Part shown: piece by piece, positions 1 to 64,000 of the stretch | How the letters are laid out: each line of letters starts with the position of its first letter | How positions within the stretch are numbered: the first letter of the stretch is position 1 | Source of the DNA: an uncultured bacterium | GTDB taxonomy: Bacteria > Verrucomicrobiota > Verrucomicrobiia > Verrucomicrobiales > DEV007 | Length of the DNA: 64,000 nt | NCBI GenBank assembly: GCA_963977015.1 | Contig: CAXBMO010000003.1 | Span: 128,001-192,000 of the forward strand | Direction of reading: 5' to 3' | The notes under the pieces: generated by a model | The model's input: the letters and a program-made list of their open reading frames with translations, nothing else | The model's database searches: none | Told to the model about the DNA's origin: nothing | Position numbers and translations under genes: made by a program

Positions 1-2094
1 TATGATCAGTTCATTATTGAGCAACTTGCGGGCGATGAGATCGACCATCCGACCATGGAGTCCATCGCGGCGACGGGATTCTTTCGACTCATGCAGTGGG
101 ATGATGAGCCCGCTGACCGCAAGCAGCATACGTATGACGTTCTCGCTGACAATGTGGCAATTACGACGGAGACGTTTCTGGGCTCGACGGTCGGGTGTGC
201 GCGCTGTCATGACCACAAGGCTGATCCTTTCACTCAAAAGGACTACTATTCCTTGATGGCTTTCCTTCATGGCGTGACCAGCTATGCCACGCAGGGCACC
301 ATGCGTGCCTGGGCTTCACCGGAGGAGTTGACGGCGTTTGAAGCCGAGAAGGAGAAAAAGGTGCAGCGCCTCCAGAGGGAGATCGAGACTGTTGAGGTTC
401 AATTGAAGGCGTATTTGTCCGAAAGAGGGCGACTGAATGCTTCGGAAACACCAAATTCGAAGACATTCGTCGAAGATGCCCGGGCCACACCGGCGACCTG
501 GGAATACACGTTTAAGCGACCAACGCAGGATTGGAAAGACGTCGGGTACCGGAACAAGAGTTGGTTCAAGGGGCAAGGCGGGTTTGGGCGTGGCGCTCCC
601 AATTCAAAAGTTACTTCGGAGTGGAAAAGTTCGGATATTTGGATGCGGACGTCGTTCGGTCTCAAGGTTCTCCCGGAGACGTTGGCCCTTGAGATTTACC
701 ACGATGAAGATGTCGAGGTCTACCTGAACGGCGTCGAGATTTTCAAGGCGACGGGTTATGTGACGGATTACCAGAACTTTTTGCTGGATCAAAGAGCACT
801 CGATGCTCTCCAAACCGGTCGAAACGTTCTTGCCGTGCATTGTCACCAAACCGCGGGCGGGCAATTCATCGATCTTGCGCTTCGGACGAGTCCGCAAAAA
901 GCGGGGAACTTGAACGAGGCGATTCGCCGGGGTGGGAAGAAGCTTGTCGAGGAGATCCAATCCGAGCTTGGGAGTGATCTGATCGGGGAACGCGCTCGAT
1001 TGACCAAAGAGGTCCATGACACGCGTCGTTCATCGACCGGCGTACAGTTGAACGCGGTTCAGGAGCATCCAAATGTTGCACCGCTTCATGTCCATCTTCG
1101 TGGCAGCGCGCATGTGCTCGGTGATCCTGTCGAACCGGCTTTCCCGGGAGTCTTGACAGGGAGCTTTGAGCCGACCACGGCGCAGATACAGCCCGGCTTT
1201 GCTACGGAAAGTTCGTCAGGCCGACGCCGGGCTTTGGCGGAGTGGATTGCTTCGCCTGACAATCCCTTAACGGCGCGAGTGATGGTAAATCGGATTTGGC
1301 AGCATCACTTCGGGCGCGGCATCGTGAAGAGTGCGAGCGATTTTGGTGAACTCGGCGAAGTCCCAACCCATCCGGAGTTGCTTGATTGGCTTGCGAGTGA
1401 GTTCGTGAAAAGAGATTGGAGCATCAAGGAGATGCACAAGCTCTTGATGACCAGTGACGCTTTTCTCAGGTCCTCTGCCCCGAATGATGCCGCTCAATAC
1501 AAGGACCCGACCAATAATCTCTTCTGGCGCGTCGATATGCGCCGGCTTACGGCGGAGGAGATTCGAGATTCCATTTTAAAAGTTTCCGGAAGCTTGAATC
1601 CAAAAATTGGTGGGCCCTGGGTCTATATTCCCCTTCCTGAAGAGGTGCTGGCGACTTCTTCGCGCCCCGGAGCGAACTGGCCGGTCACCAAGGGAGAGGA
1701 GGCGTTCCGTCGCAGTATTTACGTGCACGTGAAGCGCAGTCTTCGCGTGCCGATGCTGGTGGATCATGACCAGGCGGATACCGATGGTCATTGTGCAGTG
1801 CGTTTCTCCACCACGGTTCCGACTCAGGCCTTGGCGATGCTGAACAGCGAGTTTGTCAATTCTCAGGCGAAACGCTTTGCCCAACGCTGTCGGGAAAATG
1901 GGGCGGATCTTCAAGCGCAACTGAAGTTTGGGATGGAGTTGGCGACTCAGCGAGCGGTTACCCCGGAAGGGATTGAAAAGTTGGAAGCCATGAGCGAGAC
2001 GCTGATGAAGGATGCAGGTCTCAAACCCGAAGAAGCGTTCGAGCGTGTGGCTCTCCTGATCTTGAATTTAAACGAGTTTGTTTATCTGGATTAA
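1..2094 (+). CDS. DUF1549/DUF1553 (PSCyt2/PSD1) protein with inserted jelly-roll carbohydrate-binding-like domain; 5'-truncated by window edge
   Basis: Frame is open from base 1 (YDQFIIEQLAGDEI...ATGF). Motifs: CARCHDHK, RRALAEWIASPDNPLTARVMVNRIWQHHFGRG, PTHPELLDWLA, RRLTAEEIRDS, C-terminal NLNEFVYLD. Internal HDEDVEVYLNG...NVLAVHCHQT jelly-roll segment. Confidence 0.9.
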   Translation, partial: YDQFIIEQLAGDEIDHPTMESIAATGFFRLMQWDDEPADRKQHTYDVLADNVAITTETFLGSTVGCARCHDHKADPFTQKDYYSLMAFLHGVTSYATQGTMRAWASPEELTAFEAEKEKKVQRLQREIETVEVQLKAYLSERGRLNASETPNSKTFVEDARATPATWEYTFKRPTQDWKDVGYRNKSWFKGQGGFGRGAPNSKVTSEWKSSDIWMRTSFGLKVLPETLALEIYHDEDVEVYLNGVEIFKATGYVTDYQNFLLDQRALDALQTGRNVLAVHCHQTAGGQFIDLALRTSPQKAGNLNEAIRRGGKKLVEEIQSELGSDLIGERARLTKEVHDTRRSSTGVQLNAVQEHPNVAPLHVHLRGSAHVLGDPVEPAFPGVLTGSFEPTTAQIQPGFATESSSGRRRALAEWIASPDNPLTARVMVNRIWQHHFGRGIVKSASDFGELGEVPTHPELLDWLASEFVKRDWSIKEMHKLLMTSDAFLRSSAPNDAAQYKDPTNNLFWRVDMRRLTAEEIRDSILKVSGSLNPKIGGPWVYIPLPEEVLATSSRPGANWPVTKGEEAFRRSIYVHVKRSLRVPMLVDHDQADTDGHCAVRFSTTVPTQALAMLNSEFVNSQAKRFAQRCRENGADLQAQLKFGMELATQRAVTPEGIEKLEAMSETLMKDAGLKPEEAFERVALLILNLNEFVYLD

Positions 2095-2224
2095 TTTTGC
2101 TTCCTGACGACCTCTGACATGAAAGGCTTGCGCATTTCGTTCAACTAAGGGACGGGATAGGAGAGGAATTGGGAAAACGGTTAAGATTTCCGGATTTCCC
2201 AATCGCGCTAATAAGAAGGGATTG

Positions 2225-2230
2225 TATAAT
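2225..2230 (+). promoter_or_regulatory. Candidate sigma70 -10 element for malQ
   Basis: Perfect TATAAT about 20 nt upstream of ATG 2251; no clear -35. Confidence 0.4.
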
Positions 2231-2250
2231 CTCGAATCTTTTCCAAGTTG

Positions 2251-3990
2251 ATGTCTAACTCAGAGTCAGAGAATTCTCCCAGAGTCGCCGGCGTTTTGGT
2301 TCCGGTTTTTGCCATTCGCACTGAATCCGATCTGGGGATTGGCGATACGTCAGGGGTCAAGGAAATGGTCGATTGGCTCGCCAAGATCGGCATGAAATTT
2401 CTTCAGGTCTTGCCGATCAATGAAATGGCGGGCGACAACAGCCCTTACAATGCCATCAGCTCGGTCGCCATTGAACCCACGACCTTGGATGTTTCGCCGA
2501 AGAAGATCCCGGAACTGCGCGAGGAGGATTATAATCGAATTATTAAGGAAGTGGATCTGGCAGCGTTGCGGAGCGGTGCTGTAGATTATAAGAAAGTCAG
2601 GAGACTCAAGTCGGATTTACTCTGGAGCGCCTTTCACCAATTTCAGAACGATCCTGCCATTCGCGGATCAAAACGGGAAACTGAGTTCCTCGAGTTTTGT
2701 CAGAAGGAAAGTGGTTGGCTACAGGATTACTGCACGTTCCGGGTGTTCATGGACATGGAAGGCGGGAGTGAGAACTGGGAAACTTGGTCCGAGCGCTACA
2801 ACACGATCGACAAAGCTCGTGCGCACCTGCAAAAGCTGCTCTCCACCGCGCCAGACCAGGCGCGGATGCAGCAGGCCTACTATGCGTATGTCCAGTTTCT
2901 CGCACACAATCAGTGGGCTGATGTTGCCAGCTATGCCGCTGGCAAGGGAGTCCATCTCATGGGAGATGTTCCGTTTGGATTGAGCCGATGCAGTGCTGAC
3001 GTGTTCTCCGAGCCGCAGTGGTTTGATCTCGACTGGTGTGGCGGGGCGCCTCCGGAAACAAATTTTAAGGATGACGAATTTGTGGTTCGGTGGGGACAGA
3101 ATTGGGGAATCCCGAATTATCGTTGGGACAGGATGGCGGAGGACGGCTTCAAATGGTGGAAGCGACGGATCGCAAAGCTCTGCGAAACTTTCGACATCTT
3201 TAGGATCGACCATGTTCTGGGCTTCTATCGCATTTACAGTTTCCCATGGCGTCCCGAGCGAAATTCAGAGTTCCTTCACCTTGGCGAGGACGAAGTCAGA
3301 GCGAAAACGGGCGGACGGATGCCGGGATTCTTGCCTCGGCCGGACGATACGGACGAAAATCAGCGGATGAATCAAGAGGAGGGCGAGAAATACCTGTCCG
3401 CGATTGCGGAAGCGGCGGGTGATTCTGAAATTGTGGCTGAAGATCTTGGGATGGTTCCGCCTTACGTTCCGGGAAGCCTGAATGGTTTGGGCATGTCAGG
3501 AATGCGGGTGCCGATGTGGGAGACTCAGCCGGATGGAGAGTTCAATGTCGCCAATTCCTATACCTATTTGACCCTGGCCACCTATGCCACGCACGACCAT
3601 GAACCCATGAAGACGCAATGGGAGCGGCATCGTCAAATCATTCAAAACAGCCATCATCAGGATGAGGTGAACGCGGCGTGGTATCTGCTTCACCGGTTGG
3701 CCAGATTTGCGAAGTATCCGGAAGCTCAGGGGGATCCTGTCCCTCCCTACAGCGATGCCATTCGGGAGGCTCTTCTTCGTGAGCTTTTTGCGGCCTCGTC
3801 CAAGTATGCCGCGGTGATGATTACCGATCTCTTGGGGTTGGAGGACCGGTTCAATGTTCCGGGAACTTTAAGTGAAGGAAACTGGAGCCGACGGCTCGAA
3901 ATGACGGTTTCGGATTTGGATCGCGACCCTCGCTGGGCCAAGTTGGGGGACCAAATTCACGGGTTGCTGAAAGAGACCGGCCGGGCATAG
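2251..3990 (+). CDS. malQ: 4-alpha-glucanotransferase (amylomaltase, GH77)
   Basis: GIGD, QVLPIN, SPY, GDVP, GAPP, GQNWGIP; catalytic motifs RIDH, AEDLG, THD; FNVPGT...NWS. Confidence 0.93.
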   Translation: MSNSESENSPRVAGVLVPVFAIRTESDLGIGDTSGVKEMVDWLAKIGMKFLQVLPINEMAGDNSPYNAISSVAIEPTTLDVSPKKIPELREEDYNRIIKEVDLAALRSGAVDYKKVRRLKSDLLWSAFHQFQNDPAIRGSKRETEFLEFCQKESGWLQDYCTFRVFMDMEGGSENWETWSERYNTIDKARAHLQKLLSTAPDQARMQQAYYAYVQFLAHNQWADVASYAAGKGVHLMGDVPFGLSRCSADVFSEPQWFDLDWCGGAPPETNFKDDEFVVRWGQNWGIPNYRWDRMAEDGFKWWKRRIAKLCETFDIFRIDHVLGFYRIYSFPWRPERNSEFLHLGEDEVRAKTGGRMPGFLPRPDDTDENQRMNQEEGEKYLSAIAEAAGDSEIVAEDLGMVPPYVPGSLNGLGMSGMRVPMWETQPDGEFNVANSYTYLTLATYATHDHEPMKTQWERHRQIIQNSHHQDEVNAAWYLLHRLARFAKYPEAQGDPVPPYSDAIREALLRELFAASSKYAAVMITDLLGLEDRFNVPGTLSEGNWSRRLEMTVSDLDRDPRWAKLGDQIHGLLKETGRA

Positions 3991-4056
3991 CGAAAAGTCT
4001 GAAATCGGGTTTTGAATTTGGGTGATTTTCTGTGAGGGTCCGGAACAGAATTTATC

Positions 4057-5046
4057 ATGACGACCACTCAACCGATCAAAGTCGCTGTCACGGGAGCCGC
4101 AGGCCAAATTGGCTACTCTCTTCTTTTTCGTATTGCCTCCGGCGCCATGTTCGGACCGGCACAGCCTGTCAGTCTGCACCTCATTGAAATCGAGCCAGCC
4201 TTGCCTGCCTTGGAAGGTGTTGCCATGGAATTGGATGATTGCGCCTTCCCGCTTCTCCACGATGTGGTGCGCACCTCTGACCTGAATGTCGGCTTTGCCG
4301 GAGTCAATTGGGCGTTGTTGGTCGGTAGTGTGCCCCGGAAGCAGGGGATGGAGCGCAAGGATTTGCTCAACATCAACGGGAAAATTTTTACTGGTCAGGG
4401 CGAGGCGATTGCGGCAAACGCAGCCAGCGATGCTCGAGTGCTTGTCGTTGGGAATCCCTGCAATACCAACTGCCTGATTGCGATGAACAATGGCGGCGCC
4501 ATTCCAAAGGAGCGTTGGTTTGCGATGACCCGCTTGGACGAGAACCGGGCCAAGACCCAACTTGCTCAGAAGGCAGGCGTCCACGTCGATCAAGTCAGCA
4601 ACATGACGATCTGGGGGAACCATTCGGCAACCCAGTATCCGGACTTCTACAACGCGAAGATCAATGGACAAAGTGCCGCCACCGCCATTAACGACGAAGC
4701 TTGGCTGCAAGGTGAGTTCATTTCCACGGTTCAACAACGGGGTGCTGCGATTATCAAGGCACGCGGGTCATCTTCGGCAGCCTCAGCCGCAAACGGAATC
4801 GTTGACACTGTGGTCAGTTTGACAACTCCGACTCCACATGGCGATTGGACCAGCGTTTGCGTCTGTTCCGATGGAAGTTACGGCGTTGACGAGGGACTCA
4901 TTTCGTCCTTCCCCATCCGCACGCATGACGGGAAAAGCTGGGAAATCGTCAAGGACGTACCGCTGAATGAGTTCGGACAGCAGAAGCTGGATGCGACAGT
5001 TGCTGAGCTTCGTGAGGAAAGAAACGCGGTTTCTGACCTTCTCTAG
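4057..5046 (+). CDS. mdh: Malate dehydrogenase
   Basis: [62 protein letters not shown]. Confidence 0.97.
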
Positions 5047-5067
5047 ACCGAAAAGCAGATTGCTTTC

Positions 5068-6120
5068 CTACTCGGATTCTTCGTCGTCCAGTTGATCGAG
5101 CGTCGTGAGGAGATCCAATGATCTCTGCAACGTCAGATCCTGTAGCGGAACGGTGTCAAATTTCGTGGTTTCGCCGCGGGAGCGTGTCAGATGGTAGTCG
5201 AGTTCCGGATCCGTTTCGTGAACAAGAGCTGCTTCGTTGATCCGCGGCCTTGCGGTCTCGAAGAGGTATCCCTGGATGGCTCCCGATTCGCTTGCGGCGA
5301 AGACTTTTCGTTTTGATTCGATATCCGGTGCGACATCAAAATCCGGTTGGACTCCTTGCTTGAAAAGCGAGGTGCCATCCGCGAGCAAGACCTCCGCGAC
5401 GGCGTATCGAAGCATCGTGTCTTCGCTGAGGGGAATGTAGTGATATTGAACCGTAAGTCCCTTCGTGGTTGCTCCGATCATGAAACAATCCCGGTTCGAG
5501 TCGATGCTCGCAGCGATAATTTCCCCGACGTTCGGAGTCTCCGGATCAATCAAGAGCAGGAGTTTCTCCCCCCTCCATCTTGTACTGGAAACTTGGGAAA
5601 AGAATAATTCCGGCCGAGTTTCCCCTGGATGCTGGATCTGGAAAAGCAGGGTGTTCGTCGGGACGAATCGATCCAGAATTCGCGCGGCAGCTTTGAATTG
5701 AGCCTCCGGAGCGGGAACGCGAAGATCGAGAATCAGGGTCTCGGCTCCAGCGTCTTCAAATTGAATCAGCGCTTGATCGAGCAATTCGACTTCATCTTCG
5801 CGATAGCTGGCAAAGCGCACATAACCAACGTCTTTGGTGATCGTCTCGCCCAAAAACCTGCCTTCTGTCCCTTTTTCTTCCTCCGAATGGTGTCGCGCCA
5901 CCAATTGAGCTCCATAAGACAATCGTCTCAGCAATCCTTCGAATGCGGCTTTGTTCAACTCATCATAGCTGAGAGCTTCCGGGCGAATGTAATCTCTCTT
6001 GAGAACGTGGAAGGCTTGTTGTAGGGCGTCCTGACTCAGTCCTTCAATTCGTTCATCTGCACAAAGCCATGGAGAACTTGTGAGGAACAAGGCGAGGGTG
6101 AGAGACCGTGTGAATCGCAT
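5068..6120 (-). CDS. Secreted S41 (tail-specific protease)-like protein, probably catalytically inactive
   Basis: Signal peptide; VGYVRF, LILDLR and GVQPD motifs of the CtpA/Prc fold, but the SASASE and GKG catalytic motifs are replaced. Confidence 0.75.
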   Translation of the reverse strand: MRFTRSLTLALFLTSSPWLCADERIEGLSQDALQQAFHVLKRDYIRPEALSYDELNKAAFEGLLRRLSYGAQLVARHHSEEEKGTEGRFLGETITKDVGYVRFASYREDEVELLDQALIQFEDAGAETLILDLRVPAPEAQFKAAARILDRFVPTNTLLFQIQHPGETRPELFFSQVSSTRWRGEKLLLLIDPETPNVGEIIAASIDSNRDCFMIGATTKGLTVQYHYIPLSEDTMLRYAVAEVLLADGTSLFKQGVQPDFDVAPDIESKRKVFAASESGAIQGYLFETARPRINEAALVHETDPELDYHLTRSRGETTKFDTVPLQDLTLQRSLDLLTTLDQLDDEESE

Positions 6121-6227
6121 CTAAGGAGTTTGCACCGAAACCCAGCAAACTGCCAGAGCCGTTTTTAGTTTGCGGAAATCTTAATATCGCGAAGAGAAAC
6201 GGAGTTCAGTCAGTCTAAAACGCGCCG

Positions 6228-6827
6228 GTGAAAATTCTGCCCCAACCCCATCGAGAGGAGAACAAGCCCACGAACCTCAAGCGGAGAAGATTTCTTCGCC
6301 AGGGAGTCTTTGTGGCTTCAGCGGCGGTTGCGGCGATCAATACAACAAGGATTGGGAATCATTTAAGGACCGACCGTTTTCGCCCATTGGTCGACGAAGC
6401 CGATTACGCGGCTTTTCTGGCGGGTCTGAATCTCCGTTACATCACGGCGCCGGAGGTCATCCGGCCTCATCGTAATGTCAGAAATGGCGTTGCGAACCGA
6501 TTGCCCCCGAAGTTGCTCTGGCGAAACCTTTCGAAGCCCCTTCGGGTGGTAGATGAGATTTGCACCCGGGCCGGGTATCGAATTGAACTGATCAACTCGG
6601 CATTTCGGACTCCCGCCTACAACGCAGAGTGTGTGGGAGCAGCGAAACGGTCCTATCACCTTCGGAATATGGCGATTGATGTCCGGTTCAATGCCGCGCC
6701 CCTGGAGGTGGCCAAGGTCGCGAAAGCCCTCCGCTCGGAGGGGGTTTTCAAAGGCGGGATTGGTGTTTACCCGTCGTTCATTCATCTCGACACACGTGGA
6801 AGGAAGGCGGATTGGGGAATTTCCTAA
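6228..6827 (+). CDS. Peptidase M15 / YcbK-like Zn D-Ala-D-Ala peptidase with Tat signal
   Basis: RRRFL twin-arginine motif; SAFR..AYN, SYH...AID and GGIGVY..FIHLDTRG Zn-ligand motifs. Confidence 0.85.
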   Translation: MKILPQPHREENKPTNLKRRRFLRQGVFVASAAVAAINTTRIGNHLRTDRFRPLVDEADYAAFLAGLNLRYITAPEVIRPHRNVRNGVANRLPPKLLWRNLSKPLRVVDEICTRAGYRIELINSAFRTPAYNAECVGAAKRSYHLRNMAIDVRFNAAPLEVAKVAKALRSEGVFKGGIGVYPSFIHLDTRGRKADWGIS

Positions 6828-6921
6828 CGGACCACTCTCTATTGACGTTGCGGATCATCAATGCTCGTGTTGAGGCGGGCCCAGCATTGGGTGGCGGCCT
6901 AGAAACACTCCTGATTTAACC

Positions 6922-7530
6922 ATGCGCATCGAGCTTGAACCGGCTCAGCGGCTTCTTCTTTGGCGATTGATCGCGGAGGGGGGCCTCTGTTGGCAGAAGC
7001 ATCTTCATCCCGCCCCGCGGCCATCTCTTCGCGGGCCCTTGGAGTCGGCAAGACTGATCCGGGTTTCGTCTCAAGGTCGGGAAGGAAACCGCATTGAGGT
7101 GACCGACCGTGGTTGGGCGTGGGCGGAGGAGAATTTCGGCGGAGAATTTTCCGCAGGAGGACCAATGATGGCAGAAACGTTGCAGCTGGTCCTGGAGGCG
7201 ATGGGAGACTGCCTTCGCAACCGGGACATCGCACTGTTTGAGGTGTTTGGGGCGGAACGTGGTATTGAAGAATCCATCAAACGTGCTTACAAGGAGCTGA
7301 GCAAAGGAAAGCGCAGTGTTCGCGTCAGGTTGTCAGAACTTCGGGAATTCCTGAAGCGACCAAAAGATGTCGTTGATAGTGCGCTTGGTAAAATGATGCA
7401 GAGTAAGCAACTCACTCTTTTTCGTCTGGATGATCCCAAAGAGGTGAAAGCCGCCGACCGCGAAGCTGCCTACCGAACGCCTTCAGGGACGGAACTGCAT
7501 CTGGTTTACCTGGGAGGTGCTCCCTCATGA
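6922..7530 (+). CDS. Hypothetical protein, probably two winged-helix-like domains; coupled to downstream ATPase
   Basis: 202 aa. L..ARLI...IEVTDRGW wing motif; second IKRAY..L...VRLSELRE.L....VDSAL module. ATGA overlap with the next gene. Confidence 0.7.
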   Translation: MRIELEPAQRLLLWRLIAEGGLCWQKHLHPAPRPSLRGPLESARLIRVSSQGREGNRIEVTDRGWAWAEENFGGEFSAGGPMMAETLQLVLEAMGDCLRNRDIALFEVFGAERGIEESIKRAYKELSKGKRSVRVRLSELREFLKRPKDVVDSALGKMMQSKQLTLFRLDDPKEVKAADREAAYRTPSGTELHLVYLGGAPS

Positions 7531-10376
7531 GCGATAAAAAGGCTCTGCAAACGGTCGATGCCTCCCAGTTTAGCTGGGCTTGTCGACTCAACGATGTTTG
7601 GTCCGATGTCTTGCACGATGTGGCAGGTCTTCACCCCAATTTGCGGGCGGAGTTTGAGCGGAAAATTGAAGGCCTTCTCGCCCAGCGTGACATCCAGTCC
7701 CCGCTTGGATGGGTGTTGTTGGGTGAAGGTGGTTCGGGAAAAACCCACCTCCTGAATGCTTTCCGTAGAATGGCGGTCGAGCGTGGCGCCTACTTTGTTC
7801 TGCTTGATCTAACCGATGTCAGAACGTTTTGGGAATCCGCCCTGCAAGGCTACATTGACTCGCTGCAAGAGGAGTGTGTTGCGGGGATTCCGCAGTGCCA
7901 ACTCGTATTGCAACGCCTCGTAACCGAGAAATTGGGGATCAAAAGCTGGGAGAAGCTGCAGGGCCGGCTTCGGGTTGATGAGGAAGTCGATGAGGCCACC
8001 AACGAATTGATTCAAGAGCTTTGGAAGAAGGATCGAAAAATCCAACCCTGTCAGCAGGATGTGATTCGCTGCCTTGCCTACCTGAATTCCGGCTCGTTTC
8101 AATTTTACAATCTCGGTGTCACCTGGCTCCAGGGTCAGGAGCTTGATGTCGACTCCCGCCAACGGCACGGATTTCAGCGGCCGGTCGAAGATCCGATCGT
8201 GATTGCAAGCGCGTTGTCCTGGGTCATGTCTCAAACGGCGCCCACCGTTCTCGCCCTTGATCAACTGGACGCGACGGTCATGCAGTTGGTCGCGAACTCG
8301 GCGGGCGAACCGGCGACTGACGAAGCCATGGCAGAAACGCTTCTCCTGGAAATTGGACGGGGCTTGTTGAGCCTGCGGGACAAATTGGGTCGAACCTGGA
8401 CGATTCTCTCCTGCCTGGAGCAAACTTGGGAGCAATTGCGTGATTCCCAATTGAAAACAGCGGTCGATCGATACGAAGAACCGCCCCGAGTTCTGAGTCG
8501 GATGAGCGATGAGGAAGTGATCTCCTCGCTGATTGCGCAGAGGATTGGCGCCGCCGCGAAGAAGGTTGGGTTTCAGCCCTCCTACCCGACGTGGCCGATT
8601 CATCCTGAGGCGATTGCAAAGATGGTCGGCGAGACGCCGCGGGATGTTCTGAAAATTTGCGAACGGCATCGGCGGGATTGTCTGGAGCGTTGTCGAGTGG
8701 ATGAACTCAAGCACTTTGAAAAACCCAGCACGATTCCCTCATCCGTGGAGGAAGCGGAATTGCAGCGACTGGATGAGCTGTATAAGAAGCGGCAGAGTGA
8801 GGTTGATCTCACTGAGATTTTTGCCGAAGAGGCTGAGGATAAGTTCTTTGCCCCTCTTCTCGATATGGCGGCGAGGCTTGCCATCGAAGAGAATTTTTCG
8901 TCGCTTCCGGCTGGCATAGACACTCAATTGGATGCTTCACTGCCATCGGGGCGCATCCGGCCCCTCCATGTTCGACTCCGGGTTATTTTCGAAAACGAAG
9001 GTGAGCGAGAGCAGCACTACTCCGTGCGCGTCCTCCAGAAAACCAATCACCGAGCCTATCTGGCCCGCTTGAATGCCGCGATCGTGGCTTCCGGGATCGA
9101 CGCCAGATTACCCTTTCGCCAACTTCGAATTATCCGGACCACCCCGATTCCGACCGGTTTTTTCACGGATCGTCTGAATCGTAAATTCAAGAAATTGGGA
9201 GGGTGCTTTATCTGCCCCGATGAGGACGAAGTCAAAAAGCTGGTCGCTCTTCGAGTGCTGCAGGGCGGAGGCTACGAAATGTTTAACGAATGGATTCACG
9301 ATCGTCGGCCCATATCGGAAATCGGTTTTGTTCGGGCAGCCATGCCTTGCCTCCAGATTTGGGGCGAAAAGAGATTCAACGAACTTCAGATTGGGGACTA
9401 CTCGCCCGAGTTGCCGAGTCAAATTGATCAGGATGAGTCCGAGGTTGAGGGCCAGGTGTCTCTTGGGCGGGCTGTGTTGGGCAAAGAGCTTCAACATTCG
9501 ATCTCGATTCCTGCCGAGGCTCTCAACGAGCATGGTGTCATTCTGGCGGGGGTTAAGACTGGGAGATCCGCGCTTCTGAAGCGAATTACCGAGGAATGCG
9601 CCCTCCTTGGTGTCCCTTCGCTCTTTATTGACCTTCGGGGGCGTGCTGATCTCGGTGAGCCTTGGCCGGCGCCTCCTGAGAGTTGGGAGATTGAAGATAT
9701 CCGGAAGGCGGCCCAGTACCATCAGATGGTATCCGTCAAAACTTGGGCTCCGTTTCTCGAAGGGGCACCCGATCTTCCCCGTGAAGTCAACGGCACAAAA
9801 ATCCTCGTTTCAGAACTGCTGCAAAAGCCGAAATCCGATCAGATTCCGATTTCGGTCGTGAATGCCATAGGGCTCGAGGCAGATGCCGATCGTCAAAAGT
9901 TCCTCATTGAGCTGTTCGAATCCGCGATTTCTTGGCTCAAGAGCGGCGGGGGGCGGAGTAGGGGGGCTCTGCAGGGGTTTATCGTGATCGATGAACTGGA
10001 CAGCTGCCTGGCAACCGCGAATTGCTCCAAGGTATTTCGTGAGCTGCTGAAGGTCGCGAGAGAAGCCGGTGTTGGAATTTTGTGTTCGTTTGAAGATGCC
10101 GCACAGATTGGCGGTGATGTCCTGGAGCTCTTTCAGACGCAATTCTTTGGTCGTGCCCATGCGCCGGGAACCATCTCCGCGATTCAGCGCGTTCTTCAGC
10201 AATGCGGCGGAGAGTCGAGCGAAATTGCACGCCTCTCACGCGGCGAGTTTTTTGTGCATCACCCGGAGATCAGCAAAGGAATCCCAAGCAAAGTTTATAG
10301 CCCGATCTGCCTTTCGCGGCATCCTCAGGAGGCGCTGGCTGCCAATGAGGTTCGAAAGCGAATCCAACGAGATTAA
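7527..10376 (+). CDS. AAA+-type ATPase fused to a degenerate HerA/DUF87-like domain
   Basis: Walker A GEGGSGKT, Walker B-like VLALDQLD, TPRDVL sensor. C-terminal HGVILAGVKTGRS...EECALLGV...IDL and IVIDE HerA-like motifs. Confidence 0.8.
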   Translation: MSDKKALQTVDASQFSWACRLNDVWSDVLHDVAGLHPNLRAEFERKIEGLLAQRDIQSPLGWVLLGEGGSGKTHLLNAFRRMAVERGAYFVLLDLTDVRTFWESALQGYIDSLQEECVAGIPQCQLVLQRLVTEKLGIKSWEKLQGRLRVDEEVDEATNELIQELWKKDRKIQPCQQDVIRCLAYLNSGSFQFYNLGVTWLQGQELDVDSRQRHGFQRPVEDPIVIASALSWVMSQTAPTVLALDQLDATVMQLVANSAGEPATDEAMAETLLLEIGRGLLSLRDKLGRTWTILSCLEQTWEQLRDSQLKTAVDRYEEPPRVLSRMSDEEVISSLIAQRIGAAAKKVGFQPSYPTWPIHPEAIAKMVGETPRDVLKICERHRRDCLERCRVDELKHFEKPSTIPSSVEEAELQRLDELYKKRQSEVDLTEIFAEEAEDKFFAPLLDMAARLAIEENFSSLPAGIDTQLDASLPSGRIRPLHVRLRVIFENEGEREQHYSVRVLQKTNHRAYLARLNAAIVASGIDARLPFRQLRIIRTTPIPTGFFTDRLNRKFKKLGGCFICPDEDEVKKLVALRVLQGGGYEMFNEWIHDRRPISEIGFVRAAMPCLQIWGEKRFNELQIGDYSPELPSQIDQDESEVEGQVSLGRAVLGKELQHSISIPAEALNEHGVILAGVKTGRSALLKRITEECALLGVPSLFIDLRGRADLGEPWPAPPESWEIEDIRKAAQYHQMVSVKTWAPFLEGAPDLPREVNGTKILVSELLQKPKSDQIPISVVNAIGLEADADRQKFLIELFESAISWLKSGGGRSRGALQGFIVIDELDSCLATANCSKVFRELLKVAREAGVGILCSFEDAAQIGGDVLELFQTQFFGRAHAPGTISAIQRVLQQCGGESSEIARLSRGEFFVHHPEISKGIPSKVYSPICLSRHPQEALAANEVRKRIQRD

Positions 10377-10382
10377 GAACGG

Positions 10383-12194
10383 TTACGATAGCTGCAACTG
10401 CGACAGCATTCGATAAAGGCCGTCGTGATCTTCAACCAACTGGTCATGAGACCCTTGCTGAATGATTTGCCCGTCACTGAGGACGAGAATCTGATCAGCG
10501 TTTCGCACTGTGGATAGCCGGTGAGCCACAATCAATGAAGTCCGATCGCGCATCAGATCGTCGAGCGCTTCCTGGACCAATCGCTCGCTTTCGGCATCCA
10601 ACGCATTGGTGGCCTCATCGAGGATGAGGACGGAAGGGTTGGCGAGAATCGCCCGCGCAATCGCGATTCGCTGCTTCTGGCCTCCGGACAGGCGAACGCC
10701 GCGCTCTCCGACCAAGGACTCGAATCCCTCGGGAAAGTTGTCGATAAACTCCAAGGCGTTGGCCCGCTTGGCAGCTTCCTTGATGTCTTCCTCGCTCGCC
10801 CCTGGCCGTCCATAGGCGATGTTCTCGTAAATTGATCCGCCAAAGAGCAGTACCTCCTGCGGGACAATCGCCGTTTGCCGGCGCAACCAGTCCAGAGGCA
10901 ACTCTCGCAAATCTTTGCCGTCGAGGGAGATGGAACCCTCTGTTGGATCAAAAAATCGCAACAAAAGCGAAATGATCGTCGATTTTCCGGCACCGCTTGG
11001 GCCAACAATGGCAATTCGTTGGCCGCTTTCGGCGACGAAGTTCACCTTTTTCAAGACCTCGACGTCTGGTCGACTCGGATAGGAAAATCTGACGTTCTGA
11101 AACTCAACACGACCGCTTGCGCGGCTGTCCGGCCGCTTTCCAGCGTCAGACCGGTCGGTTTCCGGTTCTTCCTCAAACAACTCTCTCAATCGATCGGTGG
11201 CCCCGACCGCTTTCTGGATGTTGCTCACGATTTCCGGCAATGCTGCAAATGCACCTCCCACAAAGGCTGTGACGAAACAAAATTTGGTGAACGCATCGCG
11301 AGCGATCTCTCCATCAACGAGAAGATGGGCCCCGGACCATACGACGAAGGTAATCGCTCCAAACAGGGCAAAAATGACCATGGCAACCATGATCGCCCTT
11401 CCTCCGATGAGCTCGAATGCCACCTTGAGGTACTTTTTCATCCCGGATTCGTAACGACGGGTCTCGTAGTCTTCGTTGGCAAAAGCTTTGACGTCGGCGA
11501 TGCCGTGGAGGGTCTCGTCAACAATCACGTTGGTTTCGGCAAGGAGATCCTGAGCTTCACGGGAACGTCCGCGAATCCGAAACCCGAACAATGAGATGGC
11601 GATCAAAACGACCGGCAGACTCAGCAACATGGTAAAGGTGAGTCGCGGGGAAAGGATGAAGAGAAAGGTTAATCCACCAAGAAGCATCACACATTGGCGT
11701 AGAAATTGGGGCGTGGTTGAGCAGAGGGTATCGCGAATCAAGCTCAAATCGGCAGCCAGGTGTCCGGAGATTTCCCCGACTCGACGCTCGTTGTAAAAAG
11801 CCATCGGGAGACGAACGAGCTTCTCATAGGTGTCCCGTCGTATATCAGCGACCGCCAAATCGCCAGCTCGCCCCAAAAGATGCATTCGAAAAAAGGTGAT
11901 GCAGGCCTGAATCGAAAGAATGATAAGAAGAGTGATGGCCACGCGGTTGACGGTGCCAAGGAGCGCTTCCCGACCTTCTGGGTGATCGCTGTTCATCGCT
12001 TCGCCAATCAATTCGCCCATCAGAATTGGAAACGCCATCGACATTCCGGCAGTGATCAACACGGCGATGATGCCGGGAACAAACATCATTTTGTAGCGGC
12101 CCAAGTAGGAAAACAGCCAAAGTGTTTTCTGCAGATTCTCGCGAGTGAGTTTGGCTTTTGGGACATCGTAGTCCTGTTGGTTGGGGCGCGCCAT
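10383..12194 (-). CDS. ABC exporter, fused permease/ATP-binding (MsbA-like)
   Basis: N-terminal TM helices; GPSGAGKS, LSGGQKQR, ILDEAT, AHRLST. Confidence 0.95.
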   Translation of the reverse strand: MARPNQQDYDVPKAKLTRENLQKTLWLFSYLGRYKMMFVPGIIAVLITAGMSMAFPILMGELIGEAMNSDHPEGREALLGTVNRVAITLLIILSIQACITFFRMHLLGRAGDLAVADIRRDTYEKLVRLPMAFYNERRVGEISGHLAADLSLIRDTLCSTTPQFLRQCVMLLGGLTFLFILSPRLTFTMLLSLPVVLIAISLFGFRIRGRSREAQDLLAETNVIVDETLHGIADVKAFANEDYETRRYESGMKKYLKVAFELIGGRAIMVAMVIFALFGAITFVVWSGAHLLVDGEIARDAFTKFCFVTAFVGGAFAALPEIVSNIQKAVGATDRLRELFEEEPETDRSDAGKRPDSRASGRVEFQNVRFSYPSRPDVEVLKKVNFVAESGQRIAIVGPSGAGKSTIISLLLRFFDPTEGSISLDGKDLRELPLDWLRRQTAIVPQEVLLFGGSIYENIAYGRPGASEEDIKEAAKRANALEFIDNFPEGFESLVGERGVRLSGGQKQRIAIARAILANPSVLILDEATNALDAESERLVQEALDDLMRDRTSLIVAHRLSTVRNADQILVLSDGQIIQQGSHDQLVEDHDGLYRMLSQLQLS

Positions 12195-12356
12195 GGATCT
12201 GAATTTGCGGACCTTTAGCCGCTTGAGATCAAATTGTCTAGCGCCACTAAAGAGGATGAAAAGGAGTGAACGATGAAAATCCGAATCAAACGACGTTTAC
12301 AAGCAACTCAGCTATAGTAAATTCCGGCAGATCTGAACATTATAGAACTTGAAGCT

Positions 12357-12758
12357 ATGAATGCTGCGAAAGAGAAATCAACATTCCCAGCCTCCTTTGA
12401 TCCGGTCGTTGCTTTGCAGCGGGTTGGAGGAGATCAAGAGTTGCTCGCCATGGCGATTGATCTTGGAATTGGTAGTTTGCCGAGACTGATCAACGCAGTG
12501 CAGGATGCCCGTTCGGCGGGGGACGTCCAGGCGTTGGGAGATGCTGCCCATACCCTCAAGGGGATGGCTGCGACGTTTGAGGCTCGTCAGGTTGGGCCGT
12601 TGGCTGCTAAAATTGAGGAAATTGCGGGTGCTGGAGATTTTGAGAACGCCATGAAACTCATTCCGCAGTTGGAGGAAAAGACGAAGACCTTGGGCGAAGA
12701 TCTCGCTGAATTTGCTGATCGTTGCGAAACCGGCGATCTGCTTTCTCTGTCCTGCTAG
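12357..12758 (+). CDS. Stand-alone Hpt (histidine phosphotransfer) protein
   Basis: ALQRVGGDQELL N-terminus; AHTLKG phospho-His motif. Confidence 0.9.
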   Translation: MNAAKEKSTFPASFDPVVALQRVGGDQELLAMAIDLGIGSLPRLINAVQDARSAGDVQALGDAAHTLKGMAATFEARQVGPLAAKIEEIAGAGDFENAMKLIPQLEEKTKTLGEDLAEFADRCETGDLLSLSC

Positions 12759-12877
12759 AGGCGAGACGTTTGCTTTTGACTTCCCAGGAAGGGGCAACCA
12801 ACCGCCATCCATTGGATTGAGTTGATGCTGCGTTACTTATCGGTTGCATTTCCTCACGGACCAACCAATGGATACCG

Positions 12878-14338
12878 ATGGGTGATATCAATCTCGGATT
12901 TAGTTTTGATGACGTCCTCCTTGTTCCGCAACGCAGCGGAATCCTTCCGTCGGAGGCCGATCTAACCACGTGTCTTACAAGCGACATTGGCTTGAACATT
13001 CCTATCGTGTCCTCAGCGATGGATACGGTTACAGAGGACGCTCTGGCCATTGCCCTGGCTCGAGAGGGTGGAATTGGCGTCATTCACCGCAATAACACGC
13101 CCGGTGAACAAGCGGACATGATCGCGAAGGTCAAGAGATCGGAAAACATGGTGATTTCCGATCCGTTCACTGTGACGCGAGAAATGAGCCTTCGTGATCT
13201 GGAGCGGGTGATGGAGCAAAAGGGGGTTTCGGGTTTCCCGGTGGTCGACGGGGAAGGGAAATTGCAGGGAATGGTGACGACTCGGGATATCTGGCAGATC
13301 GAGCATCCCGATAAGACGATCGTTGGAGAAGTGATGACGCCGCGGGAGCGCCTCATTGTCGGGAGTGCGAAAACGACTCAGGAGGAAGCCAAAAAGATGC
13401 TTTATCAGAACCGCATCGAGAAGCTTCCGCTGGTGGACGAGGACGAAAAGTTGGCAGGCCTGATTACCAGTCAGGATATTGAAAAGCGCCAGCAATACAC
13501 AGACGCCTCCAAGGATGGTCAAGGCCGTCTCAGAGTGGGGGGAGCTGTGGGCGTGGGCGGAGATGCGATTGAACGTGCTGCCGCGTTGGTGAGTGCCGGA
13601 GTCGACGCGCTTTTTATCGATGCCGCTACGGGACACACAAGCCGCGTTATGAATCAGATTACCCGGTTGCGCGAAAATTCAGATGTCCCGGTGGTTGCTG
13701 GTAACGTTGTCACCAAGGAGGGGGCTCGCGATTTGATTGATGCTGGTGCTGCGGCGATCAAAGTGGGCGTGGGGCCTGGATCGATTTGCACGACCCGCGT
13801 GATCGCGGGTGTCGGAGTTCCTCAATTTTCGGCAATTCTTGAAGTCGCCTCGGAAACCCGCGAGCGAGGGATCCCGTTGATTGCCGATGGTGGTGTGCGC
13901 TACTCCGGAGATATTGTGAAGGCGCTGGCCGCTGGAGCAGATGTTGTCATGTTGGGGTCGTTGCTTGCCGGGACCCGCGAAAGTCCGGGCGCGATGGTCC
14001 AGCACCAGGGACGAATGTTTAAGGAATATCGCGGAATGGGTTCGCTCAAGGCCATGCGCAAGGGATCGAGTGATCGGTATGGTCAGAATGCATCCGGGAA
14101 ACTCGTGGCCGAGGGCGTGGAAGGCCGGGTCGCTTATCGGGGGAGGCTGGAAGATGTTGTCTTTCAGCTTTTGGGTGGTCTGCGCTCCGGCATGGGCTAT
14201 GTAGGGGCTTCGAATCTCAAAGAATTGCGCACTGACCCTCGATTTGTTCGAATCACAACCGGTGGCCTCCGCGAAAGTCATCCGCATGACATCACGATAA
14301 CGGAAGAACCTGTAAATTACCAAAGCAGCAGTTCCTAA
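12878..14338 (+). CDS. guaB: IMP dehydrogenase (with CBS domains)
   Basis: [41 protein letters not shown]. Confidence 0.98.
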
Positions 14339-14382
14339 CCACGGTTCAATCAACCCGTTCTTAAACCAAAGTAAGCTTTTCA

Positions 14383-15894
14383 ATGTTGGATAATGCAATC
14401 GCCGTAATTGACTTCGGCTCCCAGTACACTCAGTTGATCGTCCGCCGGATCCGCGAACTCGGCTATTTCTCGCGCCTCTATCAACCCGAACAACTTCGGG
14501 AAACGGGGCGTCCCGCTGCGGTTATCCTGTCTGGTGGCCCGCGAAGCACGACGGAGGAGAACGCGCCGGATATCGACTTTGAATACCTCAAGGGGATGAA
14601 TGTGCCCGTTCTCGGAATCTGCTACGGGATGCAGCTTCTGAATCTCAAGTGGGGTGGTGCCATTTCTCCGCATACCACTCGTGAGTATGGTCCAGCAAAT
14701 CTCCGGGTTTTGAACGCGGAAGGGTTGTTGGCCGGAATCGGCGAGTCCCAAATTTGGATGAGCCACAGTGATACCTGCAAAATGCCAGAAGGGGCGACGG
14801 TTCTGGCGACCAATCAGGAAGGAACGCCAGTGGCATTAAAATGGGCGGAAGATTGGATGGGAATTCAATTTCATCCCGAAGTGACGCACACTCACGAGGG
14901 GGCGGAAATTCTTCGAAACTTCCTGGAGTTGGCGGAAAACCCGCCCCGGTTTGAGATGGAATCCTTCAAGGATCAACTGGTGGCTCAGGTGAAAGACGAG
15001 ATTGGCGATCACATGGTCGTTTGCGGAGTCTCGGGTGGGGTCGACTCATCGGTGTTGGCGGTTCTGCTTCACGAAGCGGGAGTCAATGTTCGCTACCTCT
15101 TTGTTGATAACGGTCTTCTCCGTAAAAACGAGGTCGAGGAAGTGGAGGCCCAGTTCAAGGGGGTTGGTGTCGAGATTGAAACGATTGATGCGAGCGAGAG
15201 ATTTCTCAGCGCGCTGGAGGGGGTTGAGGACCCGGAGCGGAAGCGGGAGATTATTGGGAACCTCTTTATTGATGTGTTCTTCGGGGCAGCAGGCCAAATC
15301 GATCGGCTTGCCCAAGGCACTTTATATCCGGACGTCATCGAAAGTGCTTCGAGTGGGTCGATTGCATCGAAGATCAAGACCCATCACAATCGCGTCGATC
15401 GCATCCTCGAGCTCAAGGCTCAAAACAAAGTCGTCGAGCCGCTTCATGAGCTCTTCAAAGATGAAGTTCGAGAGTTGGGCCGGAGTTTGGGGCTGAGCAG
15501 CGAAGTTGTCGGACGTCACCCGTTTCCGGGACCCGGTCTCGCGGTTCGTTGTCCTGGAGCGATCACGGCGCAAAGGCTTGAAGTCATTCGGGAAGCGGAT
15601 GCGATTTTCATTCAAATGCTGAAGAAGCACGGTCTCTATGACCAGGTTTGGCAAGCCTATGCGGCGGCTCTTCCCTGCAAAACCGTTGGCGTTAAAGGAG
15701 ATGAAAGGGCCTACGAGTGGCCCATCGTCCTGCGGGCGGTTTCGAGCATCGATGCCATGACGGCGGAATGGATCCGGTTTGAGCCCGATTTTCTTGCGGA
15801 GTTGTCGAACCGGATTCTCAACGAAGTACCCCATGTGAATCGGGTTCTCTACGACATTTCGACGAAGCCGCCTGCGAGTATTGAGTGGGAGTAA
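14383..15894 (+). CDS. guaA: GMP synthase (glutamine-hydrolysing)
   Basis: DFGSQYTQLI, GICYGMQ, QFHPEV, SGGVDS, HPFPGPGLA, KPPASIEWE. Confidence 0.98.
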   Translation: MLDNAIAVIDFGSQYTQLIVRRIRELGYFSRLYQPEQLRETGRPAAVILSGGPRSTTEENAPDIDFEYLKGMNVPVLGICYGMQLLNLKWGGAISPHTTREYGPANLRVLNAEGLLAGIGESQIWMSHSDTCKMPEGATVLATNQEGTPVALKWAEDWMGIQFHPEVTHTHEGAEILRNFLELAENPPRFEMESFKDQLVAQVKDEIGDHMVVCGVSGGVDSSVLAVLLHEAGVNVRYLFVDNGLLRKNEVEEVEAQFKGVGVEIETIDASERFLSALEGVEDPERKREIIGNLFIDVFFGAAGQIDRLAQGTLYPDVIESASSGSIASKIKTHHNRVDRILELKAQNKVVEPLHELFKDEVRELGRSLGLSSEVVGRHPFPGPGLAVRCPGAITAQRLEVIREADAIFIQMLKKHGLYDQVWQAYAAALPCKTVGVKGDERAYEWPIVLRAVSSIDAMTAEWIRFEPDFLAELSNRILNEVPHVNRVLYDISTKPPASIEWE

Positions 15895-15982
15895 TTCGGG
15901 CTTTTTCTCCCCGAAGTTAATTCGCAGTACTTAATTACTTGCAATCCCATCCTTTCTGACTCTGTTAGGATCAGGTCTGGCT

Positions 15983-17725
15983 ATGTTAAAGCGACTGATC
16001 CTCATCTTCTTTGTCTGTAATGTGCTGGGATTTGCTCTGTTGAGCCATCGTTGCTCAGGCGATGGCATTGAGGGGCGCTTGGAGGCAATCGTGAAGAAGG
16101 AAGTTGAGGCCGCGAGCGAATACCGCCGCGTTCGCTACGAGACCCGGGATCTGGATCTTGTCCTGACCGGCCACGTCCCCACGGGAGTCGCCCGACGCGA
16201 ACTTCTCGAGGGTATCAACAAGGAATTACCCTTTGGGAGGGTTCGCTCGTCGATCGAGATTGTGCCGCCGGTTCCTGCAAGTTTGAGGGCGACTCTTGGC
16301 GAAGGGATTATGCGGTTGGAAGGTAAACTTCCTTCCAAGTCCATGATTCAGAGTTTACAGGATCAGGGCCGCGAGATTGGCTTCAGCGTCCTTGGGCATG
16401 GATTGATTTCGGCGGAAAACGTTGTTGAACCGGCCTGGGCCAGCGGTGTTGGAACGTTTGTGGCGGAGTTTTTTGCCGACGCAGACGAAGGCTTTCTGGA
16501 GATCGACGACACCAAATGGCACGTCAGGCGCCAGGTCGATACCCCGGAGCAGGCTCAAGAAATCCGGGAAACGGTCCGTCTCGCCGTTCCTCAAAGTCTT
16601 GCGCTCATCGATGAAATTTCGATTCGACCGCCGGACCAACCCAGCCAATTGACGGTCGAGAGGGTAGGGGGAACGCTGGTCGTGTCAGGAAAGGTTCCCG
16701 GTGAGGCTCATCGCGCCTTTGTCGCGAAAGCGGTTTCTGAAACGCTTCAGGAAAATATCAGCAACGAAATATCCCTCGATCGCAAAACCAAACCGCCGAC
16801 TTGGATGACCGCCCTTCCGGGTATCTTGTCGGTACTCTTTGATCAGGGGAAGGATCAGAAGTTGGAGATCAGCGGAACCGAAATTCGACTTTCCGGTCAG
16901 TTGGCCACCAAGGAGGAAATAGAAGAACTCATGCTGGTTGCCGGTAGTGCGTTTGGTCCCGGATTTGTGGTAGAGAATGCCTTTGAGGCGGTTTCTGCGT
17001 TACGTCCTCCTCCGCCTCACTTGGAGTGCAAGGTCAAGTCTTCGAACGAGAGCATTACCCTGATGGGGATTGTGCCCGACGCGATTGCTCGGGATCTCAT
17101 CATCGGTGCGTTTCAGCGATCCTACCCAAAGGCTGGGATCGAAAGCTCCGGCCTCAAGACGGACTCCCGAGTGGAGGCTCCGATCTGGTTCGAGGGATTT
17201 CTTCAACTGGTGAGCACTTTTCCTGTCTTTTTTGAAATGCCGCCTTCTTTGTCCGTCGCTGAGAAGAAGATCGATATTTCAGGCAAAACCAATTCGCGAA
17301 TTTCCCATGCGGCTGTGGGAATGAAGCTGGATCGTCTTTTTGGGGATCGTTTTTCGGTGGAAAATCGCACCACGGAACCCAGCACAAAGGTTCCTGACCA
17401 TGACGACTGGCCGCGTCGCGCGATTTACTTTGAAATGGGCTCAAGCCGAGTATCGAGCACTCAAGCCGCCGGAATTGAGGAAGCCGGTCTGGATTTCCAA
17501 AAAGCTGGCGAATTCGCGGTGGTTCTGATTGAGGGGTTTGCCGACAAGTCGGGTTCTCGCGAAGTGAATCTGGCGGTGGGTAGCCGACGTGCTCACGCCG
17601 TGCGGGATTCGCTCATCGCCCAAGGCATCCCCTCTTCATCGATTCGGATGATGGGCGTAACCATTGCTGAATCCAGCAGTAACCCGGACCGCGACCGGCG
17701 GGTGGAATTCACCGTTGTTCCCTGA
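15983..17725 (+). CDS. Membrane-anchored multi-BON-like/OmpA-domain protein (ArfA/Rv0899-like)
   Basis: N-terminal hydrophobic helix; repeated LxGxVP...P.W modules; C-terminal OmpA_C (IYFEMGSS, GFADKSG, NL..GSRRAHAVRD.L, RRVEF). Confidence 0.85.
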   Translation: MLKRLILIFFVCNVLGFALLSHRCSGDGIEGRLEAIVKKEVEAASEYRRVRYETRDLDLVLTGHVPTGVARRELLEGINKELPFGRVRSSIEIVPPVPASLRATLGEGIMRLEGKLPSKSMIQSLQDQGREIGFSVLGHGLISAENVVEPAWASGVGTFVAEFFADADEGFLEIDDTKWHVRRQVDTPEQAQEIRETVRLAVPQSLALIDEISIRPPDQPSQLTVERVGGTLVVSGKVPGEAHRAFVAKAVSETLQENISNEISLDRKTKPPTWMTALPGILSVLFDQGKDQKLEISGTEIRLSGQLATKEEIEELMLVAGSAFGPGFVVENAFEAVSALRPPPPHLECKVKSSNESITLMGIVPDAIARDLIIGAFQRSYPKAGIESSGLKTDSRVEAPIWFEGFLQLVSTFPVFFEMPPSLSVAEKKIDISGKTNSRISHAAVGMKLDRLFGDRFSVENRTTEPSTKVPDHDDWPRRAIYFEMGSSRVSSTQAAGIEEAGLDFQKAGEFAVVLIEGFADKSGSREVNLAVGSRRAHAVRDSLIAQGIPSSSIRMMGVTIAESSSNPDRDRRVEFTVVP

Positions 17726-17733
17726 CTGATACG

Positions 17734-17967
17734 ATGACGGATTTCTTATTAGCCGACGGCATCTCATTTACCTATTTTTGGCCACAACAGCTTTTGGCTT
17801 GGTTCCTGTGGGGATTTCTTTTTGCTGGAATCGGAGCCTCCGTGGCTTGGCGCCGCTGGCACAAACTCAAAGCCAGCGCCGATGAGGTTGAGTCGGATTT
17901 GAAGCGACTGAGACTTGAACAGACGCGGCTCCGTGGCCTGCTGCGAGACCATCAAATCACCAAGTGA
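17734..17967 (+). CDS. Small single-pass membrane protein (ArfB-like)
   Basis: 77 aa; one TM helix (LAWFLWGFLFAGIGASVAW) followed by a short coiled coil. 8 nt after the OmpA gene, GTGA overlap with the next gene. Confidence 0.7.
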   Translation: MTDFLLADGISFTYFWPQQLLAWFLWGFLFAGIGASVAWRRWHKLKASADEVESDLKRLRLEQTRLRGLLRDHQITK

Positions 17968-19778
17968 TCGCACTCATTGAAATCGTCCATCTGCTTTTAA
18001 GCCAGTCAATCTGGCCCTGGCTCGGCGTGCTGGCGTTCGGAGCGATAGGATACTGGTATGGTTATGTTTCCTGGTTTGTTTCGAGACGCAGACTACAGGT
18101 TCTGGTCAGCGAACGAAAACGGTTGGAGGCTTCAATCGCCACGATGCGGAAAGAACTGGGAAATCAGAGCGAGGTTGTGTTGACGGGAGAACGCTCGGAC
18201 GATCCCGATTACGATGATTTCACCGTCCTGCCCGGAATTGACACCTTTGCCTGTGCCCGGCTCCATCAAAAGGGGATTCAGTATTTTGACCAACTTGCAG
18301 AGCTGGAGGACCTGGATGGAGAAGAGCTGGAGCGGTTCCGCCTGAGTTTTGGAATTGGGAAATTCCAACTCGAAGAATGGCGTTGGGCTTGGGACGAGGA
18401 AATCGAACGAGAGACAAGCAGTGCCACACAGCCTTCAGAGCTCAAGGAGGGGCCCAACGTCGAGATTTTACCCATGCTGGGCCCGGTGTTCAAAGCAAAA
18501 CCCGCCGAGACGGACCAATTGACCTTGATGGATGGCATCAGTTTGGCAATTGAGGAGCGGCTTCACCGGAATGGAATCTTCCTTTTCTCCCAGATCGCTG
18601 CTTGGGAGGAGCCGGCGCTGGAAGACATTGAGCGCAAGGTCGCGCTGCCAGTTGGCGCCATCAAGGCCCGGAGATGGAAGGAGCAGGCCCAACTGCTTGG
18701 GGCTTGGGTCGAAGGACTTGCAAGTGAACGGTTTGTCGCGCCGCAAATCGTGGATCACAGAAACGTGATGGAATCGAGTTTTAGAGGACAAGCGGGACTT
18801 CGCGTCGATCAAGCCCTTGGCATGGTGTATGATTTTGAGCCCGACATCGTCGATAAACTCACTGATATTCCAGGAGTTGGTTCTGAGGTCCAGCAGCGGT
18901 TGCACCAATTGGGAGTTTTTCGATTTCGACAAATCAGTTCCTGGTCCACGCCGGTCCTTTGTGAAATTGCCAAAAGGCTGGAGATCGACCATCAGGTGGT
19001 TGAAAGCGAAAAGTGGATCGCGAACGCCGGCCTACTGGACCGGAAGAAATACTCCGCGAGCAAACTGTGGGATTCTGCCCGGCCGACGAAATCCGAGATT
19101 AAAGACGGGATCCGGTCCCAGTTTGAAGCGGAAGATCTGAAAGCAGATGAGGATTTGGGAATCGTCTACCAGGATCGTCCTGATCATGCGGATGATCTGG
19201 AATCGCTGGGGAGTTTGACCGTCAGCCAAATTTTTACGCTCAATGCCTCCGGAGTGTGGTGTTTTCGCCAGATTGCGACGTGGTCAGAAACCAATATCGA
19301 TACGTTCGCTGAACTGTTGGGGATCTCGCCAGAGCTGATCTATCACGAAAATTGGCTCGGGAAAGCTTTGGGATCGGAGTGCAAGGCTTCGCAAAGTCCC
19401 AGCAATGTCGAGTATGCGATTTCCTCCCAAAGCCTCTTGCGCCAGGGCGCGGATCTGGACGAGCGGTTTGGCCTGGTTTATGCGCAGGAACCGAGCCAGG
19501 TGGATGACCTGCAAAAGATTCGCGGAGTCGGCCCGAAACTTGAGGAGCGTCTCAAGGCCTGTGGGATTTATCAATTCCATCAAATTGCGTTGTGGACTCC
19601 TGACGTCGCCCAACAGTTTGCGGAACGTTTGCCCGGCGTCAAAGGTCGCCTTCTCAACGATCGATGGCAGGAGCAAGCCAGAGCCCTTCATGAGCTGACG
19701 TTGCTCTCGCCGCTCAAATCATCAGATCGTAACTATGACGCCGACGAATCAGATGTTCACCTTACCGCTGAACCGTAA
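17964..19778 (+). CDS. Membrane-anchored protein with five helix-hairpin-helix (COG3743/DUF4332-like) repeats
   Basis: N-terminal TM helix; five copies of DDL..I.G(V/I)G..LE..L...GI..F.QIA.W. Confidence 0.8.
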   Translation: MIALIEIVHLLLSQSIWPWLGVLAFGAIGYWYGYVSWFVSRRRLQVLVSERKRLEASIATMRKELGNQSEVVLTGERSDDPDYDDFTVLPGIDTFACARLHQKGIQYFDQLAELEDLDGEELERFRLSFGIGKFQLEEWRWAWDEEIERETSSATQPSELKEGPNVEILPMLGPVFKAKPAETDQLTLMDGISLAIEERLHRNGIFLFSQIAAWEEPALEDIERKVALPVGAIKARRWKEQAQLLGAWVEGLASERFVAPQIVDHRNVMESSFRGQAGLRVDQALGMVYDFEPDIVDKLTDIPGVGSEVQQRLHQLGVFRFRQISSWSTPVLCEIAKRLEIDHQVVESEKWIANAGLLDRKKYSASKLWDSARPTKSEIKDGIRSQFEAEDLKADEDLGIVYQDRPDHADDLESLGSLTVSQIFTLNASGVWCFRQIATWSETNIDTFAELLGISPELIYHENWLGKALGSECKASQSPSNVEYAISSQSLLRQGADLDERFGLVYAQEPSQVDDLQKIRGVGPKLEERLKACGIYQFHQIALWTPDVAQQFAERLPGVKGRLLNDRWQEQARALHELTLLSPLKSSDRNYDADESDVHLTAEP

Positions 19779-20184
19779 AGGAAGATCCAACCGCAGCTCC
19801 ACAGGCGGTAACGTTCTTGTAGGGGGTCTTAAAGTTTCACCCGTAAACGGAATCCTCGTATAAACGGGCATTTTCTAAACGGCCTGAGAATCGCGTAGAA
19901 TTCCTTGCGTGGGCCACCGGTCGGTGTAGCTCAACGGAATTTCGGGCATTTCGGAGCTACGATTCAGCAGATACTGAGTGCCGAACAAAAGACCAATTTA
20001 TCAGCGTCTTCTCTAAAATCACCATAATCCAACTGAACCACTACCATTCCGTTTTACATGATAAATATTGTGCGCACCTATAAATCGGCTGATACAGCGA
20101 GGGCTTTCCGGGAGATTTGGTCGAATGCGGCGAATATTGCTGGGTGTGGTCAGTTCTAACGGAGCAACTGAAACACGATCACCG

Positions 20185-20376
20185 ATGAATCCAGCAAAAA
20201 AACGAAACCAAAGACCAATCGTCGTAGAGTCAACGGGGCCTCAAGGTTTTCACCAAAGACCTACCGAAGAGGAGTTGAGAACGCTGGCCGAGGAAATCGT
20301 GGAGTATTGCCCGAGCCTTGCCCAATTGCTGATCGCGGTGGCCTGCAGAAAGGCGTCCTACATGGGCCCGAACTAG
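20185..20376 (+). CDS. Possible small hypothetical protein (63 aa)
   Basis: ATG-started part of ORF 20068..20376 in otherwise empty space; helical PTEEELRTLAEEI..LAQLL segment. No family recognised. Confidence 0.4.
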   Translation: MNPAKKRNQRPIVVESTGPQGFHQRPTEEELRTLAEEIVEYCPSLAQLLIAVACRKASYMGPN

Positions 20377-20486
20377 AGCCATCTTGCGCTGCTCCCACGC
20401 ACCGAATGTTCTCGCGGATTTCTTGGTCTGGAGCGTATTGCGGGTTGCCACGGGGAAACAAGGCTTTCCGGTGACCATGCCGGAAT

Positions 20487-21509
20487 TCAGTTGGCCGGTG
20501 GCTGGAGCGCCAAATGAGAAAGCTGAAGATCGAGACTGCGGGAAAAGCAATCAACCGCGCTCTGGCTTTCTTCCGTGTAGGATTGAACGAGGGCGAGACT
20601 GGAATAGAGCAGGCTGAGAGGCCAGCGGGCGGAGTTTTCCATCTTTTCCTGGCGTGAGATCGCTGCCTCATACCATTGTTTGGCCGTTTCAAACTCTCCG
20701 TGCTGGGTGTAGACGGTGGCCAAGGTGACTTCGAGTTCCACCATTTCGGTCGGGCACTCGACCTGCTGGGCGTGACGATAGGCTTCCAGGAGATGATTGA
20801 CGGCCGCGTTGGGCTCGTCCTTCCGAAAGGTGATGTTCGCCAGTTGTTTGAAGAGGCGCATATTCTCCAAAGCGGTGGAATCTGGTGCTTGTTCCAGCAC
20901 TGCGACGGCCTCCAGCACGACTTCCAGAGCCTTGTCGTATTGAGAGATTTGCGCGTAAACGCTGCCAAGCTCTGAGCGCAGTTGAGCGAGGCGCACAGGT
21001 TTGACCGTGCAGGAATTCTCGTAAACCTGGATGGCTTTTTCGTAGTGGGCTTCCGCCGATTGATAGTCATCCAGGACAAAGGACAAAAGCCCGCGAGCAG
21101 CTTCAATTTTGACCTGTTGCTCGCTCATGGAGATGCTTGCGCCGGCTTCGAGGACTTCCTGGGCCTTATCGAAGGCTTCCTTCGCCTTGGCGAACTCCCC
21201 GCAACGTTGCAGATTTGCCCCGTGGGCAAGGTGGAGCTCGATCAAACCAATCGAGTTGGAGGAAGAGTTGAGGACTGCGACCTTGAGGGCGCGTTCGAAT
21301 TCCTGAGCGGCTGTCGCATGATCACCGTGTTTTGCGGCGCGTTCCGCTTTGATCCGAATGGAGTTTAGCTCGTCTGGCCCGATGCGAAGTTCTTTCTTGG
21401 GCTCCGCCGGCTTCTGCTTTTTGACGCCATTGGACTGATCCTCCATATCTTTGAGGATCTTTTCAAAAATTCGACTGCGATGTTCGCGTTCGAGCATTTG
21501 TGGTGACAT
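20487..21509 (-). CDS. Tetratricopeptide repeat protein
   Basis: Repeated LG..Y......A...Y.KA helical pairs. Confidence 0.8.
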   Translation of the reverse strand: MSPQMLEREHRSRIFEKILKDMEDQSNGVKKQKPAEPKKELRIGPDELNSIRIKAERAAKHGDHATAAQEFERALKVAVLNSSSNSIGLIELHLAHGANLQRCGEFAKAKEAFDKAQEVLEAGASISMSEQQVKIEAARGLLSFVLDDYQSAEAHYEKAIQVYENSCTVKPVRLAQLRSELGSVYAQISQYDKALEVVLEAVAVLEQAPDSTALENMRLFKQLANITFRKDEPNAAVNHLLEAYRHAQQVECPTEMVELEVTLATVYTQHGEFETAKQWYEAAISRQEKMENSARWPLSLLYSSLALVQSYTEESQSAVDCFSRSLDLQLSHLALQPPAN

Positions 21510-21724
21510 GGATCGTTTTCTCAGGCGCTCTTAGATGTTAGTCGTTTCGGGCAAGGTCACAAGTCAGCAAATAAACAACTTTCGCCAGCCGCTGCTCATT
21601 AGAACTGAATCTTTTGTGACTCATTCAATCGATGATGGCGGCATTCTTCCTGCCGGGACGTTCGGAGGCATTCCCGCGGAGCGGAAAAGGTTGCGTTTCC
21701 AGGGCGGGCGGGATTTGCTGGGTG

Positions 21725-22924
21725 ATGTTCAGCCCCGATCATCGCCAACGGCTAGAGGAGACGCTCGACGAAATTGAGACCGCAGGATTGAGGAAAAACG
21801 AGCGCATCTTGACCAGTTCGCAGTCCAGCGGGATTTCGGTAGCCTCCCGCGAGTCCGAAGTTCTCAACATGTGTGCGAACAATTATTTGGGACTCGCAAA
21901 CCATCCGGAGCTCATCAATGCGGCCAAAGAGGCGTTGGACCGGTGGGGATTCGGAATGGCCTCCGTCCGATTCATTTGTGGCACTCAATCACTCCACAAG
22001 GAGTTGGAAGCGTCCATCTCAAGCTTTCTTGGCACGGACGACACCATTTTGTATTCCTCCTGCTTCGATGCCAATGGCGGTCTGTTTGAGACGATTCTGG
22101 GGCCGGAGGATGCGGTGATTAGTGATAGCCTGAATCATGCCAGCATTATTGATGGGATCCGCCTCTGTAAAGCCCGGCGCTTTCGATACGCGAATCGCGA
22201 TCTCAATGAGCTGGAAGAGCGATTGCGCGAGGCTCGGGAGGGGGGAGCGAGGTCTGTGCTCATTGCGACCGACGGCGTTTTTTCGATGGACGGACATCTT
22301 GCCGATCTGCCGGGAATTTGTGATTTGGCGGAGAAATATGAGGCGCTGGTCATGGTGGACGATAGTCACGCCACGGGATTTGTTGGCGAGCATGGCGGGG
22401 GGACACCCGAACTGCACGGGGTCTCAAATCGCATTGATATTCTCACCAGCACGTTGGGCAAGGCTTTGGGTGGGGCTTCCGGTGGCTTCACCAGTGGCCG
22501 CAAACCGATCATCGATTTGCTCCGTCAACGGAGTCGGCCGTATCTATTTTCCAATTCGCTGGCTCCTTCGATTGCCGCCGCGACGATGGCGGCCCTGAAG
22601 TTGGCAAGGTCTCCGGAAGGTGCGGCGTTGCGGGAAACGCTCAGGAGCAACACGAAACTCTTCCGGAAGTTGATGACGGATTCCGGGTTTGAGATCGTTC
22701 CGGGAGATCATCCCATCACACCGGTCATGCTGGGAGATGCCAAGATGGCCGGAAAAATGGCCGAACTCCTTTTGGAAGAGGGGATTTACGCGATCGCCTT
22801 TTCGTTTCCGGTTGTTCCGGAGGGAAAAGCCAGGATTCGGACGCAGATTTCAGCGGCGCATACCCCGGATCAACTCAAGCTGGCACACCGTGTGTTCGTG
22901 AACGCGCGAAGCCGGATGAATTAA
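21725..22924 (+). CDS. kbl: Glycine C-acetyltransferase (2-amino-3-ketobutyrate CoA ligase)
   Basis: [63 protein letters not shown]. Confidence 0.95.
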
Positions 22925-22945
22925 GGTCATCCGCCCTTCCTCAAA

Positions 22946-23020
22946 TGGTGCTCGGTACAAGACTTGAACTTGTGACCCCCTGCGTGTGAAGCAGGTGCTC
23001 TACCACTGAGCTAACCGAGC
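22946..23020 (-). tRNA. tRNA-Val (anticodon CAC)
   Basis: Reverse complement GCTCGGTTAGCTCAGTGGTAGAGCACCTGCTTCACACGCAGGGGGTCACAAGTTCAAGTCTTGTACCGAGCACCA folds as a cloverleaf; CCA is encoded. Confidence 0.96.
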
Positions 23021-23067
23021 ATTTTTGAGAGAGGAGGATCTTAGCTGCTGTTCCGCAATCTGCAACT

Positions 23068-24618
23068 TCAAGCGCCCTTCTTCTTGGCGCCAGGGTTGGC
23101 CGGCTTCTTTTTGCGGCGACTGGTCTCCGGGTCCTCGTCCGGGAGCTGGTATTCGACGCGAAGTCGATCGAGCTCCGCCGTCATCTCTTTGATCTTGGCC
23201 GCATATTCCGGATTGGAGAATTCGCTCTTCATTTCATTGGGGTCCTTCGAAAGATCAAAGAGCTCCCATTCGCCTTTTTCATAGTAATTGATGAGCTTGA
23301 ACGTTCCGTCAGTGACTCCGTAGTGCCGCGCGACGCTGTGCGCTCCGGGGAATTCGTAGTAGTGGTAGTAGAAGGTTTTTCTCCAATCCTCGGGAGTATT
23401 GCCCTTAAAAATCGGCACCAAACTGCGGCCCTGCATATCCCCTGGCAACGGTGCCTCGGCCAAATCAAGAAAGGTTTGCGCGAAATCCAGGTTGGAGACG
23501 ATATCGTCGTTGATCGTCCCGGGTTTGGTCATTTTTGGCCACCGGACCAGAAGGGGAGTCTTGAGCGATTCTTCATACATCCAGCGCTTGTCGAACCAAC
23601 CGTGTTCCCCGAGATACCACCCCTGGTCGGACGAATAAATGACGATCGTGTTCTCAGCCAGGCCGGCCGAATCCAGATAATCGAGGATTTCACCAATTCC
23701 ATCGTCGACCGACTTCACACAGCGCATGTAGTCTTTCACGTATCGCTGATACTTCCATTTGATGATCTCTTCGGGCGTCATTGAATCCCGTTTGGCCAGA
23801 TAAGCTTCGTTCTTTGGGTTGTAGGCGGCGTCCCACGCCTCCCTTTGCGCTGGGGTGAGATTCCCCGGAGCTTTGAGCTTGAGATCGGCCTCATTGAGGT
23901 GACGAGAAATCGTCATGGTTTGCTCCGCCGCAGCCGATGCCCGATTGGAATAGTCGTCCCAGAGCGTTTCGGGCTCCGGAATCTCAACATCATCCAGCCA
24001 GGTCAAATACTTGGGCGCGGGCTGCCAATTCCGGTGTGGCGCCTTGTGCTGATACATCAGCATGAAGGGTTTTTCGGTGTCGCGCTGATCCTTCAGCCAA
24101 GCGAGGGTCTTTTCGGTGATGATTTCGGTGGTGTAACCGGTGTGCGGTCGCGTTACCGGGTTGCCATCCTCACCTTCGGTGATCATCGGCGGATTGTAGT
24201 AGGGACCCTGCCCCTTCAAGACATCGTAGTAATCGTATCCCTGAGGAGTGGTTCCTAGATGCCATTTGCCGACCACTGCAGTTTGGTAGCCTGCTTTTTG
24301 GAGCAACTTCGGAAAAGTCTGTTGATCGCCGTTGAACCGTTGCCCGTTGGTCATGAAACCGTTGAGGTGGCTGTATTTTCCAGTTTGGATCACCGCACGA
24401 CTGGGGCCGCAAATTCCGTTGGTCACATAGCAGCGATTGAATAGCATCCCTTCTTGAGCGATCCGATCCATATTCGGCGTCGTCATGCGCGATGGATCAT
24501 AGGCACTCAAGGCCTGTTGGCAGTGATCATCCGTAAAAATGAACACGATGTTGGGCCGCGCCTGGGCAGAGGTTAACAGCGCAGAGACCAGGAGCAGAAG
24601 GACGAAATGGGGTTTCAT
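23068..24618 (-). CDS. Formylglycine-dependent sulfatase (S1), secreted
   Basis: Signal peptide from ATG 24618; PNIVFIFTDD, CGPSRA, GKWHL, SDQG..LGEHGWFDKR. Confidence 0.95.
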   Translation of the reverse strand: MKPHFVLLLLVSALLTSAQARPNIVFIFTDDHCQQALSAYDPSRMTTPNMDRIAQEGMLFNRCYVTNGICGPSRAVIQTGKYSHLNGFMTNGQRFNGDQQTFPKLLQKAGYQTAVVGKWHLGTTPQGYDYYDVLKGQGPYYNPPMITEGEDGNPVTRPHTGYTTEIITEKTLAWLKDQRDTEKPFMLMYQHKAPHRNWQPAPKYLTWLDDVEIPEPETLWDDYSNRASAAAEQTMTISRHLNEADLKLKAPGNLTPAQREAWDAAYNPKNEAYLAKRDSMTPEEIIKWKYQRYVKDYMRCVKSVDDGIGEILDYLDSAGLAENTIVIYSSDQGWYLGEHGWFDKRWMYEESLKTPLLVRWPKMTKPGTINDDIVSNLDFAQTFLDLAEAPLPGDMQGRSLVPIFKGNTPEDWRKTFYYHYYEFPGAHSVARHYGVTDGTFKLINYYEKGEWELFDLSKDPNEMKSEFSNPEYAAKIKEMTAELDRLRVEYQLPDEDPETSRRKKKPANPGAKKKGA

Positions 24619-24727
24619 GGAAAGCACCCATGCATTGGGAGACGCCCAACGCAAACCCGGGAAGGGTTGGAGGTCCGTTTTCCTCACAAAACTTGACTTC
24701 CCGGCCCAAGTGCGAACTCTTCATTCT

Positions 24728-25291
24728 GTGAAACCCTCCCTCCTTCTTGTTGCCCTGTTCAGCTTTGGCTTGGCCGTCTCTCACGGACAGAGCCCGTCCC
24801 AGATTGCGGTTGTTGACATGATTGTCGTCTTCAAAGCGCATCCGAAAACCGCCGTCGCCGAGTCGACCCTGGAGAAAAAGCAAAAGGCAGCGCGGGAGGT
24901 CTTTGTTGAGAAGAAAAAGGAGCTGGAAGAGATCCTCCGAAAGCATCAGTCGGTGACGCAAAAGCTGGTTACGGCTGGAAGTAGCGCCACTTCCTCCGAC
25001 AAGGGGCTTGCAAAAACCTACCTCGAAGAGGCGAGCAAGGTCGAGAAAGAGATTGCGACGCTTCGGACGACGCAGGCGACCGACCTGAAGAACGAATATG
25101 TGAGGGAGAGGCGGCAGATCATGAATGATATCACGGAAGCGATAGCCACCTTCAACGGTGATGGAAACTATGCGCTGGTTCTGGATCGTTCCGCCGAATC
25201 GGCCAACGGCATTCCGCAGGTTCTTCACGCTCCCGGAGTGAAAGACATTACGGCGGAGATCGTTTCGCTGGTGAAGGCCGCAAAGCCGTGA
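24728..25291 (+). CDS. OmpH/Skp family periplasmic chaperone
   Basis: GTG start with signal peptide; IAVVDM, coiled coil, YALVLDRS, DITAEIV. Confidence 0.85.
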   Translation: MKPSLLLVALFSFGLAVSHGQSPSQIAVVDMIVVFKAHPKTAVAESTLEKKQKAAREVFVEKKKELEEILRKHQSVTQKLVTAGSSATSSDKGLAKTYLEEASKVEKEIATLRTTQATDLKNEYVRERRQIMNDITEAIATFNGDGNYALVLDRSAESANGIPQVLHAPGVKDITAEIVSLVKAAKP

Positions 25292-26373
25292 GCAAGGTCG
25301 TTCTACCCGTCGATCGTCTGGCCGAATTGTGGCCACTCAGCAATTCCGGGGACCGTGTCGGCGCTCTGCTTCACGGGGCTTCCACGACCTCTGCCCTCGT
25401 GCCAACGTTGCACGAGCTGGAGCGCTTGAATGGCGACCGTTTCCACCTGCACAGCCTCTTCGGGCCTCAGCATGGGTTCTCCGGGACCACCCAGGATAAC
25501 ATGATTGAATGGGAGGGATTTCAGCATCCGCGCCTGAACATTCCCGTTTATAGCCTTTACGGAGAGCATCGCGAGCCTTCTGCGGCGATGCTTGAAGGTT
25601 TGGATGCTCTTTTTGTCGATCTCGTCGATGTCGGTGCCCGCTATTACACCTTTATCTGGACCCTGTTTCTCTGCATGAAAGCTTGCGAGAAGGCCGGGAT
25701 CCACGTGATCGTCGCCGATCGCCCCAACCCAATCAACGGTGTCACGATCGAAGGCGAGCCCCAGGATTCCGAATACCTTTCATTCGTCGGGCTTCATCCC
25801 ATTCCGGTTCGTCACGGAAAAACGATTGGCCAGCTCGCAACACAGTTTCAGGCCGAGGTGTTTCCGGACTGCAAACTCACCGTTCTTCCTCTGGACGGCT
25901 GGGATCCCGAATCCTATTTCGAAGACACCGGCTTACCCTGGATCATGCCTAGTCCAAACATGCCGACCGTCGATACTGCCGTGGTTTACCCGGGCATGTG
26001 CCTGCTGGAAGGCAGCAATTTGAGCGAAGGACGCGGTACCACCCGCCCGTTTGAGCTCTTTGGCGCGCCCTGGATCGATTCCGAAGAATACGTGGACCGC
26101 TTGAACCGCCTCGGCCTCGCGGGATGCCATTTCCGCCCCGTCAATTTTGAGCCAACGTTTCAGAAACATGCGCGAAAGGTTTGCGGCGGAGCGCAGCTTC
26201 ACGTGACCGAGCGCGGAGCCTTTCAGCCTCTGGAAACAGCGATTCAGATCCTGACCGTTACTCGAGAACGTTACGATTCATTTGCCTGGAATCCGCCACC
26301 TTACGAATACGAGGAAGAGAAGCTTCCGATCGAAATTCTGCTCGGCGGTCCGGTGGAAAACACGTTTCCCTAG
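25288..26373 (+). CDS. DUF1343 / NamZ-family exo-beta-N-acetylmuramidase
   Basis: LFGPQHG, SLYG, DVGARYYT, DRPNPI, PSPNMP, SEGRGTTRPFE. Confidence 0.9.
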   Translation: MSKVVLPVDRLAELWPLSNSGDRVGALLHGASTTSALVPTLHELERLNGDRFHLHSLFGPQHGFSGTTQDNMIEWEGFQHPRLNIPVYSLYGEHREPSAAMLEGLDALFVDLVDVGARYYTFIWTLFLCMKACEKAGIHVIVADRPNPINGVTIEGEPQDSEYLSFVGLHPIPVRHGKTIGQLATQFQAEVFPDCKLTVLPLDGWDPESYFEDTGLPWIMPSPNMPTVDTAVVYPGMCLLEGSNLSEGRGTTRPFELFGAPWIDSEEYVDRLNRLGLAGCHFRPVNFEPTFQKHARKVCGGAQLHVTERGAFQPLETAIQILTVTRERYDSFAWNPPPYEYEEEKLPIEILLGGPVENTFP

Positions 26374-26374
26374 C

Positions 26375-27517
26375 CTAGCGCCGGCTCAATCGCCAAAAGA
26401 GGACCAGACCGAGTGATAGAAACACCAAATTGGGTGTCCACATCAGAAGGTGGGGGAACGCATCCGGATTCTCGTGAAACATCTCCGCAATCACGATGAA
26501 CAGGAAATAGGCAATCGCGATGATGAGGCTCAGTGCGAATCCGACGGTGGTTTCGCGCCGCTGTGCGGTGATCCCCAGCGGGATGCCGATAAACGTAAAG
26601 GTGATGCAGGCCATCGAAAGGGAGAATCGTTTGTGAAACTCCGTCAGCAGAGTCGATTTGCGTTTGGGATCGTCATTTGCATCCCGAATTTCCCTTCCCA
26701 ATTCCGCAACGGTCATGAAACTGGGCCGTTCCTTGCGATGGCGCTCCTTTAATTCGGCCAACGAGAGCTGGAGAATCGCCTCTCCCGGCTGAACCATCTG
26801 CGCTTTGTTGAAATCGCGAGCTTCAATTCCAGAAGCCTTTTCGAGGTGAGCTTTGGTGAGCTCCAAATAGAGGTCGTCGTTGTTCCCTGGCTCAAATCCG
26901 ATAATGGCCTCGTCGGCTTGCACGAACATTTCTGGGCGCTTGCGGTCTGACAGCTTCACCAACTGGAGGTTTTTGAGAAGGTATTGGCCGGATTCTTCAT
27001 CGATCAACTCGCGCTCGGTCGTAAACAGCGAGTAACCGGGAAGCGTGTTGACCACCTCATCGTTCACAAACATCGCGCCTGGGTTCTCGGTCGCCAGTTC
27101 AAAGAAAATCTGCGCGATTTTGGCCTGAGACTTGGGAGCGACCTCCACATTCATCAAAAACGTGAAGCAGGTCATCAGAATGCTGATTACAAAGACGGGC
27201 GTGCAAATTCTCGCCATGCTCAGTCCTGCCATTCGCAAAGCGGTCAGCTCGTTGTCGGCTGAAAGTCTCCCGAAAATCAGGAGGATCGAGGTCAAGCACG
27301 CCCATGGAATGGTGAAAATCAGGGAAAACGGCAACACGTTGGAGGCAAATTCGAACACGAATCCCCATCCGAGTTCAGGGTGTTGGCTCAAGACGCCGAT
27401 TAATTTCTTGAACAGATTCGCCAAGACCAACACCACGCTCAACACGATGGTTGCGGCGATAATGGAGCCGAGGAGCTGTTTCCCGATGTATCGGTCGAAT
27501 ATCTTTAAATTCAGCAT
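26375..27517 (-). CDS. LptF/LptG family LPS export permease
   Basis: IFDRYI, GRLSADNELTALRMAGLS, EFHKRFSL, GIPLGI, WTPN. Confidence 0.92.
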   Translation of the reverse strand: MLNLKIFDRYIGKQLLGSIIAATIVLSVVLVLANLFKKLIGVLSQHPELGWGFVFEFASNVLPFSLIFTIPWACLTSILLIFGRLSADNELTALRMAGLSMARICTPVFVISILMTCFTFLMNVEVAPKSQAKIAQIFFELATENPGAMFVNDEVVNTLPGYSLFTTERELIDEESGQYLLKNLQLVKLSDRKRPEMFVQADEAIIGFEPGNNDDLYLELTKAHLEKASGIEARDFNKAQMVQPGEAILQLSLAELKERHRKERPSFMTVAELGREIRDANDDPKRKSTLLTEFHKRFSLSMACITFTFIGIPLGITAQRRETTVGFALSLIIAIAYFLFIVIAEMFHENPDAFPHLLMWTPNLVFLSLGLVLFWRLSRR

Positions 27518-27544
27518 AGTGAAAAGACGCCGTCGAACCTCGCG

Positions 27545-27573
27545 TTGACTTTGAGTCCTGGCAAACGTATAAA
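27545..27573 (+). promoter_or_regulatory. sigma70 promoter of the riboswitch-thiC transcript
   Basis: TTGACT-17 bp-TATAAA immediately upstream of the TPP aptamer. Confidence 0.75.
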
Positions 27574-27582
27574 TTCTACGAA

Positions 27583-27682
27583 ACGACGGGGGCGCTGATG
27601 GAACTATTCATCGGCTGAGATCCTGCTAGATGCGGGAAACCCTTGGAACCTGAAGCGGATAATGCCGTCGCAGGGAGCTCGA
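27583..27682 (+). ncRNA. TPP riboswitch (THI element)
   Basis: GGGGGCGC...GGCTGAGA...ACCCTTGGAACCTGAAGCGGATAATGCCGTCGCAGGGAG consensus upstream of thiC. Confidence 0.95.
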
Positions 27683-27723
27683 TCGGTGGATCCCGGTTTG
27701 CAGTGGCCTCGTCTTTTGATTGA

Positions 27724-29667
<1,944 letters not shown>

Positions 29668-29703
29668 AAGGAAGGTCCCCTGCTTGCGAAACCGGAGCTG
29701 ACG

Positions 29704-31041
29704 CTACTTCGCCAGCTCCTTCAACAGCGCCCGGTTCATCCGTACTCCAGCCTCGAAATTCTCGATCGGGAAATTCTCGTTCGGGGCGTGGGCCATGCAG
29801 TCCGGAAGCGCCAAGCCGAGCATCAGCGTATCGACACCGAGAACATCCTTGAAGCTTTGAATGATGGGGATGCTTCCGCCTTCGCGAATCAGCATCGGGT
29901 CCGCGTCGAAGGTGGCTCGAAGCGCTTTTTGAGCGGCCAGCCCGTAGCCGGTGTTCGGATCCATCACGTAGGAGTGACCACTGTGTCCGGGCTCGATTTC
30001 CATCTTGACCGATTCGGGACAATGTTTGCGCAGATGACTCGCCACCAGTTTCTGGATTTCGTCTGGATCCTGATCCGGCACCAAACGGCAGCTCAGTTTC
30101 ACCATCGCTTCTTTCGGAATGACGGTCTTGGAGCCTTCCCCCTGGTAGCCGCCGCCAATTCCATTCACTTCAATCGTCGGGCGCGCCCAACGGCGTTCAT
30201 AGGAATCGAAACCGGTCTCGCCAAAGAGCTGCGGGACTCCGGTTTGCTCGAACATCTCCTGGTCCGCATCGGGCAGGCGGCTCCAGGTTTCCTTCTCCCA
30301 ATCCTGCAGCGGTTGCACCGCATCGTAAAAGCCATCGACCAAGACCCGACCGGTCTTCGCGTCTGACAGGCTTGCCGCGATCTGGGCCGCGACCATGGCC
30401 GGATTTGCCACCGCGCCGCCGTAAATCCCGGAATGAAGATCGACAAAGGGGCCCGTCAGCTTGAACTCGAGACAGGCGATTCCACGGAGGCCGTAGGTCA
30501 GGGTTGGAACACCCGGCGCGACCATTCCCGTGTCAGAAACCGCAACGACGTCGCACTTCAACAGTTCGCGATTGGCTTCGAGAAACGGATCCAGATTCGG
30601 ACTGCCAATTTCCTCCTCACCCTCGATCAAAAACGTAAGATTCACCGGTACGTCCCCATCTTCCATGAGGCTTTGTTCCACGCCGAGAATGTGGGCCAGA
30701 TTTTGGCCCTTATTGTCGGTCGATCCCCTCGCGAATATCACGCCGTCGCGAACGGTCGGCTCAAATGGCGGCGAATCCCACAACTCGACCGGATCGACCG
30801 GTTGGACGTCGTAATGGCCGTAGATCAATACCGTTGGCCTCCCGGCTTTGTGCTCATTCTTGGCGACGACGATCGGGTGCCCCGGAGTCGGGTGAAGGTC
30901 GACGCTCATGCCCATTTTCTGGAACTTGGCCACCAACCATTCGGCGCAGTCACGGGTATCTTTGGTGTGCTGGCTATCGGTCGAGATGCTGGCGAAGCGA
31001 AGGTAGTCAAAGAGTTGGTCGAGGCGGTCCTGGGCGGTCAT
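29704..31041 (-). CDS. M20 family dipeptidase
   Basis: YGHYDVQP, ARGSTDNKG, EGEEEIGS, DLHSG, GGSIP, AHAPNE. Confidence 0.93.
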   Translation of the reverse strand: MTAQDRLDQLFDYLRFASISTDSQHTKDTRDCAEWLVAKFQKMGMSVDLHPTPGHPIVVAKNEHKAGRPTVLIYGHYDVQPVDPVELWDSPPFEPTVRDGVIFARGSTDNKGQNLAHILGVEQSLMEDGDVPVNLTFLIEGEEEIGSPNLDPFLEANRELLKCDVVAVSDTGMVAPGVPTLTYGLRGIACLEFKLTGPFVDLHSGIYGGAVANPAMVAAQIAASLSDAKTGRVLVDGFYDAVQPLQDWEKETWSRLPDADQEMFEQTGVPQLFGETGFDSYERRWARPTIEVNGIGGGYQGEGSKTVIPKEAMVKLSCRLVPDQDPDEIQKLVASHLRKHCPESVKMEIEPGHSGHSYVMDPNTGYGLAAQKALRATFDADPMLIREGGSIPIIQSFKDVLGVDTLMLGLALPDCMAHAPNENFPIENFEAGVRMNRALLKELAK

Positions 31042-31131
31042 TGTCTACGAATCGTTCCTTGCTTCACGCGTCGCAACCGTTGGTTGGAAAAAAGGGGCCA
31101 ATTCGATGAAATGAAGGCGTGCATCCAACCC

Positions 31132-31818
31132 TCAATCACCGCTCTCAAAGCGGTAACCGAATTCGCGAATCGTTTTGATGAAGGTCGGGTTGCCTGGATC
31201 GGGTTCAATCTTCTTACGCAAGACGCGGACGAAGCGATCGATGCTGCGGGAAGTGACCCGGCTATCGAAACCCCAGACGGCATTCATGATTTCGACCCGA
31301 CTCAGGGCCTTGCCCGGTTTGCTCACAAAATAGGCCAACAAGTCATACTCCTTGGGGGAAAGTTCGAAGGTCTTGTCTCCCGCCCGCAATTCGTGGGCCT
31401 CAGTGTCCAGGGTCCACTTCCCGAAGTTCGAAACCGTGGGCCGCGACTGCTCTTGTTCAGTTCTGCGGAGAACGGCTTCTGACCGGGCCATTAATTCGCG
31501 AATGCTGAAAGGCTTGGTCATGTAATCGTCGGCTCCCAACCCCAATCCCAGCACGACATCGGACTCCTCACTCTTGGCCGTCAGCATTATCACCGGAATC
31601 CTGACATCCTCCCGGCGCAGGGCCTGGCACAATTCGTAGCCGTTCACGATCGGGAGCATGATGTCGAGGATCAGGAGATCCGGTCGAATCTGCATGGCCT
31701 TGTTGAGGCCGGTCTTTCCGTCGCTTGCGAATTCGACGTGGTAACCTCGCTCCCCAAAGTTATCGGCCAAAACCTTCAACAGTGTGGTGTCGTCTTCAAC
31801 GATGAGAACCGTTTTCAT
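31132..31818 (-). CDS. OmpR/PhoB-family response regulator
   Basis: IVEDD, LDIMLP, GADDYMTKPF, C-terminal wHTH (LRKKIE...GYRF). Confidence 0.95.
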   Translation of the reverse strand: MKTVLIVEDDTTLLKVLADNFGERGYHVEFASDGKTGLNKAMQIRPDLLILDIMLPIVNGYELCQALRREDVRIPVIMLTAKSEESDVVLGLGLGADDYMTKPFSIRELMARSEAVLRRTEQEQSRPTVSNFGKWTLDTEAHELRAGDKTFELSPKEYDLLAYFVSKPGKALSRVEIMNAVWGFDSRVTSRSIDRFVRVLRKKIEPDPGNPTFIKTIREFGYRFESGD

Positions 31819-33008
31819 TGCGGTAGAGTTAGGGTGAGTTTTGCGCCTCCAAGATCAGACTCCGAGATTTCCAAAGTGCCCGAAAGCGCCTTCGCAAGCG
31901 AGCGGCAAATGTGAAGACCGAGCCCGCATCCTTCCCCTTGTCGACTAAGTCGTTGATCGATTTGATAAAAGCGCCGAAACACATTTCTGCGTTCCTCGAC
32001 CGGGATTCCCGGGCCATCATCTTCAACGCTGATTCGCGCCGCTTCATGGTCAACCGACGCCGACAGTCGAATCGTGGGACTTTTGGAACCGTGCTTCATC
32101 GCGTTGTCGATCAGGTTTGTAAGAATGGTGAGTAACGCATCCGGGCTCCCAACGATCTCCGACTCGGCCGATGGCGGTAGCACCACTTCCAACGTTGCTT
32201 TTGAATCGTCAGAAATGGGCTGCATCACCTCCGCAGCTTCCCGAATCACCTCACTCAGAACCAGCGGGCGTTTCACGAGGAGACTGCCGCCACGTTCGAG
32301 CCGATTGATCGTCAAAAAATTATCGACCAATCGCATCAACCTGGAATTTTCGCGGCGGAGCAAATGGTGATATTCATTGCGCTTGGCAACCTGGGCTTCA
32401 GGGAGGGTTTCGAGGGAATCGGTGATGGCACGGATGCCGGCGAGAGGAGTCCGGATTTCGTGCGAAAACGTCGAGAGCACGTCACTTCGCAGGTCTTCGA
32501 GCCGCAAACTGCGTAGCAAAATCCAGCCACAGGTGCCCGCCATGGTAAGCGTGGTGAGGAGAAGGATGGCAGGAAGTCGCCACACTTCCAATCGGGCGCC
32601 GCGCAGTCCCTCGACAAGGTCATCGCTCATCAGGCCGGAGACACGAACCCACCCTTGGATCGATTCCGTGTTGATGGGAACCACGACCTCATCCTCAAGT
32701 TGAGGTGGTGGCTGCTTTGATTCCAGCAGTTCGATCACCGGCCTTTCGCCAAACACCTGGCGCAAGTTTTTCTCCAAAACGACGGCTGGTGATTGGGTGC
32801 CGCCGGGCTGTGTTTCCAACCGATCGATCGCCCGAATCAAGGCGGATTGGTAAACCTGCCGGACGGCGGTCTCAGCTTCGGTGCGATCGCGAGCCAAAAG
32901 CACCATCCGTTCCCTCAGCAACACTGCTGTCGGGATCAATGGGAGAAGCGCCAACAGTGCGAGCATTGCGTGGATCTGGCGACGCTGGAGTTGAACTGGA
33001 CTCGACAC
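31815..33008 (-). CDS. Sensor histidine kinase
   Basis: Two TM helices; SHEIRTPL, NLIDNAMKH, DDGPGI, GLGL. Start (GTG 33008) is uncertain. Confidence 0.92.
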   Translation of the reverse strand: MSSPVQLQRRQIHAMLALLALLPLIPTAVLLRERMVLLARDRTEAETAVRQVYQSALIRAIDRLETQPGGTQSPAVVLEKNLRQVFGERPVIELLESKQPPPQLEDEVVVPINTESIQGWVRVSGLMSDDLVEGLRGARLEVWRLPAILLLTTLTMAGTCGWILLRSLRLEDLRSDVLSTFSHEIRTPLAGIRAITDSLETLPEAQVAKRNEYHHLLRRENSRLMRLVDNFLTINRLERGGSLLVKRPLVLSEVIREAAEVMQPISDDSKATLEVVLPPSAESEIVGSPDALLTILTNLIDNAMKHGSKSPTIRLSASVDHEAARISVEDDGPGIPVEERRNVFRRFYQIDQRLSRQGEGCGLGLHICRSLAKALSGTLEISESDLGGAKLTLTLPQ

Positions 33009-33042
33009 ACCTAAATCTGGTTGGCGGAGCGGAGTTTTCAAA

Positions 33043-33744
33043 CTATTCCCCGGCTGGATCGAGGAGTTCGACACCGTCGGGCATGTAGGAATCAATCTCC
33101 AAGGCGTTCTCCGTATCTTCGTCGAGGCGGGGAATGAAGCGCTTTTCACCATCCCGCTTCATTCGCTCCTTGGTTACGCTTCCGTCCACTCGAACGACGA
33201 TTGCCTGCCTTCCGGCCCATGCCCCGCCTTTTTCGCCCACCTTGGAATGATAGAATCCGCTTCCATCGGTGCCATCGACGATCAAGGGCCAAAAGGAACG
33301 CGATGTCGTGAGGAGCCCTGAGATATAGGCAAAGTGATTCTCCCCCGGTTCCAACGCCTGCCCTTCGCTGAACCTGCCATCGGCCCGCTGGCCCCAAGCG
33401 GATGCCGAGACCGCGAAAACGCGCTCGTTGTCGATCAGGTCGGGAATGAGGTGCCGAAAGACATCGTTCGAGCTACTGATGCTCACGCCTTCGGATTCCA
33501 GGATTTCCCGGTTCGGAAAGATTCCTTCGAAATCCTGCGCCCAGGAATTGAGCGCGATTCCGATGCCGCGGGCATGCTGGGCGGCTTGAGTTTGGCGGGC
33601 GGTTTGAATCGCTGACTGGATGCCCGGCAAGGCAGCGGCGCTGAGAATCGCGATGACCGCCATCGTGGCCAGGAGTTCGATGAGCGTGAAGCCGGCCCGG
33701 ACTTCGGGGGATTGATGTGGCCGTGAGGTTTGTGGTCTGTTCAT
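33043..33744 (-). CDS. Prepilin-type (class III signal) pilin/pseudopilin-like protein
   Basis: RAG|FTLIELL motif followed by a hydrophobic helix; C-terminal AIVVRVDGSV. Confidence 0.88.
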   Translation of the reverse strand: MNRPQTSRPHQSPEVRAGFTLIELLATMAVIAILSAAALPGIQSAIQTARQTQAAQHARGIGIALNSWAQDFEGIFPNREILESEGVSISSSNDVFRHLIPDLIDNERVFAVSASAWGQRADGRFSEGQALEPGENHFAYISGLLTTSRSFWPLIVDGTDGSGFYHSKVGEKGGAWAGRQAIVVRVDGSVTKERMKRDGEKRFIPRLDEDTENALEIDSYMPDGVELLDPAGE

Positions 33745-33767
33745 GATGGAACCAGAATTCCAGGCGC

Positions 33768-33785
33768 TCGTTACGGCTTCGTTAC
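33768..33785 (-). promoter_or_regulatory. Candidate OmpR-family binding box (GTAACGA-N4-GTAACGA)
   Basis: Perfect 7-bp direct repeat with 11-bp period, 24-41 nt upstream of the pilin-HK-RR operon. Confidence 0.55.
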
Positions 33786-33799
33786 CGGGGCGTTTTTAG

Positions 33800-35059
33800 T
33801 TGGCGAAATGGAGGGCGGGAGCATGCCGGTTGCATTTGCCTCACGCCAAGATTACACAACCCGCTTTGACGGCCTCTGAAATCACATCCCGAACCTTTCG
33901 ATGGGAAGCCATGCGTGCCGCTTCATCCGGGATTCTGGAAACCGCGCTTTTGACGTTCGCGTTGCTGATTGCGATCGAGGCGTTTGAGAGTGGCAACACG
34001 ATCAAGGCCTTCCTGCTGGCGAGTCCGCCCATTGGATTAATCGCCACGCTCTTTGTGGTTCCACTCATGCGCCGGCTAAAGCGGACGGTCACGAGAATGG
34101 CGATGGAGATCAATTTGGTGGGCGCATGCGGATTCTTTGTCGCGGCAACCTTTTCGAATTCGATCTGGTGTTATGCCATTGGGCTCAGCCTCGGCTTTGT
34201 CTGTTCGTCGCTCCAAATCCCGCTCCACACGCATTGGCTACGGAGCAATTACCCGGCCAAGGATCGAGGCAGGTTGTTCGGTGGCGCCAGTTTTGTTCGC
34301 GCGGTCTCAAGCATGATTTTCGGATTGCTTGGGGGGTGGATGTTGGAACGAGACTTCACCAGTTACCCTACTCTGATCGCGATTTTCGGCTGCTGCATGT
34401 TGTTCTCTGCCTTTGCGATTTCCCGCCTGCCCGTTCCCTCCTACGCCCCCGCGGCGACTCCCGGATTGTTTCAAGCGATGAAATGGATTCGGATCGACCG
34501 CAGATTCCGCTGGGTCCTCATTTCGGCGATGGCGATGGGCTTCGGAGTTCTCACCTCCGCCGCGTTGCGTGTGGACTATGTCGCCAATCCCGAGTTTGGG
34601 CTCGATTTCAGCGAAACGCGGGTTGCCCTGCTCACCTCAACCCTGCCGGCGTTGATGCGAATCCTGACGACGTTTTTCTGGGGGATCATGTTTGATCGGA
34701 TTAACTTTATTGTTCTCCGCATCGTTCTAAACATCTTCTTCGGTCTGTCCCTGTTTCTCTATTTCTGGACCGAGCAGTTCTGGGTAATCGCCATTGGTGC
34801 CGCCCTGGCCGGAGTGGCGCGGGGCGGAGGTGAGATCGTGTGGAATCTTTGGGTGACCAAACTTGCTCCGGAAGATCACACGGCGGATTACATGTCCGTG
34901 CACACCTTCCTAACTGGGCTGCGGGGATTTATGGCGCCGTTTCTTGGCTTCTCGGTCGTTGCCGCGCTTTCGCTCGACGGCATGATTTTCATGTGCCTCG
35001 GCTTCATCCTGCTTTCAATTCTGATCCTGGTTCCCCTGGCGAGGAATTGGGAGAAGTGA
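33800..35059 (+). CDS. MFS transporter
   Basis: About 12 hydrophobic helices; YP..DRGRLFG motif. Start is uncertain. Confidence 0.85.
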   Translation: MAKWRAGACRLHLPHAKITQPALTASEITSRTFRWEAMRAASSGILETALLTFALLIAIEAFESGNTIKAFLLASPPIGLIATLFVVPLMRRLKRTVTRMAMEINLVGACGFFVAATFSNSIWCYAIGLSLGFVCSSLQIPLHTHWLRSNYPAKDRGRLFGGASFVRAVSSMIFGLLGGWMLERDFTSYPTLIAIFGCCMLFSAFAISRLPVPSYAPAATPGLFQAMKWIRIDRRFRWVLISAMAMGFGVLTSAALRVDYVANPEFGLDFSETRVALLTSTLPALMRILTTFFWGIMFDRINFIVLRIVLNIFFGLSLFLYFWTEQFWVIAIGAALAGVARGGGEIVWNLWVTKLAPEDHTADYMSVHTFLTGLRGFMAPFLGFSVVAALSLDGMIFMCLGFILLSILILVPLARNWEK

Positions 35060-35062
35060 CCA

Positions 35063-37573
35063 TCAGTTGCCATCGAGGATCTTTTTCGCCTCGTCAGGGC
35101 TCAATCCCCCGACCGGAAGCGGATAACCAAGCGTGTCCCCATTGGGCGTGAAGCCATCGCCATCCAGGTCCACGAAAACCGGGTTGTTATAGACACACGG
35201 CTGGATGCTGCGCTGGGGGCTGGTCCCGAAGCCCTTCTCCAAGGTCGAGTTCTCGCCGATGCCGACGACAATGAGGTGAGAATCCTCTTCGAGCTCGATC
35301 TCAAGGGTTTGGTCAAACCGAATCGTCCCATCCTGGAACCAGTCCGGATGGCTCTCCTTCGTGAAATTGAGGGTTGGTTCTTGTCGGCCATTGACGAGGA
35401 CTTGAACCCGATCCACGTCATACCAATCCGCGCACTGGATCTGAACCCCCAGTTTCAATGGCCCCGTTCCCGTGATCGTCTCGCCTGGCAACACGTCCTC
35501 TTCTCCCAAATTGAGTTTCATGAACGGCCCACTGGATAGCATCATGTGCCCAGCGCGGGCATGCTGGACCATTTCCTTCCAGTCGACTTGGGCCGGATCG
35601 TCCGTGGAGCTCGGAAGATAAGTCCGCCAACTTCCAACGCCATTCCCATACACGGTATGAGCGTCAGCCACGGCGACAGCCCACACCTGCGTCCCCTGGT
35701 TCAGTAACTGAAGCCAGACAAATTCGCGGAAGTGGTCGATTCTCGACCCCTTCGCCAAGGGATCGCGCAACCGGAACGGTGCGGTCTGCAGGATATTTGT
35801 CGTGCGATAATTCTGCGTCTCAATACCATCACAAAAGGCCATCAACTGGGAGAATCCACCGTCGGCCACACCGTCTTTGTTTCGGTCGATAAAGTTCTCG
35901 CTCATATCGGGATGATTGATCTGAGTCCAGCGATTGGGATCCCAACCACCCAGATTTCGGAGGCGATGCATATTGACCCGGGGATCGTTTTCCCAAACGG
36001 GTGCCCCACCATCCTGAGTTTTTGGAACGGGCGTCAGCGGAAATGCGTTGATATGCGCGCCCCGTCCCGTCAGCTCGATCCCGGGAATCGTGGAGATGAA
36101 CGGCGCCAATCCAAGCCGGTCGATATGCGGTTTCCAGTCATAGATTCGGTTGTGTTCCGTGGTGGGCGCAAACTCCAGATGTTCGGCGGCCAGATTGATG
36201 ACTCGGTCGTCAATGCCGCAGACGTTGTCGCCGCTGGGGGTCGAGTGGTTGTGAAAGTCAGCGCTCACCCAGCCCTCCGATTGGATTTGCCGATCCAACT
36301 TGGCAACCACATCGACCGTTTCTCCCACACCCAGAGCGATGGATTTCTCGAAGTGACCATATTCGGGGCCACGCGTGACGACGACGCGGTATTCCCCCGG
36401 AGGAAGCTTCACCAGAAAGTTCCCCTTGGCTGAATGCCACTGGTCTGCGCAGCCGGCTGCTCGGATGGTCGGTCCGAGATTGGGATTGGAAGTTCCGTTG
36501 ATCCCATGAAACTGAACTTTTGATGGGATCGCATTCCCCTCATCATCATGAACCTGGAAGTTGACGCCGGAGTAAGGCTTCAATTTCGCAACAACCGGCA
36601 CCGCTGAATCTCCTACGGTTACTTTTGTGGAAACCCCTTCCCGCCCGGGCGCGGAAACGGAAACCGGAAAGTCACCCTTGAGAAAGGGGATCTCCAACGA
36701 TCCATCCGGTTTTGGGTAGGCCGGGATTTTCGTTCGTGAGGTCGTTTCCAAACCAACCACGGCATCGTCCACCGGATGGCCCGCCTCATCCGCGACCAAC
36801 ATGCTGAGATTGCCCCCTTCCTTCCTTTCATTTGCCAAAATCCCAACCGCTTCCGCTGGAGAATAGCCAACCGCCATGAAACGACGAATGGTAAGGGTTT
36901 CGCCGGCTCCAATCGGCAACTTTGCATCCTTGACGCTCTTCTCGGAAGGCTCCAGCCAACCGAAGGCATAACCACACAAATAGGAAGGGTCGACGGAATC
37001 AGCCCAGTGATAAGCACCGAAGATTCCTTGCTTCTCAAATCGCGTCCAATGATCTCTCACCATGACCTCGCTCTCACGGTCCAACTCATTGGTAAAGGTT
37101 GTGGTGATGAAGAGTCCGTTCATGCCGTCACGCACCCGGTATTCGTGCCGAACCGCGACGCCACCATGCTTTGCCGCCGTGATCACCACTTCGACCGCAG
37201 CCTCGTCCTTGTCATTGTCCTCCACGATTTTGACCCAGGATACTTCCCCTCTCAGGTTGCAGGGGCTGAAGACCGTCATCTGATCGTTGTCTTCCCCTCG
37301 AATCGTCAGGTCATAGAGGCAACCGGGAGTCTCTCCGCCCGAACCGAAAAAGGTTCCCATGTTCGCTCGGCGATGCGGAGCATTGTGGGCAATCACTGCT
37401 TCGATGCGGTCCGTCCGGAGAAGGAAGTCTCCCACAATACCGTCCGCCTCGCGGCCTCCCGGCAATTCATCGACGTTTCCGTGATGGATCTCGATCGCTT
37501 CAGCTGCAAAGCCGGCTCCAGTAAAACCAAGCCCAACTATTACCGAACAAATGACAAAGGGGTTTAGAGTCAT
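35063..37573 (-). CDS. Secreted CehA/McbA-like PHP-domain metallohydrolase with Ig-like/carboxypeptidase-regulatory domains
   Basis: Signal peptide; RGPEY; PHP metal ligands DFHNHS..SGD, TEHN, NHP, ADAH. Confidence 0.8.
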   Translation of the reverse strand: MTLNPFVICSVIVGLGFTGAGFAAEAIEIHHGNVDELPGGREADGIVGDFLLRTDRIEAVIAHNAPHRRANMGTFFGSGGETPGCLYDLTIRGEDNDQMTVFSPCNLRGEVSWVKIVEDNDKDEAAVEVVITAAKHGGVAVRHEYRVRDGMNGLFITTTFTNELDRESEVMVRDHWTRFEKQGIFGAYHWADSVDPSYLCGYAFGWLEPSEKSVKDAKLPIGAGETLTIRRFMAVGYSPAEAVGILANERKEGGNLSMLVADEAGHPVDDAVVGLETTSRTKIPAYPKPDGSLEIPFLKGDFPVSVSAPGREGVSTKVTVGDSAVPVVAKLKPYSGVNFQVHDDEGNAIPSKVQFHGINGTSNPNLGPTIRAAGCADQWHSAKGNFLVKLPPGEYRVVVTRGPEYGHFEKSIALGVGETVDVVAKLDRQIQSEGWVSADFHNHSTPSGDNVCGIDDRVINLAAEHLEFAPTTEHNRIYDWKPHIDRLGLAPFISTIPGIELTGRGAHINAFPLTPVPKTQDGGAPVWENDPRVNMHRLRNLGGWDPNRWTQINHPDMSENFIDRNKDGVADGGFSQLMAFCDGIETQNYRTTNILQTAPFRLRDPLAKGSRIDHFREFVWLQLLNQGTQVWAVAVADAHTVYGNGVGSWRTYLPSSTDDPAQVDWKEMVQHARAGHMMLSSGPFMKLNLGEEDVLPGETITGTGPLKLGVQIQCADWYDVDRVQVLVNGRQEPTLNFTKESHPDWFQDGTIRFDQTLEIELEEDSHLIVVGIGENSTLEKGFGTSPQRSIQPCVYNNPVFVDLDGDGFTPNGDTLGYPLPVGGLSPDEAKKILDGN

Positions 37574-37638
37574 GCCCCAACCCTAGCAATTCGGATGAGG
37601 TTGGGAAGCACGAAATCTGCTATCTCAACCTGGTCGGC

Positions 37639-38880
37639 CTAACTGATGAGACGGGCCTGCAAGGCTTCAACTTCCCGCTCCAGGTCCATCCTTCTCCGTT
37701 CGTAATTGTCCATGAAGATTCGATACTCCCGACTCTCCTCTTCCAGTTGTTCCCTCTCTTCCCGGGTCAGAGCCAAACGGTTTTCAAAGAAGGCAAGCTC
37801 GTCTTTTTTCTTGTTCAGCTTTCGCTCAACTTCCGCCTCAAGACGAACCGCATCATCACAAATCGCCTGCGCCTCTGCGGAACGCGACTGAATTTGCTCC
37901 AGGTTGGTTTGCGCGTCTTCCAGATCACTCTTCAAGGTAGCCAACTGGTTGGTCAATTCTTCGTGGGATCGAATCAGTTCCGGGATCTCGGTTTTGAGTT
38001 GCTTGACGGCATCTTCCTTAACGCTCTTCTCTTTCCCGGCTTCCTCCAACTCGGCCCTTATGACCTTCAGGTTTCCGCTGTTGGTGGCCAGTTCCTTTCG
38101 AACCTCTCCTAACTCCTTCGTTGTGCTTTCCAGCTCCGCCTTGCTTTTCTCGATGCTCTCCTTCACCGTCGAAAGCACTTCTTTCTGTTTGGCGATTTCC
38201 TTCTCGAGAGCGTCGCGTTCACTCGAAACTTCCTTCTTCTTTCGCTCAAATTCTTCCTTCTCCTCCTCCATTTTTGCGGCCTCGCGCTTCCGATCGCTTT
38301 CCAACCTCTCGCGTTCTTCCTCGGTTTTCCGCATCTGTTTCTCTACGTCCCTCCGCTTGGCGGCCATGAGTTCCTCTTCCTTCTTGAGCGATTCCTCTCG
38401 CTTCGCAACCTGTCGCTTGCGGTCATCCAATGCTTTGCTGGCCTTGGCAAATTCCCGCTGTTCCTTGCGAAAGTCTTCGACATCATCTGACGCGGATTCG
38501 TCAGGACTTTTCCCCGAAGGCACGACAACGGCACCAACCAAACCGATTGTGATGCGATCGTTGAGCTTCACGGTTGCCCGGTCAATTCGGATGTCATTGA
38601 CCGAGGTCCCATTGTAAGAATCCAGATCGACGACTTCGAAAGCGGTTTCGCCGAACTTCCGCAGCTCACAATGATGGCCAGAAACGCACTGATCATTGAT
38701 CACCACATCATTGTCGGAAGAGCGCCCCACCGTCATGACGGGTTTTGCCAGCGGACAAATGAACCGGGTTCCATCGAGATTCTCTATCACCAAATCGAAC
38801 GCGCCTGTCTCTGAGGCTTGCAGGCTGGATCGTTCGGAAGTTTGACGTCCTACGGGGACCGTATTCTTACTGGGTGTCAT
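37639..38880 (-). CDS. FHA domain plus long coiled-coil protein
   Basis: GRSSDND, VSGHH and DLDSYNGT FHA motifs followed by about 270 aa of E/K/R-rich heptads. Confidence 0.88.
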   Translation of the reverse strand: MTPSKNTVPVGRQTSERSSLQASETGAFDLVIENLDGTRFICPLAKPVMTVGRSSDNDVVINDQCVSGHHCELRKFGETAFEVVDLDSYNGTSVNDIRIDRATVKLNDRITIGLVGAVVVPSGKSPDESASDDVEDFRKEQREFAKASKALDDRKRQVAKREESLKKEEELMAAKRRDVEKQMRKTEEERERLESDRKREAAKMEEEKEEFERKKKEVSSERDALEKEIAKQKEVLSTVKESIEKSKAELESTTKELGEVRKELATNSGNLKVIRAELEEAGKEKSVKEDAVKQLKTEIPELIRSHEELTNQLATLKSDLEDAQTNLEQIQSRSAEAQAICDDAVRLEAEVERKLNKKKDELAFFENRLALTREEREQLEEESREYRIFMDNYERRRMDLEREVEALQARLIS

Positions 38881-39023
38881 GCGCTTGGTTGTGATCGTGA
38901 ACAACAATCATACAATCTGATCAGTTACAGATCGAATACCTGATCCTCATACGGCAGGTGAGCTTCCGCAAGCCTGCAAAGCCACTTCCGTAAACTTTTT
39001 CGGGCTAACGCTGTCGCCCAAGC

Positions 39024-40259
39024 TCACTCACGAAATCCCAATCCCTGTGATTCCAGCTTCTGATCCGGATTCATCGGGAAGGGCTTGGACGGGATAGGAG
39101 GTGAACCGACAGACACACTTCCCCCGAATGCCGAGGGATCGACTTCGGCAACTTCAACTGCTGAATCAAGGTTCTCCACGGAGAGTCCCTCAAAGGCCAG
39201 GAAATTGGCGACCTCTTCCTTCTTGGCCTCTCGCAAATATTTGTTCCGCATGACGCCCATCAAGCCGGATTCAAGTTGCACCCAACTCCATTCTTTTCCC
39301 TGTCCGTGAATCCGCCCTACCTTGCCACCATCAACTTCCAGCGGGATCGTGTTGTCAGTTCCTGTTTCAATCAGATGAATAGGGGCCCGATTTCGATTAA
39401 CGGCGAGATATCTTAATTCCGAGTTTGGCTGAGGCCCCTCGTCCTGCATCGCCAAAAGTGAGGGACTACTGGGGAGTGTTTCCGGTTTGGTCGGATCGTT
39501 TGCAGGTTTACGATTCCACCCTCGAAAAAGGCTCCGTAAGCCCACACTCTGTTCTGGCGAATGAGGCTTCTCTTCGGTTTGGTTGGAAGGTTTGCTCGCA
39601 AAGACACGTCCCAGCCATCCTTTGTTTCCAAGAGAGGGGTCCACCACTGGGATTTCTGATCCTAATGGGGCTGACAAGGTTTCCATGGTGTTCTGTGAAT
39701 CCTCCATGGGGCGTTCCCCCAAAACCTGAAGCCATTTCTGTTCCGTTTCAGATCCTGCCAGCATTACCTTTTCCTCCTGTTGATTATTCCGGCGTTCGAT
39801 CCCAATGCGAACCAGGATGTTGCTCAGGATCGCTGCAAAGCGGGATGGTTTCCGGGTTTCCGTCACACCCGGATTGCTCGGAGAAGGAGGCGCGATTGAT
39901 TTCTCGGGCTGAGTTGGGAGCTTTCGAATTTCGGCAAGAGGCTCGCTTTTCGTTTGCTCCAAATTCACAAGGTTATCTTCAGTGGCCTCAATCTCCGTCC
40001 TTTTCTTTCTTACGGAAAAATCAAAAGGAGCCGCGATTCTGCGAAGGAGGTTCCGCGATTTCCCGGGATTTGAAAAATTCGCCTCAACGTTGGGTTCCCG
40101 GGGACTCTCCAGATTCTCAATCAGTCGTTGTTCCGCGTTCTCAATCGCAACCGTATGCTCCCGGTTTCCTCGTTCTGCTGCCTTCATTAGTTCCGCGCTG
40201 AACGACAACACAATGAAGGCGAGAAAAAGCTGGCGGAGAAAAGAAAGAGGCTTGTTCAT
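39024..40259 (-). CDS. Secreted disordered protein with C-terminal SH3-like domain (paralog 3)
   Basis: Signal peptide; low-complexity linker; APIHLIE...GGKVGR...WSWVQLESGLMGVMRNKYLR. Confidence 0.75.
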   Translation of the reverse strand: MNKPLSFLRQLFLAFIVLSFSAELMKAAERGNREHTVAIENAEQRLIENLESPREPNVEANFSNPGKSRNLLRRIAAPFDFSVRKKRTEIEATEDNLVNLEQTKSEPLAEIRKLPTQPEKSIAPPSPSNPGVTETRKPSRFAAILSNILVRIGIERRNNQQEEKVMLAGSETEQKWLQVLGERPMEDSQNTMETLSAPLGSEIPVVDPSLGNKGWLGRVFASKPSNQTEEKPHSPEQSVGLRSLFRGWNRKPANDPTKPETLPSSPSLLAMQDEGPQPNSELRYLAVNRNRAPIHLIETGTDNTIPLEVDGGKVGRIHGQGKEWSWVQLESGLMGVMRNKYLREAKKEEVANFLAFEGLSVENLDSAVEVAEVDPSAFGGSVSVGSPPIPSKPFPMNPDQKLESQGLGFRE

Positions 40260-40336
40260 TAACAATTGTTAATAGTTAACCTTTGTAAGGGGTTTGTTTC
40301 AACTTGAATTTGTTGGTTTCTCAGTCAGGGAGTCCT

Positions 40337-41551
40337 CTAGTTCAGGGGCTCAGAACTATTGGTCTTCGGCGGAGAAACGGATCCATCAACCGGCAGTTGA
40401 GGTTCTGCGGAAGGCGACATGCTTCCCGACATCGAGCCGCTCAATGGAAGATCACGCACATCCAAATCCAATTCCATGACGCCGATGGCGGATTCGTGCC
40501 CCGGGCCACTACCCTCTGCGCTCTCGATGGCAAGAAACTCCATGACCTCCTCTCTGCTTGCCGGACGCAGGTGCTTATTTCGCATGACCCCCATCAAACC
40601 GGATTCCAGTTGCAGCCACGCCCATTCCTTGCCCTGCTCTTGAACCCGGCCCACTTTTCCTCCGTCCAGCTCAATCAAAAAGGTCTCGCTGGGGTCGATA
40701 TCGAAGACGTGAAATGGCGCTCCGCGTCCCTCAACTGCGCTGAACTCCATTTGTTTTCCGGTCCTGCTTACCTGACGAATGGGACCCGTTGCTTTCTCCT
40801 GCTCCCTTTCCGCAGTTGGATCTGTTTCAGACTTTCGCGAGGTTCGAGCGCGATTGGGATTGCGGGCTAACAGGAGGGCAAGTTTGGGTTCCTTTTCGCC
40901 TGACTTTGCGTTCCCGTTCTCCCCTCTGGCCTTCCGGGAGTCCAGTTTTGCCAAGAGCAAAAATGGCTGCGTGTTTTGGTCGGGTGATTTCTTTGGGACT
41001 GTAACGGGCTGGGGAGTGCTGGGTTTTTGGGGGCTAGTGGCAGGTTTTGGTGTCGGGATCGCCGCCTTGGACGCAATCAGAGTTTGAGGTTCGGTCTGTG
41101 CTTGCCGAAGGAGACGAGCCTTTTCTTCCTGATTTTCTTTTAATACCGCAAGCAGGGTACTACTCGGCGAACGAGCAGATTTGGTGGAGCGGGTTGCGGT
41201 GATGGATCGAAGTCGCTCAACCTCATAAGCAACGTCCATTTTACTGGTTAACTTCCCTTCCACCATTGTGGCGGGAATGAACGGCTTGGCCGGTTCCTGG
41301 TTGGTGAGGATGGCGTCGGCCGGATTAGGGGACGTTGTTGCTGGTGTGCTGTCGCCTTCGTTATCAGATGCGGTGATCTCCAGCGGTAGAATTCGAAAAC
41401 GATCCCGCAAGAAGTTAAGCCCAAGAATCTCACCAAGACTCTTCCGTTCTTGAGCGTTGTCCTCGGAAGTTTCGATCTCCGCACTCCATCCAGAAGCCAT
41501 TGCTGCGAGAGCAATGGCGTAAGCAAGGGTGATGAATTTAAGTTGGTTCAA
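40337..41551 (-). CDS. Secreted disordered protein with C-terminal SH3-like domain (paralog 2)
   Basis: TTG start, signal peptide; APFHVFD...GGKVGR...WAWLQLESGLMGVMRNKHLR. Confidence 0.75.
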   Translation of the reverse strand: MNQLKFITLAYAIALAAMASGWSAEIETSEDNAQERKSLGEILGLNFLRDRFRILPLEITASDNEGDSTPATTSPNPADAILTNQEPAKPFIPATMVEGKLTSKMDVAYEVERLRSITATRSTKSARSPSSTLLAVLKENQEEKARLLRQAQTEPQTLIASKAAIPTPKPATSPQKPSTPQPVTVPKKSPDQNTQPFLLLAKLDSRKARGENGNAKSGEKEPKLALLLARNPNRARTSRKSETDPTAEREQEKATGPIRQVSRTGKQMEFSAVEGRGAPFHVFDIDPSETFLIELDGGKVGRVQEQGKEWAWLQLESGLMGVMRNKHLRPASREEVMEFLAIESAEGSGPGHESAIGVMELDLDVRDLPLSGSMSGSMSPSAEPQLPVDGSVSPPKTNSSEPLN

Positions 41552-41596
41552 AAAAAAGGGGGGGCAAGTGTTTGACCAATCGTGCGCACCGAGATT

Positions 41597-43156
41597 TCAC
41601 TCCAGCGGTTCAGCCGCTTTCTCCGTCACGGGCTGTTCTGATTCTTCGGCGGCGGTGACTTCCATGGGTTCACTGGTCGTTTCGGACAGTGAAGGGAGTA
41701 GTCCTTCGCCCAAAAACATTCCGGCATCCGATACTTCTTCGGGAAGCTCTGGGAGATCGATTTCCACAAATTGCACAGGCTCCCGGCTACCGACCCCGGA
41801 GCCTGATTCCATTGCCAGAAAATTCATGACCTCGCTCTGTCTTGCGGGGCGGAGATGTTTTTTGCGCATGAGTCCCATCAGGCCGTCGTGCATTTCGAGC
41901 CAGGTCCAGTTCTCACCCGATCCGTGGGTGCGGCCCACCGCGCCTTGGCCGAGTTCGACCACAAAGGTATCTTCCGGCCCGCTGTCGATCACATGGAACG
42001 GAGCGCTGGAGACATCGATCGTGAAGTAGTTGGGATCGACTGGTCCGTCCGGAACGACTTGTTCCTTCTTGTCTTCCTCTTCCATGCTTTCATCATCAAT
42101 CGCCGCGACTTCGGTCGGTTCCGGCCGCTGCTGAAAGCTCAGCCACTTCTTCCACTTTCGATTGTCGGCTGGTTCTATCGACGCCAATTCAACAGGCGCC
42201 TCTTCTTCCGTGATCAGCTCTTCGTTCTCTTCGACTTCCGTCTCGGCGCTGGGCGGTTCAAAAAGACTCCTCAATCCTCGAAAAGCATATTTCGGGGACG
42301 AACTGGTTTCGTCTGCTTTTTCCTCTGGTTCTGGATCCTCAGCGGCCTCCGCAGATTCTTCCGTCTCCTTCGGCATCTCTGCCGGTTCCTGATTGTAGGA
42401 GACCAGCAAGGCTTCATTCTTCTTCTCGTCGAGATTTTCTTCGACCGACGCCACGGCTTCAACCTCCGGATTAGCCTTCGCAGCCTGGCCTCTCAATAAA
42501 ACGCCCAGCATTCGGGTCCGTGCCGGTTTCCCGTCCTTTGACGGAATTTCCTCCAGAATCGCAACCATCTCTTCCGCTTCCTGCTCTTCGTTAGGTTCAG
42601 GTGCTTTTTTGGTTCGCCACGGGAATCGAGCTTCGGAGACGGGTTCTTCCCCTTCTTCGGCTGGGCCGACATCGGCCACCGGTTCAGAATCAGGGGTGTT
42701 GTCCAGTCTCTCAACATTGGCTTCCTCACCCTCTTCCGGCTTGCTGGCGCGCCCCAAGGAGAAGCGGATGGTTCGGAGTTGCGGTTTGTCCGCCGTTTCC
42801 TGTTCCCTGGGCTCTCGGCGGGGCGCGGCAGTCTCTTTGGGTTGATTGACCGGCATTGGAGTGCCTGGAGTCCAATTGACAACAGCTCCCGTGGATGTCA
42901 CGAGGCGAAATTGCGGCGGCGGAGGTGCGGCCTGGTTTCGCGATGCCGGGTTTGCCGATACCTGCGGTAGGCTCGCGCTTTCCTGTCTCCCGATCTGAAC
43001 CGCCGCATCCTTCGCGGCTTTAAGTTGCCGGGCGCGCTGCAGCGCTGCCTCCTGTTGGCGACGCTCATACTCTTGCAAACCCGGATTCGATTGGGCGGGC
43101 AGCAGTTCGGCGCTGACCCAAAATAGGCAGCAAAGAAGGAGCAGAACAGGGTTCAT
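41597..43156 (-). CDS. Secreted acidic disordered protein with C-terminal SH3-like domain (paralog 1)
   Basis: Signal peptide; E/P-rich linker; APFHVID...GAVGR...WTWLEMHDGLMGLMRKKHLR. Confidence 0.78.
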   Translation of the reverse strand: MNPVLLLLCCLFWVSAELLPAQSNPGLQEYERRQQEAALQRARQLKAAKDAAVQIGRQESASLPQVSANPASRNQAAPPPPQFRLVTSTGAVVNWTPGTPMPVNQPKETAAPRREPREQETADKPQLRTIRFSLGRASKPEEGEEANVERLDNTPDSEPVADVGPAEEGEEPVSEARFPWRTKKAPEPNEEQEAEEMVAILEEIPSKDGKPARTRMLGVLLRGQAAKANPEVEAVASVEENLDEKKNEALLVSYNQEPAEMPKETEESAEAAEDPEPEEKADETSSSPKYAFRGLRSLFEPPSAETEVEENEELITEEEAPVELASIEPADNRKWKKWLSFQQRPEPTEVAAIDDESMEEEDKKEQVVPDGPVDPNYFTIDVSSAPFHVIDSGPEDTFVVELGQGAVGRTHGSGENWTWLEMHDGLMGLMRKKHLRPARQSEVMNFLAMESGSGVGSREPVQFVEIDLPELPEEVSDAGMFLGEGLLPSLSETTSEPMEVTAAEESEQPVTEKAAEPLE

Positions 43157-43254
43157 CGGTGCAGGCTATACCAAAATTTGACTGGTATCGCCAGTTTGAG
43201 TCGCAATTTTTTTAAAGAAATCAAAAGCGGGAATTTCACCGGCTCCACAGATTT

Positions 43255-44475
43255 CTACATAGCCATCTCGTAAATTCGCTGACAGGAATCCCTATTGATC
43301 TCCACCGGATTGAACTGAGCGGTCCATTGGGCCGCTGCTTCCTCGGCCAGTCCGGAAACGTTCTCTTCGGTAACTCCGAGATCACGGGCGGTTTTGTTCA
43401 AGCCGGACTTTTTGAGCAAGTCGAGGACTCGTTCTTCCAGTTGGGGATGGAGAGACTGATAAATTTTCGCCACCTCAGGGGCTTGTGAATTCCAGCGGAT
43501 CACATGTGGTAGCATCGTTCCCACCGCTTGCCCGTGGATGATTCCAAAATGGGCCGAAAGAGGATTTGCAGTAGAATGGGCGACTCCCAGCATGCTGCTC
43601 TCAATCGCTGTACCGGCGTAAGCGGCACCGAGTTGCATTCTGGCCCGTGCCTCCAAATCGTTGGGATTCGCCAACACTCTTTCAAACCCTTCGTTCAGCA
43701 GGTGGAAGGCAAGTCGGGAATACTGAAGAGAAATGTCGTTCCGCTTTTTGCAGACTGCGGTTTCCACGGCGTGGGCAATTGCGTCGATTCCGGTAAGTGC
43801 GGTGACGCGATTTGGCTGGGTAATGGTGAGTTCAGGATCGAGAATGGCGACCTTCGCGGCAGCTTTTTGATCGCCGCATGCCATTTTCATGTGAGTCGTC
43901 TCATCGGCAATCAAGGCAAAGGACTGGCACTCGGATCCGGTTCCTGAGGTGGTTGGAATCGCGATCATCGGGAGCATGGGTTTGGTGGCCTTTCCAACGC
44001 CCCAATAGTCCTTCATCTCGCCGCCATTGGTTAAGATGAAGTTGCAGCCCTTCGCGGTGTCCATACTGGAACCACCTCCCAATCCCACGATCAAATCCAC
44101 ATCCCCTTCCCTTGCGACACGGACGGCGCGCTCGACGTCCTTGGTGGTTGGGTTCTCCCGGACCTCGTCGAAGACAAGCACTTCGAGACCGGCTTCCTCC
44201 AGGTAGGCGATGGTTCTTGATTCGTGTCCAACAGCCCTCAGGCCCGGGTCGGTTACCAGAAGTGTCCGTTTGCCGCCAAGCTCCTTCGCCTTTACTCCGA
44301 GCTGTGCAAGCGAGCCCGCACCAAAGACGAGTTCGCCGCCAGGCAAATGCCCGAAATGGGCGACTGACCGCTCAACATCAAAATCTCCAACAAGCGCCTC
44401 GATGCTGATTGCCTTCGACTCCGTGGCATTTGGCTCACCACGAGGTCTGAACAAGGCGTTGAAAAGGCGCTTCAA
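43255..44475 (-). CDS. Iron-containing alcohol dehydrogenase
   Basis: GGGSSMDTAK, PTTSGTGSE, DAIAHAVE, GVAH, HGQAV. Confidence 0.93.
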   Translation of the reverse strand: MKRLFNALFRPRGEPNATESKAISIEALVGDFDVERSVAHFGHLPGGELVFGAGSLAQLGVKAKELGGKRTLLVTDPGLRAVGHESRTIAYLEEAGLEVLVFDEVRENPTTKDVERAVRVAREGDVDLIVGLGGGSSMDTAKGCNFILTNGGEMKDYWGVGKATKPMLPMIAIPTTSGTGSECQSFALIADETTHMKMACGDQKAAAKVAILDPELTITQPNRVTALTGIDAIAHAVETAVCKKRNDISLQYSRLAFHLLNEGFERVLANPNDLEARARMQLGAAYAGTAIESSMLGVAHSTANPLSAHFGIIHGQAVGTMLPHVIRWNSQAPEVAKIYQSLHPQLEERVLDLLKKSGLNKTARDLGVTEENVSGLAEEAAAQWTAQFNPVEINRDSCQRIYEMAM

Positions 44476-44480
44476 TGGAA

Positions 44481-45917
44481 TTAGGCGATGTTTTCAATCT
44501 GGAAGGAACGGCGAGCATACAGAAACTCGAACAGATTCCCCTCATGCGGTTGGTCCCATTTGAGGCGATTCGTCGGGACATTGCCCACATTCAGTCGGTC
44601 AATCGTTGGATGGGCAAAGAGCTTGTTGATCCACTCAAGATCCCGAGTGATGGCCGTGCAGACGAGAGATTTTCCAATGTGGCCGATCATTTCTTCCTGT
44701 GGAGCCTCAATCACCGATGCGAAAGGAAACAAGAATTCGCGAATCGCGAGTTCATGGTCCCAGTCTGGAACGCGCACAATCGTGGGGAGAAGGTAATTCA
44801 TGCCATCCCTTTGTTGATAGCGGTCGGTGCCGCGCAATTCGGCGGAAACATCCCGTGCCCCGTCTTTCAAGCCACTCTCCACCGCATCATTGATCCAATC
44901 CGCCATTTTGGGATTCGCAAATCCGCTCAATTTGGCTTCAGGATCGTCTTGCGCCTTGGGCTCGATCGCCAGCAGTTTCTTCGCAACCGCTTCCGCGATT
45001 TCGTCCCCATATTTCGGTGTGACAATGACGGAAACATTGATGCAGCTTCTCCCTGAATTGGCGCTGACGGACTCAACGATGGTATCGACGTATTTTTCCC
45101 AATTCTCGACCTCATCCTCGCCGATCAGGATCTTGGAGTAGCCGGTACCGTGAACCTCGATCCGGGGATCATGCTCGTATTGCAGGACCGTGTCGTCCCC
45201 TCCAAACAGCATCACCCTGCCGGCGCGCCGGATAATCGCTCCGGATCCATCATGTTGGGTGGGGTAAAAGCTAAAGGCTTCCGGAGGTGCTCCGGCTTTC
45301 TTCATCGCCTCGATGATTCGAATCGGGGTCCAGGGTTCCTCTCGTCCCGGCTTGAGAACCACGGGCACTTTCAGCGCAATCGACGGCGCCCAGAGGGCAT
45401 TCACGGCCGGTGAGTTGGAGGGAAGGATCACCCCAAGGCAATCCGTTAACGCGGCGAAACTGACGGGTGCGCCATTCTGTTCGCCATAACCCTTGTCGAG
45501 AATATTAAGATCCAACCCTCTCGTCAGGCCCTTGAGAATGACATCCGTCTGCGCCATGACGCCATGAAGTCGCTTGTGATTCATCCGAATCAGGCTGTGC
45601 GGCAGGCCGCTGGTCATGGCCAATTGCATCACATAGTCCTCAGGACTCTGCATGTCGCCATTGCAGCCGACCGGTAACGTGTCATTCAGAAAGATATCCG
45701 CCGCATTTTTGCAGATCTCGAGTAGTTCGGAGCATTTGAATTGGTTGAGCGCCTTGCGGGCTTCGCCGATTTTCAGGAGATCATGCTTGATCATGTCGGC
45801 GCATGCAAAGCTGACCTCCGCGGCGTCCTTATCACCGGCGACGTTGGTGACAACCTGGGTATCCAGGCTCTTGTAGACGCGCCCTTGACGCAAAATGGGG
45901 ATGTGAGGAACACTCAT
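44481..45917 (-). CDS. ALDH-superfamily acyl reductase (LuxC/GriD-like)
   Basis: LPSNSP, KPG.EEP, catalytic Cys in NSGRSCIN, EFLFPF; HGTGYSK in place of ELGGK. Confidence 0.82.
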   Translation of the reverse strand: MSVPHIPILRQGRVYKSLDTQVVTNVAGDKDAAEVSFACADMIKHDLLKIGEARKALNQFKCSELLEICKNAADIFLNDTLPVGCNGDMQSPEDYVMQLAMTSGLPHSLIRMNHKRLHGVMAQTDVILKGLTRGLDLNILDKGYGEQNGAPVSFAALTDCLGVILPSNSPAVNALWAPSIALKVPVVLKPGREEPWTPIRIIEAMKKAGAPPEAFSFYPTQHDGSGAIIRRAGRVMLFGGDDTVLQYEHDPRIEVHGTGYSKILIGEDEVENWEKYVDTIVESVSANSGRSCINVSVIVTPKYGDEIAEAVAKKLLAIEPKAQDDPEAKLSGFANPKMADWINDAVESGLKDGARDVSAELRGTDRYQQRDGMNYLLPTIVRVPDWDHELAIREFLFPFASVIEAPQEEMIGHIGKSLVCTAITRDLEWINKLFAHPTIDRLNVGNVPTNRLKWDQPHEGNLFEFLYARRSFQIENIA

Positions 45918-45926
45918 GGCGCCGAC

Positions 45927-47144
45927 TTAGTAAACTCCTTCGATGATCTTCTTCTCAAGGAACCCGAATGGCCTTACGTCGCCAACTCCATCCCAGGCAA
46001 ACTTCGCATGAGGCTTCCGGCGGATTGCTTCATCCCGCTCCAAGAATCGCGGCATGAAGAATTCCTTGGTGAGAGTCGTGAGTTCCACGCGCCCGTATTC
46101 TCCGTAGTCCCGCGTGACTTCCGTTTTCTCGGGATCAACAATTCGCAAAATGGCACGGGGCTGTGGAGCCCAATAGGTGACCGAGTAGTCATTCTGGGGC
46201 AGCTCCTCGGGCACGCTCATCGCGAGCCCCATCAAAGTGTTTCCGTAAGTGGGAACGAACAGGGATTTTCCTTCGAGGACTTCCTCCTGAAGAAAGCGAA
46301 CATATTCCGGCGTCATTGAAGTTCCGCCACAGAAGCACCCCTTGATTCCATGATCGGGGATCGAGATGCGTTCGCCAATCGAGGCGAGCAGCTTCGGGGT
46401 CGTGAAAATGCAGGAAATGTCGCGATGCTTGATGATCTCAACCGCCTGGTTCATGACGTGGGCCTGGTAGCGCTCCACCTCATCCAATTGTTTGCGGCCA
46501 ATGAGTCGCTTCACCCAACGCGGGTCGAGATCGACGTGATAGCAGCTTCCCCCGCGGTAGTTGGCCAGATGCTCCACCGCAAGACGCAGGCGCCGCGGTC
46601 CGGTAGGTCCAACCATGATCCAATTTCCTCCCTTCGGAAAAAACTCGTCACTCAGGTTGTCGCCGAACTGCTCGTAGTCGTGCTTGTAATCGTCCCAACC
46701 GACGCGTTGCTTTGGCAGTCCGGTTGTCCCTCCCGTTTCGAAGACATTGAATGGTCTTCCGCCCATTCCTTTTGGCACGAATCGCTCGTTCTTCTCATCG
46801 CGAAGCCACTCGTCCTGAAAGTGATCGAACTTGATAATATCCTCGTAAGTTTTGATTTCTTCGCGAGGATCCCATCCTGATTTCTGTTTCCATTCCAACC
46901 AAAACGGACAACCGGTTTCATCGGAGAAATGCCAGTTGATCACCTCACGAAGGTGGTCATTCAGTTCGCTCCTGGCTTTGTCCACCGGATCTGACGAGGT
47001 GGATTCTGTGGGATTTGGGGTGTCGATCACAATCGGTGTTTGTTTTTCGTTTTCTGCTTCCGGTTCCGCTCCTGCTGCGGCTGACAATCCGCCTCCGTTG
47101 GGGGCAGCGTCTTCAGTTGATTTCTTTTTGCCGAGACCAAACAT
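45927..47144 (-). CDS. Adenylate-forming enzyme of the EhpF/GriC (PaaK/LuxE-like) family
   Basis: WHFS.ETG.PFW, ETGGTTGLPK, GPTGP, DLDPRWVK, YGNT, RV.LT.L..E.F.P..LERD. Confidence 0.82.
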   Translation of the reverse strand: MFGLGKKKSTEDAAPNGGGLSAAAGAEPEAENEKQTPIVIDTPNPTESTSSDPVDKARSELNDHLREVINWHFSDETGCPFWLEWKQKSGWDPREEIKTYEDIIKFDHFQDEWLRDEKNERFVPKGMGGRPFNVFETGGTTGLPKQRVGWDDYKHDYEQFGDNLSDEFFPKGGNWIMVGPTGPRRLRLAVEHLANYRGGSCYHVDLDPRWVKRLIGRKQLDEVERYQAHVMNQAVEIIKHRDISCIFTTPKLLASIGERISIPDHGIKGCFCGGTSMTPEYVRFLQEEVLEGKSLFVPTYGNTLMGLAMSVPEELPQNDYSVTYWAPQPRAILRIVDPEKTEVTRDYGEYGRVELTTLTKEFFMPRFLERDEAIRRKPHAKFAWDGVGDVRPFGFLEKKIIEGVY

Positions 47145-47180
47145 GGCTCTAGTTCAATCAATCTCAAATTCGGTGGCCGC

Positions 47181-48758
47181 TTACGGGAAGAACTTGGCCA
47201 CGGTTTCATCACTTGGCGGTTTCGTCGCCAATGATCCAGCAATCATGGCCACGGCTCCGACCAACCACATGATAGCGACGGGTTTGATGCCGCCTCCAAA
47301 GGTGTATTCTCCGCCAAACCCCGAGACGACAAAGAAGATCAGCCAAGTGACAGTGACGGAAATCACGCAGGCGTAGGCACCCGCACGGGTGGCGCGTCTC
47401 CAGTAAAGGGCCGCAATCACCAGAGGGGTCAGCGCTGCGAAGCCCGAGAAACTCCAGATGGCCAGGTCAAAGACGTTCTGAACTTCTCTCAGGGCGAGCG
47501 AGAGAATAAAGGTGATCAGCACAATCCCGACAACAAAGCCTCTGGCGATGAGCAGGATTTGATTGTCGGTGTATTTCCTTTTGGCGTTGTGGAGGACAAT
47601 GTCGTTGGTGAACATCGTGCCCAAACACAGGAATTGGCTATCCAATGATGACATGATTGCTGCCAGGATTCCTGCCGTCACGAGCCCCACAACAATCGGA
47701 TTGGCCACCAAACCCTTGAGGGTCAGACTCAAGACAGCCCCCACGCTCGCATCCGGCAAGCCCTTGAGAAATGCCAATGGAGGCTTCGCAAACGCCTCGT
47801 TTCCTTCGACAAACCCACCGGTCGCCCAAAGCCCGATCAAGACACAGGGCACCCAGACGATCATGATACAAATCGGATGGGCAATGACCGTAAGCTTGAA
47901 TGCCTGGGCGCTTCTTGCCGTGAGCCAGTGCTGGAACAAGTGCGGAAACATTCCAACACTCAGGGGGATAAACATATAGGTCAGAAACATCAGTGGCGGC
48001 ACGCCGACTTCTCGGAGAAAGGTCCCTTCCTTGGTGACCACTTCGATTTCGGATGGCGTTCGCACCAGGTGCGCTGGGTTTGCCTGCTCGATTGCTGCCT
48101 GCAGTCCTCCCAATCCCTTCGAAATCAGCGTGAACGCAAGCACGCCCATGATCATGAAAACGATCGTTTGAAAGGTGTTGGCCCAGGCGGCGGCTCGTGA
48201 ACCACCGGCAAAAATATAGGTCAGAACCACCCCGCAGATCACCAAACCGATGAGCCAAGGTGGCAGTGAGCCGTCAGGCATGCCCATTCCCGGGAACAAG
48301 CCGCGTGATAGCGGTCCCAATACCCGGTAGGAGCCGATGACGCCGATCAGGAGGTAAGGGATGACGAGGAGCACCAAAATCGGAAACAGCAGGTAGCCGA
48401 AGGTGCTTGATTCGAATCTTCCCCTGAAAAACTGGATCTGCGTCACGTAGCCGTGGCGCTTCCCGATTGCCCAGAGTTTGATGCCGATGAAGAAGAAGCA
48501 GGCTGCATGAATCAGGCCGGAGGAGGAGGCCATTAATCCATAGGTGCCGACTCCCCGCTGAAACGCTTTTCCGGTGGAACCAACGAGGGCGAAGGCAGTC
48601 ATGGTCGTCCCGAAAACGGACATCAACAGCATGAACGGGCCGATCGAGTGGCTGGCGACAAAGTAGTCCTTGCTCGTCCCGCGGAAGAACGTTTTGGAGA
48701 AAAGGGCCAGCCCCAGGAGCAGCCCCAGATAAATCGCGATAACGATGATCGATTGCAT
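47181..48758 (-). CDS. Sodium:solute symporter family protein
   Basis: About 13 TM helices; DYFVA, PHLFQ, AAIMSSLDS, LYWRRAT. Confidence 0.92.
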   Translation of the reverse strand: MQSIIVIAIYLGLLLGLALFSKTFFRGTSKDYFVASHSIGPFMLLMSVFGTTMTAFALVGSTGKAFQRGVGTYGLMASSSGLIHAACFFFIGIKLWAIGKRHGYVTQIQFFRGRFESSTFGYLLFPILVLLVIPYLLIGVIGSYRVLGPLSRGLFPGMGMPDGSLPPWLIGLVICGVVLTYIFAGGSRAAAWANTFQTIVFMIMGVLAFTLISKGLGGLQAAIEQANPAHLVRTPSEIEVVTKEGTFLREVGVPPLMFLTYMFIPLSVGMFPHLFQHWLTARSAQAFKLTVIAHPICIMIVWVPCVLIGLWATGGFVEGNEAFAKPPLAFLKGLPDASVGAVLSLTLKGLVANPIVVGLVTAGILAAIMSSLDSQFLCLGTMFTNDIVLHNAKRKYTDNQILLIARGFVVGIVLITFILSLALREVQNVFDLAIWSFSGFAALTPLVIAALYWRRATRAGAYACVISVTVTWLIFFVVSGFGGEYTFGGGIKPVAIMWLVGAVAMIAGSLATKPPSDETVAKFFP

Positions 48759-48779
48759 AGGTGGATTCGCGATTTGGAA

Positions 48780-48998
48780 TTAAACGTCTTGTCCGTCCGC
48801 CCACTTTTCCAGCCGGGTCGGCCAAGCGAACTTCATGACCAAGGCCCAGAAAACGGCGGCCATGATGGAGTAGGTGGCGTGGTAAAACAGCCCCACCGGC
48901 ATAAAGCCCATGATCAGGTCTGAGTTATCCCAATTCCAGCTATCCTGGTGAAGGACAGCAAAGAGAATAAATACCGCTACAATGATTTTCGTCTTCAT
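48780..48998 (-). CDS. DUF3311-type small membrane partner of SSS transporter
   Basis: 72 aa, two TM helices, HQD.WNW...GFMPVGL.YH; 21 nt upstream of the SSS gene. Confidence 0.8.
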   Translation of the reverse strand: MKTKIIVAVFILFAVLHQDSWNWDNSDLIMGFMPVGLFYHATYSIMAAVFWALVMKFAWPTRLEKWADGQDV

Positions 48999-49060
48999 GC
49001 GCTAGAAGGAAACGTCCTTCCCGGGGGTTTGGAGAAATCAAGAAAGTGCCGATTGGCGGC

Positions 49061-50641
49061 TTACTCTCCGAAAGCATACAGATGGGTTTGGGTGGTGACG
49101 TACAATACGCCATTCGCAGCCACGGGGCTGGAGTAGATCGGAGCCGGAAAATCGACGGTCATCAGGACTTCCTTGCTCTTCACCTTGCCGTCACCATCCG
49201 CGTCGGCATCCTTCGAAGCTTTGATGACAATCAATTCTCCGTCTTCATTACCAAGGTAAACTTTCCCATCGGCCACGAGACTGGATCCCCAAATGTGGCT
49301 GAGGGTGTCGTGAACCCAATAGAGCTCACCCGTATTGGCATCGAGGCAATGAAGCACGCCGGAATAGTCGGCAATAAAGAGCAGGCCGTCATCGGTCACC
49401 GAAGGTGTTGAAATGGTCCTTTTTATGCCGTCGTAGGTCCAAATTGCACCGGATGGATTCGCAACTTCGCCTTCCGCGTCGGCGCTGATACAGCTCAATA
49501 GGCCAACGCCTTCACCGTGTTCTGGATCCTGTCCGATCGCGGCATAGATTTTTCCGTTGTGATAGACTGGGGTGGCGATGAATTCGCTGGGTCCAGGGTA
49601 GGTGGCATACTTCACCTTCTCGCCGGAGTCGTTGACCCGATACTCTTTCTTATTGCCGTCATAACGAAAGACTTCCGGAAGAATGTCGAAACCCTCTTCA
49701 TCTTTGACGGTTTCAGGTTTGAATCCGTAAACGAAGCCGTCACCGGCGCCAAATAGAACCATTTTTTTGTCCTTGTGCTCAACGTAACCTGGTGAGCCCC
49801 AGTTGCAGTGCATGACGCGTTGGCCAATGCCGGATCCCTCTTCCCCGACGAGCTCTCCAGTTTCCTTGTCCAGCGCCACGAGGCAGGGCGAAAGCGGGGC
49901 TGGAATGTTGATGTGTGACCAATCCACACCGTTCGAAGTCGAGGCGAAGATGTGTTTTCCGTCGGTGGCGACCGAAGAGCTGGTCACGTTGTGGGGAAAA
50001 ACGCCAAGCTCACTGCGGAGGTCGAATCCCCAGATGATGTCAGCATCGTTTTCGCCCTGTTCAACCAGAGCCACATTCGCCTTACCATCCAGCCCCTTCG
50101 CTGCATACTCAGCTTCTTCCGTGAAAGGGCCGGCGTTGCCGTCAGCGAGGCCGTTCATATCAAAACAAAGCACTTCGCCCCGGTTGGTTACCACGTAACC
50201 CTTCCCGTCATCAATGAGCGGGGAGGAACACATGCCCAAAAACTCCCAGTCAGACACCTTGCCTGCTCCAAGCTTCGGTGTTGTGAGTTGCCAGAGGTAA
50301 CCACCGGTCGCCTCGTCGAAACACATGATGACTCCACGATCTCCAATGATTCCAGGATTTCTCGGTTCCTCATTATTGGTCCCGACAAGCACCTTTCCTT
50401 CCCCTATTGTCGGCGTTCCGTAGGTCTGCGATCCGAGTTTCGCCACCCATTTCAGCCCCTTGGCCGACGCGGTGATTTCTTCGAGGGTTTTCCCTTCGCC
50501 GGCATCCATTTCAGCTGGAAGTCCAGTAACCGGGGAAACCATGTTCTTGCTGTTGTCGCGGCCCCACTGTTTCCAGTCGGCATAGGCGGTTGAGGTGATT
50601 GCAACAGCAATTGCTGTTTTCAGAATGGCGGTTTTGTTCAT
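49061..50641 (-). CDS. Secreted PQQ-like beta-propeller repeat protein
   Basis: Signal peptide, DWKQWG, repeated ssP....g.vy.g...G.l.cld..TG...W blades. Confidence 0.87.
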   Translation of the reverse strand: MNKTAILKTAIAVAITSTAYADWKQWGRDNSKNMVSPVTGLPAEMDAGEGKTLEEITASAKGLKWVAKLGSQTYGTPTIGEGKVLVGTNNEEPRNPGIIGDRGVIMCFDEATGGYLWQLTTPKLGAGKVSDWEFLGMCSSPLIDDGKGYVVTNRGEVLCFDMNGLADGNAGPFTEEAEYAAKGLDGKANVALVEQGENDADIIWGFDLRSELGVFPHNVTSSSVATDGKHIFASTSNGVDWSHINIPAPLSPCLVALDKETGELVGEEGSGIGQRVMHCNWGSPGYVEHKDKKMVLFGAGDGFVYGFKPETVKDEEGFDILPEVFRYDGNKKEYRVNDSGEKVKYATYPGPSEFIATPVYHNGKIYAAIGQDPEHGEGVGLLSCISADAEGEVANPSGAIWTYDGIKRTISTPSVTDDGLLFIADYSGVLHCLDANTGELYWVHDTLSHIWGSSLVADGKVYLGNEDGELIVIKASKDADADGDGKVKSKEVLMTVDFPAPIYSSPVAANGVLYVTTQTHLYAFGE

Positions 50642-50743
50642 TGGTCGATCTCTGGAAAAGTAGGTTTGGAAAACAAAGTGCCGAAATACTCAAAAAGGGA
50701 TATTTCGGAAGGCCTGCATGGGGCCGTCAATTCAAAGGGGGCT

Positions 50744-53023
50744 CTAGTTTTGGGTGATTTCGATGTTGTCGATGAAAACGCTCTTTTGGCTCTGTGGAGA
50801 GAAGCCGAACAATCCGGGGGCACCCTTCTTGTGGGCCTTCTTGTGCTCGACTTCGATTGTCCAAGTATCAGGCTCGCCCGTTCCCTTTTCCCAAGCTTTT
50901 GCGCGAACCACTCCCGAGCCGTCATCGTTGAGGTCGACCCGCATCTTCAACGTATACCAACTGTTTGCCTTGATCGGGAAACTGACGCTCTGCTTCACTC
51001 GTTCGTGATTTGAGCTCACCTCAAGAAGGTTTGAGTTTCCAATCAAGGAGCAGTTGTAGCGTTGGTTGATTAATCCCACCGTGGATTTCACCCGCCGGTT
51101 TCCATCCGTCATCAAATCGGCCTGGATCGTATAATTGCTGGAGTCAGGGTGTCCGATAAAGCTCTGGCAACGCTGAAAGAGGATGTTGTCCAACGTTTTG
51201 GCCAGGACCTTGTTGCCATCCAAATCGCGAACTTCCCACTTCAAGCGCGCGCCAATCCAAGGCAGTGGTGGAAAGGAGAATTTAAAACCCTCCGCATGGT
51301 CAACCGTGAGATCATAGCTCTCAAAATCCTCCGAAATTGGCAGAGCTTCGATCACTCTTCCACGAACAAAACCCGACTTGCCATCTGCGGTCCCCTTGAA
51401 CATTCCCGCCGATTCCGAAGCGGATTCGGTTGCAACCAAGACACCTTGATCGTCAAAGTCCGCGTCCAGTTTCGCCTTCACCTTCGCAGTAGGCGGAATG
51501 AACTTCTCCCACGTGGCTGAGGAGACTTCCCCGACTGCGTTTCCGTTGGCGTCTACCGACGTAATTAAGAAATCGACTTTGTCGCCGGGTTCGAGCAAGA
51601 CATCCGAAGGCACCGCCCGAATTCCTGTCACGGGTCCCTTCACGATGGGCTCAGACTTGGGAAGGTCTCCCCAGGTGATGCCGTCGTTCTCGAACTTGAA
51701 CGCGTAAAGTTTGCTCATCGTGTGGACATAGACCCAGCCATTGCAAACAGCGGGCGAACCGAGGCAATTCCCTTCCATGGGGATCTTGTGGAGAATCTCC
51801 GGGCCTTCGTCACTTGGGCGAATCACGAAGAGCTTCTCCAGATTCATCGGAACAATCAGGAGACCGTCCACATAGGCCGGTGAAGCATGCAGTTGACCGG
51901 TATCCAGTTTTTCATGCCAAAGAATTTCTCCGGTATCAGCCACCATGCAGAACAATTCTCCTTCGTGCGAAACCTGATAAACGCGATCTCCCACCAGGAC
52001 CGGGGAGCTGGTGAACATTCCGAACGGCTGGCGCCACCGTTCGACACCCTCCTCAATCCGCGGCGCCCCTTTCTGCATGGGGTCAACCACGCCTCCTGAA
52101 TTGGCGTCGTCGCTTGGTAAATTCAGGGCGAACATCCGACCAATCTCCGTGGTATCCAAATTCTCCTTGCCGTGAACTCCAATGAGTTTGTCTCCGTGGA
52201 TGAGAACCGAAGAGTTGATTCCGCCCATCGACATCTGGTAGCGCCACAGAGGTTTTCCGTCAGCCAGATTTACGCAAACCAAGTTACCGCATCCGGTGCC
52301 GGCGTAAAATACCTGGCGCCCGTTGCGAACCGTCACGACCGGCGAAGAAAAACTGGTGTCCTTGAGAAAGGGCGGGCCCACTCCCGGGGTTGAAGACCAA
52401 ACCAATTCCCCGGTGTTCTTATCAAAGCCAAAAAAGCGATCTCGCGCAGGACCGTCCGCTCCCCAGTAACTGGTCACAGCCCGGGTGATGAGCAAATCGT
52501 CGACGATGACGCATGAACCAGCTCTTCCGTTGGGGAACGTCAGTCGCCCAAAGCGCTCCATCATGGAAATCTCCCAGAGAAGGTTTCCATCCCGGTCGTG
52601 ACAATTCAGCAGCCCATAAGTTGTATGGAGAAAAATATTCCCCGTCTCCGGATCCACAACTGGTGCACCGATCGCGTAACGATCGTAAACCGTGTCACTG
52701 ATGAAATCGCTGAAGGTTCGCTCCCAGATCACCTTGCCCGTTAACGGGTCCAAGGCGGACAAAACTTCCTCCAGATCCGGACCTGATCCGCGATAGCCCC
52801 ATGAATACATCTGCCCATCGTGAATGACCGGTGTCCCACGACCTGCAATTTCCCGGGTCCAAGCGGGTTCAGGATTGAATTTTCCGTTTTCATACTGCTC
52901 TAAACTTACCCCCGTTTGAAGAGGGCCACGCCAGTGCAGCCAGTTACCTTTGTGGGGATCCTCCTGAGCAAGCAAAGCAAGTGGGAGGAGAAGGAATGTA
53001 ATGGTCGAGGTTTTGAAGATCAT
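50744..53023 (-). CDS. Secreted PQQ-like beta-propeller protein with C-terminal Ig-like and lectin-like domains
   Basis: Signal peptide, NWLHWRGP, propeller blades; C-terminal EDFE...WYTLKMRV...KAW...EP..W beta-sandwich. Confidence 0.85.
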   Translation of the reverse strand: MIFKTSTITFLLLPLALLAQEDPHKGNWLHWRGPLQTGVSLEQYENGKFNPEPAWTREIAGRGTPVIHDGQMYSWGYRGSGPDLEEVLSALDPLTGKVIWERTFSDFISDTVYDRYAIGAPVVDPETGNIFLHTTYGLLNCHDRDGNLLWEISMMERFGRLTFPNGRAGSCVIVDDLLITRAVTSYWGADGPARDRFFGFDKNTGELVWSSTPGVGPPFLKDTSFSSPVVTVRNGRQVFYAGTGCGNLVCVNLADGKPLWRYQMSMGGINSSVLIHGDKLIGVHGKENLDTTEIGRMFALNLPSDDANSGGVVDPMQKGAPRIEEGVERWRQPFGMFTSSPVLVGDRVYQVSHEGELFCMVADTGEILWHEKLDTGQLHASPAYVDGLLIVPMNLEKLFVIRPSDEGPEILHKIPMEGNCLGSPAVCNGWVYVHTMSKLYAFKFENDGITWGDLPKSEPIVKGPVTGIRAVPSDVLLEPGDKVDFLITSVDANGNAVGEVSSATWEKFIPPTAKVKAKLDADFDDQGVLVATESASESAGMFKGTADGKSGFVRGRVIEALPISEDFESYDLTVDHAEGFKFSFPPLPWIGARLKWEVRDLDGNKVLAKTLDNILFQRCQSFIGHPDSSNYTIQADLMTDGNRRVKSTVGLINQRYNCSLIGNSNLLEVSSNHERVKQSVSFPIKANSWYTLKMRVDLNDDGSGVVRAKAWEKGTGEPDTWTIEVEHKKAHKKGAPGLFGFSPQSQKSVFIDNIEITQN

Positions 53024-53190
53024 AGAAAAAGCGATCTGAGCTTGTGGAGGGGTTTTCCAACAGATGGTGGTCAGTTGGACAAAAAATCGTTGCGACGCTA
53101 GTAGGGCCGAATTCTGGATGCAAGAGCAGATTTATCTTAGCTGCTCAAAGGGGGCTGAATGGGGATTCCCAGCCAAGATGGAAACACCAG

Positions 53191-53883
53191 TTAATAACCG
53201 TGGCGCAAGTGTCGCCAGATCGAAAAGCGCTCACTTCTGCCATCGCTGCCTCGCCGGGTTCCTTGCCAGCTCACGGTATCGTTCGATAATTGCTTTTTCA
53301 GGAACACTTCAGCCGTCCTGGAAGGACCGTCATACTCATCGAAATAGAGTTGGCCGGTGCGTGGGTTGACGCCCTCAAGCATGGCGTAATGATCGGCACC
53401 TTGCCGATTAGGTGGCGCGAAATAGTAGAGGCCAATCACGGTGTTCGAATCCAACCAGCGAAGGGCAACCTTCATCTGATCTCTGCCCGTGTATCCGTGG
53501 TAGAACTGAGCAGGCGAATCAAACTCCATGTAAAATGACGAGATCTCGCGCAGGGCAAAAAACGCATTCAATTCGTATTCCTGTCGCCCCATCCCCAGCG
53601 CCAGACCCTCCCGGAGATCCAGCAGGTCTGCGCCAGCCGGCCCCAGGAATGACTGCACGACTTGGATTCGCCGATCCAGTCGCTCGAGATCCGGGGTATC
53701 GGTTCGGTCATCCCAAAGCGGATCGATCCTCGGTCCATAAAGAAAGCCCTCAAAAAAGTTCGTAAACTCGTTGCGTTCCCTCCCCTCGCCATAACCCATC
53801 GGGCCGGCGTTGCTTTGAAACGGAATCAAGAGGGCCGCAGAAACCGCCCAAACCTGCAATTGAAGTGCTGTTATTGTGTTCAT
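53191..53883 (-). CDS. Hypothetical secreted protein
   Basis: 230-aa ORF with a signal-like N-terminus, filling the gap between genes. Confidence 0.6.
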   Translation of the reverse strand: MNTITALQLQVWAVSAALLIPFQSNAGPMGYGEGRERNEFTNFFEGFLYGPRIDPLWDDRTDTPDLERLDRRIQVVQSFLGPAGADLLDLREGLALGMGRQEYELNAFFALREISSFYMEFDSPAQFYHGYTGRDQMKVALRWLDSNTVIGLYYFAPPNRQGADHYAMLEGVNPRTGQLYFDEYDGPSRTAEVFLKKQLSNDTVSWQGTRRGSDGRSERFSIWRHLRHGY

Positions 53884-54049
53884 GGCATCTATTTTTCCTA
53901 AAGGCCAAGTGCACGAAAGGCAACTGATTCAACCTGAACAAAAGGGCTGCATTGTTGGTCTTTCCTTGCTTGTCGTGTCGCATTCATGCCAATTTTCCCT
54001 TCAGAAAGGCTAGATTGACCGCCCCACTTCTCCCAAACTCTTAGTCACG

Positions 54050-55507
54050 ATGAAAGACCCCCAAAAACCCAAAAACACCTTCTGCGGCACTACCCGGCGG
54101 GATTTTTTAAGCTCTGTCGGAGGCGGGTTTACCAGCACTGCGTTGACCGGCATGCTTGCAGCGGACGGCTTTTTCAATTCCGCCACCGGTGCGACGGCGA
54201 ACCCGCTGTCCGCGCGGGCACCCCAGCGCTCCGGCCGTGCAAAATCGGTTATTTTCCTCTTCATGTATGGCGGACCAAGCCACATCGACACTTTTGACTA
54301 CAAGCCTTCGATGTATGGAATGGATGGCAAGACGATCGATGTCAAAACGTTCGGTCGTGGGGGGCGCAAAAACCAAGGGCGAATCGTCGAACCCAAATGG
54401 AAGTTCAAGCAATACGGAGAATGTGGGAAATGGGTGAGTGATCTGTTCCCGAATGTGGGCACCTGCGTCGATGATATCGCGTTCCTGCATTCCATGACCG
54501 CAGACTCTCCGATCCACGGATCAGCCCTTTTGATGATGAATTGTGGTTCCGTCATCAGCGGCAAGCCTTCGCTCGGGAGCTGGGTCAACTATGGACTCGG
54601 CAGTGTAAACGAGAATCTTCCCGGATATGTCGTGATGCTCGATAAGTCGGGTGGGCCGATCTCGGGAGCCAAAAACTGGACCAGCGGCTTCATGCCGGCT
54701 GGCTATCAGGGAACCGTGTTTCGCAGTCAGGGAGATCCCATTCTCAACCTGAAAAATGTGAAGGGAATGGCCGATCAGGAACAGCGGATCCTTATCGATT
54801 CCTTGAACCAGTTGAACAACGACCATCTGCAGAAGCGCTACGACAACACCAACCTCTCGGCGAGGATCTCCAGCTACGAATTGGCTTATCGAATGCAGGC
54901 GACGGCTCCCGAGGCGATTGATCTCGAGCAGGAAACCGAGGAAACCCAAAATCTTTACGGGTTGAACCATCCGAAAACCGAAGACTTTGGCAAGAAGTGC
55001 CTGATGGCGCGGCGTTTGGTTGAGCGCGGAGTCCGCTTCATCCAGCTTTATTCAGGCGGCGCTCACAATGACCACAACTGGGATGCGCACGGCGACCTCG
55101 AGAACAATCACAATCATCACGCCGGTGCGACCGACAAACCGATCGCCGGTCTGCTCAAGGACTTAAAGCGTCGCGGATTGCTGGAAGATACTCTCGTGGT
55201 ATGGGGCGGAGAATTCGGCCGCCAACCAACGGCCGAGTACGCCAAGGGCACGGGACGCGACCATAACAGTTACGGATTTACCATGTGGATGGCTGGAGGT
55301 GGCGTCAAAGGTGGTGTTAGTGTTGGGAAGACGGATGAACTTGGAAGCGCAGCGGTAGAGAACCGTTATCACGTCCGGAATCTGCATGCCACGATCCTCG
55401 ATCTTCTCGGTTTTGATCCCAATCATCTCACCTTTTTCCATGGGGGCCTCGATCACCGTTTGGTCGGAGTCGAAGGCGGTGAGTCGATTCCTGAGGTCAT
55501 CGCCTAG
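54050..55507 (+). CDS. DUF1501 protein with Tat signal
   Basis: TRRDFL, AKSVIFLFMYGGPSHIDTFDYKP, ARRLVERGVRF, WDAH, GEFGR.P, GRDH. Confidence 0.93.
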   Translation: MKDPQKPKNTFCGTTRRDFLSSVGGGFTSTALTGMLAADGFFNSATGATANPLSARAPQRSGRAKSVIFLFMYGGPSHIDTFDYKPSMYGMDGKTIDVKTFGRGGRKNQGRIVEPKWKFKQYGECGKWVSDLFPNVGTCVDDIAFLHSMTADSPIHGSALLMMNCGSVISGKPSLGSWVNYGLGSVNENLPGYVVMLDKSGGPISGAKNWTSGFMPAGYQGTVFRSQGDPILNLKNVKGMADQEQRILIDSLNQLNNDHLQKRYDNTNLSARISSYELAYRMQATAPEAIDLEQETEETQNLYGLNHPKTEDFGKKCLMARRLVERGVRFIQLYSGGAHNDHNWDAHGDLENNHNHHAGATDKPIAGLLKDLKRRGLLEDTLVVWGGEFGRQPTAEYAKGTGRDHNSYGFTMWMAGGGVKGGVSVGKTDELGSAAVENRYHVRNLHATILDLLGFDPNHLTFFHGGLDHRLVGVEGGESIPEVIA

Positions 55508-55704
55508 CTGGAGGCGTTTCAAAAAGAGGCGCAACTCGCGCGTCCGTCATCATCTTGAACCGCTCCCTAACCCTGCCAACAAGGCTTGGGCTCGTTTTGG
55601 GTGGATTTCGCCTTGGTCCGCCATGGTTAGGATAAATTTTGAGCTAATCGTAATAAAGCCTCTCTCACAGCTTCGAGAATTCTCAATTTGGTGTCGCAAA
55701 AGGG

Positions 55705-55733
55705 TTGACGCTGGTTTTTGAGAATGTTTCAAT
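55705..55733 (+). promoter_or_regulatory. Candidate sigma70 promoter for the TolC gene
   Basis: TTGACG-17 bp-TTCAAT about 105 nt upstream of the ATG. Confidence 0.4.
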
Positions 55734-55838
55734 CCGGCCTCTTCTTGAACCGAAGAGGAGAAGCACACTCACACACTCGCGAAAGGTCACCCTACCTTTC
55801 GCTGCCGCCGTAACGGGGGCACAATTCAACACATCGAC

Positions 55839-57893
55839 ATGGAAAATATGATCAAACGCAACCTTTTGGTGCGAGCGAGCGTCGCTACAGTTCTAGCGAT
55901 CTCCGTTCCTCTAGGAACTCAAGCCGAAGAAAAGCGAGGCCTCGGAAAACTGTTCGGCAAAAAGAAGGCGGAGACCGTGATTCAGGCCGACTCCAGCCCG
56001 GGCGCGACAGTTGCCCAAGTCGAATCCACTCTGGTTTCCGGGGGCACTGAAGCCGTTTCAGCAACGGAAAGGTATCCGGCGCTTCTTACCAAGGACTACC
56101 GCGAAACGCGGGCTGAGCGTGATTTGAACGAGCATATTGATCAGATTTACGCGGAGTACGAAGTATCTGTGCAGAACCTTACCGCGGCGGATCTTCAGCT
56201 TTCCTCTCTGCGATCACTTCCTCCGGTCCCTTCGGATTTCAACGCCCCTTGGAGTTCCAACATTCGACGCCCAATCTACGACGACCGCCAACTTCGTCAG
56301 GACTTGGTTCAGGTTTATGGGACTGCGCTTCAGCACTCCAACTCCGTCAAAGTGTTTAGTGAGCTTCCATTGATTCGGGAGACCGCAATCCAGGAAGCGA
56401 TGGGTGATTACGATTTCCGTGCGTTTGGTGAACTCCAAATCAGTCACAAGGACGAGCCTACCAGTAGCGAGTTGACGACGGGATTCACGGGCCGGTTCCT
56501 CGAGGATCTTGGTCAATTGGATTACGGGATCAAGAAACGGATCGCAACGGGCGGCGAGATTACCTTGTCGAATCGGATCAGCACGCTCGACAGCAACTCC
56601 ACCTTCCTTGACCCCAACCCGCAAACTGCGAGTGAGGTCGTTCTGAGTGTCGTTCAGCCGTTGGGTCGTGGAGCTGGAATCGCCTACAACCGGGCAAGAA
56701 TTAAGGTGGCAAAGCTGGATTCTGAGCTCGCTGCTGCGGAATACCTCCGTTCGTTGGAGTCCCACCTTCTCGAGGTAAATCGCGCCTACTGGCAAGTTTA
56801 TCTCGCCCGGGCCGCTTTTCTCCAGAAGAAGTCGTTGGTCAATGAAACCAGCGGAATCGTGAATGACCTGAGTGAGCGTGGCGATGTCGACACCGGAGCG
56901 ACCAAGAGTGCGCTTTTGAGGGCTCAAAGTTCGTTGGCACAGCGTCAAGCCTCCTTGATCCGGGGTGAAATGGCAGTGCGGAACTCCGAAGAGCGACTGC
57001 GAGCCCTTGTGAATGATCCCAAATTCCAAATGGGCAGTGGGGGTGAATTTATTCCATTGACTCGTCCGATCGTAAGTCGGCCGGTCAGTGACATTCAAGC
57101 CACCGCAAGAGCCGCTCTCTATCACCGGGCCGAAGTGGTGCAGGGATTCAACCAATTGCGGGCTGCCGGAATCCGCCTGGATATCCAGAAGAACGAAATG
57201 AAGCCTCAACTCAACGTGATCGCTGAAGTTCGGAAATCAGGAAACGATGCATTCCGTGATTTGGGAGGAGCATACACAGACAGCTTCCAGCACGGGACCG
57301 GTTGGTTGGCTGGAATGACCTTCGAATCGAGCTTGGAAAAGAATCTCGAAGTCGCACGGTTCAAGCGACGCGAATACGAACTTCGCCAGCAAACGCACCA
57401 GTTGCGCAGCACGATCGATCAAATTCTTTTGGAATCCGTTGTCAGCTATCGGGAGTTGATGACCGCTTACCGCGACATGCAAGGTCGTTGGCAGGCGGTT
57501 CGAGCCAGTCGCGAGGAAGTGCGTGAGTTGAAAGAGCGCTTGGATGTTGATACCGATGATCAAAATACGGTCGGGAACCAACTGCAGCTCATTCTCGATG
57601 CCATCGAGCGTAACCAGGTGGCTGAGGAGTCGTTCCTCGTCAGTATCGTGGCTTACAACACCGCATTTGCTTCGGTCGAAAGGGCCAAGGGAACGCTTCT
57701 TGAATATTACGATATCGACATTGCTCGTCAGCAAACGGATAGCTGGAAGCGTCATCGTCAGGTGCTCGAGCAGATCAAGGCTGGCATGGGTTCCGCCGAT
57801 CACGATGTGGCAGTCGAAGGCGGAGAAGACGCCAGTTGGACTCGCCACCGTCAGGCGCTTGAGCAGCTCAAGAAAGAGCGCGGCATCCAATAG
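55839..57893 (+). CDS. TolC family outer-membrane efflux protein
   Basis: Signal peptide; two OEP repeats (QPLGRGAG, AYWQVY, PQLN), long helices. Confidence 0.88.
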   Translation: MENMIKRNLLVRASVATVLAISVPLGTQAEEKRGLGKLFGKKKAETVIQADSSPGATVAQVESTLVSGGTEAVSATERYPALLTKDYRETRAERDLNEHIDQIYAEYEVSVQNLTAADLQLSSLRSLPPVPSDFNAPWSSNIRRPIYDDRQLRQDLVQVYGTALQHSNSVKVFSELPLIRETAIQEAMGDYDFRAFGELQISHKDEPTSSELTTGFTGRFLEDLGQLDYGIKKRIATGGEITLSNRISTLDSNSTFLDPNPQTASEVVLSVVQPLGRGAGIAYNRARIKVAKLDSELAAAEYLRSLESHLLEVNRAYWQVYLARAAFLQKKSLVNETSGIVNDLSERGDVDTGATKSALLRAQSSLAQRQASLIRGEMAVRNSEERLRALVNDPKFQMGSGGEFIPLTRPIVSRPVSDIQATARAALYHRAEVVQGFNQLRAAGIRLDIQKNEMKPQLNVIAEVRKSGNDAFRDLGGAYTDSFQHGTGWLAGMTFESSLEKNLEVARFKRREYELRQQTHQLRSTIDQILLESVVSYRELMTAYRDMQGRWQAVRASREEVRELKERLDVDTDDQNTVGNQLQLILDAIERNQVAEESFLVSIVAYNTAFASVERAKGTLLEYYDIDIARQQTDSWKRHRQVLEQIKAGMGSADHDVAVEGGEDASWTRHRQALEQLKKERGIQ

Positions 57894-57936
57894 TCTGGCG
57901 ATTAGGGCCATCCGGCTCAACTCAATTCTTTCAAGC

Positions 57937-57968
57937 AAAGAGGCCCCGAAAAACGGGGCCTCTTTTTT
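57937..57968 (+). terminator. Intrinsic (possibly bidirectional) terminator
   Basis: AAAGAGGCCCCG-AAAAA-CGGGGCCTCTTT plus T run, between the convergent TolC and NdpA-like genes. Confidence 0.85.
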
Positions 57969-58065
57969 ATTCTCGAATGATTGGCGACGGGTGTTTTAGT
58001 CAGACACGACGATGCCCATTTCTCGCGTCGTGTTTGGCGGGACGGGAGGCGCTTTCGGGCCGCCC

Positions 58066-59121
58066 CTAGGATTCCTTGTGGTAGTAAACCTTCACAAATT
58101 GCATGTGCTTGTCGTCATCGAACCCGCGCTCCATGAACTTCTCCGATTGATCAATGAATCCCGAAGAAAAGCGAAGATCGACCCCAACATCCAATTTCAT
58201 CCGGCCTTTGAGGCGTTTCTTGGCCTTGGTGGCCTCCTTTTTGGACACATCAAAACTGCTATCGAGCGTATGGCCGCTCTCCTCCTCGTATTCGTTCTTG
58301 AATGAGGTGAACTGTTCGATCAGTCCCGGGTCTTCAAGTGCTTCATTCTGAAACTTATCGAGATTGAAATTGTCGGTTTCCGTCAGATACGACAAGGCCT
58401 TGTTGGCAACCTCAATCCTTTCTTCCTGCCGAGTTTCTTCAGGCAAGCCTTCTTCGGCAAAGGCCACGCAAAGTTCCGAGTAGCGTCGTGTGAGGTAGTC
58501 TTCATTCTTGACCGGCATCGCACCAACGAAGTCACGATTCCAGAAATTGGTCTCTCCGCCCGCCTTGTCGAAAAGATAGACGTGAAAGCCGTGCTCCCGC
58601 TCGCAGTTGATGATCAGACACCCTTTATCGATTTTGTCAGGATAAATTCCCTGTTGGGTGGTCAGCTTCAAATCGCCCTCGTGAACCGCAACCTGAAGAA
58701 ACGGCACTTTGCTCTCTGACTTGATGATACTAAGCGCCTGAAGACTGTCGCCGCCCACCGTGATGTTGTCGATCAGGGCCACGCAAAGATCCCCCGGTTT
58801 GATATTCGGGTGGTTCGATTTGGCGTACAAATGCTTCGCAATGAGTGCGCCGTTTTCCAGGAGTGTGTCGTTGTTATCAAAAATTGCCGTTGCGTAGGCA
58901 AAGAGCTCGTTTTGGCGCAGATCCCCATGGTGGGTGAGTTGATGTAACTCCAACGAACGAAACGACTTCAAGAAACAATGCGTGAGCAGTTCAGCCTCTG
59001 AATCGTTGAATTTGCACAACGTTTTCGAGGTTTGTAGCGGCTCTTCCCGGAGCGAGTTTCCGACTTTCGCCAGCGTCATCATTCCGAGCGCGGCTTCCTT
59101 AAAATTAACCTTCTGAGACAT
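58066..59121 (-). CDS. Nucleoid-associated protein (NA37/NdpA-like)
   Basis: KVGN, AKHLY..S.HPNIK.GDL, IKSE.K..FL, KIDKGCLI, FW..DF, GFDDDK.M.F.KVYY. Confidence 0.8.
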   Translation of the reverse strand: MSQKVNFKEAALGMMTLAKVGNSLREEPLQTSKTLCKFNDSEAELLTHCFLKSFRSLELHQLTHHGDLRQNELFAYATAIFDNNDTLLENGALIAKHLYAKSNHPNIKPGDLCVALIDNITVGGDSLQALSIIKSESKVPFLQVAVHEGDLKLTTQQGIYPDKIDKGCLIINCEREHGFHVYLFDKAGGETNFWNRDFVGAMPVKNEDYLTRRYSELCVAFAEEGLPEETRQEERIEVANKALSYLTETDNFNLDKFQNEALEDPGLIEQFTSFKNEYEEESGHTLDSSFDVSKKEATKAKKRLKGRMKLDVGVDLRFSSGFIDQSEKFMERGFDDDKHMQFVKVYYHKES

Positions 59122-59286
59122 AGACTGCGGCTGTAATCCAAGCGGTTGGCGCAATCAAGCCTAACAACTCAACAACTTGTCTTTATGCGCGCCATCTTCC
59201 AGCCAGGAATCCGACTTGTGAAGCGGAAATTGCGGGTCTAGCATCAACCGATCTTCCTTTGATATCGTGACGCCGACGCAAGTTCT

Positions 59287-60681
59287 ATGACCGATCAGCA
59301 ATCCACGGGAGCCATCGTAATTGGTGGCGGATTGACGGGCCTCTACGCCGGCCTAACTCTTGCTCGGGCGGGAACCCGGGTGACCATTCTGGAAGCCGAA
59401 GAAGACCTAGGTGGGAGGATTCGGGGGCACCGGGTTGGTCAAAACACGCTCACGCTTGGCACCCAGTTACTGCAATCCTTTGATCGGGTGATTTTTGACG
59501 ATGTGACCAGCCTGCTGACGCAACGGGCGGAGGTTGAGCCCAGCGAGAGCATCTTGTGGGGCGGTCAGCGATTCGCCTATCCCCTATCTCTCGATAATTT
59601 TTTCAAAGGCCTTTCGTTCGCGGAAAAGGTTGGAGGGGCGTTGGGGAAAAGTGGGGCGACGCTCGGTCAAAAGGTATCCAAAAAGCCACCAATTGATGCA
59701 GAACATGCCCTGGCCAGACTCTATGGAAGTGCGCTGACCAGGCGCTGCTTCTCGAATTGGCTCGATGTGTTTTTTGGCAGACCGGGCAAGGAGCTTTCTC
59801 CGGAAATCATTTCTCTTCTCCTCCCGCAACTGCCTCACACTTCCAATTTCGCGGATTCCGTTGAATCTCTGGGATTGAAGGCGTTCGATTCGGATCTTCT
59901 GGACCGTGAAGTGCCTGAACATTCGGTTTACTTTCCGACAAGTTCAGGGGTGCTTGCGACCGCTCTGGCTGCCGCGATTCAGCGCGCGGGAGGCCGGATT
60001 ATTTGCAACGCGGAAGTTGTGGGGCTGGATGTTGAAGACGGTGAAATTCGTTCCGTTCAGTGTCGCGACAAGATGTCGGGATCCGAAGAACCGACGATTC
60101 ATCAACTCCCCTGCGAAGGAGTCATTTCAACCATCTCGGTCCGGAAACTGGTAAAGGCTTTCAACACACATGCACCGGCCCAGATCCATGCGTCATCGCT
60201 TCATCTACAGCATCGAGGGCACGTCTGCTTTGCCCTTGTATTAAGCAGATCGAACTGTTTGGAGGAAATCTCTCTTCAGGTCCGAGATCAGCCATTTTTT
60301 CGGATTTCCGAGCCCAAAAATGCGGGGCAACAGGTCGCTCCGGTTGATCAGACCATTCTTTTGGTCGAGGCGGCTACAGAGCCAAATTCATCGTTCTGGA
60401 ATGGAGATGAGCAGGCGTGGTCTGAGATTCTCGATGCACTCGAACATCTGGGGATTTGCAAACGAGCAGAAGTTGTCTCCCGGCACCACCTTTCGGATCC
60501 GATGGGCATTCCGATTTACCGTTTAGAGTTCGAAGAGCATCGGGATCGGCTCTTCAGCTACTTTGCCCGTTTTCCGAACCTGCAGTGCGCCGGGCCTGGT
60601 GGCACGTTTTCCATGATGCGGCCCGACCAGGCGATGAAGTCGGGGGCTCGCGGGGCAGAGCTTCTCTGTGAGGTTCTTTAG
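59287..60681 (+). CDS. FAD-dependent oxidoreductase (protoporphyrinogen oxidase/amine oxidase-like), divergent
   Basis: IGGGLTGL, ILEAE..LGG Rossmann start; C-terminal PIY and DQAMKSG. Confidence 0.75.
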   Translation: MTDQQSTGAIVIGGGLTGLYAGLTLARAGTRVTILEAEEDLGGRIRGHRVGQNTLTLGTQLLQSFDRVIFDDVTSLLTQRAEVEPSESILWGGQRFAYPLSLDNFFKGLSFAEKVGGALGKSGATLGQKVSKKPPIDAEHALARLYGSALTRRCFSNWLDVFFGRPGKELSPEIISLLLPQLPHTSNFADSVESLGLKAFDSDLLDREVPEHSVYFPTSSGVLATALAAAIQRAGGRIICNAEVVGLDVEDGEIRSVQCRDKMSGSEEPTIHQLPCEGVISTISVRKLVKAFNTHAPAQIHASSLHLQHRGHVCFALVLSRSNCLEEISLQVRDQPFFRISEPKNAGQQVAPVDQTILLVEAATEPNSSFWNGDEQAWSEILDALEHLGICKRAEVVSRHHLSDPMGIPIYRLEFEEHRDRLFSYFARFPNLQCAGPGGTFSMMRPDQAMKSGARGAELLCEVL

Positions 60682-60722
60682 AAGGCTATTGCCATTCGCG
60701 TGCGAGAGGAGCATGATGAGAT

Positions 60723-61709
60723 ATGCGCTCTGTAGTATTGCTACTGTTGTTCCAGATCTCGGTCTGTGTGGGCGAGGAGCTTGCGCGTCAGGAATTTCCC
60801 ACCAATTACGCTCCCGCCCCGGACATCCGGGCGGCACTTGAAGAGGTGCTTTCACCGGAGGGGCGCTTTGTGGTGCTGGGCAATAAGGGCAAAGTCCTGG
60901 TGATTGATCGTGCAGCTCATCTGAAAGCTGCTTCGGAGGCTCTCTCCGCGATGGATTCCCCAAACCCTGAGGTTCAACTTAGTCTGGGAGTCAGGACCGG
61001 TGGCCAGCGCCGTCCCTCGGGCAACACGAATGTTCTGGGGCCAGTCCAATCACGCTCAAGTTTTCCGTTTCCGACTGAATTCGATCCACCACGTATTCTG
61101 GTTGGTCCAAATGGAACCTATGCGGTGATTCCCGCGCATCCCAAGAATTTTCAACGGCGCAACCTTGGGGTGACGATGGAGACTGATGCAACCATCAACC
61201 CGGACGGGAGCATCAACCTTTCCATCAATCGGGAGGATGTAGAGTTCCAGGGCTTCATCAACTACGGCTCGCCCATTCTCTCTTTGGGGAACGCCGCTTC
61301 GATGCCGATTCTCAATCAAACCGGCAATCCGATGTTTTTTGCCCCCTTCATCACGGAGAACAAGATTTTGGTGCCCATTTTTGAAACGACCCGCATCGCA
61401 ACCTCAGTCGTCGTTTATCCTCAGCTTCAGGATGACTTCGTTCGTTTGCATCTTCTCCCGGAGCTAAGCGTAAGTGAGGAGGAGATGGGATGGAAGAATC
61501 GTCGAATCCAGCTTCGAGAATTTCGGACGGTCATTGACCTCCAAAATGGCAAGGTCGCGACACTTTCCGGCTTTACCGGCGCGCCCAAGGATTTTGGAGA
61601 GCATTTTTTCAGCACGGCGAATGAGGCTGATGGGGCTACACAAATCGTCCTGAAGGCACAGGTTCGTCCAGCAAAGAGTCCGGAGAAGAGGGAACAACTC
61701 AAGGATTGA
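60723..61709 (+). CDS. Short secretin-like protein (NolW-like N domain plus secretin fragment)
   Basis: Signal peptide; LSPEGR....NKGKVLVID...L.A....L.AMD.P..V N domain; RNLGVTME...EFQGFINYGSPI...ENKILVPIF. Confidence 0.7.
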   Translation: MRSVVLLLLFQISVCVGEELARQEFPTNYAPAPDIRAALEEVLSPEGRFVVLGNKGKVLVIDRAAHLKAASEALSAMDSPNPEVQLSLGVRTGGQRRPSGNTNVLGPVQSRSSFPFPTEFDPPRILVGPNGTYAVIPAHPKNFQRRNLGVTMETDATINPDGSINLSINREDVEFQGFINYGSPILSLGNAASMPILNQTGNPMFFAPFITENKILVPIFETTRIATSVVVYPQLQDDFVRLHLLPELSVSEEEMGWKNRRIQLREFRTVIDLQNGKVATLSGFTGAPKDFGEHFFSTANEADGATQIVLKAQVRPAKSPEKREQLKD

Positions 61710-63852
61710 TCGGAGCGCCGATCCCGGCCAGCCAAACCAGAAGCTGCACGACCAGGTAGCAGACTCCAATCGAGACAAGGAACCCGATCCAGTCTTTCGG
61801 TCTTGGCTTGGTAAACTCCCAGTCGGTTCCGGGGAATAATCGCTGGCTCTCAAAACGGCCGGGTTGAGAGTAGGATTTCTCCAGGTTTCGCAGATCTACG
61901 TTTGGATCACGGTTCACTTCGGTTTTCATCTTCGCGAAATAGCGGTTCAGGGCCTTTTGGTCGTCACGGGGCGTGCAGAGGCTCGCAATCAACAGGATCA
62001 GAAATGGCAGAACCAGTCGGAGCGGAAGCCGCAAAGTCTCCAATGTCGCCTTTGAGGCGCCGGAGAGGTCGAATCCCAACCCATAGTAGAGCAGGAAATC
62101 CACATTGAGAGCGCCTCTTCCGCTTTTGGCGCTGACATCCTCCTGAATCGTCGTGGTGGTGTTTCCCTCAACGGCTTCCGAAACGGTTTTCAGCTTTGTT
62201 TCACCCACGCGTTGAATTCCTCCCTTCCAGAAAATGGAGGCACCTCCGGTCCTGGTTACAACTTCTATCAACTCTCCCAAGTTGGCGGCGGGTGGTTCCG
62301 GAATTCGAGTAAGGAAGGTGGGTTCACTTTTGGCTTCGGGAGATTCTGACACCCCCAACCATGCCTCATGACGTGCGACATCGGCAGCCGTGGCTGGTCT
62401 TTTTGTTGTTTTGGTTACGAGGTGAGTTGTGGCGGTTAACTCAGGATTGGTCCTCATTCCCGGGACGATCTGGGGGAGTAGCGGAGGTAGCACGAAAAAG
62501 AGGAAAAAGGTTATCGAGATGGTAATCCATACTGCGGTCCGGTTCGCGCGCCGCCAATACATCCCCACCCAGAATGGAGCGGCGAAAAGGATCGGCAGTT
62601 CGACCGCTAATTTGAACTGCCCAAATACATCGGACATCGTTAGTGCGATCACCGCCGCCCCGACAATGATGAGCAGGCCTGTCAATCTGGCGAGGAGAAG
62701 GTACTGCCGTTCGCTCGCGTTCGGGTTGATGTAAGGCGCATAAAAATTGCGAACGACCAAGGCCGAAGTCACGATCATGTAAGTATCGGCGGAGCTCATC
62801 ATCGCGGCCATCAGGCACGCCAGCATCAATCCAACAAGCCCAAGGTTCAGCGGTCCAAGAATCTCCCGGGCGGCAACGCCCCACACCCGATCCGGATCGA
62901 GTGCAATCTCAGCATTTCCGGCCAGGAGCGCCAGGGCAATCAAGGCGGTGATGGCCCAGCCAACCGTGCAAAGACGCTTTAAAAAATTTCCGGTCACCAA
63001 GCCGATCCGGGCTTCATCCTCGCTCTTTGCAGATCCGCCGCCCGTTGCGATGAAATGCGGGTTCACGACGATTCCGATCAACACGAGCAGGGTAAGTGAA
63101 ACAATATACTGAATCGGGAACTCCCCGGCGCTGGGGCCGCCAAACAGGCTGAAGTAGTCGGACGAGACCCGTTGATGCATGATCCCGAAACCGTCCATGA
63201 TCGACTGCGTCGCAGGATCTCCAAACTCTTTGACCAATGCCCATAGGCCGAATGGAATCAGGATAATGGAGAGAATGATGATAAAAATGCCCTGGATCAG
63301 GTCAGTCCAATACGCGGCGGTCAGCCCTCCCAACACTCCGTAGACAATCACAATCAAGGAGATCGTCGGCACGAGGATGAACTTCAATTCCAGCCCCCAA
63401 AGTTGGTCGATCCCCATGAGCGGAACTGCGAATTTGGCGATCGCGCTGAGCATCGTTGAGAGATAGAACATGTAAAAGACGATCGCGAAGAGGGTGAACG
63501 CGAAGCCCAGGCCCTTGGATTGATAGCGCTCCACAAACCAATCCCCGAGCGTGAGGTGGCGCATTCGTCGATACCAAACCGCCGTGATCCAATAGATTGG
63601 AGTCACAAAAAGCCACATGAGGGCCGACCACACACCGCTGAGTCCACTGGTCCATACCGTTCTCCCGACGGTGACGGGTTCATGAGCCCCGGTCCCGGCG
63701 CCAAACGCTGCAAAGGTCTGCAACAGCTTACCAAAGCCGCGTCCGCCCATGAAGTAGTCCTCCTGCTTCTTCACTTTTCGCATCGCCCATAAACCGATTG
63801 CGACCATGGTGATGAAGTAGGTAACGAGAACGAAGTAATCGATGGGGGTCAT
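61699..63852 (-). CDS. Sodium:solute symporter family protein with large extramembrane insertion
   Basis: DYFMGGR, GGLTAAYWTDLIQG, AAMMSSAD, YWRRAN; about 120-150 aa hydrophilic loop before the last TM helices. Confidence 0.9.
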   Translation of the reverse strand: MTPIDYFVLVTYFITMVAIGLWAMRKVKKQEDYFMGGRGFGKLLQTFAAFGAGTGAHEPVTVGRTVWTSGLSGVWSALMWLFVTPIYWITAVWYRRMRHLTLGDWFVERYQSKGLGFAFTLFAIVFYMFYLSTMLSAIAKFAVPLMGIDQLWGLELKFILVPTISLIVIVYGVLGGLTAAYWTDLIQGIFIIILSIILIPFGLWALVKEFGDPATQSIMDGFGIMHQRVSSDYFSLFGGPSAGEFPIQYIVSLTLLVLIGIVVNPHFIATGGGSAKSEDEARIGLVTGNFLKRLCTVGWAITALIALALLAGNAEIALDPDRVWGVAAREILGPLNLGLVGLMLACLMAAMMSSADTYMIVTSALVVRNFYAPYINPNASERQYLLLARLTGLLIIVGAAVIALTMSDVFGQFKLAVELPILFAAPFWVGMYWRRANRTAVWITISITFFLFFVLPPLLPQIVPGMRTNPELTATTHLVTKTTKRPATAADVARHEAWLGVSESPEAKSEPTFLTRIPEPPAANLGELIEVVTRTGGASIFWKGGIQRVGETKLKTVSEAVEGNTTTTIQEDVSAKSGRGALNVDFLLYYGLGFDLSGASKATLETLRLPLRLVLPFLILLIASLCTPRDDQKALNRYFAKMKTEVNRDPNVDLRNLEKSYSQPGRFESQRLFPGTDWEFTKPRPKDWIGFLVSIGVCYLVVQLLVWLAGIGAPINP

Positions 63853-63928
63853 GGGCGGGGTTCAGGAACTGGAACGACCCTAGAAGTTTTCGAATCCGGC
63901 AACAAGGATGTTTTCTGCCCGGCAGAAT

Positions 63929-63971
63929 TCGCAAAATTGATAAAGAGTTCTTCAAGCTCTCGCAAAATTGA
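63929..63971. repeat. 12-bp direct repeat TCGCAAAATTGA x2 in a promoter region
   Basis: Copies at 63929-63940 and 63960-63971; the second overlaps TTGACA at 63968. Confidence 0.7.
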
Positions 63972-64000
63972 CATTATCTGCTTCCAAAGTAATTTATGAC

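Follow-up and report, generated by a model that had tools for sequence, protein, structure and literature searches.

Does the pair of overlapping genes found in this 64,000-nucleotide stretch of DNA from an uncultured bacterium of the Verrucomicrobiales (hereafter the window) encode a working defence system, or what is left of one? A sequence-only reading had proposed the pair, which encodes proteins of 202 and 949 residues, as a candidate defence or DNA-sensing module resembling no named system. The two reading frames and their ATGA overlap are as that reading described them (Table 1): read directly from CTCCCTCATGAGC, the large gene starts with the ATG at 7527-7529, and the small gene ends with the TGA at 7528-7530. 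The surrounding genes (peptidase S41, peptidase M15, ABC transporter, Hpt, guaB and guaA) are, as it also stated, unrelated to the pair. Because in 75/75 loci with a called large ORF the gene immediately 5' of that ORF is the small one, the pairing is not a matter of chance, and the two genes form a genuine operon of a predicted DNA-binding protein and a double ATPase. The ATGA coupling is also kept in genomes G001 and G002. A promoter/terminator scan of 6100-10600 returned no promoter-like site and four terminator-like sites against 5.4 expected by chance, and a complex prediction in which the 202-residue protein was folded together with residues 1-655 of its partner scored 0.01 against a mark of 0.32, a value that speaks neither for nor against a complex.

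Table 1 Features of the gene pair, in positions of the window.
Feature	Position	Strand	Basis
Small gene, tandem winged-helix (2 x wHTH) protein, 202 aa, ATG start	6922..7530	+	ORF
Coupling element: GGGAGG (7512-7517) and ATGA start/stop overlap (7527-7530)	7512..7530	+	read from sequence
Large gene, double ATPase, 949 aa, ATG start	7527..10376	+	ORF
Orc/Cdc6-type AAA+ ATPase with lid, residues 1-395 (tentative clade)	7527..8711	+	Pfam AAA_22, AAA_16
Walker A GEGGSGKT, N-terminal ATPase	7722-7745	+	
Walker B LALDQLD, N-terminal ATPase	8250-8270	+	
Middle region, residues 396-655: helical hairpin, REase-like alpha/beta domain, three short helices, linker	8712..9491	+	AF2, Foldseek, VIA-align
Conserved H481, R483, E495, H497 of the middle domain	~8961-9032	+	residue conservation
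Degenerate HerA/FtsK-like P-loop domain, residues 656-949	9492..10376	+	PADLOC mad8, family profile
Walker A-like GVKTGRS (non-canonical P-loop)	9549-9569	+	
Walker B VIDELD, HerA-like domain	9984-10001	+	

The small protein was modelled by AF2 as two winged helices (pLDDT 93.1), and winged-helix proteins were the matches of either half (residues 1-102 and residues 112-198), with Z of 7.0-8.2 and no other kind of protein among the 50 rows listed, which bears out the tandem wHTH seen in the sequence. It matched no Pfam (best DUF6293_C, E 0.1), NCBIfam or PADLOC family; its profile found nothing below E 0.19 among PDB sequences, and Foldseek returned generic wHTH rows only, with E of at least 6e-3. 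DndG, SspB and FokI had no row among the fold matches listed by Foldseek and by a second fold alignment. The family of the small protein comprises 1004 representative clusters at E<=0.001, and within the genus its members are 49-54% identical, as against 62-63% for the large protein. We regard it as a fast-evolving partner that, judging from its modelled fold, would bind DNA.

In the large protein, the N-terminal AAA+ ATPase is intact, as had been noticed: it matches Pfam AAA_22 (E 6.5e-7) and AAA_16 (E 8.7e-7), the Walker A motif is present, D245, Q246, D248 and R372 are identical in 70/70 aligned rows, and K72 and R315 are each kept in 69/70 (at K72 the remaining row has a gap). Its placement in the Orc/Cdc6 clade is tentative, as it comes from these general Pfam models together with weak BrxC/BrxD and Hda similarities; structural neighbours of the N-terminal part in the Atlas were BrxC/BrxD-like and AAA_16 clusters with TM of 0.38-0.47, which we take as a lead only. 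The middle alpha/beta domain, also recognised earlier, is well formed in the AF2 model of residues 395-655 (mean pLDDT 89.7), with the order alpha-beta-beta-beta-alpha-beta. A PD-(D/E)xK fold had been suspected for this domain, and the best fold matches lean that way: the best Foldseek rows are the restriction nucleases MspJI, EcoT38I, PaqCI and AspBHI, and the best VIA-align rows VC1899, Can2, EcoRI, BspD6I and SfsA, but the matches are weak (E 7e-3 to 3e-2 and Z 5.9-6.5, respectively, values in a range that may stem from a shared arrangement only) and the canonical D...(D/E)xK residues are absent. Their expected positions are occupied by H481, E495 and H497, which are kept in 64-69 of the 70 rows and could constitute an unusual active site. 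The profile of the middle domain found nothing meaningful among PDB sequences.

The HerA-like nature of the C-terminal domain, barely visible with Pfam (HerA_C, E 0.02), was confirmed by PADLOC mad8 (3.8e-11 over residues 655-913) and by the family profile, which matches HerA 4d2i (E 3.4e-15) and YjgR 11kk over the full length of the domain. The domain has, however, lost features that its relatives keep. At the Walker-A lysine position, 66/70 rows have K; the four exceptions are the window, L018 and L020 with R and L067 with H. The lysine is retained in the genus member L017 and in the sister-clade rows L044 and L050. The TQ motif has become FE in the window; its glutamine is Q in 65/70 rows, and all five exceptions fall within a single clade of six rows described below. 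The stretch from Walker A to Walker B measures 142 residues in the window and 140-142 across the genus, whereas the median of the 70 rows is 246, and the alignment places a deletion of ~105 residues between the two motifs in the genus rows. The DE of Walker B is intact in the window, and D and E are each found in 5/6 rows of that clade. An arginine at the lysine position may be compatible with nucleotide binding. DNA-pumping activity has probably been lost in the window copy.

These changes coincide with the absence of a gene. Among ~127 relatives, scattered over eight phyla, 79 loci were retained, and a DUF559/Vsr-type nuclease gene, its presence scored by a nuclease HMM, lies directly 5' of the wHTH gene in 53 of the 75 loci with a called large ORF (54 loci overall). 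Each of the eight nuclease proteins that were scanned has a DUF559 match in Pfam (E 1.5e-12 to 2e-6) and one to MTES_1575, and D277, E288 and D290 are invariant in 30/30 aligned. The window lacks this gene, in agreement with the earlier remark that no effector is evident there: the nuclease profile had no match at the locus or elsewhere in the window genome G000 (95.3% complete), and in G001 and G002 it matched only a DUF559 domain within unrelated ORFs of ~944 aa. A non-homologous nuclease may be encoded elsewhere, or a nuclease may lie in the unassembled ~5% of the genome. In the tree, three genus rows stand on a stem of 1.08 as sister to L020, L044 and L050 (SH-aLRT 93); none of the six rows of this clade has the nuclease, which is present in the outgroup L067 (98). 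Sixteen further loci without a detected nuclease keep canonical HerA motifs, and therefore the detected absence of the nuclease is not always tied to decay. In 40 flanking proteins from 11 of these nuclease-less, canonical-motif loci, no second nuclease family was found apart from one weak RNase_HII match; several same-strand upstream ORFs in these 11 loci match no family. By protein, 3 of 72,556 plasmid records were matched, two of them replicons of at least 1.5 Mb, and none of 50,697 phage records.

The rest of the pair is held by selection. Identity among the genus members falls from 70-75% over the N-terminal part to 43-45% over the HerA part (ratio 0.58-0.63). Ninety-two canonical pairs with overall identities of 50-75% gave ratios of 0.82-1.56 (median 1.18), none being below 0.8. 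Thus, the HerA part outpaces the N-terminal half in the window genus, opposite to what the canonical pairs do, and this pattern points to relaxed constraint on the HerA/FtsK domain of the window lineage, although an identity still at 43-45% means that some constraint remains. For the large gene, one of six pairs could be estimated and gave a dN/dS of 0.10; for the small gene, two of six gave 0.08-0.17, and dS was saturated in the remaining pairs. These estimates indicate purifying selection on the gene pair. It still acts on three parts that have stayed intact, namely the wHTH protein, the Orc/Cdc6 ATPase and the middle REase-like domain.

The pair is present with intact ORFs in 4/4 genomes of one Verrucomicrobiales genus (in G003 the contig ends at residue 790 of the large protein) and was not found in 37 genomes from other genera of its family and order. 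On the upstream side the neighbour is peptidase M15 in 3/4 genomes, on the downstream side the ABC transporter in 2/3 with downstream sequence, and the within-genus identity of the large protein falls in the range of its neighbours (S41 69%, M15 48%, ABC 84%). The pair is thus vertically inherited within the genus in a largely conserved housekeeping context, a pattern that the sequence-only reading had set against a defence role and that was found in part only, namely within the genus. The two loci of the sister nuclease-less clade with downstream sequence both have a PAS histidine kinase directly 3' of the large gene (48% identical between the loci, with different upstream genes); no kinase or other conserved partner adjoins the window pair. 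The suggested enrichment in defence islands gave no clear signal in 147 neighbours from the loci of 25 relatives, taken as raw counts without background control. By Pfam these neighbours are chiefly metabolic and unknown genes, including toxin-antitoxin genes in three loci (L038, L048 and L055), conflict-type genes in L026, L031 and L055, and a transposase fragment in L081. PADLOC matched 11/147 of them in 8 loci at E <= 1e-8, mostly at the domain level (SNF2, UvrD, Ser/Thr kinase, methyltransferase, transposase HTH), together with LmuB, HEAT-ARM_XIII and PDC-S12.

What, then, does the pair do? The canonical operon of the relatives consists of a DUF559/Vsr-type nuclease, the tandem-wHTH protein and a double ATPase in which an Orc/Cdc6 AAA+ module, a presumably inactive REase and a HerA/FtsK module follow one another. 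In the literature model, the wHTH protein and the Orc/Cdc6 module would bind to and localise on foreign DNA, the HerA/FtsK motor would pump the captured DNA, and the nuclease would cut the pumped DNA; we found no experimental test of the capture system in the literature, and this mechanism is a prediction. The window lineage appears to have lost the nuclease gene and, in the HerA/FtsK module, the ~105-aa insert, the Walker-A lysine and the TQ, and a complex of the remaining parts would be unable to restrict DNA alone. Since the nuclease and the motor motifs are lost and the rest is under selection, we read the products as a non-restricting, ATP-switched DNA-binding complex. From the homology, operon structure, losses and selection pattern observed here, we infer that the pair is probably a reduced, effector-less derivative of the three-gene Orc/CDC6-coupled HerA/FtsK capture operon and acts without cutting, its present role most likely being to occupy or block particular DNA or to regulate the host. 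The defence reading fits the canonical three-gene relatives, where it is itself a prediction, but it fits less well the window copy with no nuclease and a degenerate HerA module.

A bolder proposal, possible rather than probable in our judgement, is that the Orc/Cdc6-iREase ATPase and the tandem-wHTH protein, with nuclease and motor lost, have been selected as a non-destructive, ATP-switched DNA sensor serving the host. If so, the six-row nuclease-less clade would record a defence system under domestication, and its sister lineage would have wired the module to a PAS histidine kinase.

We regard it as unlikely that the module, its weaponry lost, has been co-opted for the host in a way to which foreign DNA is irrelevant, for example as a factor that organises the chromosome or a regulator whose DNA binding depends on ATP. 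Its presence in all four genus genomes at a largely conserved position, with a divergence within the range of the neighbouring genes, would suit such a role, as would the kinase next to the large gene in the two sister-clade loci with downstream sequence. However, the pair was not found in the 37 genomes of other genera and therefore has no conserved housekeeping function at any depth, and the window pair, with no kinase or conserved partner beside it, indicates no specific host process.

Less credible again is a working stand-alone defence, in which the middle domain, through H481, E495 and H497, would be the nuclease, or an unlinked effector would be recruited, and the arginine P-loop would still serve as a motor or switch. 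The nuclease folds among the best matches of the middle domain, the conservation of its H/E/H residues, the intact Walker B DE, the purifying selection and the patchy distribution of the family over phyla in variable contexts, like that of mobile defence genes, are all in its favour. On the other hand, a separate nuclease, its D...ExD invariant, accompanies the same H/E/H residues in those 53/75 loci of relatives, so that the middle domain is evidently insufficient, and the inserted domain has been classed as inactive (PMC10853773). Moreover, the fastest evolution of the HerA part is seen precisely where there is no nuclease, the pair passes vertically through the genus in a housekeeping context, and no PADLOC system model fits. 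Finally, the lost effector, insert and ATPase motifs and the fast-diverging C-terminal third might suggest a non-functional remnant heading for loss, but we consider this very improbable, as the frames stay open with no stop in the genus genomes despite saturated dS (in G003 up to the contig end), dN/dS is ~0.1 where estimable, the invariant residues of the N-terminal ATPase are all kept, and so is the ATGA coupling in G001 and G002.

Read as a reduced capture operon that acts without cutting, the window clade would be a natural dissection of a predicted DNA-capture operon, with the nuclease gone, the motor decaying and the remainder selected, and the retained parts would mark a self-sufficient core, presumably the DNA-recognition module. 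It would offer a small and tractable case of what happens to a defence system that has been disarmed, and the window pair would be a ready-made negative control for phage-challenge work.

We compared the pair with known systems. MANTIS (Gao_RL) was rejected, being built around a methyltransferase in the accessible part of its description. The likeness to BREX BrxC/BrxD lies in the type of ATPase, with a weak Pfam BrxC_BrxD match in one relative (E 0.0048) and BrxC/BrxD-like Atlas clusters at TM 0.38, a lead only; PglX, PglZ, BrxA and BrxB are missing, with neither PglX nor PglZ found within ~7 kb upstream and 9 kb downstream of the pair, no DNA methyltransferase adjoins the window pair, and neither protein gave a PADLOC BREX match. 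With HerA-effector pairs and archaeal HerA-NurA, the large protein shares a core, the family profile matching solved ATPase cores at E 3.4e-15 to 3e-10. The solved HerA chains matched include 4d2i, 8wiv, 8xau, 9c1m and 8j4u, which we take to belong to the effector pairs or HerA-NurA. Here, however, an Orc/Cdc6 ATPase and a REase-like domain are fused before the HerA core, and the window copy is effector-less.

In MADS, mad8 is the best PADLOC model for the C-terminal domain (4e-29 to 8e-21 in four canonical relatives), and MAD7/MAD8 are described in the accessible part of PMC13662399 as an ATPase-nuclease module needed for defence. MADS, however, comprises eight genes in one operon, and its methyltransferase and kinase genes have no counterpart here; mad8 alone matches, one domain is alike, and the neighbours are peptidases and an ABC transporter. 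DndFGH/DptFGH has an ATPase of the HerA/FtsK type (the family profile matches DptH, PDB 7es4, at E 3.6e-5), a multi-wHTH DNA-binding subunit (DndG) and nuclease activity as well, and PMC10853773 puts it together with the Orc/CDC6 systems under 'HerA/FtsK capture'. Unlike it, the pair comes with no recognised DndF/DndG homologue and no phosphorothioate modification genes, and an Orc/Cdc6 ATPase replaces the N-terminal domains of DndH.

The closest relatives are the Orc/CDC6-coupled HerA/FtsK capture systems, a comparative-genomic prediction (Nucleic Acids Res 2024;52:1005, PMC10853773; the theme is restated in the accessible part of PMC12839542) that combines Orc/CDC6, iREase, wHTH, HerA/FtsK and REase. 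As far as PADLOC goes, the earlier statement that the architecture belongs to no named system is right: none of its models fits the small protein, and the large one gives a mad8 domain match only. The architecture itself, however, had been predicted. Membership in the class was judged by matching features, not accessions. The window pair shares an Orc/Cdc6-type AAA+, a putative REase-like insert without canonical residues and a HerA/FtsK module in one polypeptide, and a separate, fast-evolving protein with two wHTH; the family shares the patchy distribution and variable context, and relatives have an active REase gene as well as an inserted segment within HerA/FtsK. In the published class, the inserted REase domain lies between the AAA+ core and a C-terminal wHTH (in the window protein, three short helices follow the middle domain), and one version carries a 4-helical bundle inserted in the HerA/FtsK domain, of which the ~105-aa insert missing from the window is a candidate counterpart. 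The window copy further differs in having no active REase, R for the Walker-A lysine, FE for TQ, and vertical inheritance in one genus. The accessible part of PMC10853773 describes no nuclease-less, motor-degenerate clade. The three-gene capture class is thus one already predicted, and what is new here is its nuclease-less, motor-degenerate variant.

The genome that carries the pair is 6.9 Mb in size and 95% complete, and the neighbouring genes are malQ, mdh, genes for S41 and M15 peptidases, an ABC exporter gene convergent with the pair, an Hpt protein gene, guaB and guaA. The stop codon of the small gene overlaps the start of the large gene in the tetranucleotide ATGA, GGGAGG stands 9 nt before the second ATG, and the G+C content of the pair is 0.54–0.56 against 0.50–0.57 for the surrounding 20 kb. 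The sequence-only reading had described a tandem winged-helix (wHTH) protein coupled to a protein with an N-terminal AAA+ ATPase, a middle alpha/beta domain and a C-terminal HerA-like domain, set between unrelated genes; ORFs, overlap and neighbours were checked, and every part of this anatomy was borne out. A small difference was seen within otherwise common synteny: just past the S41 peptidase gene, another genome of the genus (G001) carries a Transposase_31 gene where the window's own genome has mdh.

Features of the window and, where a locus handle (L) is given, of relatives' loci
Feature	Position	Strand	Basis
PSCyt2/PSD1 (DUF1549/DUF1553) protein gene, interrupted by window start	55-2094		
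Small gene, 202 aa	6922-7530	+	ORF
Large gene, 949 aa	7527-10376	+	ORF
Stand-alone Hpt phosphotransfer protein gene	12357-12758		
guaB-guaA	12878-15894		
604-aa protein with repeated helix-hairpin-helix motifs	17964-19778		
YhgA-like Transposase_31 gene (G001)	L014:4804-5862		
PAS + HATPase_c histidine kinase	L020:13323-14723		
PAS + HATPase_c histidine kinase	L050:13054-14409		
1283-aa SMC/LmuB-like AAA_23 protein	L031:5112-8963		
1290-aa WD40 protein	L031:13398-17270		
CHAT protease-like gene	L031:17417-18253		

The 202-aa protein matched no family in Pfam, NCBIfam or PADLOC. Searching 1.84 billion representatives with its profile placed it in a family of 1004 clusters at E ≤ 0.001 (484 at E ≤ 1e-10), whose members, among the 150 matches listed, are mostly 200–240 aa long. 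On its AF2 model, built with 70 relatives (pLDDT 93.1), winged-helix proteins superpose separately on residues 1–102 and 112–198 with Z of 7.0–8.2; all 50 fold matches listed for the two halves are of the winged-helix type, with an rmsd as low as 1.5 Å for the second half, while Foldseek returned weak generic matches only.

Residues 1–395 of the 949-aa protein match AAA_22 and AAA_16. The Walker A lysine K72 and R315, each conserved in 69 of the 70 aligned large proteins, are present in the window copy, as are D245-Q246, D248 and R372, which are conserved in all 70. The middle domain (residues 395–655), modelled with 66 relatives (pLDDT 89.7), is predicted to consist of two long helices followed by an alpha-beta-beta-beta-alpha-beta core. 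Its best Foldseek matches were MspJI, EcoT38I, PaqCI and AspBHI, all weak (E 7e-3 to 3e-2), and an independent VIA-align search gave VC1899, Can2, EcoRI, BspD6I, SfsA, Cdn1, SgrAI, LlaBIII and McrC with Z of 5.2–6.5. Almost every one of these proteins has a restriction-endonuclease fold, with scores in a range that, as the tool warns, may reflect a mere common arrangement. In the family alignment, H481 and E495-x-H497 occupy the places of the D and ExK of PD-(D/E)xK enzymes.

Residues 656–949 match PADLOC mad8 (3.8e-11), and the family profile of this part finds solved HerA chains at 3.4e-15 as well as YjgR, TdpA and DptH. Canonical large proteins are 1030–1200 aa long with clear DUF87 and HerA_C scores. 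Walker A and Walker B stand 140–142 aa apart in the window's genus, where a segment of ~105 aa is deleted, versus a median of 246 in the 70 proteins. The Walker A lysine of this domain, found in 66 of 70, is replaced by arginine in the window copy and in G001, and FE stands in place of the TQ motif in the window copy; the TQ glutamine is present in 65 of 70, and all five exceptions are confined to one clade.

Among 41 related genomes searched, full-length homologues of the large protein were found in all four of the window's genus (E = 0, identity 62–80%) and in none of the 37 from other genera, where 15 weak matches (E 5e-5 to 8e-4) covered only part of the C-terminal domain in ORFs of 484–883 aa. 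A wider scan, covering 185,579 species with one genome each, turned up 127 relatives, of which 79 loci were retained and annotated with ORF calls and HMMs of our own; these loci are spread over Planctomycetota, Myxococcota, Thermodesulfobacteriota, Pseudomonadota, Actinomycetota, Cyanobacteriota, Chloroflexota and Verrucomicrobiota. In each of the 75 loci where a large ORF was called, the wHTH gene is its immediate 5' neighbour. Immediately 5' of the wHTH gene, 53 of these 75 (54 loci in all) carry a third gene of ~360 aa, and the 22 lacking it include at least 5 whose upstream sequence is too short for a decision. All 8 of the third proteins scanned have a C-terminal DUF559/MTES_1575 (Vsr-like) endonuclease domain; the third protein matches PDB 3hrl at 1.7e-11, and its D277, E288 and D290 are unchanged in all 30 aligned. 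Several loci with no detectable DUF559 nuclease (L074, L078, L080, L083, L094 and L036) carry, upstream of the small gene, same-strand ORFs of 170–470 aa that match no Pfam family and might be divergent or alternative effectors.

The nuclease profile had no match in the window's own genome, where an M15 peptidase gene adjoins the small gene upstream, as it does in G001 and G003. In G001 and G002 the profile found the DUF559 domain only within unrelated ORFs of ~944 aa, L096 (G001:C35) and L095 (G002:C17), whose C-termini match at E about 1e-18; L096 contains one in-frame TAG, and no counterpart of this match was found in the window's genome. In a maximum-likelihood tree of 69 large proteins (70 of the 75 ORFs reach 900 aa, and the N-terminally truncated L068 was left out), three proteins of the genus sit on a long stem (1.08) and have L020, L044 and L050 as their sister (SH-aLRT 93). 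The nuclease is absent in all six members of this clade and present in the next outgroup, L067 (98). The tree supports a single loss and fits a course in which motor decay would have followed it. In both sister-clade loci with downstream sequence (L020 and L050), a histidine kinase gene lies directly 3' of the large gene. The two kinases are 48% identical, and the upstream genes are unlike (one locus has radical SAM, GT2 and DUF2064 genes, the other ABC permeases and purH); the kinase may be a signalling link of the effector-less variant.

The constraint on the large protein has shifted in the window's lineage. In 92 canonical pairs of 50–75% overall identity, the ratio of identity in the HerA part to that in the N-terminal part is 0.82–1.56 (median 1.18), the HerA part usually being the better conserved half. 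The ratio is 0.58–0.63 in the genus (43–45% vs 70–75%) and 0.61–0.74 in the sister clade. It falls below 0.75 in 70 of 1953 canonical pairs, every one of which involves L052 or L056, two canonical myxococcotal operons with the nuclease present, intact motifs and a strongly divergent HerA domain (stem 1.03; Walker A context GSGKTTLALS). The pair as a whole is not decaying: both ORFs are intact across the genus, the G003 large gene ending with its contig at residue 790, and the divergence of the pair is comparable to that of its flanking genes. With dS saturated between the genomes, dN/dS was estimable in one of six comparisons for the large gene (0.10) and in two of six for the small gene (0.08–0.17).

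Across the family, a defence role is favoured by the patchy distribution, the variable gene contexts, the composition of the operon (nuclease and ATPase), and a gene tree that departs from taxonomy, with some Pseudomonadota proteins placed inside Myxococcota and near-identical large proteins in Kitasatospora and Williamsia. The last two, from K. arboriphila (L088) and W. muralis (L093), belong to different actinobacterial families and have end branches of 0.032 and 0.016, which suggests either that the gene was transferred very recently or that an assembly is mislabelled or contaminated. Neutral or contrary are the neighbours of 25 loci, which in raw counts taken without a background set are mostly metabolic genes, with toxin-antitoxin genes in 3 loci and PADLOC matches, most at domain level, in 11 of 147 neighbour proteins; so too are plasmid records, of which 3 in 72,556 match the protein, and no phage record matched. 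In Sorangium sp. (L031), a pair with no detected DUF559 nuclease has SMC/LmuB-like, WD40 and CHAT protease-like genes around it, a conflict-type neighbourhood. Vertical inheritance in a housekeeping context, which the sequence-only reading had named as telling against defence, was found in part, inheritance being vertical within the genus and the setting of the pair housekeeping.

On balance we favour, with some reserve, a window pair that would act as an ATP-switched DNA-binding complex, no longer cutting DNA and probably no longer pumping it; its present role may be residual interference or host regulation. PMC10853773 describes HerA/FtsK domains coupled to Orc/CDC6 AAA+ ATPases in mobile gene neighbourhoods, with core domains that include an Orc/CDC6 ATPase, an active REase and a HerA/FtsK domain, the last bearing an inserted 4-helical bundle in one version of these capture systems. 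In the model proposed there, the apparatus is placed on invader DNA by its Orc/Cdc6 and HTH parts, and HerA/FtsK pumps this DNA toward the nuclease, a computational prediction that is repeated in PMC12839542; our literature searches found no experimental test of the class. The wider family found here appears to agree feature by feature with this description. The defence interpretation is supported in part. The window pair is homologous to these systems but has neither the active REase nor the HerA/FtsK insert; it is therefore filed as a reduced variant of the predicted Orc/CDC6-HerA/FtsK capture systems rather than a complete member.

Follow-up and report, generated by a model that had tools for sequence, protein, structure and literature searches.

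Seven co-oriented genes occupy positions 43255-53023 of the window, that is, of the whole 64,000-nt stretch of DNA that was analysed. From upstream to downstream they are as follows.

50744-53023, minus strand: propeller 1, 759 aa (Pfam PQQ_2, 90.8 bits)
49061-50641, minus strand: propeller 2, 526 aa (Pfam PQQ_2, 71.3 bits)
48780-48998, minus strand: DUF3311 small membrane protein, 72 aa (Pfam DUF3311, 29.3 bits, E 8.7e-7; cut-off 30)
47181-48758, minus strand: sodium:solute symporter (SSS), 525 aa (Pfam SSF, 107.9 bits)
45927-47144, minus strand: truncated adenylating enzyme of the EhpF/GriC type, 405 aa (Pfam AMP-binding, 29.7 bits; cut-off 29.9)
44481-45917, minus strand: ALDH-fold acyl reductase of the EhpG/GriD type, 478 aa (Pfam Aldedh)
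43255-44475, minus strand: iron-containing alcohol dehydrogenase (Fe-ADH), aldehyde to alcohol, 406 aa (Pfam Fe-ADH, 175 bits)

Re-reading of the open reading frames confirmed the seven-gene array described in the initial annotation, with gaps of 102, 62, 21, 36, 9 and 5 nt. The 5-nt gap between the ALDH-like and Fe-ADH genes holds with the TTG start at 44475, and in most relatives the Fe-ADH starts 15-40 residues later. The motifs ETGGTTGLPK, GPTGP, DLDPRWVK and YGNT are all found in the adenylating protein. Scans of the operon for promoters and terminators did not rise above shuffled sequence (3 vs 5.1 and 9 vs 13.9, respectively), and conservation of the neighbours at 53191-53883 and 41597-43156 together with the operon was not found around the EhpF-like genes of relatives.

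Proteins encoded by the operon

In the PDB the EhpF-like protein matches EhpF only (E 3.8e-47; profile E 2.5e-59), its residues 59-405 aligning to EhpF 21-369, through the last residue. The protein ends in EGVY, the C-terminal domain of CoA ligases is missing and there is no match to Pfam AMP-binding_C; an N-terminal stretch of low complexity, some 50 residues long, occurs in close kin only. Many homologues are labelled automatically as PaaK-type CoA ligases, an assignment that we reject, since the two are separate in the quick tree with support of 100. There the EhpF-like protein forms its own clade (SH-aLRT 99), apart from Pantoea EhpF and the PaaK-like ligases, and its BLASTP comparison with the genome's own PaaK-like protein is not significant (E 0.036). 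Hence the view that it is not an ordinary CoA ligase is borne out. The gene is present in a single copy in the source genome, and no GriC label occurs among the names of the cluster members. Sixteen apparent fusions of the two subunits are judged to be assembly artefacts, because nearly all fall in single-member clusters, many cover the query partially and some are fused to unrelated domains; in the long representatives P0160 and P0226 the fusion partners are aminotransferase and zinc-ADH.

The ALDH-like protein is 25% identical over 448 aa (E 1e-33) to the product of the Pantoea gene that follows ehpF, and the best match of Pantoea EhpG in the source genome is this protein. Profile and sequence checks of 45927-47144 and 44481-45917 thus identify an EhpF/GriC-type enzyme with an EhpG/GriD-type reductase, where the likeness to GriC and GriD rests on the EhpF and EhpG sequences and GriC and GriD themselves are compared by description. 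The earlier label of the reductase, GriD/LuxC-like, stands in its first half only: Pfam LuxC does not match the ALDH-like protein, nor LuxE the adenylating protein (E 0.01), so that ‘Lux-like’ is an analogy only. The sole match of the LuxC search in the genome is another ALDH, on contig C7. All 67 orthologues share N168, K189, the catalytic cysteine C292, E394 and H458, and all have H256 at the position of the general-base glutamate. None of the 67 has Glu at the NAD-specifying position 192, which points to NADP(H). This residue pattern favours the reductive direction proposed in the initial annotation. The best NCBIfam match is a CoA-acylating dehydrogenase, far below the cut-off. The Fe-ADH metal ligands D231, H235, H300 and H314 are conserved, with 90% or more of 28 orthologues retaining them.

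The complex of the EhpF-like and ALDH-like proteins is predicted with a score of 0.80, the best control reaching 0.01; partner pLDDT is at least 86, and contacts agree between runs in at least 83%. The mark used for the score is reached by 116 of 157 solved pairs and 2 of 215 mismatched pairs, counts that hold roughly here. The prediction supports binding between the two subunits. Predicted interface residues are conserved slightly above the average (0.75 vs 0.67 and 0.80 vs 0.77), a gain too slight to be taken as independent support.

The symporter stays below the cut-off of every named NCBIfam equivalog. By analogy, the 72-aa DUF3311 protein may be its accessory: in Sinorhizobium a DUF3311 gene adjoins that of the monocarboxylate symporter MctP and is co-regulated with it (PMC9100948).

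Both propellers have signal-peptide-like N-termini (by inspection) and eight blades, PQQ_2/BamB-like in propeller 1 (model pLDDT 91) and PQQ_2-like in propeller 2 (model pLDDT 90). The best VIA match of propeller 1 is YxaL (Z 38.3, rmsd 2.2, 335 aligned, 19% identity); propeller 2 matches generic propellers only, at 24% identity or less. The C-terminal part of propeller 1 (about 300 residues) consists of beta-sandwich domains with no family assigned. It has no sequence match in the PDB, was barely covered by the fold searches and, at several loci in Poribacteria, is encoded by an ORF of its own. Propeller 2 has many conserved polar residues: 90% or more of 41 orthologues retain T88-N89-N90, D131, C138, H217-N218, D240, H243, H278, Q371-D372 and E374-H375. 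The eight-bladed fold is shared with PQQ-dependent dehydrogenases, BamB, YxaL and tetrathionate hydrolase (VIA Z 27-38), and the operon propellers are at most about 21% identical to any natural solved relative. By family score they fall far short of the PQQ-dependent dehydrogenases (TIGR03075, 38.1 and 25.8 bits vs the cut-off of 480) and of BamB (TIGR03300, 57.5 and 44.6 bits vs 285; no lipobox cysteine at either N-terminus).

PQQ can be scavenged as well as made. PqqE over the cut-off was not found in the source genome (best 42 bits vs 381), nor was a pqq core in this 95%-complete genome, the PqqC family search being run without a positive control. The genome has 33 PQQ_2/propeller ORFs. At first look, PQQ_2 candidates have a median of 62.5 (14-189) in 32 EhpF-positive genomes and 2.5 (0-15) in 22 genomes with neither block, a correlation confounded by lineage and genome size; genome G013 has 107 though its enzyme genes are missing. 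The polar-residue clusters kept by the propellers and the 33 propeller ORFs without PqqE are consistent with a cofactor role of the pathway product, considered below.

Conservation of the operon and its dispersed partners

Among 32 stretches around relatives’ EhpF-like genes, several of which end at contig ends, the ALDH-like gene is present in 20, the Fe-ADH in 19, each propeller in 18 and the symporter in 16. All six large genes stand together in 9 of the 32, one of these stretches belonging to a different class within the phylum; with the partner counts, this places the arrangement beyond chance. Synteny is thus conserved, as the initial annotation supposed, and the array is a genuine operon with wide conservation. 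At least 596 EhpF-like relatives were found among at least 602 pattern matches. The clade is present in Verrucomicrobiota, Planctomycetota, Acidobacteriota and Poribacteria, with 52-93% identity across phyla, and the gene is near-core in one order (31 of 41 genomes).

In genome G041 the propellers, DUF3311, SSS, EhpF-like, ALDH-like and Fe-ADH genes are contiguous with those of an ACSF4-like propeller (cluster C30, by Pfam), a radical SAM enzyme, lyase, halogenase, GT4, thioesterase, EamA-like protein, PaaK-like ligase, ABC, FtsX and a TonB receptor. Comparable arrangements are seen at loci from Planctomycetota, Acidobacteriota and Poribacteria. In the source genome the lyase, halogenase, radical SAM, ligase, GT4 and other genes of this cluster lie on contigs C1, C2, C5, C7, C13, C20 and C37. 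The absence of phz, gri and lux core genes near the pair extends to the whole 95%-complete genome: Pantoea PhzA/B, PhzD and PhzF have no tblastn match (E 1e-4), PhzE matches are partial and the PhzG match is at 28%; the GriH family of 3,4-AHBA synthases (PF01959) is not found in this genome, its control being positive in 3 of 14 genomes. Thus, of the counter-explanation by a cognate core elsewhere, the phenazine or grixazone form fails, and the biosynthetic genes on other contigs indicate that a core of another kind exists.

These genes follow the EhpF-like gene closely. In 32 EhpF-positive and 28 EhpF-negative genomes, respectively, the chorismate-lyase-like gene (C1) occurs in 31 and 1, the flavin halogenase in 31 and 2, the HemN-type radical SAM enzyme in 31 and 1, the PaaK-like ligase in 29 and 1, GT4 in 32 and 4, the ALDH-like gene in 31 and 2, the Fe-ADH in 32 and 2, propeller 2 in 30 and 5, and the symporter, among genomes of the phylum, in 25 and 1; the genomes are kin, not independent, and the EhpF-negative set differs in size and lineage. 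The off-operon lyase, halogenase, radical SAM, ligase and GT4 genes track the EhpF-like/ALDH-like pair more tightly than the symporter does. Producer-like, import-only and envelope-only gene sets all occur, which is consistent with the cofactor role mentioned above.

The lyase-like protein has no Pfam match of its own; it scores 0.98 to a putative chorismate-pyruvate lyase cluster in the ESM Atlas, TM 0.7 to Rv2949c-like folds, and matches PDB 2NWI by profile (E 5e-5). In other phyla, 15 non-planctomycete genomes were searched for the gene and 14 gave no match, and Pfam Chor_lyase is also blank in the 4 genomes tested among other phyla. GxGxxG, Lys102 and WxWx(I/V)P are kept by all 17 orthologues of the flavin enzyme on C1, a single one having V in place of I, and its best PDB matches are halogenases (E 2.5e-63; CndH/PltA/CmlS type). 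These motifs suggest a halogenase, a hydroxylase or other role being also possible. GT4 has a CxxC motif.

Proposed pathway and competing explanations

Most likely, the operon turns an aromatic acid into the alcohol as part of a larger undescribed biosynthetic pathway, and not for import and breakdown. We suggest, with a probability of roughly 0.55, that it covers the reductive, envelope-facing part of a conserved pathway, dispersed in the source genome and contiguous in others, in which a halogenated or methylated 4-hydroxybenzoate is converted to the benzyl alcohol, glycosylated and passed to the envelope, with the symporter salvaging the precursor. Gene identities, catalytic-residue patterns, synteny, co-occurrence and the predicted complex were obtained directly; we infer every substrate and product, the order of the steps, and the link to the propellers and their role.

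Step 1: The chorismate-lyase-like enzyme (C1) would provide 4-hydroxybenzoate. DUF3311/SSS may bring in this acid, or a form of it that has already been modified.

Step 2: The PaaK-like ligase would tether the acid to CoA. The flavin halogenase and the HemN-type radical SAM enzyme would then decorate the ring, and the 4HBT thioesterase would free the acid.

Step 3: The EhpF-like enzyme would adenylate the acid. The bound EhpG-like protein would take the acyl group on Cys292, and NADPH would reduce it to the aldehyde.

Step 4: The Fe-ADH would reduce the aldehyde to the benzyl alcohol.

Step 5: GT4 would glycosylate the alcohol, and the ABC/FtsX exporter would deliver the product to the periplasm for possible binding or use by the PQQ-like propellers.

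A somewhat unlikely alternative is that a reduced aryl compound is indeed the product of the reductase trio and the aromatic-tailoring genes, with the propellers, GT4, ABC and FtsX forming an envelope system of their own that happens to lie beside them, or with a reductase substrate not derived from 4-hydroxybenzoate. Genomes G013, G048 and G059 (94-98% complete) have propeller 2, GT4 and FtsX with the enzyme genes missing, so that the envelope genes can occur by themselves; the GT4 family extends to Bacteroidota, PQQ_2 proteins are abundant, and the distribution of the lyase in other phyla agrees with another substrate. However, in several phyla both propeller genes immediately precede the EhpF-like gene, and most acidobacterial loci have GT4-ABC-FtsX right after the ALDH-like gene; among 80 loci, GT4 is present in 50 and FtsX in 39. 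None of the three genomes with the envelope block alone gave a match to propeller 1. Very improbable is the oxidative direction, in which the Fe-ADH would convert alcohol to aldehyde, the acylating ALDH would form acyl-AMP and the EhpF-like enzyme, working backwards, would regain ATP. Fe-ADHs are reversible, and acylating ALDHs, the family of the best, far sub-cut-off NCBIfam match, likewise lack the general-base Glu. Against it stand the preference for NADP(H) indicated by position 192, the co-occurring acid-producing lyase, the high pyrophosphate that adenylation reversal would require, and the reductive action of the characterised relatives (PMC10179220).

The initial annotation saw here the capture of an exogenous carboxylate, and a self-contained import-and-reduce pathway for catabolism, detoxification or salvage is quite improbable in our view. 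It agrees with the 16 of 32 stretches in which DUF3311/SSS immediately precedes the pair, with the MctP precedent (PMC9100948), with a haloarchaeal plasmid where SSS, EhpF-like, ALDH-like and SDR genes are consecutive with no core cluster, and with acidobacterial genomes G247, G250 and G252 (completeness not given), where the SSS is present and the lyase, halogenase, radical SAM and ligase genes were not found. However, the SSS is the most dispensable partner among the 32 relatives (25/32, vs 29-31/32 for these four genes): it was not found in 7, of which G027, G033, G034 and G038 are 99% complete or fully closed, and all 7 retain the chorismate-lyase-like gene, halogenase and radical SAM enzyme, which speaks against catabolism or detoxification as the main function. 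Ring-cleavage genes are not recurrent in the neighbourhoods, and the ATP and NADPH cost would make acid reduction a poor catabolic entry. The symporter is probably an optional member for precursor salvage, and import remains plausible as a salvage route, as in G247, G250 and G252. Across 52 EhpF-positive genomes, 29 have both lyase and symporter, 8 the lyase only, 12 the symporter only and 3 neither; complementarity of the two is rejected statistically, about 3.2 genomes with neither being expected under independence.

Within the proposed biosynthetic pathway, we tentatively raise a rather unlikely further possibility, namely that a glycosylated 4-hydroxybenzyl compound, halogenated or methylated, serves in the manner of a vitamin as an undescribed aromatic cofactor or ligand of the PQQ-like propellers, whose families are large in these bacteria although PQQ synthesis is not evident. 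Some relatives would then be salvagers, keeping import or envelope genes only.

Comparison with known systems

To our knowledge, the EhpF/EhpG-GriC/GriD reductase is otherwise known from antibiotic and pigment clusters only. The proposal resembles the logic of LuxE/LuxC, in which the adenylated acid passes to a cysteine and is reduced by NADPH. However, LuxE carries a C-terminal cysteine, which the operon’s adenylating protein lacks, and there is no luciferase context. No description of this operon was found in the literature searched, most subscription journals lying outside the search.

One of the closest known systems is EhpF/EhpG of the D-alanylgriseoluteic acid cluster of Pantoea agglomerans (EhpF is PDB 3HGU, 3HGV and 3L2K), with about 32% and 25% identity to the operon pair. 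In both, the adenylating enzyme is truncated, ends in EGVY and precedes a partner of the ALDH fold, and the motifs DPRWVK, GPTGP and PH(E/D)G are common to the two adenylating enzymes. Unlike Pantoea ehp, the operon belongs to a separate, far more conserved clade, with the Fe-ADH following instead of an SDR, and the ehp cluster lacks the propeller, SSS and GT4 context.

In Planctomycetales strain 10988 the adjacent lyase-like and flavin-halogenase genes of BaaA/BaaB are proposed to yield a halogenated 4-hydroxybenzoate (bioRxiv 10.1101/723874). By description, BaaB, about 44% similar to Bmp5, is set apart from the operon-linked halogenase of the CndH/PltA/CmlS type; the available part of that preprint reports no genetics and no reductase, radical SAM enzyme or propellers (10.1101/723874).

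A single-copy, strongly conserved set across four phyla suggests a housekeeping-like small molecule, not yet isolated, in abundant soil, marine and sponge bacteria. The operon gives a concrete metabolite class to seek and may offer a way to study why PQQ-like propellers have expanded. Its carboxylate reductase, needing no phosphopantetheinyl carrier, may also serve biocatalysis.

In the grixazone pathway of Streptomyces griseus, GriC adenylates and GriD reduces 3-amino-4-hydroxybenzoate, a two-component adenylation and reduction of a 4-hydroxybenzoate-type acid like that proposed here (PMC10179220). However, GriCD lies in a secondary-metabolite cluster, whereas the operon pair is single-copy and near-core in one order (31/41).

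The putative reductase pair and its operon

The seven co-oriented minus-strand ORFs of the operon and their gaps of 102, 62, 21, 36, 9 and 5 nt, described in the initial annotation, are borne out by the ORF check. Pfam recognizes two PQQ_2 propellers, DUF3311, SSF, a weak AMP-binding domain, Aldedh and Fe-ADH, and no NCBIfam equivalog attains its own cut-off for any of the seven proteins. The G+C of the operon is close to that of the remainder of the window, which sits on contig C3 of the source genome G000 (6.9 Mb, 95% complete). Its nearest homologues with a taxon name belong to Verrucomicrobiales or Verrucomicrobia, which points to this lineage.

45927-47144, minus strand: EhpF-like adenylating enzyme, 405 aa
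44481-45917, minus strand: ALDH-like reductase, 478 aa
53191-53883, minus strand: 230-aa ORF 5' of the operon, of no known family; among the fetched stretches in place only in G002
39024-43156: three tandem, co-oriented paralogous ORFs (519, 404 and 413 aa) whose N-termini are of low complexity and which have in common a C-terminal stretch that we take, by eye, to be SH3b-like; the 519-aa ORF has no Pfam match, and the trio is not kept beside the operon in relatives

EhpF is the sole solved relative of the 405-aa protein. Sequence and profile searches return EhpF only (E 3.8e-47 and 2.5e-59), with the alignment reaching the last residue, which upholds the proposed EhpF/GriC resemblance. Both proteins end at EGVY, and neither has a detectable C-terminal ligase domain. 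In a quick tree search of 60 sequences, neither Pantoea EhpF nor the PaaK-like ligases fall within the EhpF-like clade (SH-aLRT 99), and similarity to the PaaK-like ligase of G000 itself is not significant; together these results speak against an ordinary CoA ligase. The gene is present in one copy in G000.

Distant EhpF-like domains occur as C-terminal fusions to class III aminotransferase or zinc alcohol dehydrogenase (cluster representatives P0160 and P0226), which suggests acid-to-amine and acid-to-alcohol modules elsewhere. A Streptomyces plasmid (NZ_CP104318.1, stretch L023, 7826-14047) has an EhpF-like ‘arylcarboxylate reductase’ gene surrounded by the futalosine genes mqnD, mqnE, mqnC and mqnA-like; no ALDH partner was found within the 19 kb fetched.

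When the product of the Pantoea gene that follows ehpF is searched against G000, its top match is the ALDH-like protein (25% over 448 aa). N168, K189, C292, E394 and H458 are kept in 67/67 orthologues, all of which have His at the general-base Glu position and none Glu at the NAD-specifying position, both positions being read from the established biochemistry of ALDHs. This pattern fits an NADPH-dependent acyl reductase, and the GriD-type character proposed for the protein stands, given the Pantoea match, the kept Cys and the missing general base. All four metal ligands are kept in the Fe-ADH. Short basic or amphipathic N-terminal extensions of the EhpF-like enzyme (46983-47144) and Fe-ADH (44356-44475), seen only in the close kin G002 and G010, are possibly membrane-targeting.

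The EhpF-like and ALDH-like proteins are predicted to bind each other. The modelled complex scores 0.80 versus 0.01 for the best control, with partner pLDDT of at least 86 and contact agreement of at least 83%; the score mark is attained by 116/157 solved and 2/215 mismatched pairs, counts that apply only roughly to the alignments used here. Conservation of the predicted interface residues is barely above average. The PDB matches of the ALDH-like protein include no ALDH of the same clade.

Distribution and the dispersed gene set

The EhpF-like gene is present in 31/41 close relatives and in only 5/201 genomes drawn across the Verrucomicrobiota, one of these being a weak fragment (both counts include G000). 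Synteny is kept, as the initial annotation had asked of the neighbourhood: among 32 stretches retrieved within the phylum, several of them truncated at contig ends, 9 have all six large operon genes together. The ALDH-like gene is found in 20 of the 32, Fe-ADH in 19, the symporter in 16 and each propeller in 18. A scan of species genomes matched at least 602 stretches, at least 596 of them relatives of the EhpF-like gene. When these are sorted by similarity to a query of planctomycete type, the top 80 are nearly all from other phyla, mostly from Acidobacteriota, Planctomycetota and Poribacteria. Within 10 kb of the EhpF-like gene these 80 loci carry ALDH-like (57), GT4 (50), ABC ATPase (44), FtsX (39), propeller 2 (17), Fe-ADH (8) and symporter (2) genes; in several Acidobacteria the symporter lies ~15-40 kb off, within the same extended cluster.

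Contiguous clusters, such as that of G041, add an ACSF4-like propeller, a HemN-type radical SAM enzyme, a small Pfam-less protein, a flavin halogenase, a GT4 with invariant CxxC, a 4HBT thioesterase, an EamA-like protein, a PaaK-like ligase, an ABC ATPase, a 1100-aa FtsX and a TonB receptor. Their G000 orthologues are dispersed over several contigs.

C1: radical SAM, small protein and halogenase genes, together
C1, ~395.8-396.4 kb (L137:7839-8423): chorismate-lyase-like small protein gene
C2: PaaK-like ligase
C5: ABC and propeller
C7: thioesterase, EamA-like
C13: ACSF4-like propeller
C20 (L139:5384-6676): GT4
C37: FtsX

Language-model features (0.98), the predicted fold and a profile match to PDB 2NWI all mark the C1 small protein as chorismate-lyase-like. 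It goes undetected in the Pfam search, and its clade, widespread in Verrucomicrobiota and Planctomycetota, would escape standard annotation. GxGxxG, the catalytic Lys and WxWx(I/V)P are conserved in 17/17 halogenase sequences, and the solved relatives of the radical SAM enzyme are HemN and the methyltransferase NocN. Near its N-terminus the GT4 has an invariant C-x-x-C-x-R-D-N motif that may be a metal or redox site; its family also occurs in Bacteroidota clusters and in genomes that lack the enzyme block.

Each gene was searched in 80 genomes: 60 of the phylum (37/40 relatives and 23/200 phylum draws) and a further 20, all EhpF-positive, from other phyla.

Table. Genomes with each gene: EhpF-positive of the phylum; EhpF-negative of the phylum; other phyla. 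The counts are patterns, not tests, because the genomes are kin.
ALDH-like: 31/32; 2/28; 18/20
Fe-ADH: 32/32; 2/28; 18/20
Halogenase (in the phylum at E < 1e-90, leaving out three genomes with weaker paralogues only): 31/32; 2/28; 17/20
Radical SAM: 31/32; 1/28; 17/20
Chorismate-lyase-like: 31/32; 1/28; 6/20
PaaK-like ligase: 29/32; 1/28; 11/20
GT4: 32/32; 4/28; 18/20
Propeller 2: 30/32; 5/28; 18/20
Symporter (one of the 25 partial, with a stop): 25/32; 1/28; 16/20

The enzyme-gene exceptions among the EhpF-negatives are G006 and G024, which are 79-80% complete.

Proposed pathway and its alternatives

We suggest, with a probability of about 0.55, the following scheme. Chorismate would be converted to 4-hydroxybenzoate, which would be halogenated and methylated on a CoA tether and then released. 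The free acid would be adenylated and reduced with NADPH by the EhpF-like/ALDH-like pair, and reduction would continue to the alcohol. The alcohol would be glycosylated, exported and used by the propellers, with the symporter as a salvage branch. Gene identities, residues and co-occurrence are observed; the substrates and the order of the steps we infer.

Several results count against this scheme. Of the 15 non-planctomycete genomes from other phyla, 14 gave no match to the chorismate-lyase-like gene, and 3/52 EhpF-positives have neither lyase nor symporter, the number expected under independence. Propeller 2, GT4 and FtsX occur without the enzyme genes in G013, G048 and G059, where propeller 1 was not found either. 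An independent envelope block, or a different substrate, is unlikely. The initial annotation read the operon as self-contained import and reduction of an exogenous carboxylate. This fits the lineages of G247, G250 and G252, in which the symporter but none of the upstream enzymes was found, and an archaeal plasmid (Halalkalicoccus jeotgali plasmid 2, NC_014299.1, stretch L022) with an SSS, EhpF-like, ALDH-like and SDR run at 7535-12359 on another tree branch. That run, next to genes for an IclR regulator and a primary-amine oxidase, represents an import-coupled form of this reductase in a different family branch. For the operon, biosynthesis with symporter salvage remains our main reading, import-and-reduce catabolism being quite improbable and the oxidative direction very improbable.

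Both propellers give confident 8-bladed models (pLDDT 90-91) with generic fold matches only; family scores assign them to neither BamB nor the PQQ dehydrogenases. In both, many polar residues are conserved from phylum to phylum, as a site for binding or catalysis would be. The propeller ORFs of G000 number 33, and first-look PQQ_2 candidates have a median of 62.5 in genomes with the pathway versus 2.5 in genomes with neither the enzyme nor the envelope block, G013 being a counter-example. That the pathway product is a ligand or cofactor of the PQQ-like propellers is unlikely. In Poribacteria loci (e.g., L114:11248-11943) the EhpF-like and ALDH-like genes are separated by one for a Vgb-lyase-like propeller, and two genes stand in for propeller 1, of which the second has a lipobox-like cysteine.

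Comparison with known systems

Phenazine, grixazone, lux and PaaK identities are rejected for the operon. Lux models give no match to its proteins. The suggested lack of a phz or gri core extends to the rest of the genome: Pantoea PhzA/B, PhzD and PhzF give zero matches in G000, and the GriH family was not found there with a search control that worked. PqqE scores far below its cut-off in G000. Our literature search found no description of the operon.

According to PMC10179220, GriC adenylates and GriD reduces 3-amino-4-hydroxybenzoate; PMC3175449 has EhpF-O carrying phenazine-1,6-dicarboxylate onward, and PMC11278526 places ehpF beside ehpG in a Proteus cluster. The operon pair has the sequence-level features of GriC/GriD and EhpF/EhpG and probably a like working mode. 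Planctomycete baaA/baaB, with a Bmp5-like halogenase of their own and reported without a genetic test (bioRxiv 10.1101/723874), are an analogue of the lyase and halogenase genes here. We regard the operon as genuine and undescribed, a variant of an established enzyme type that is spread over several phyla.
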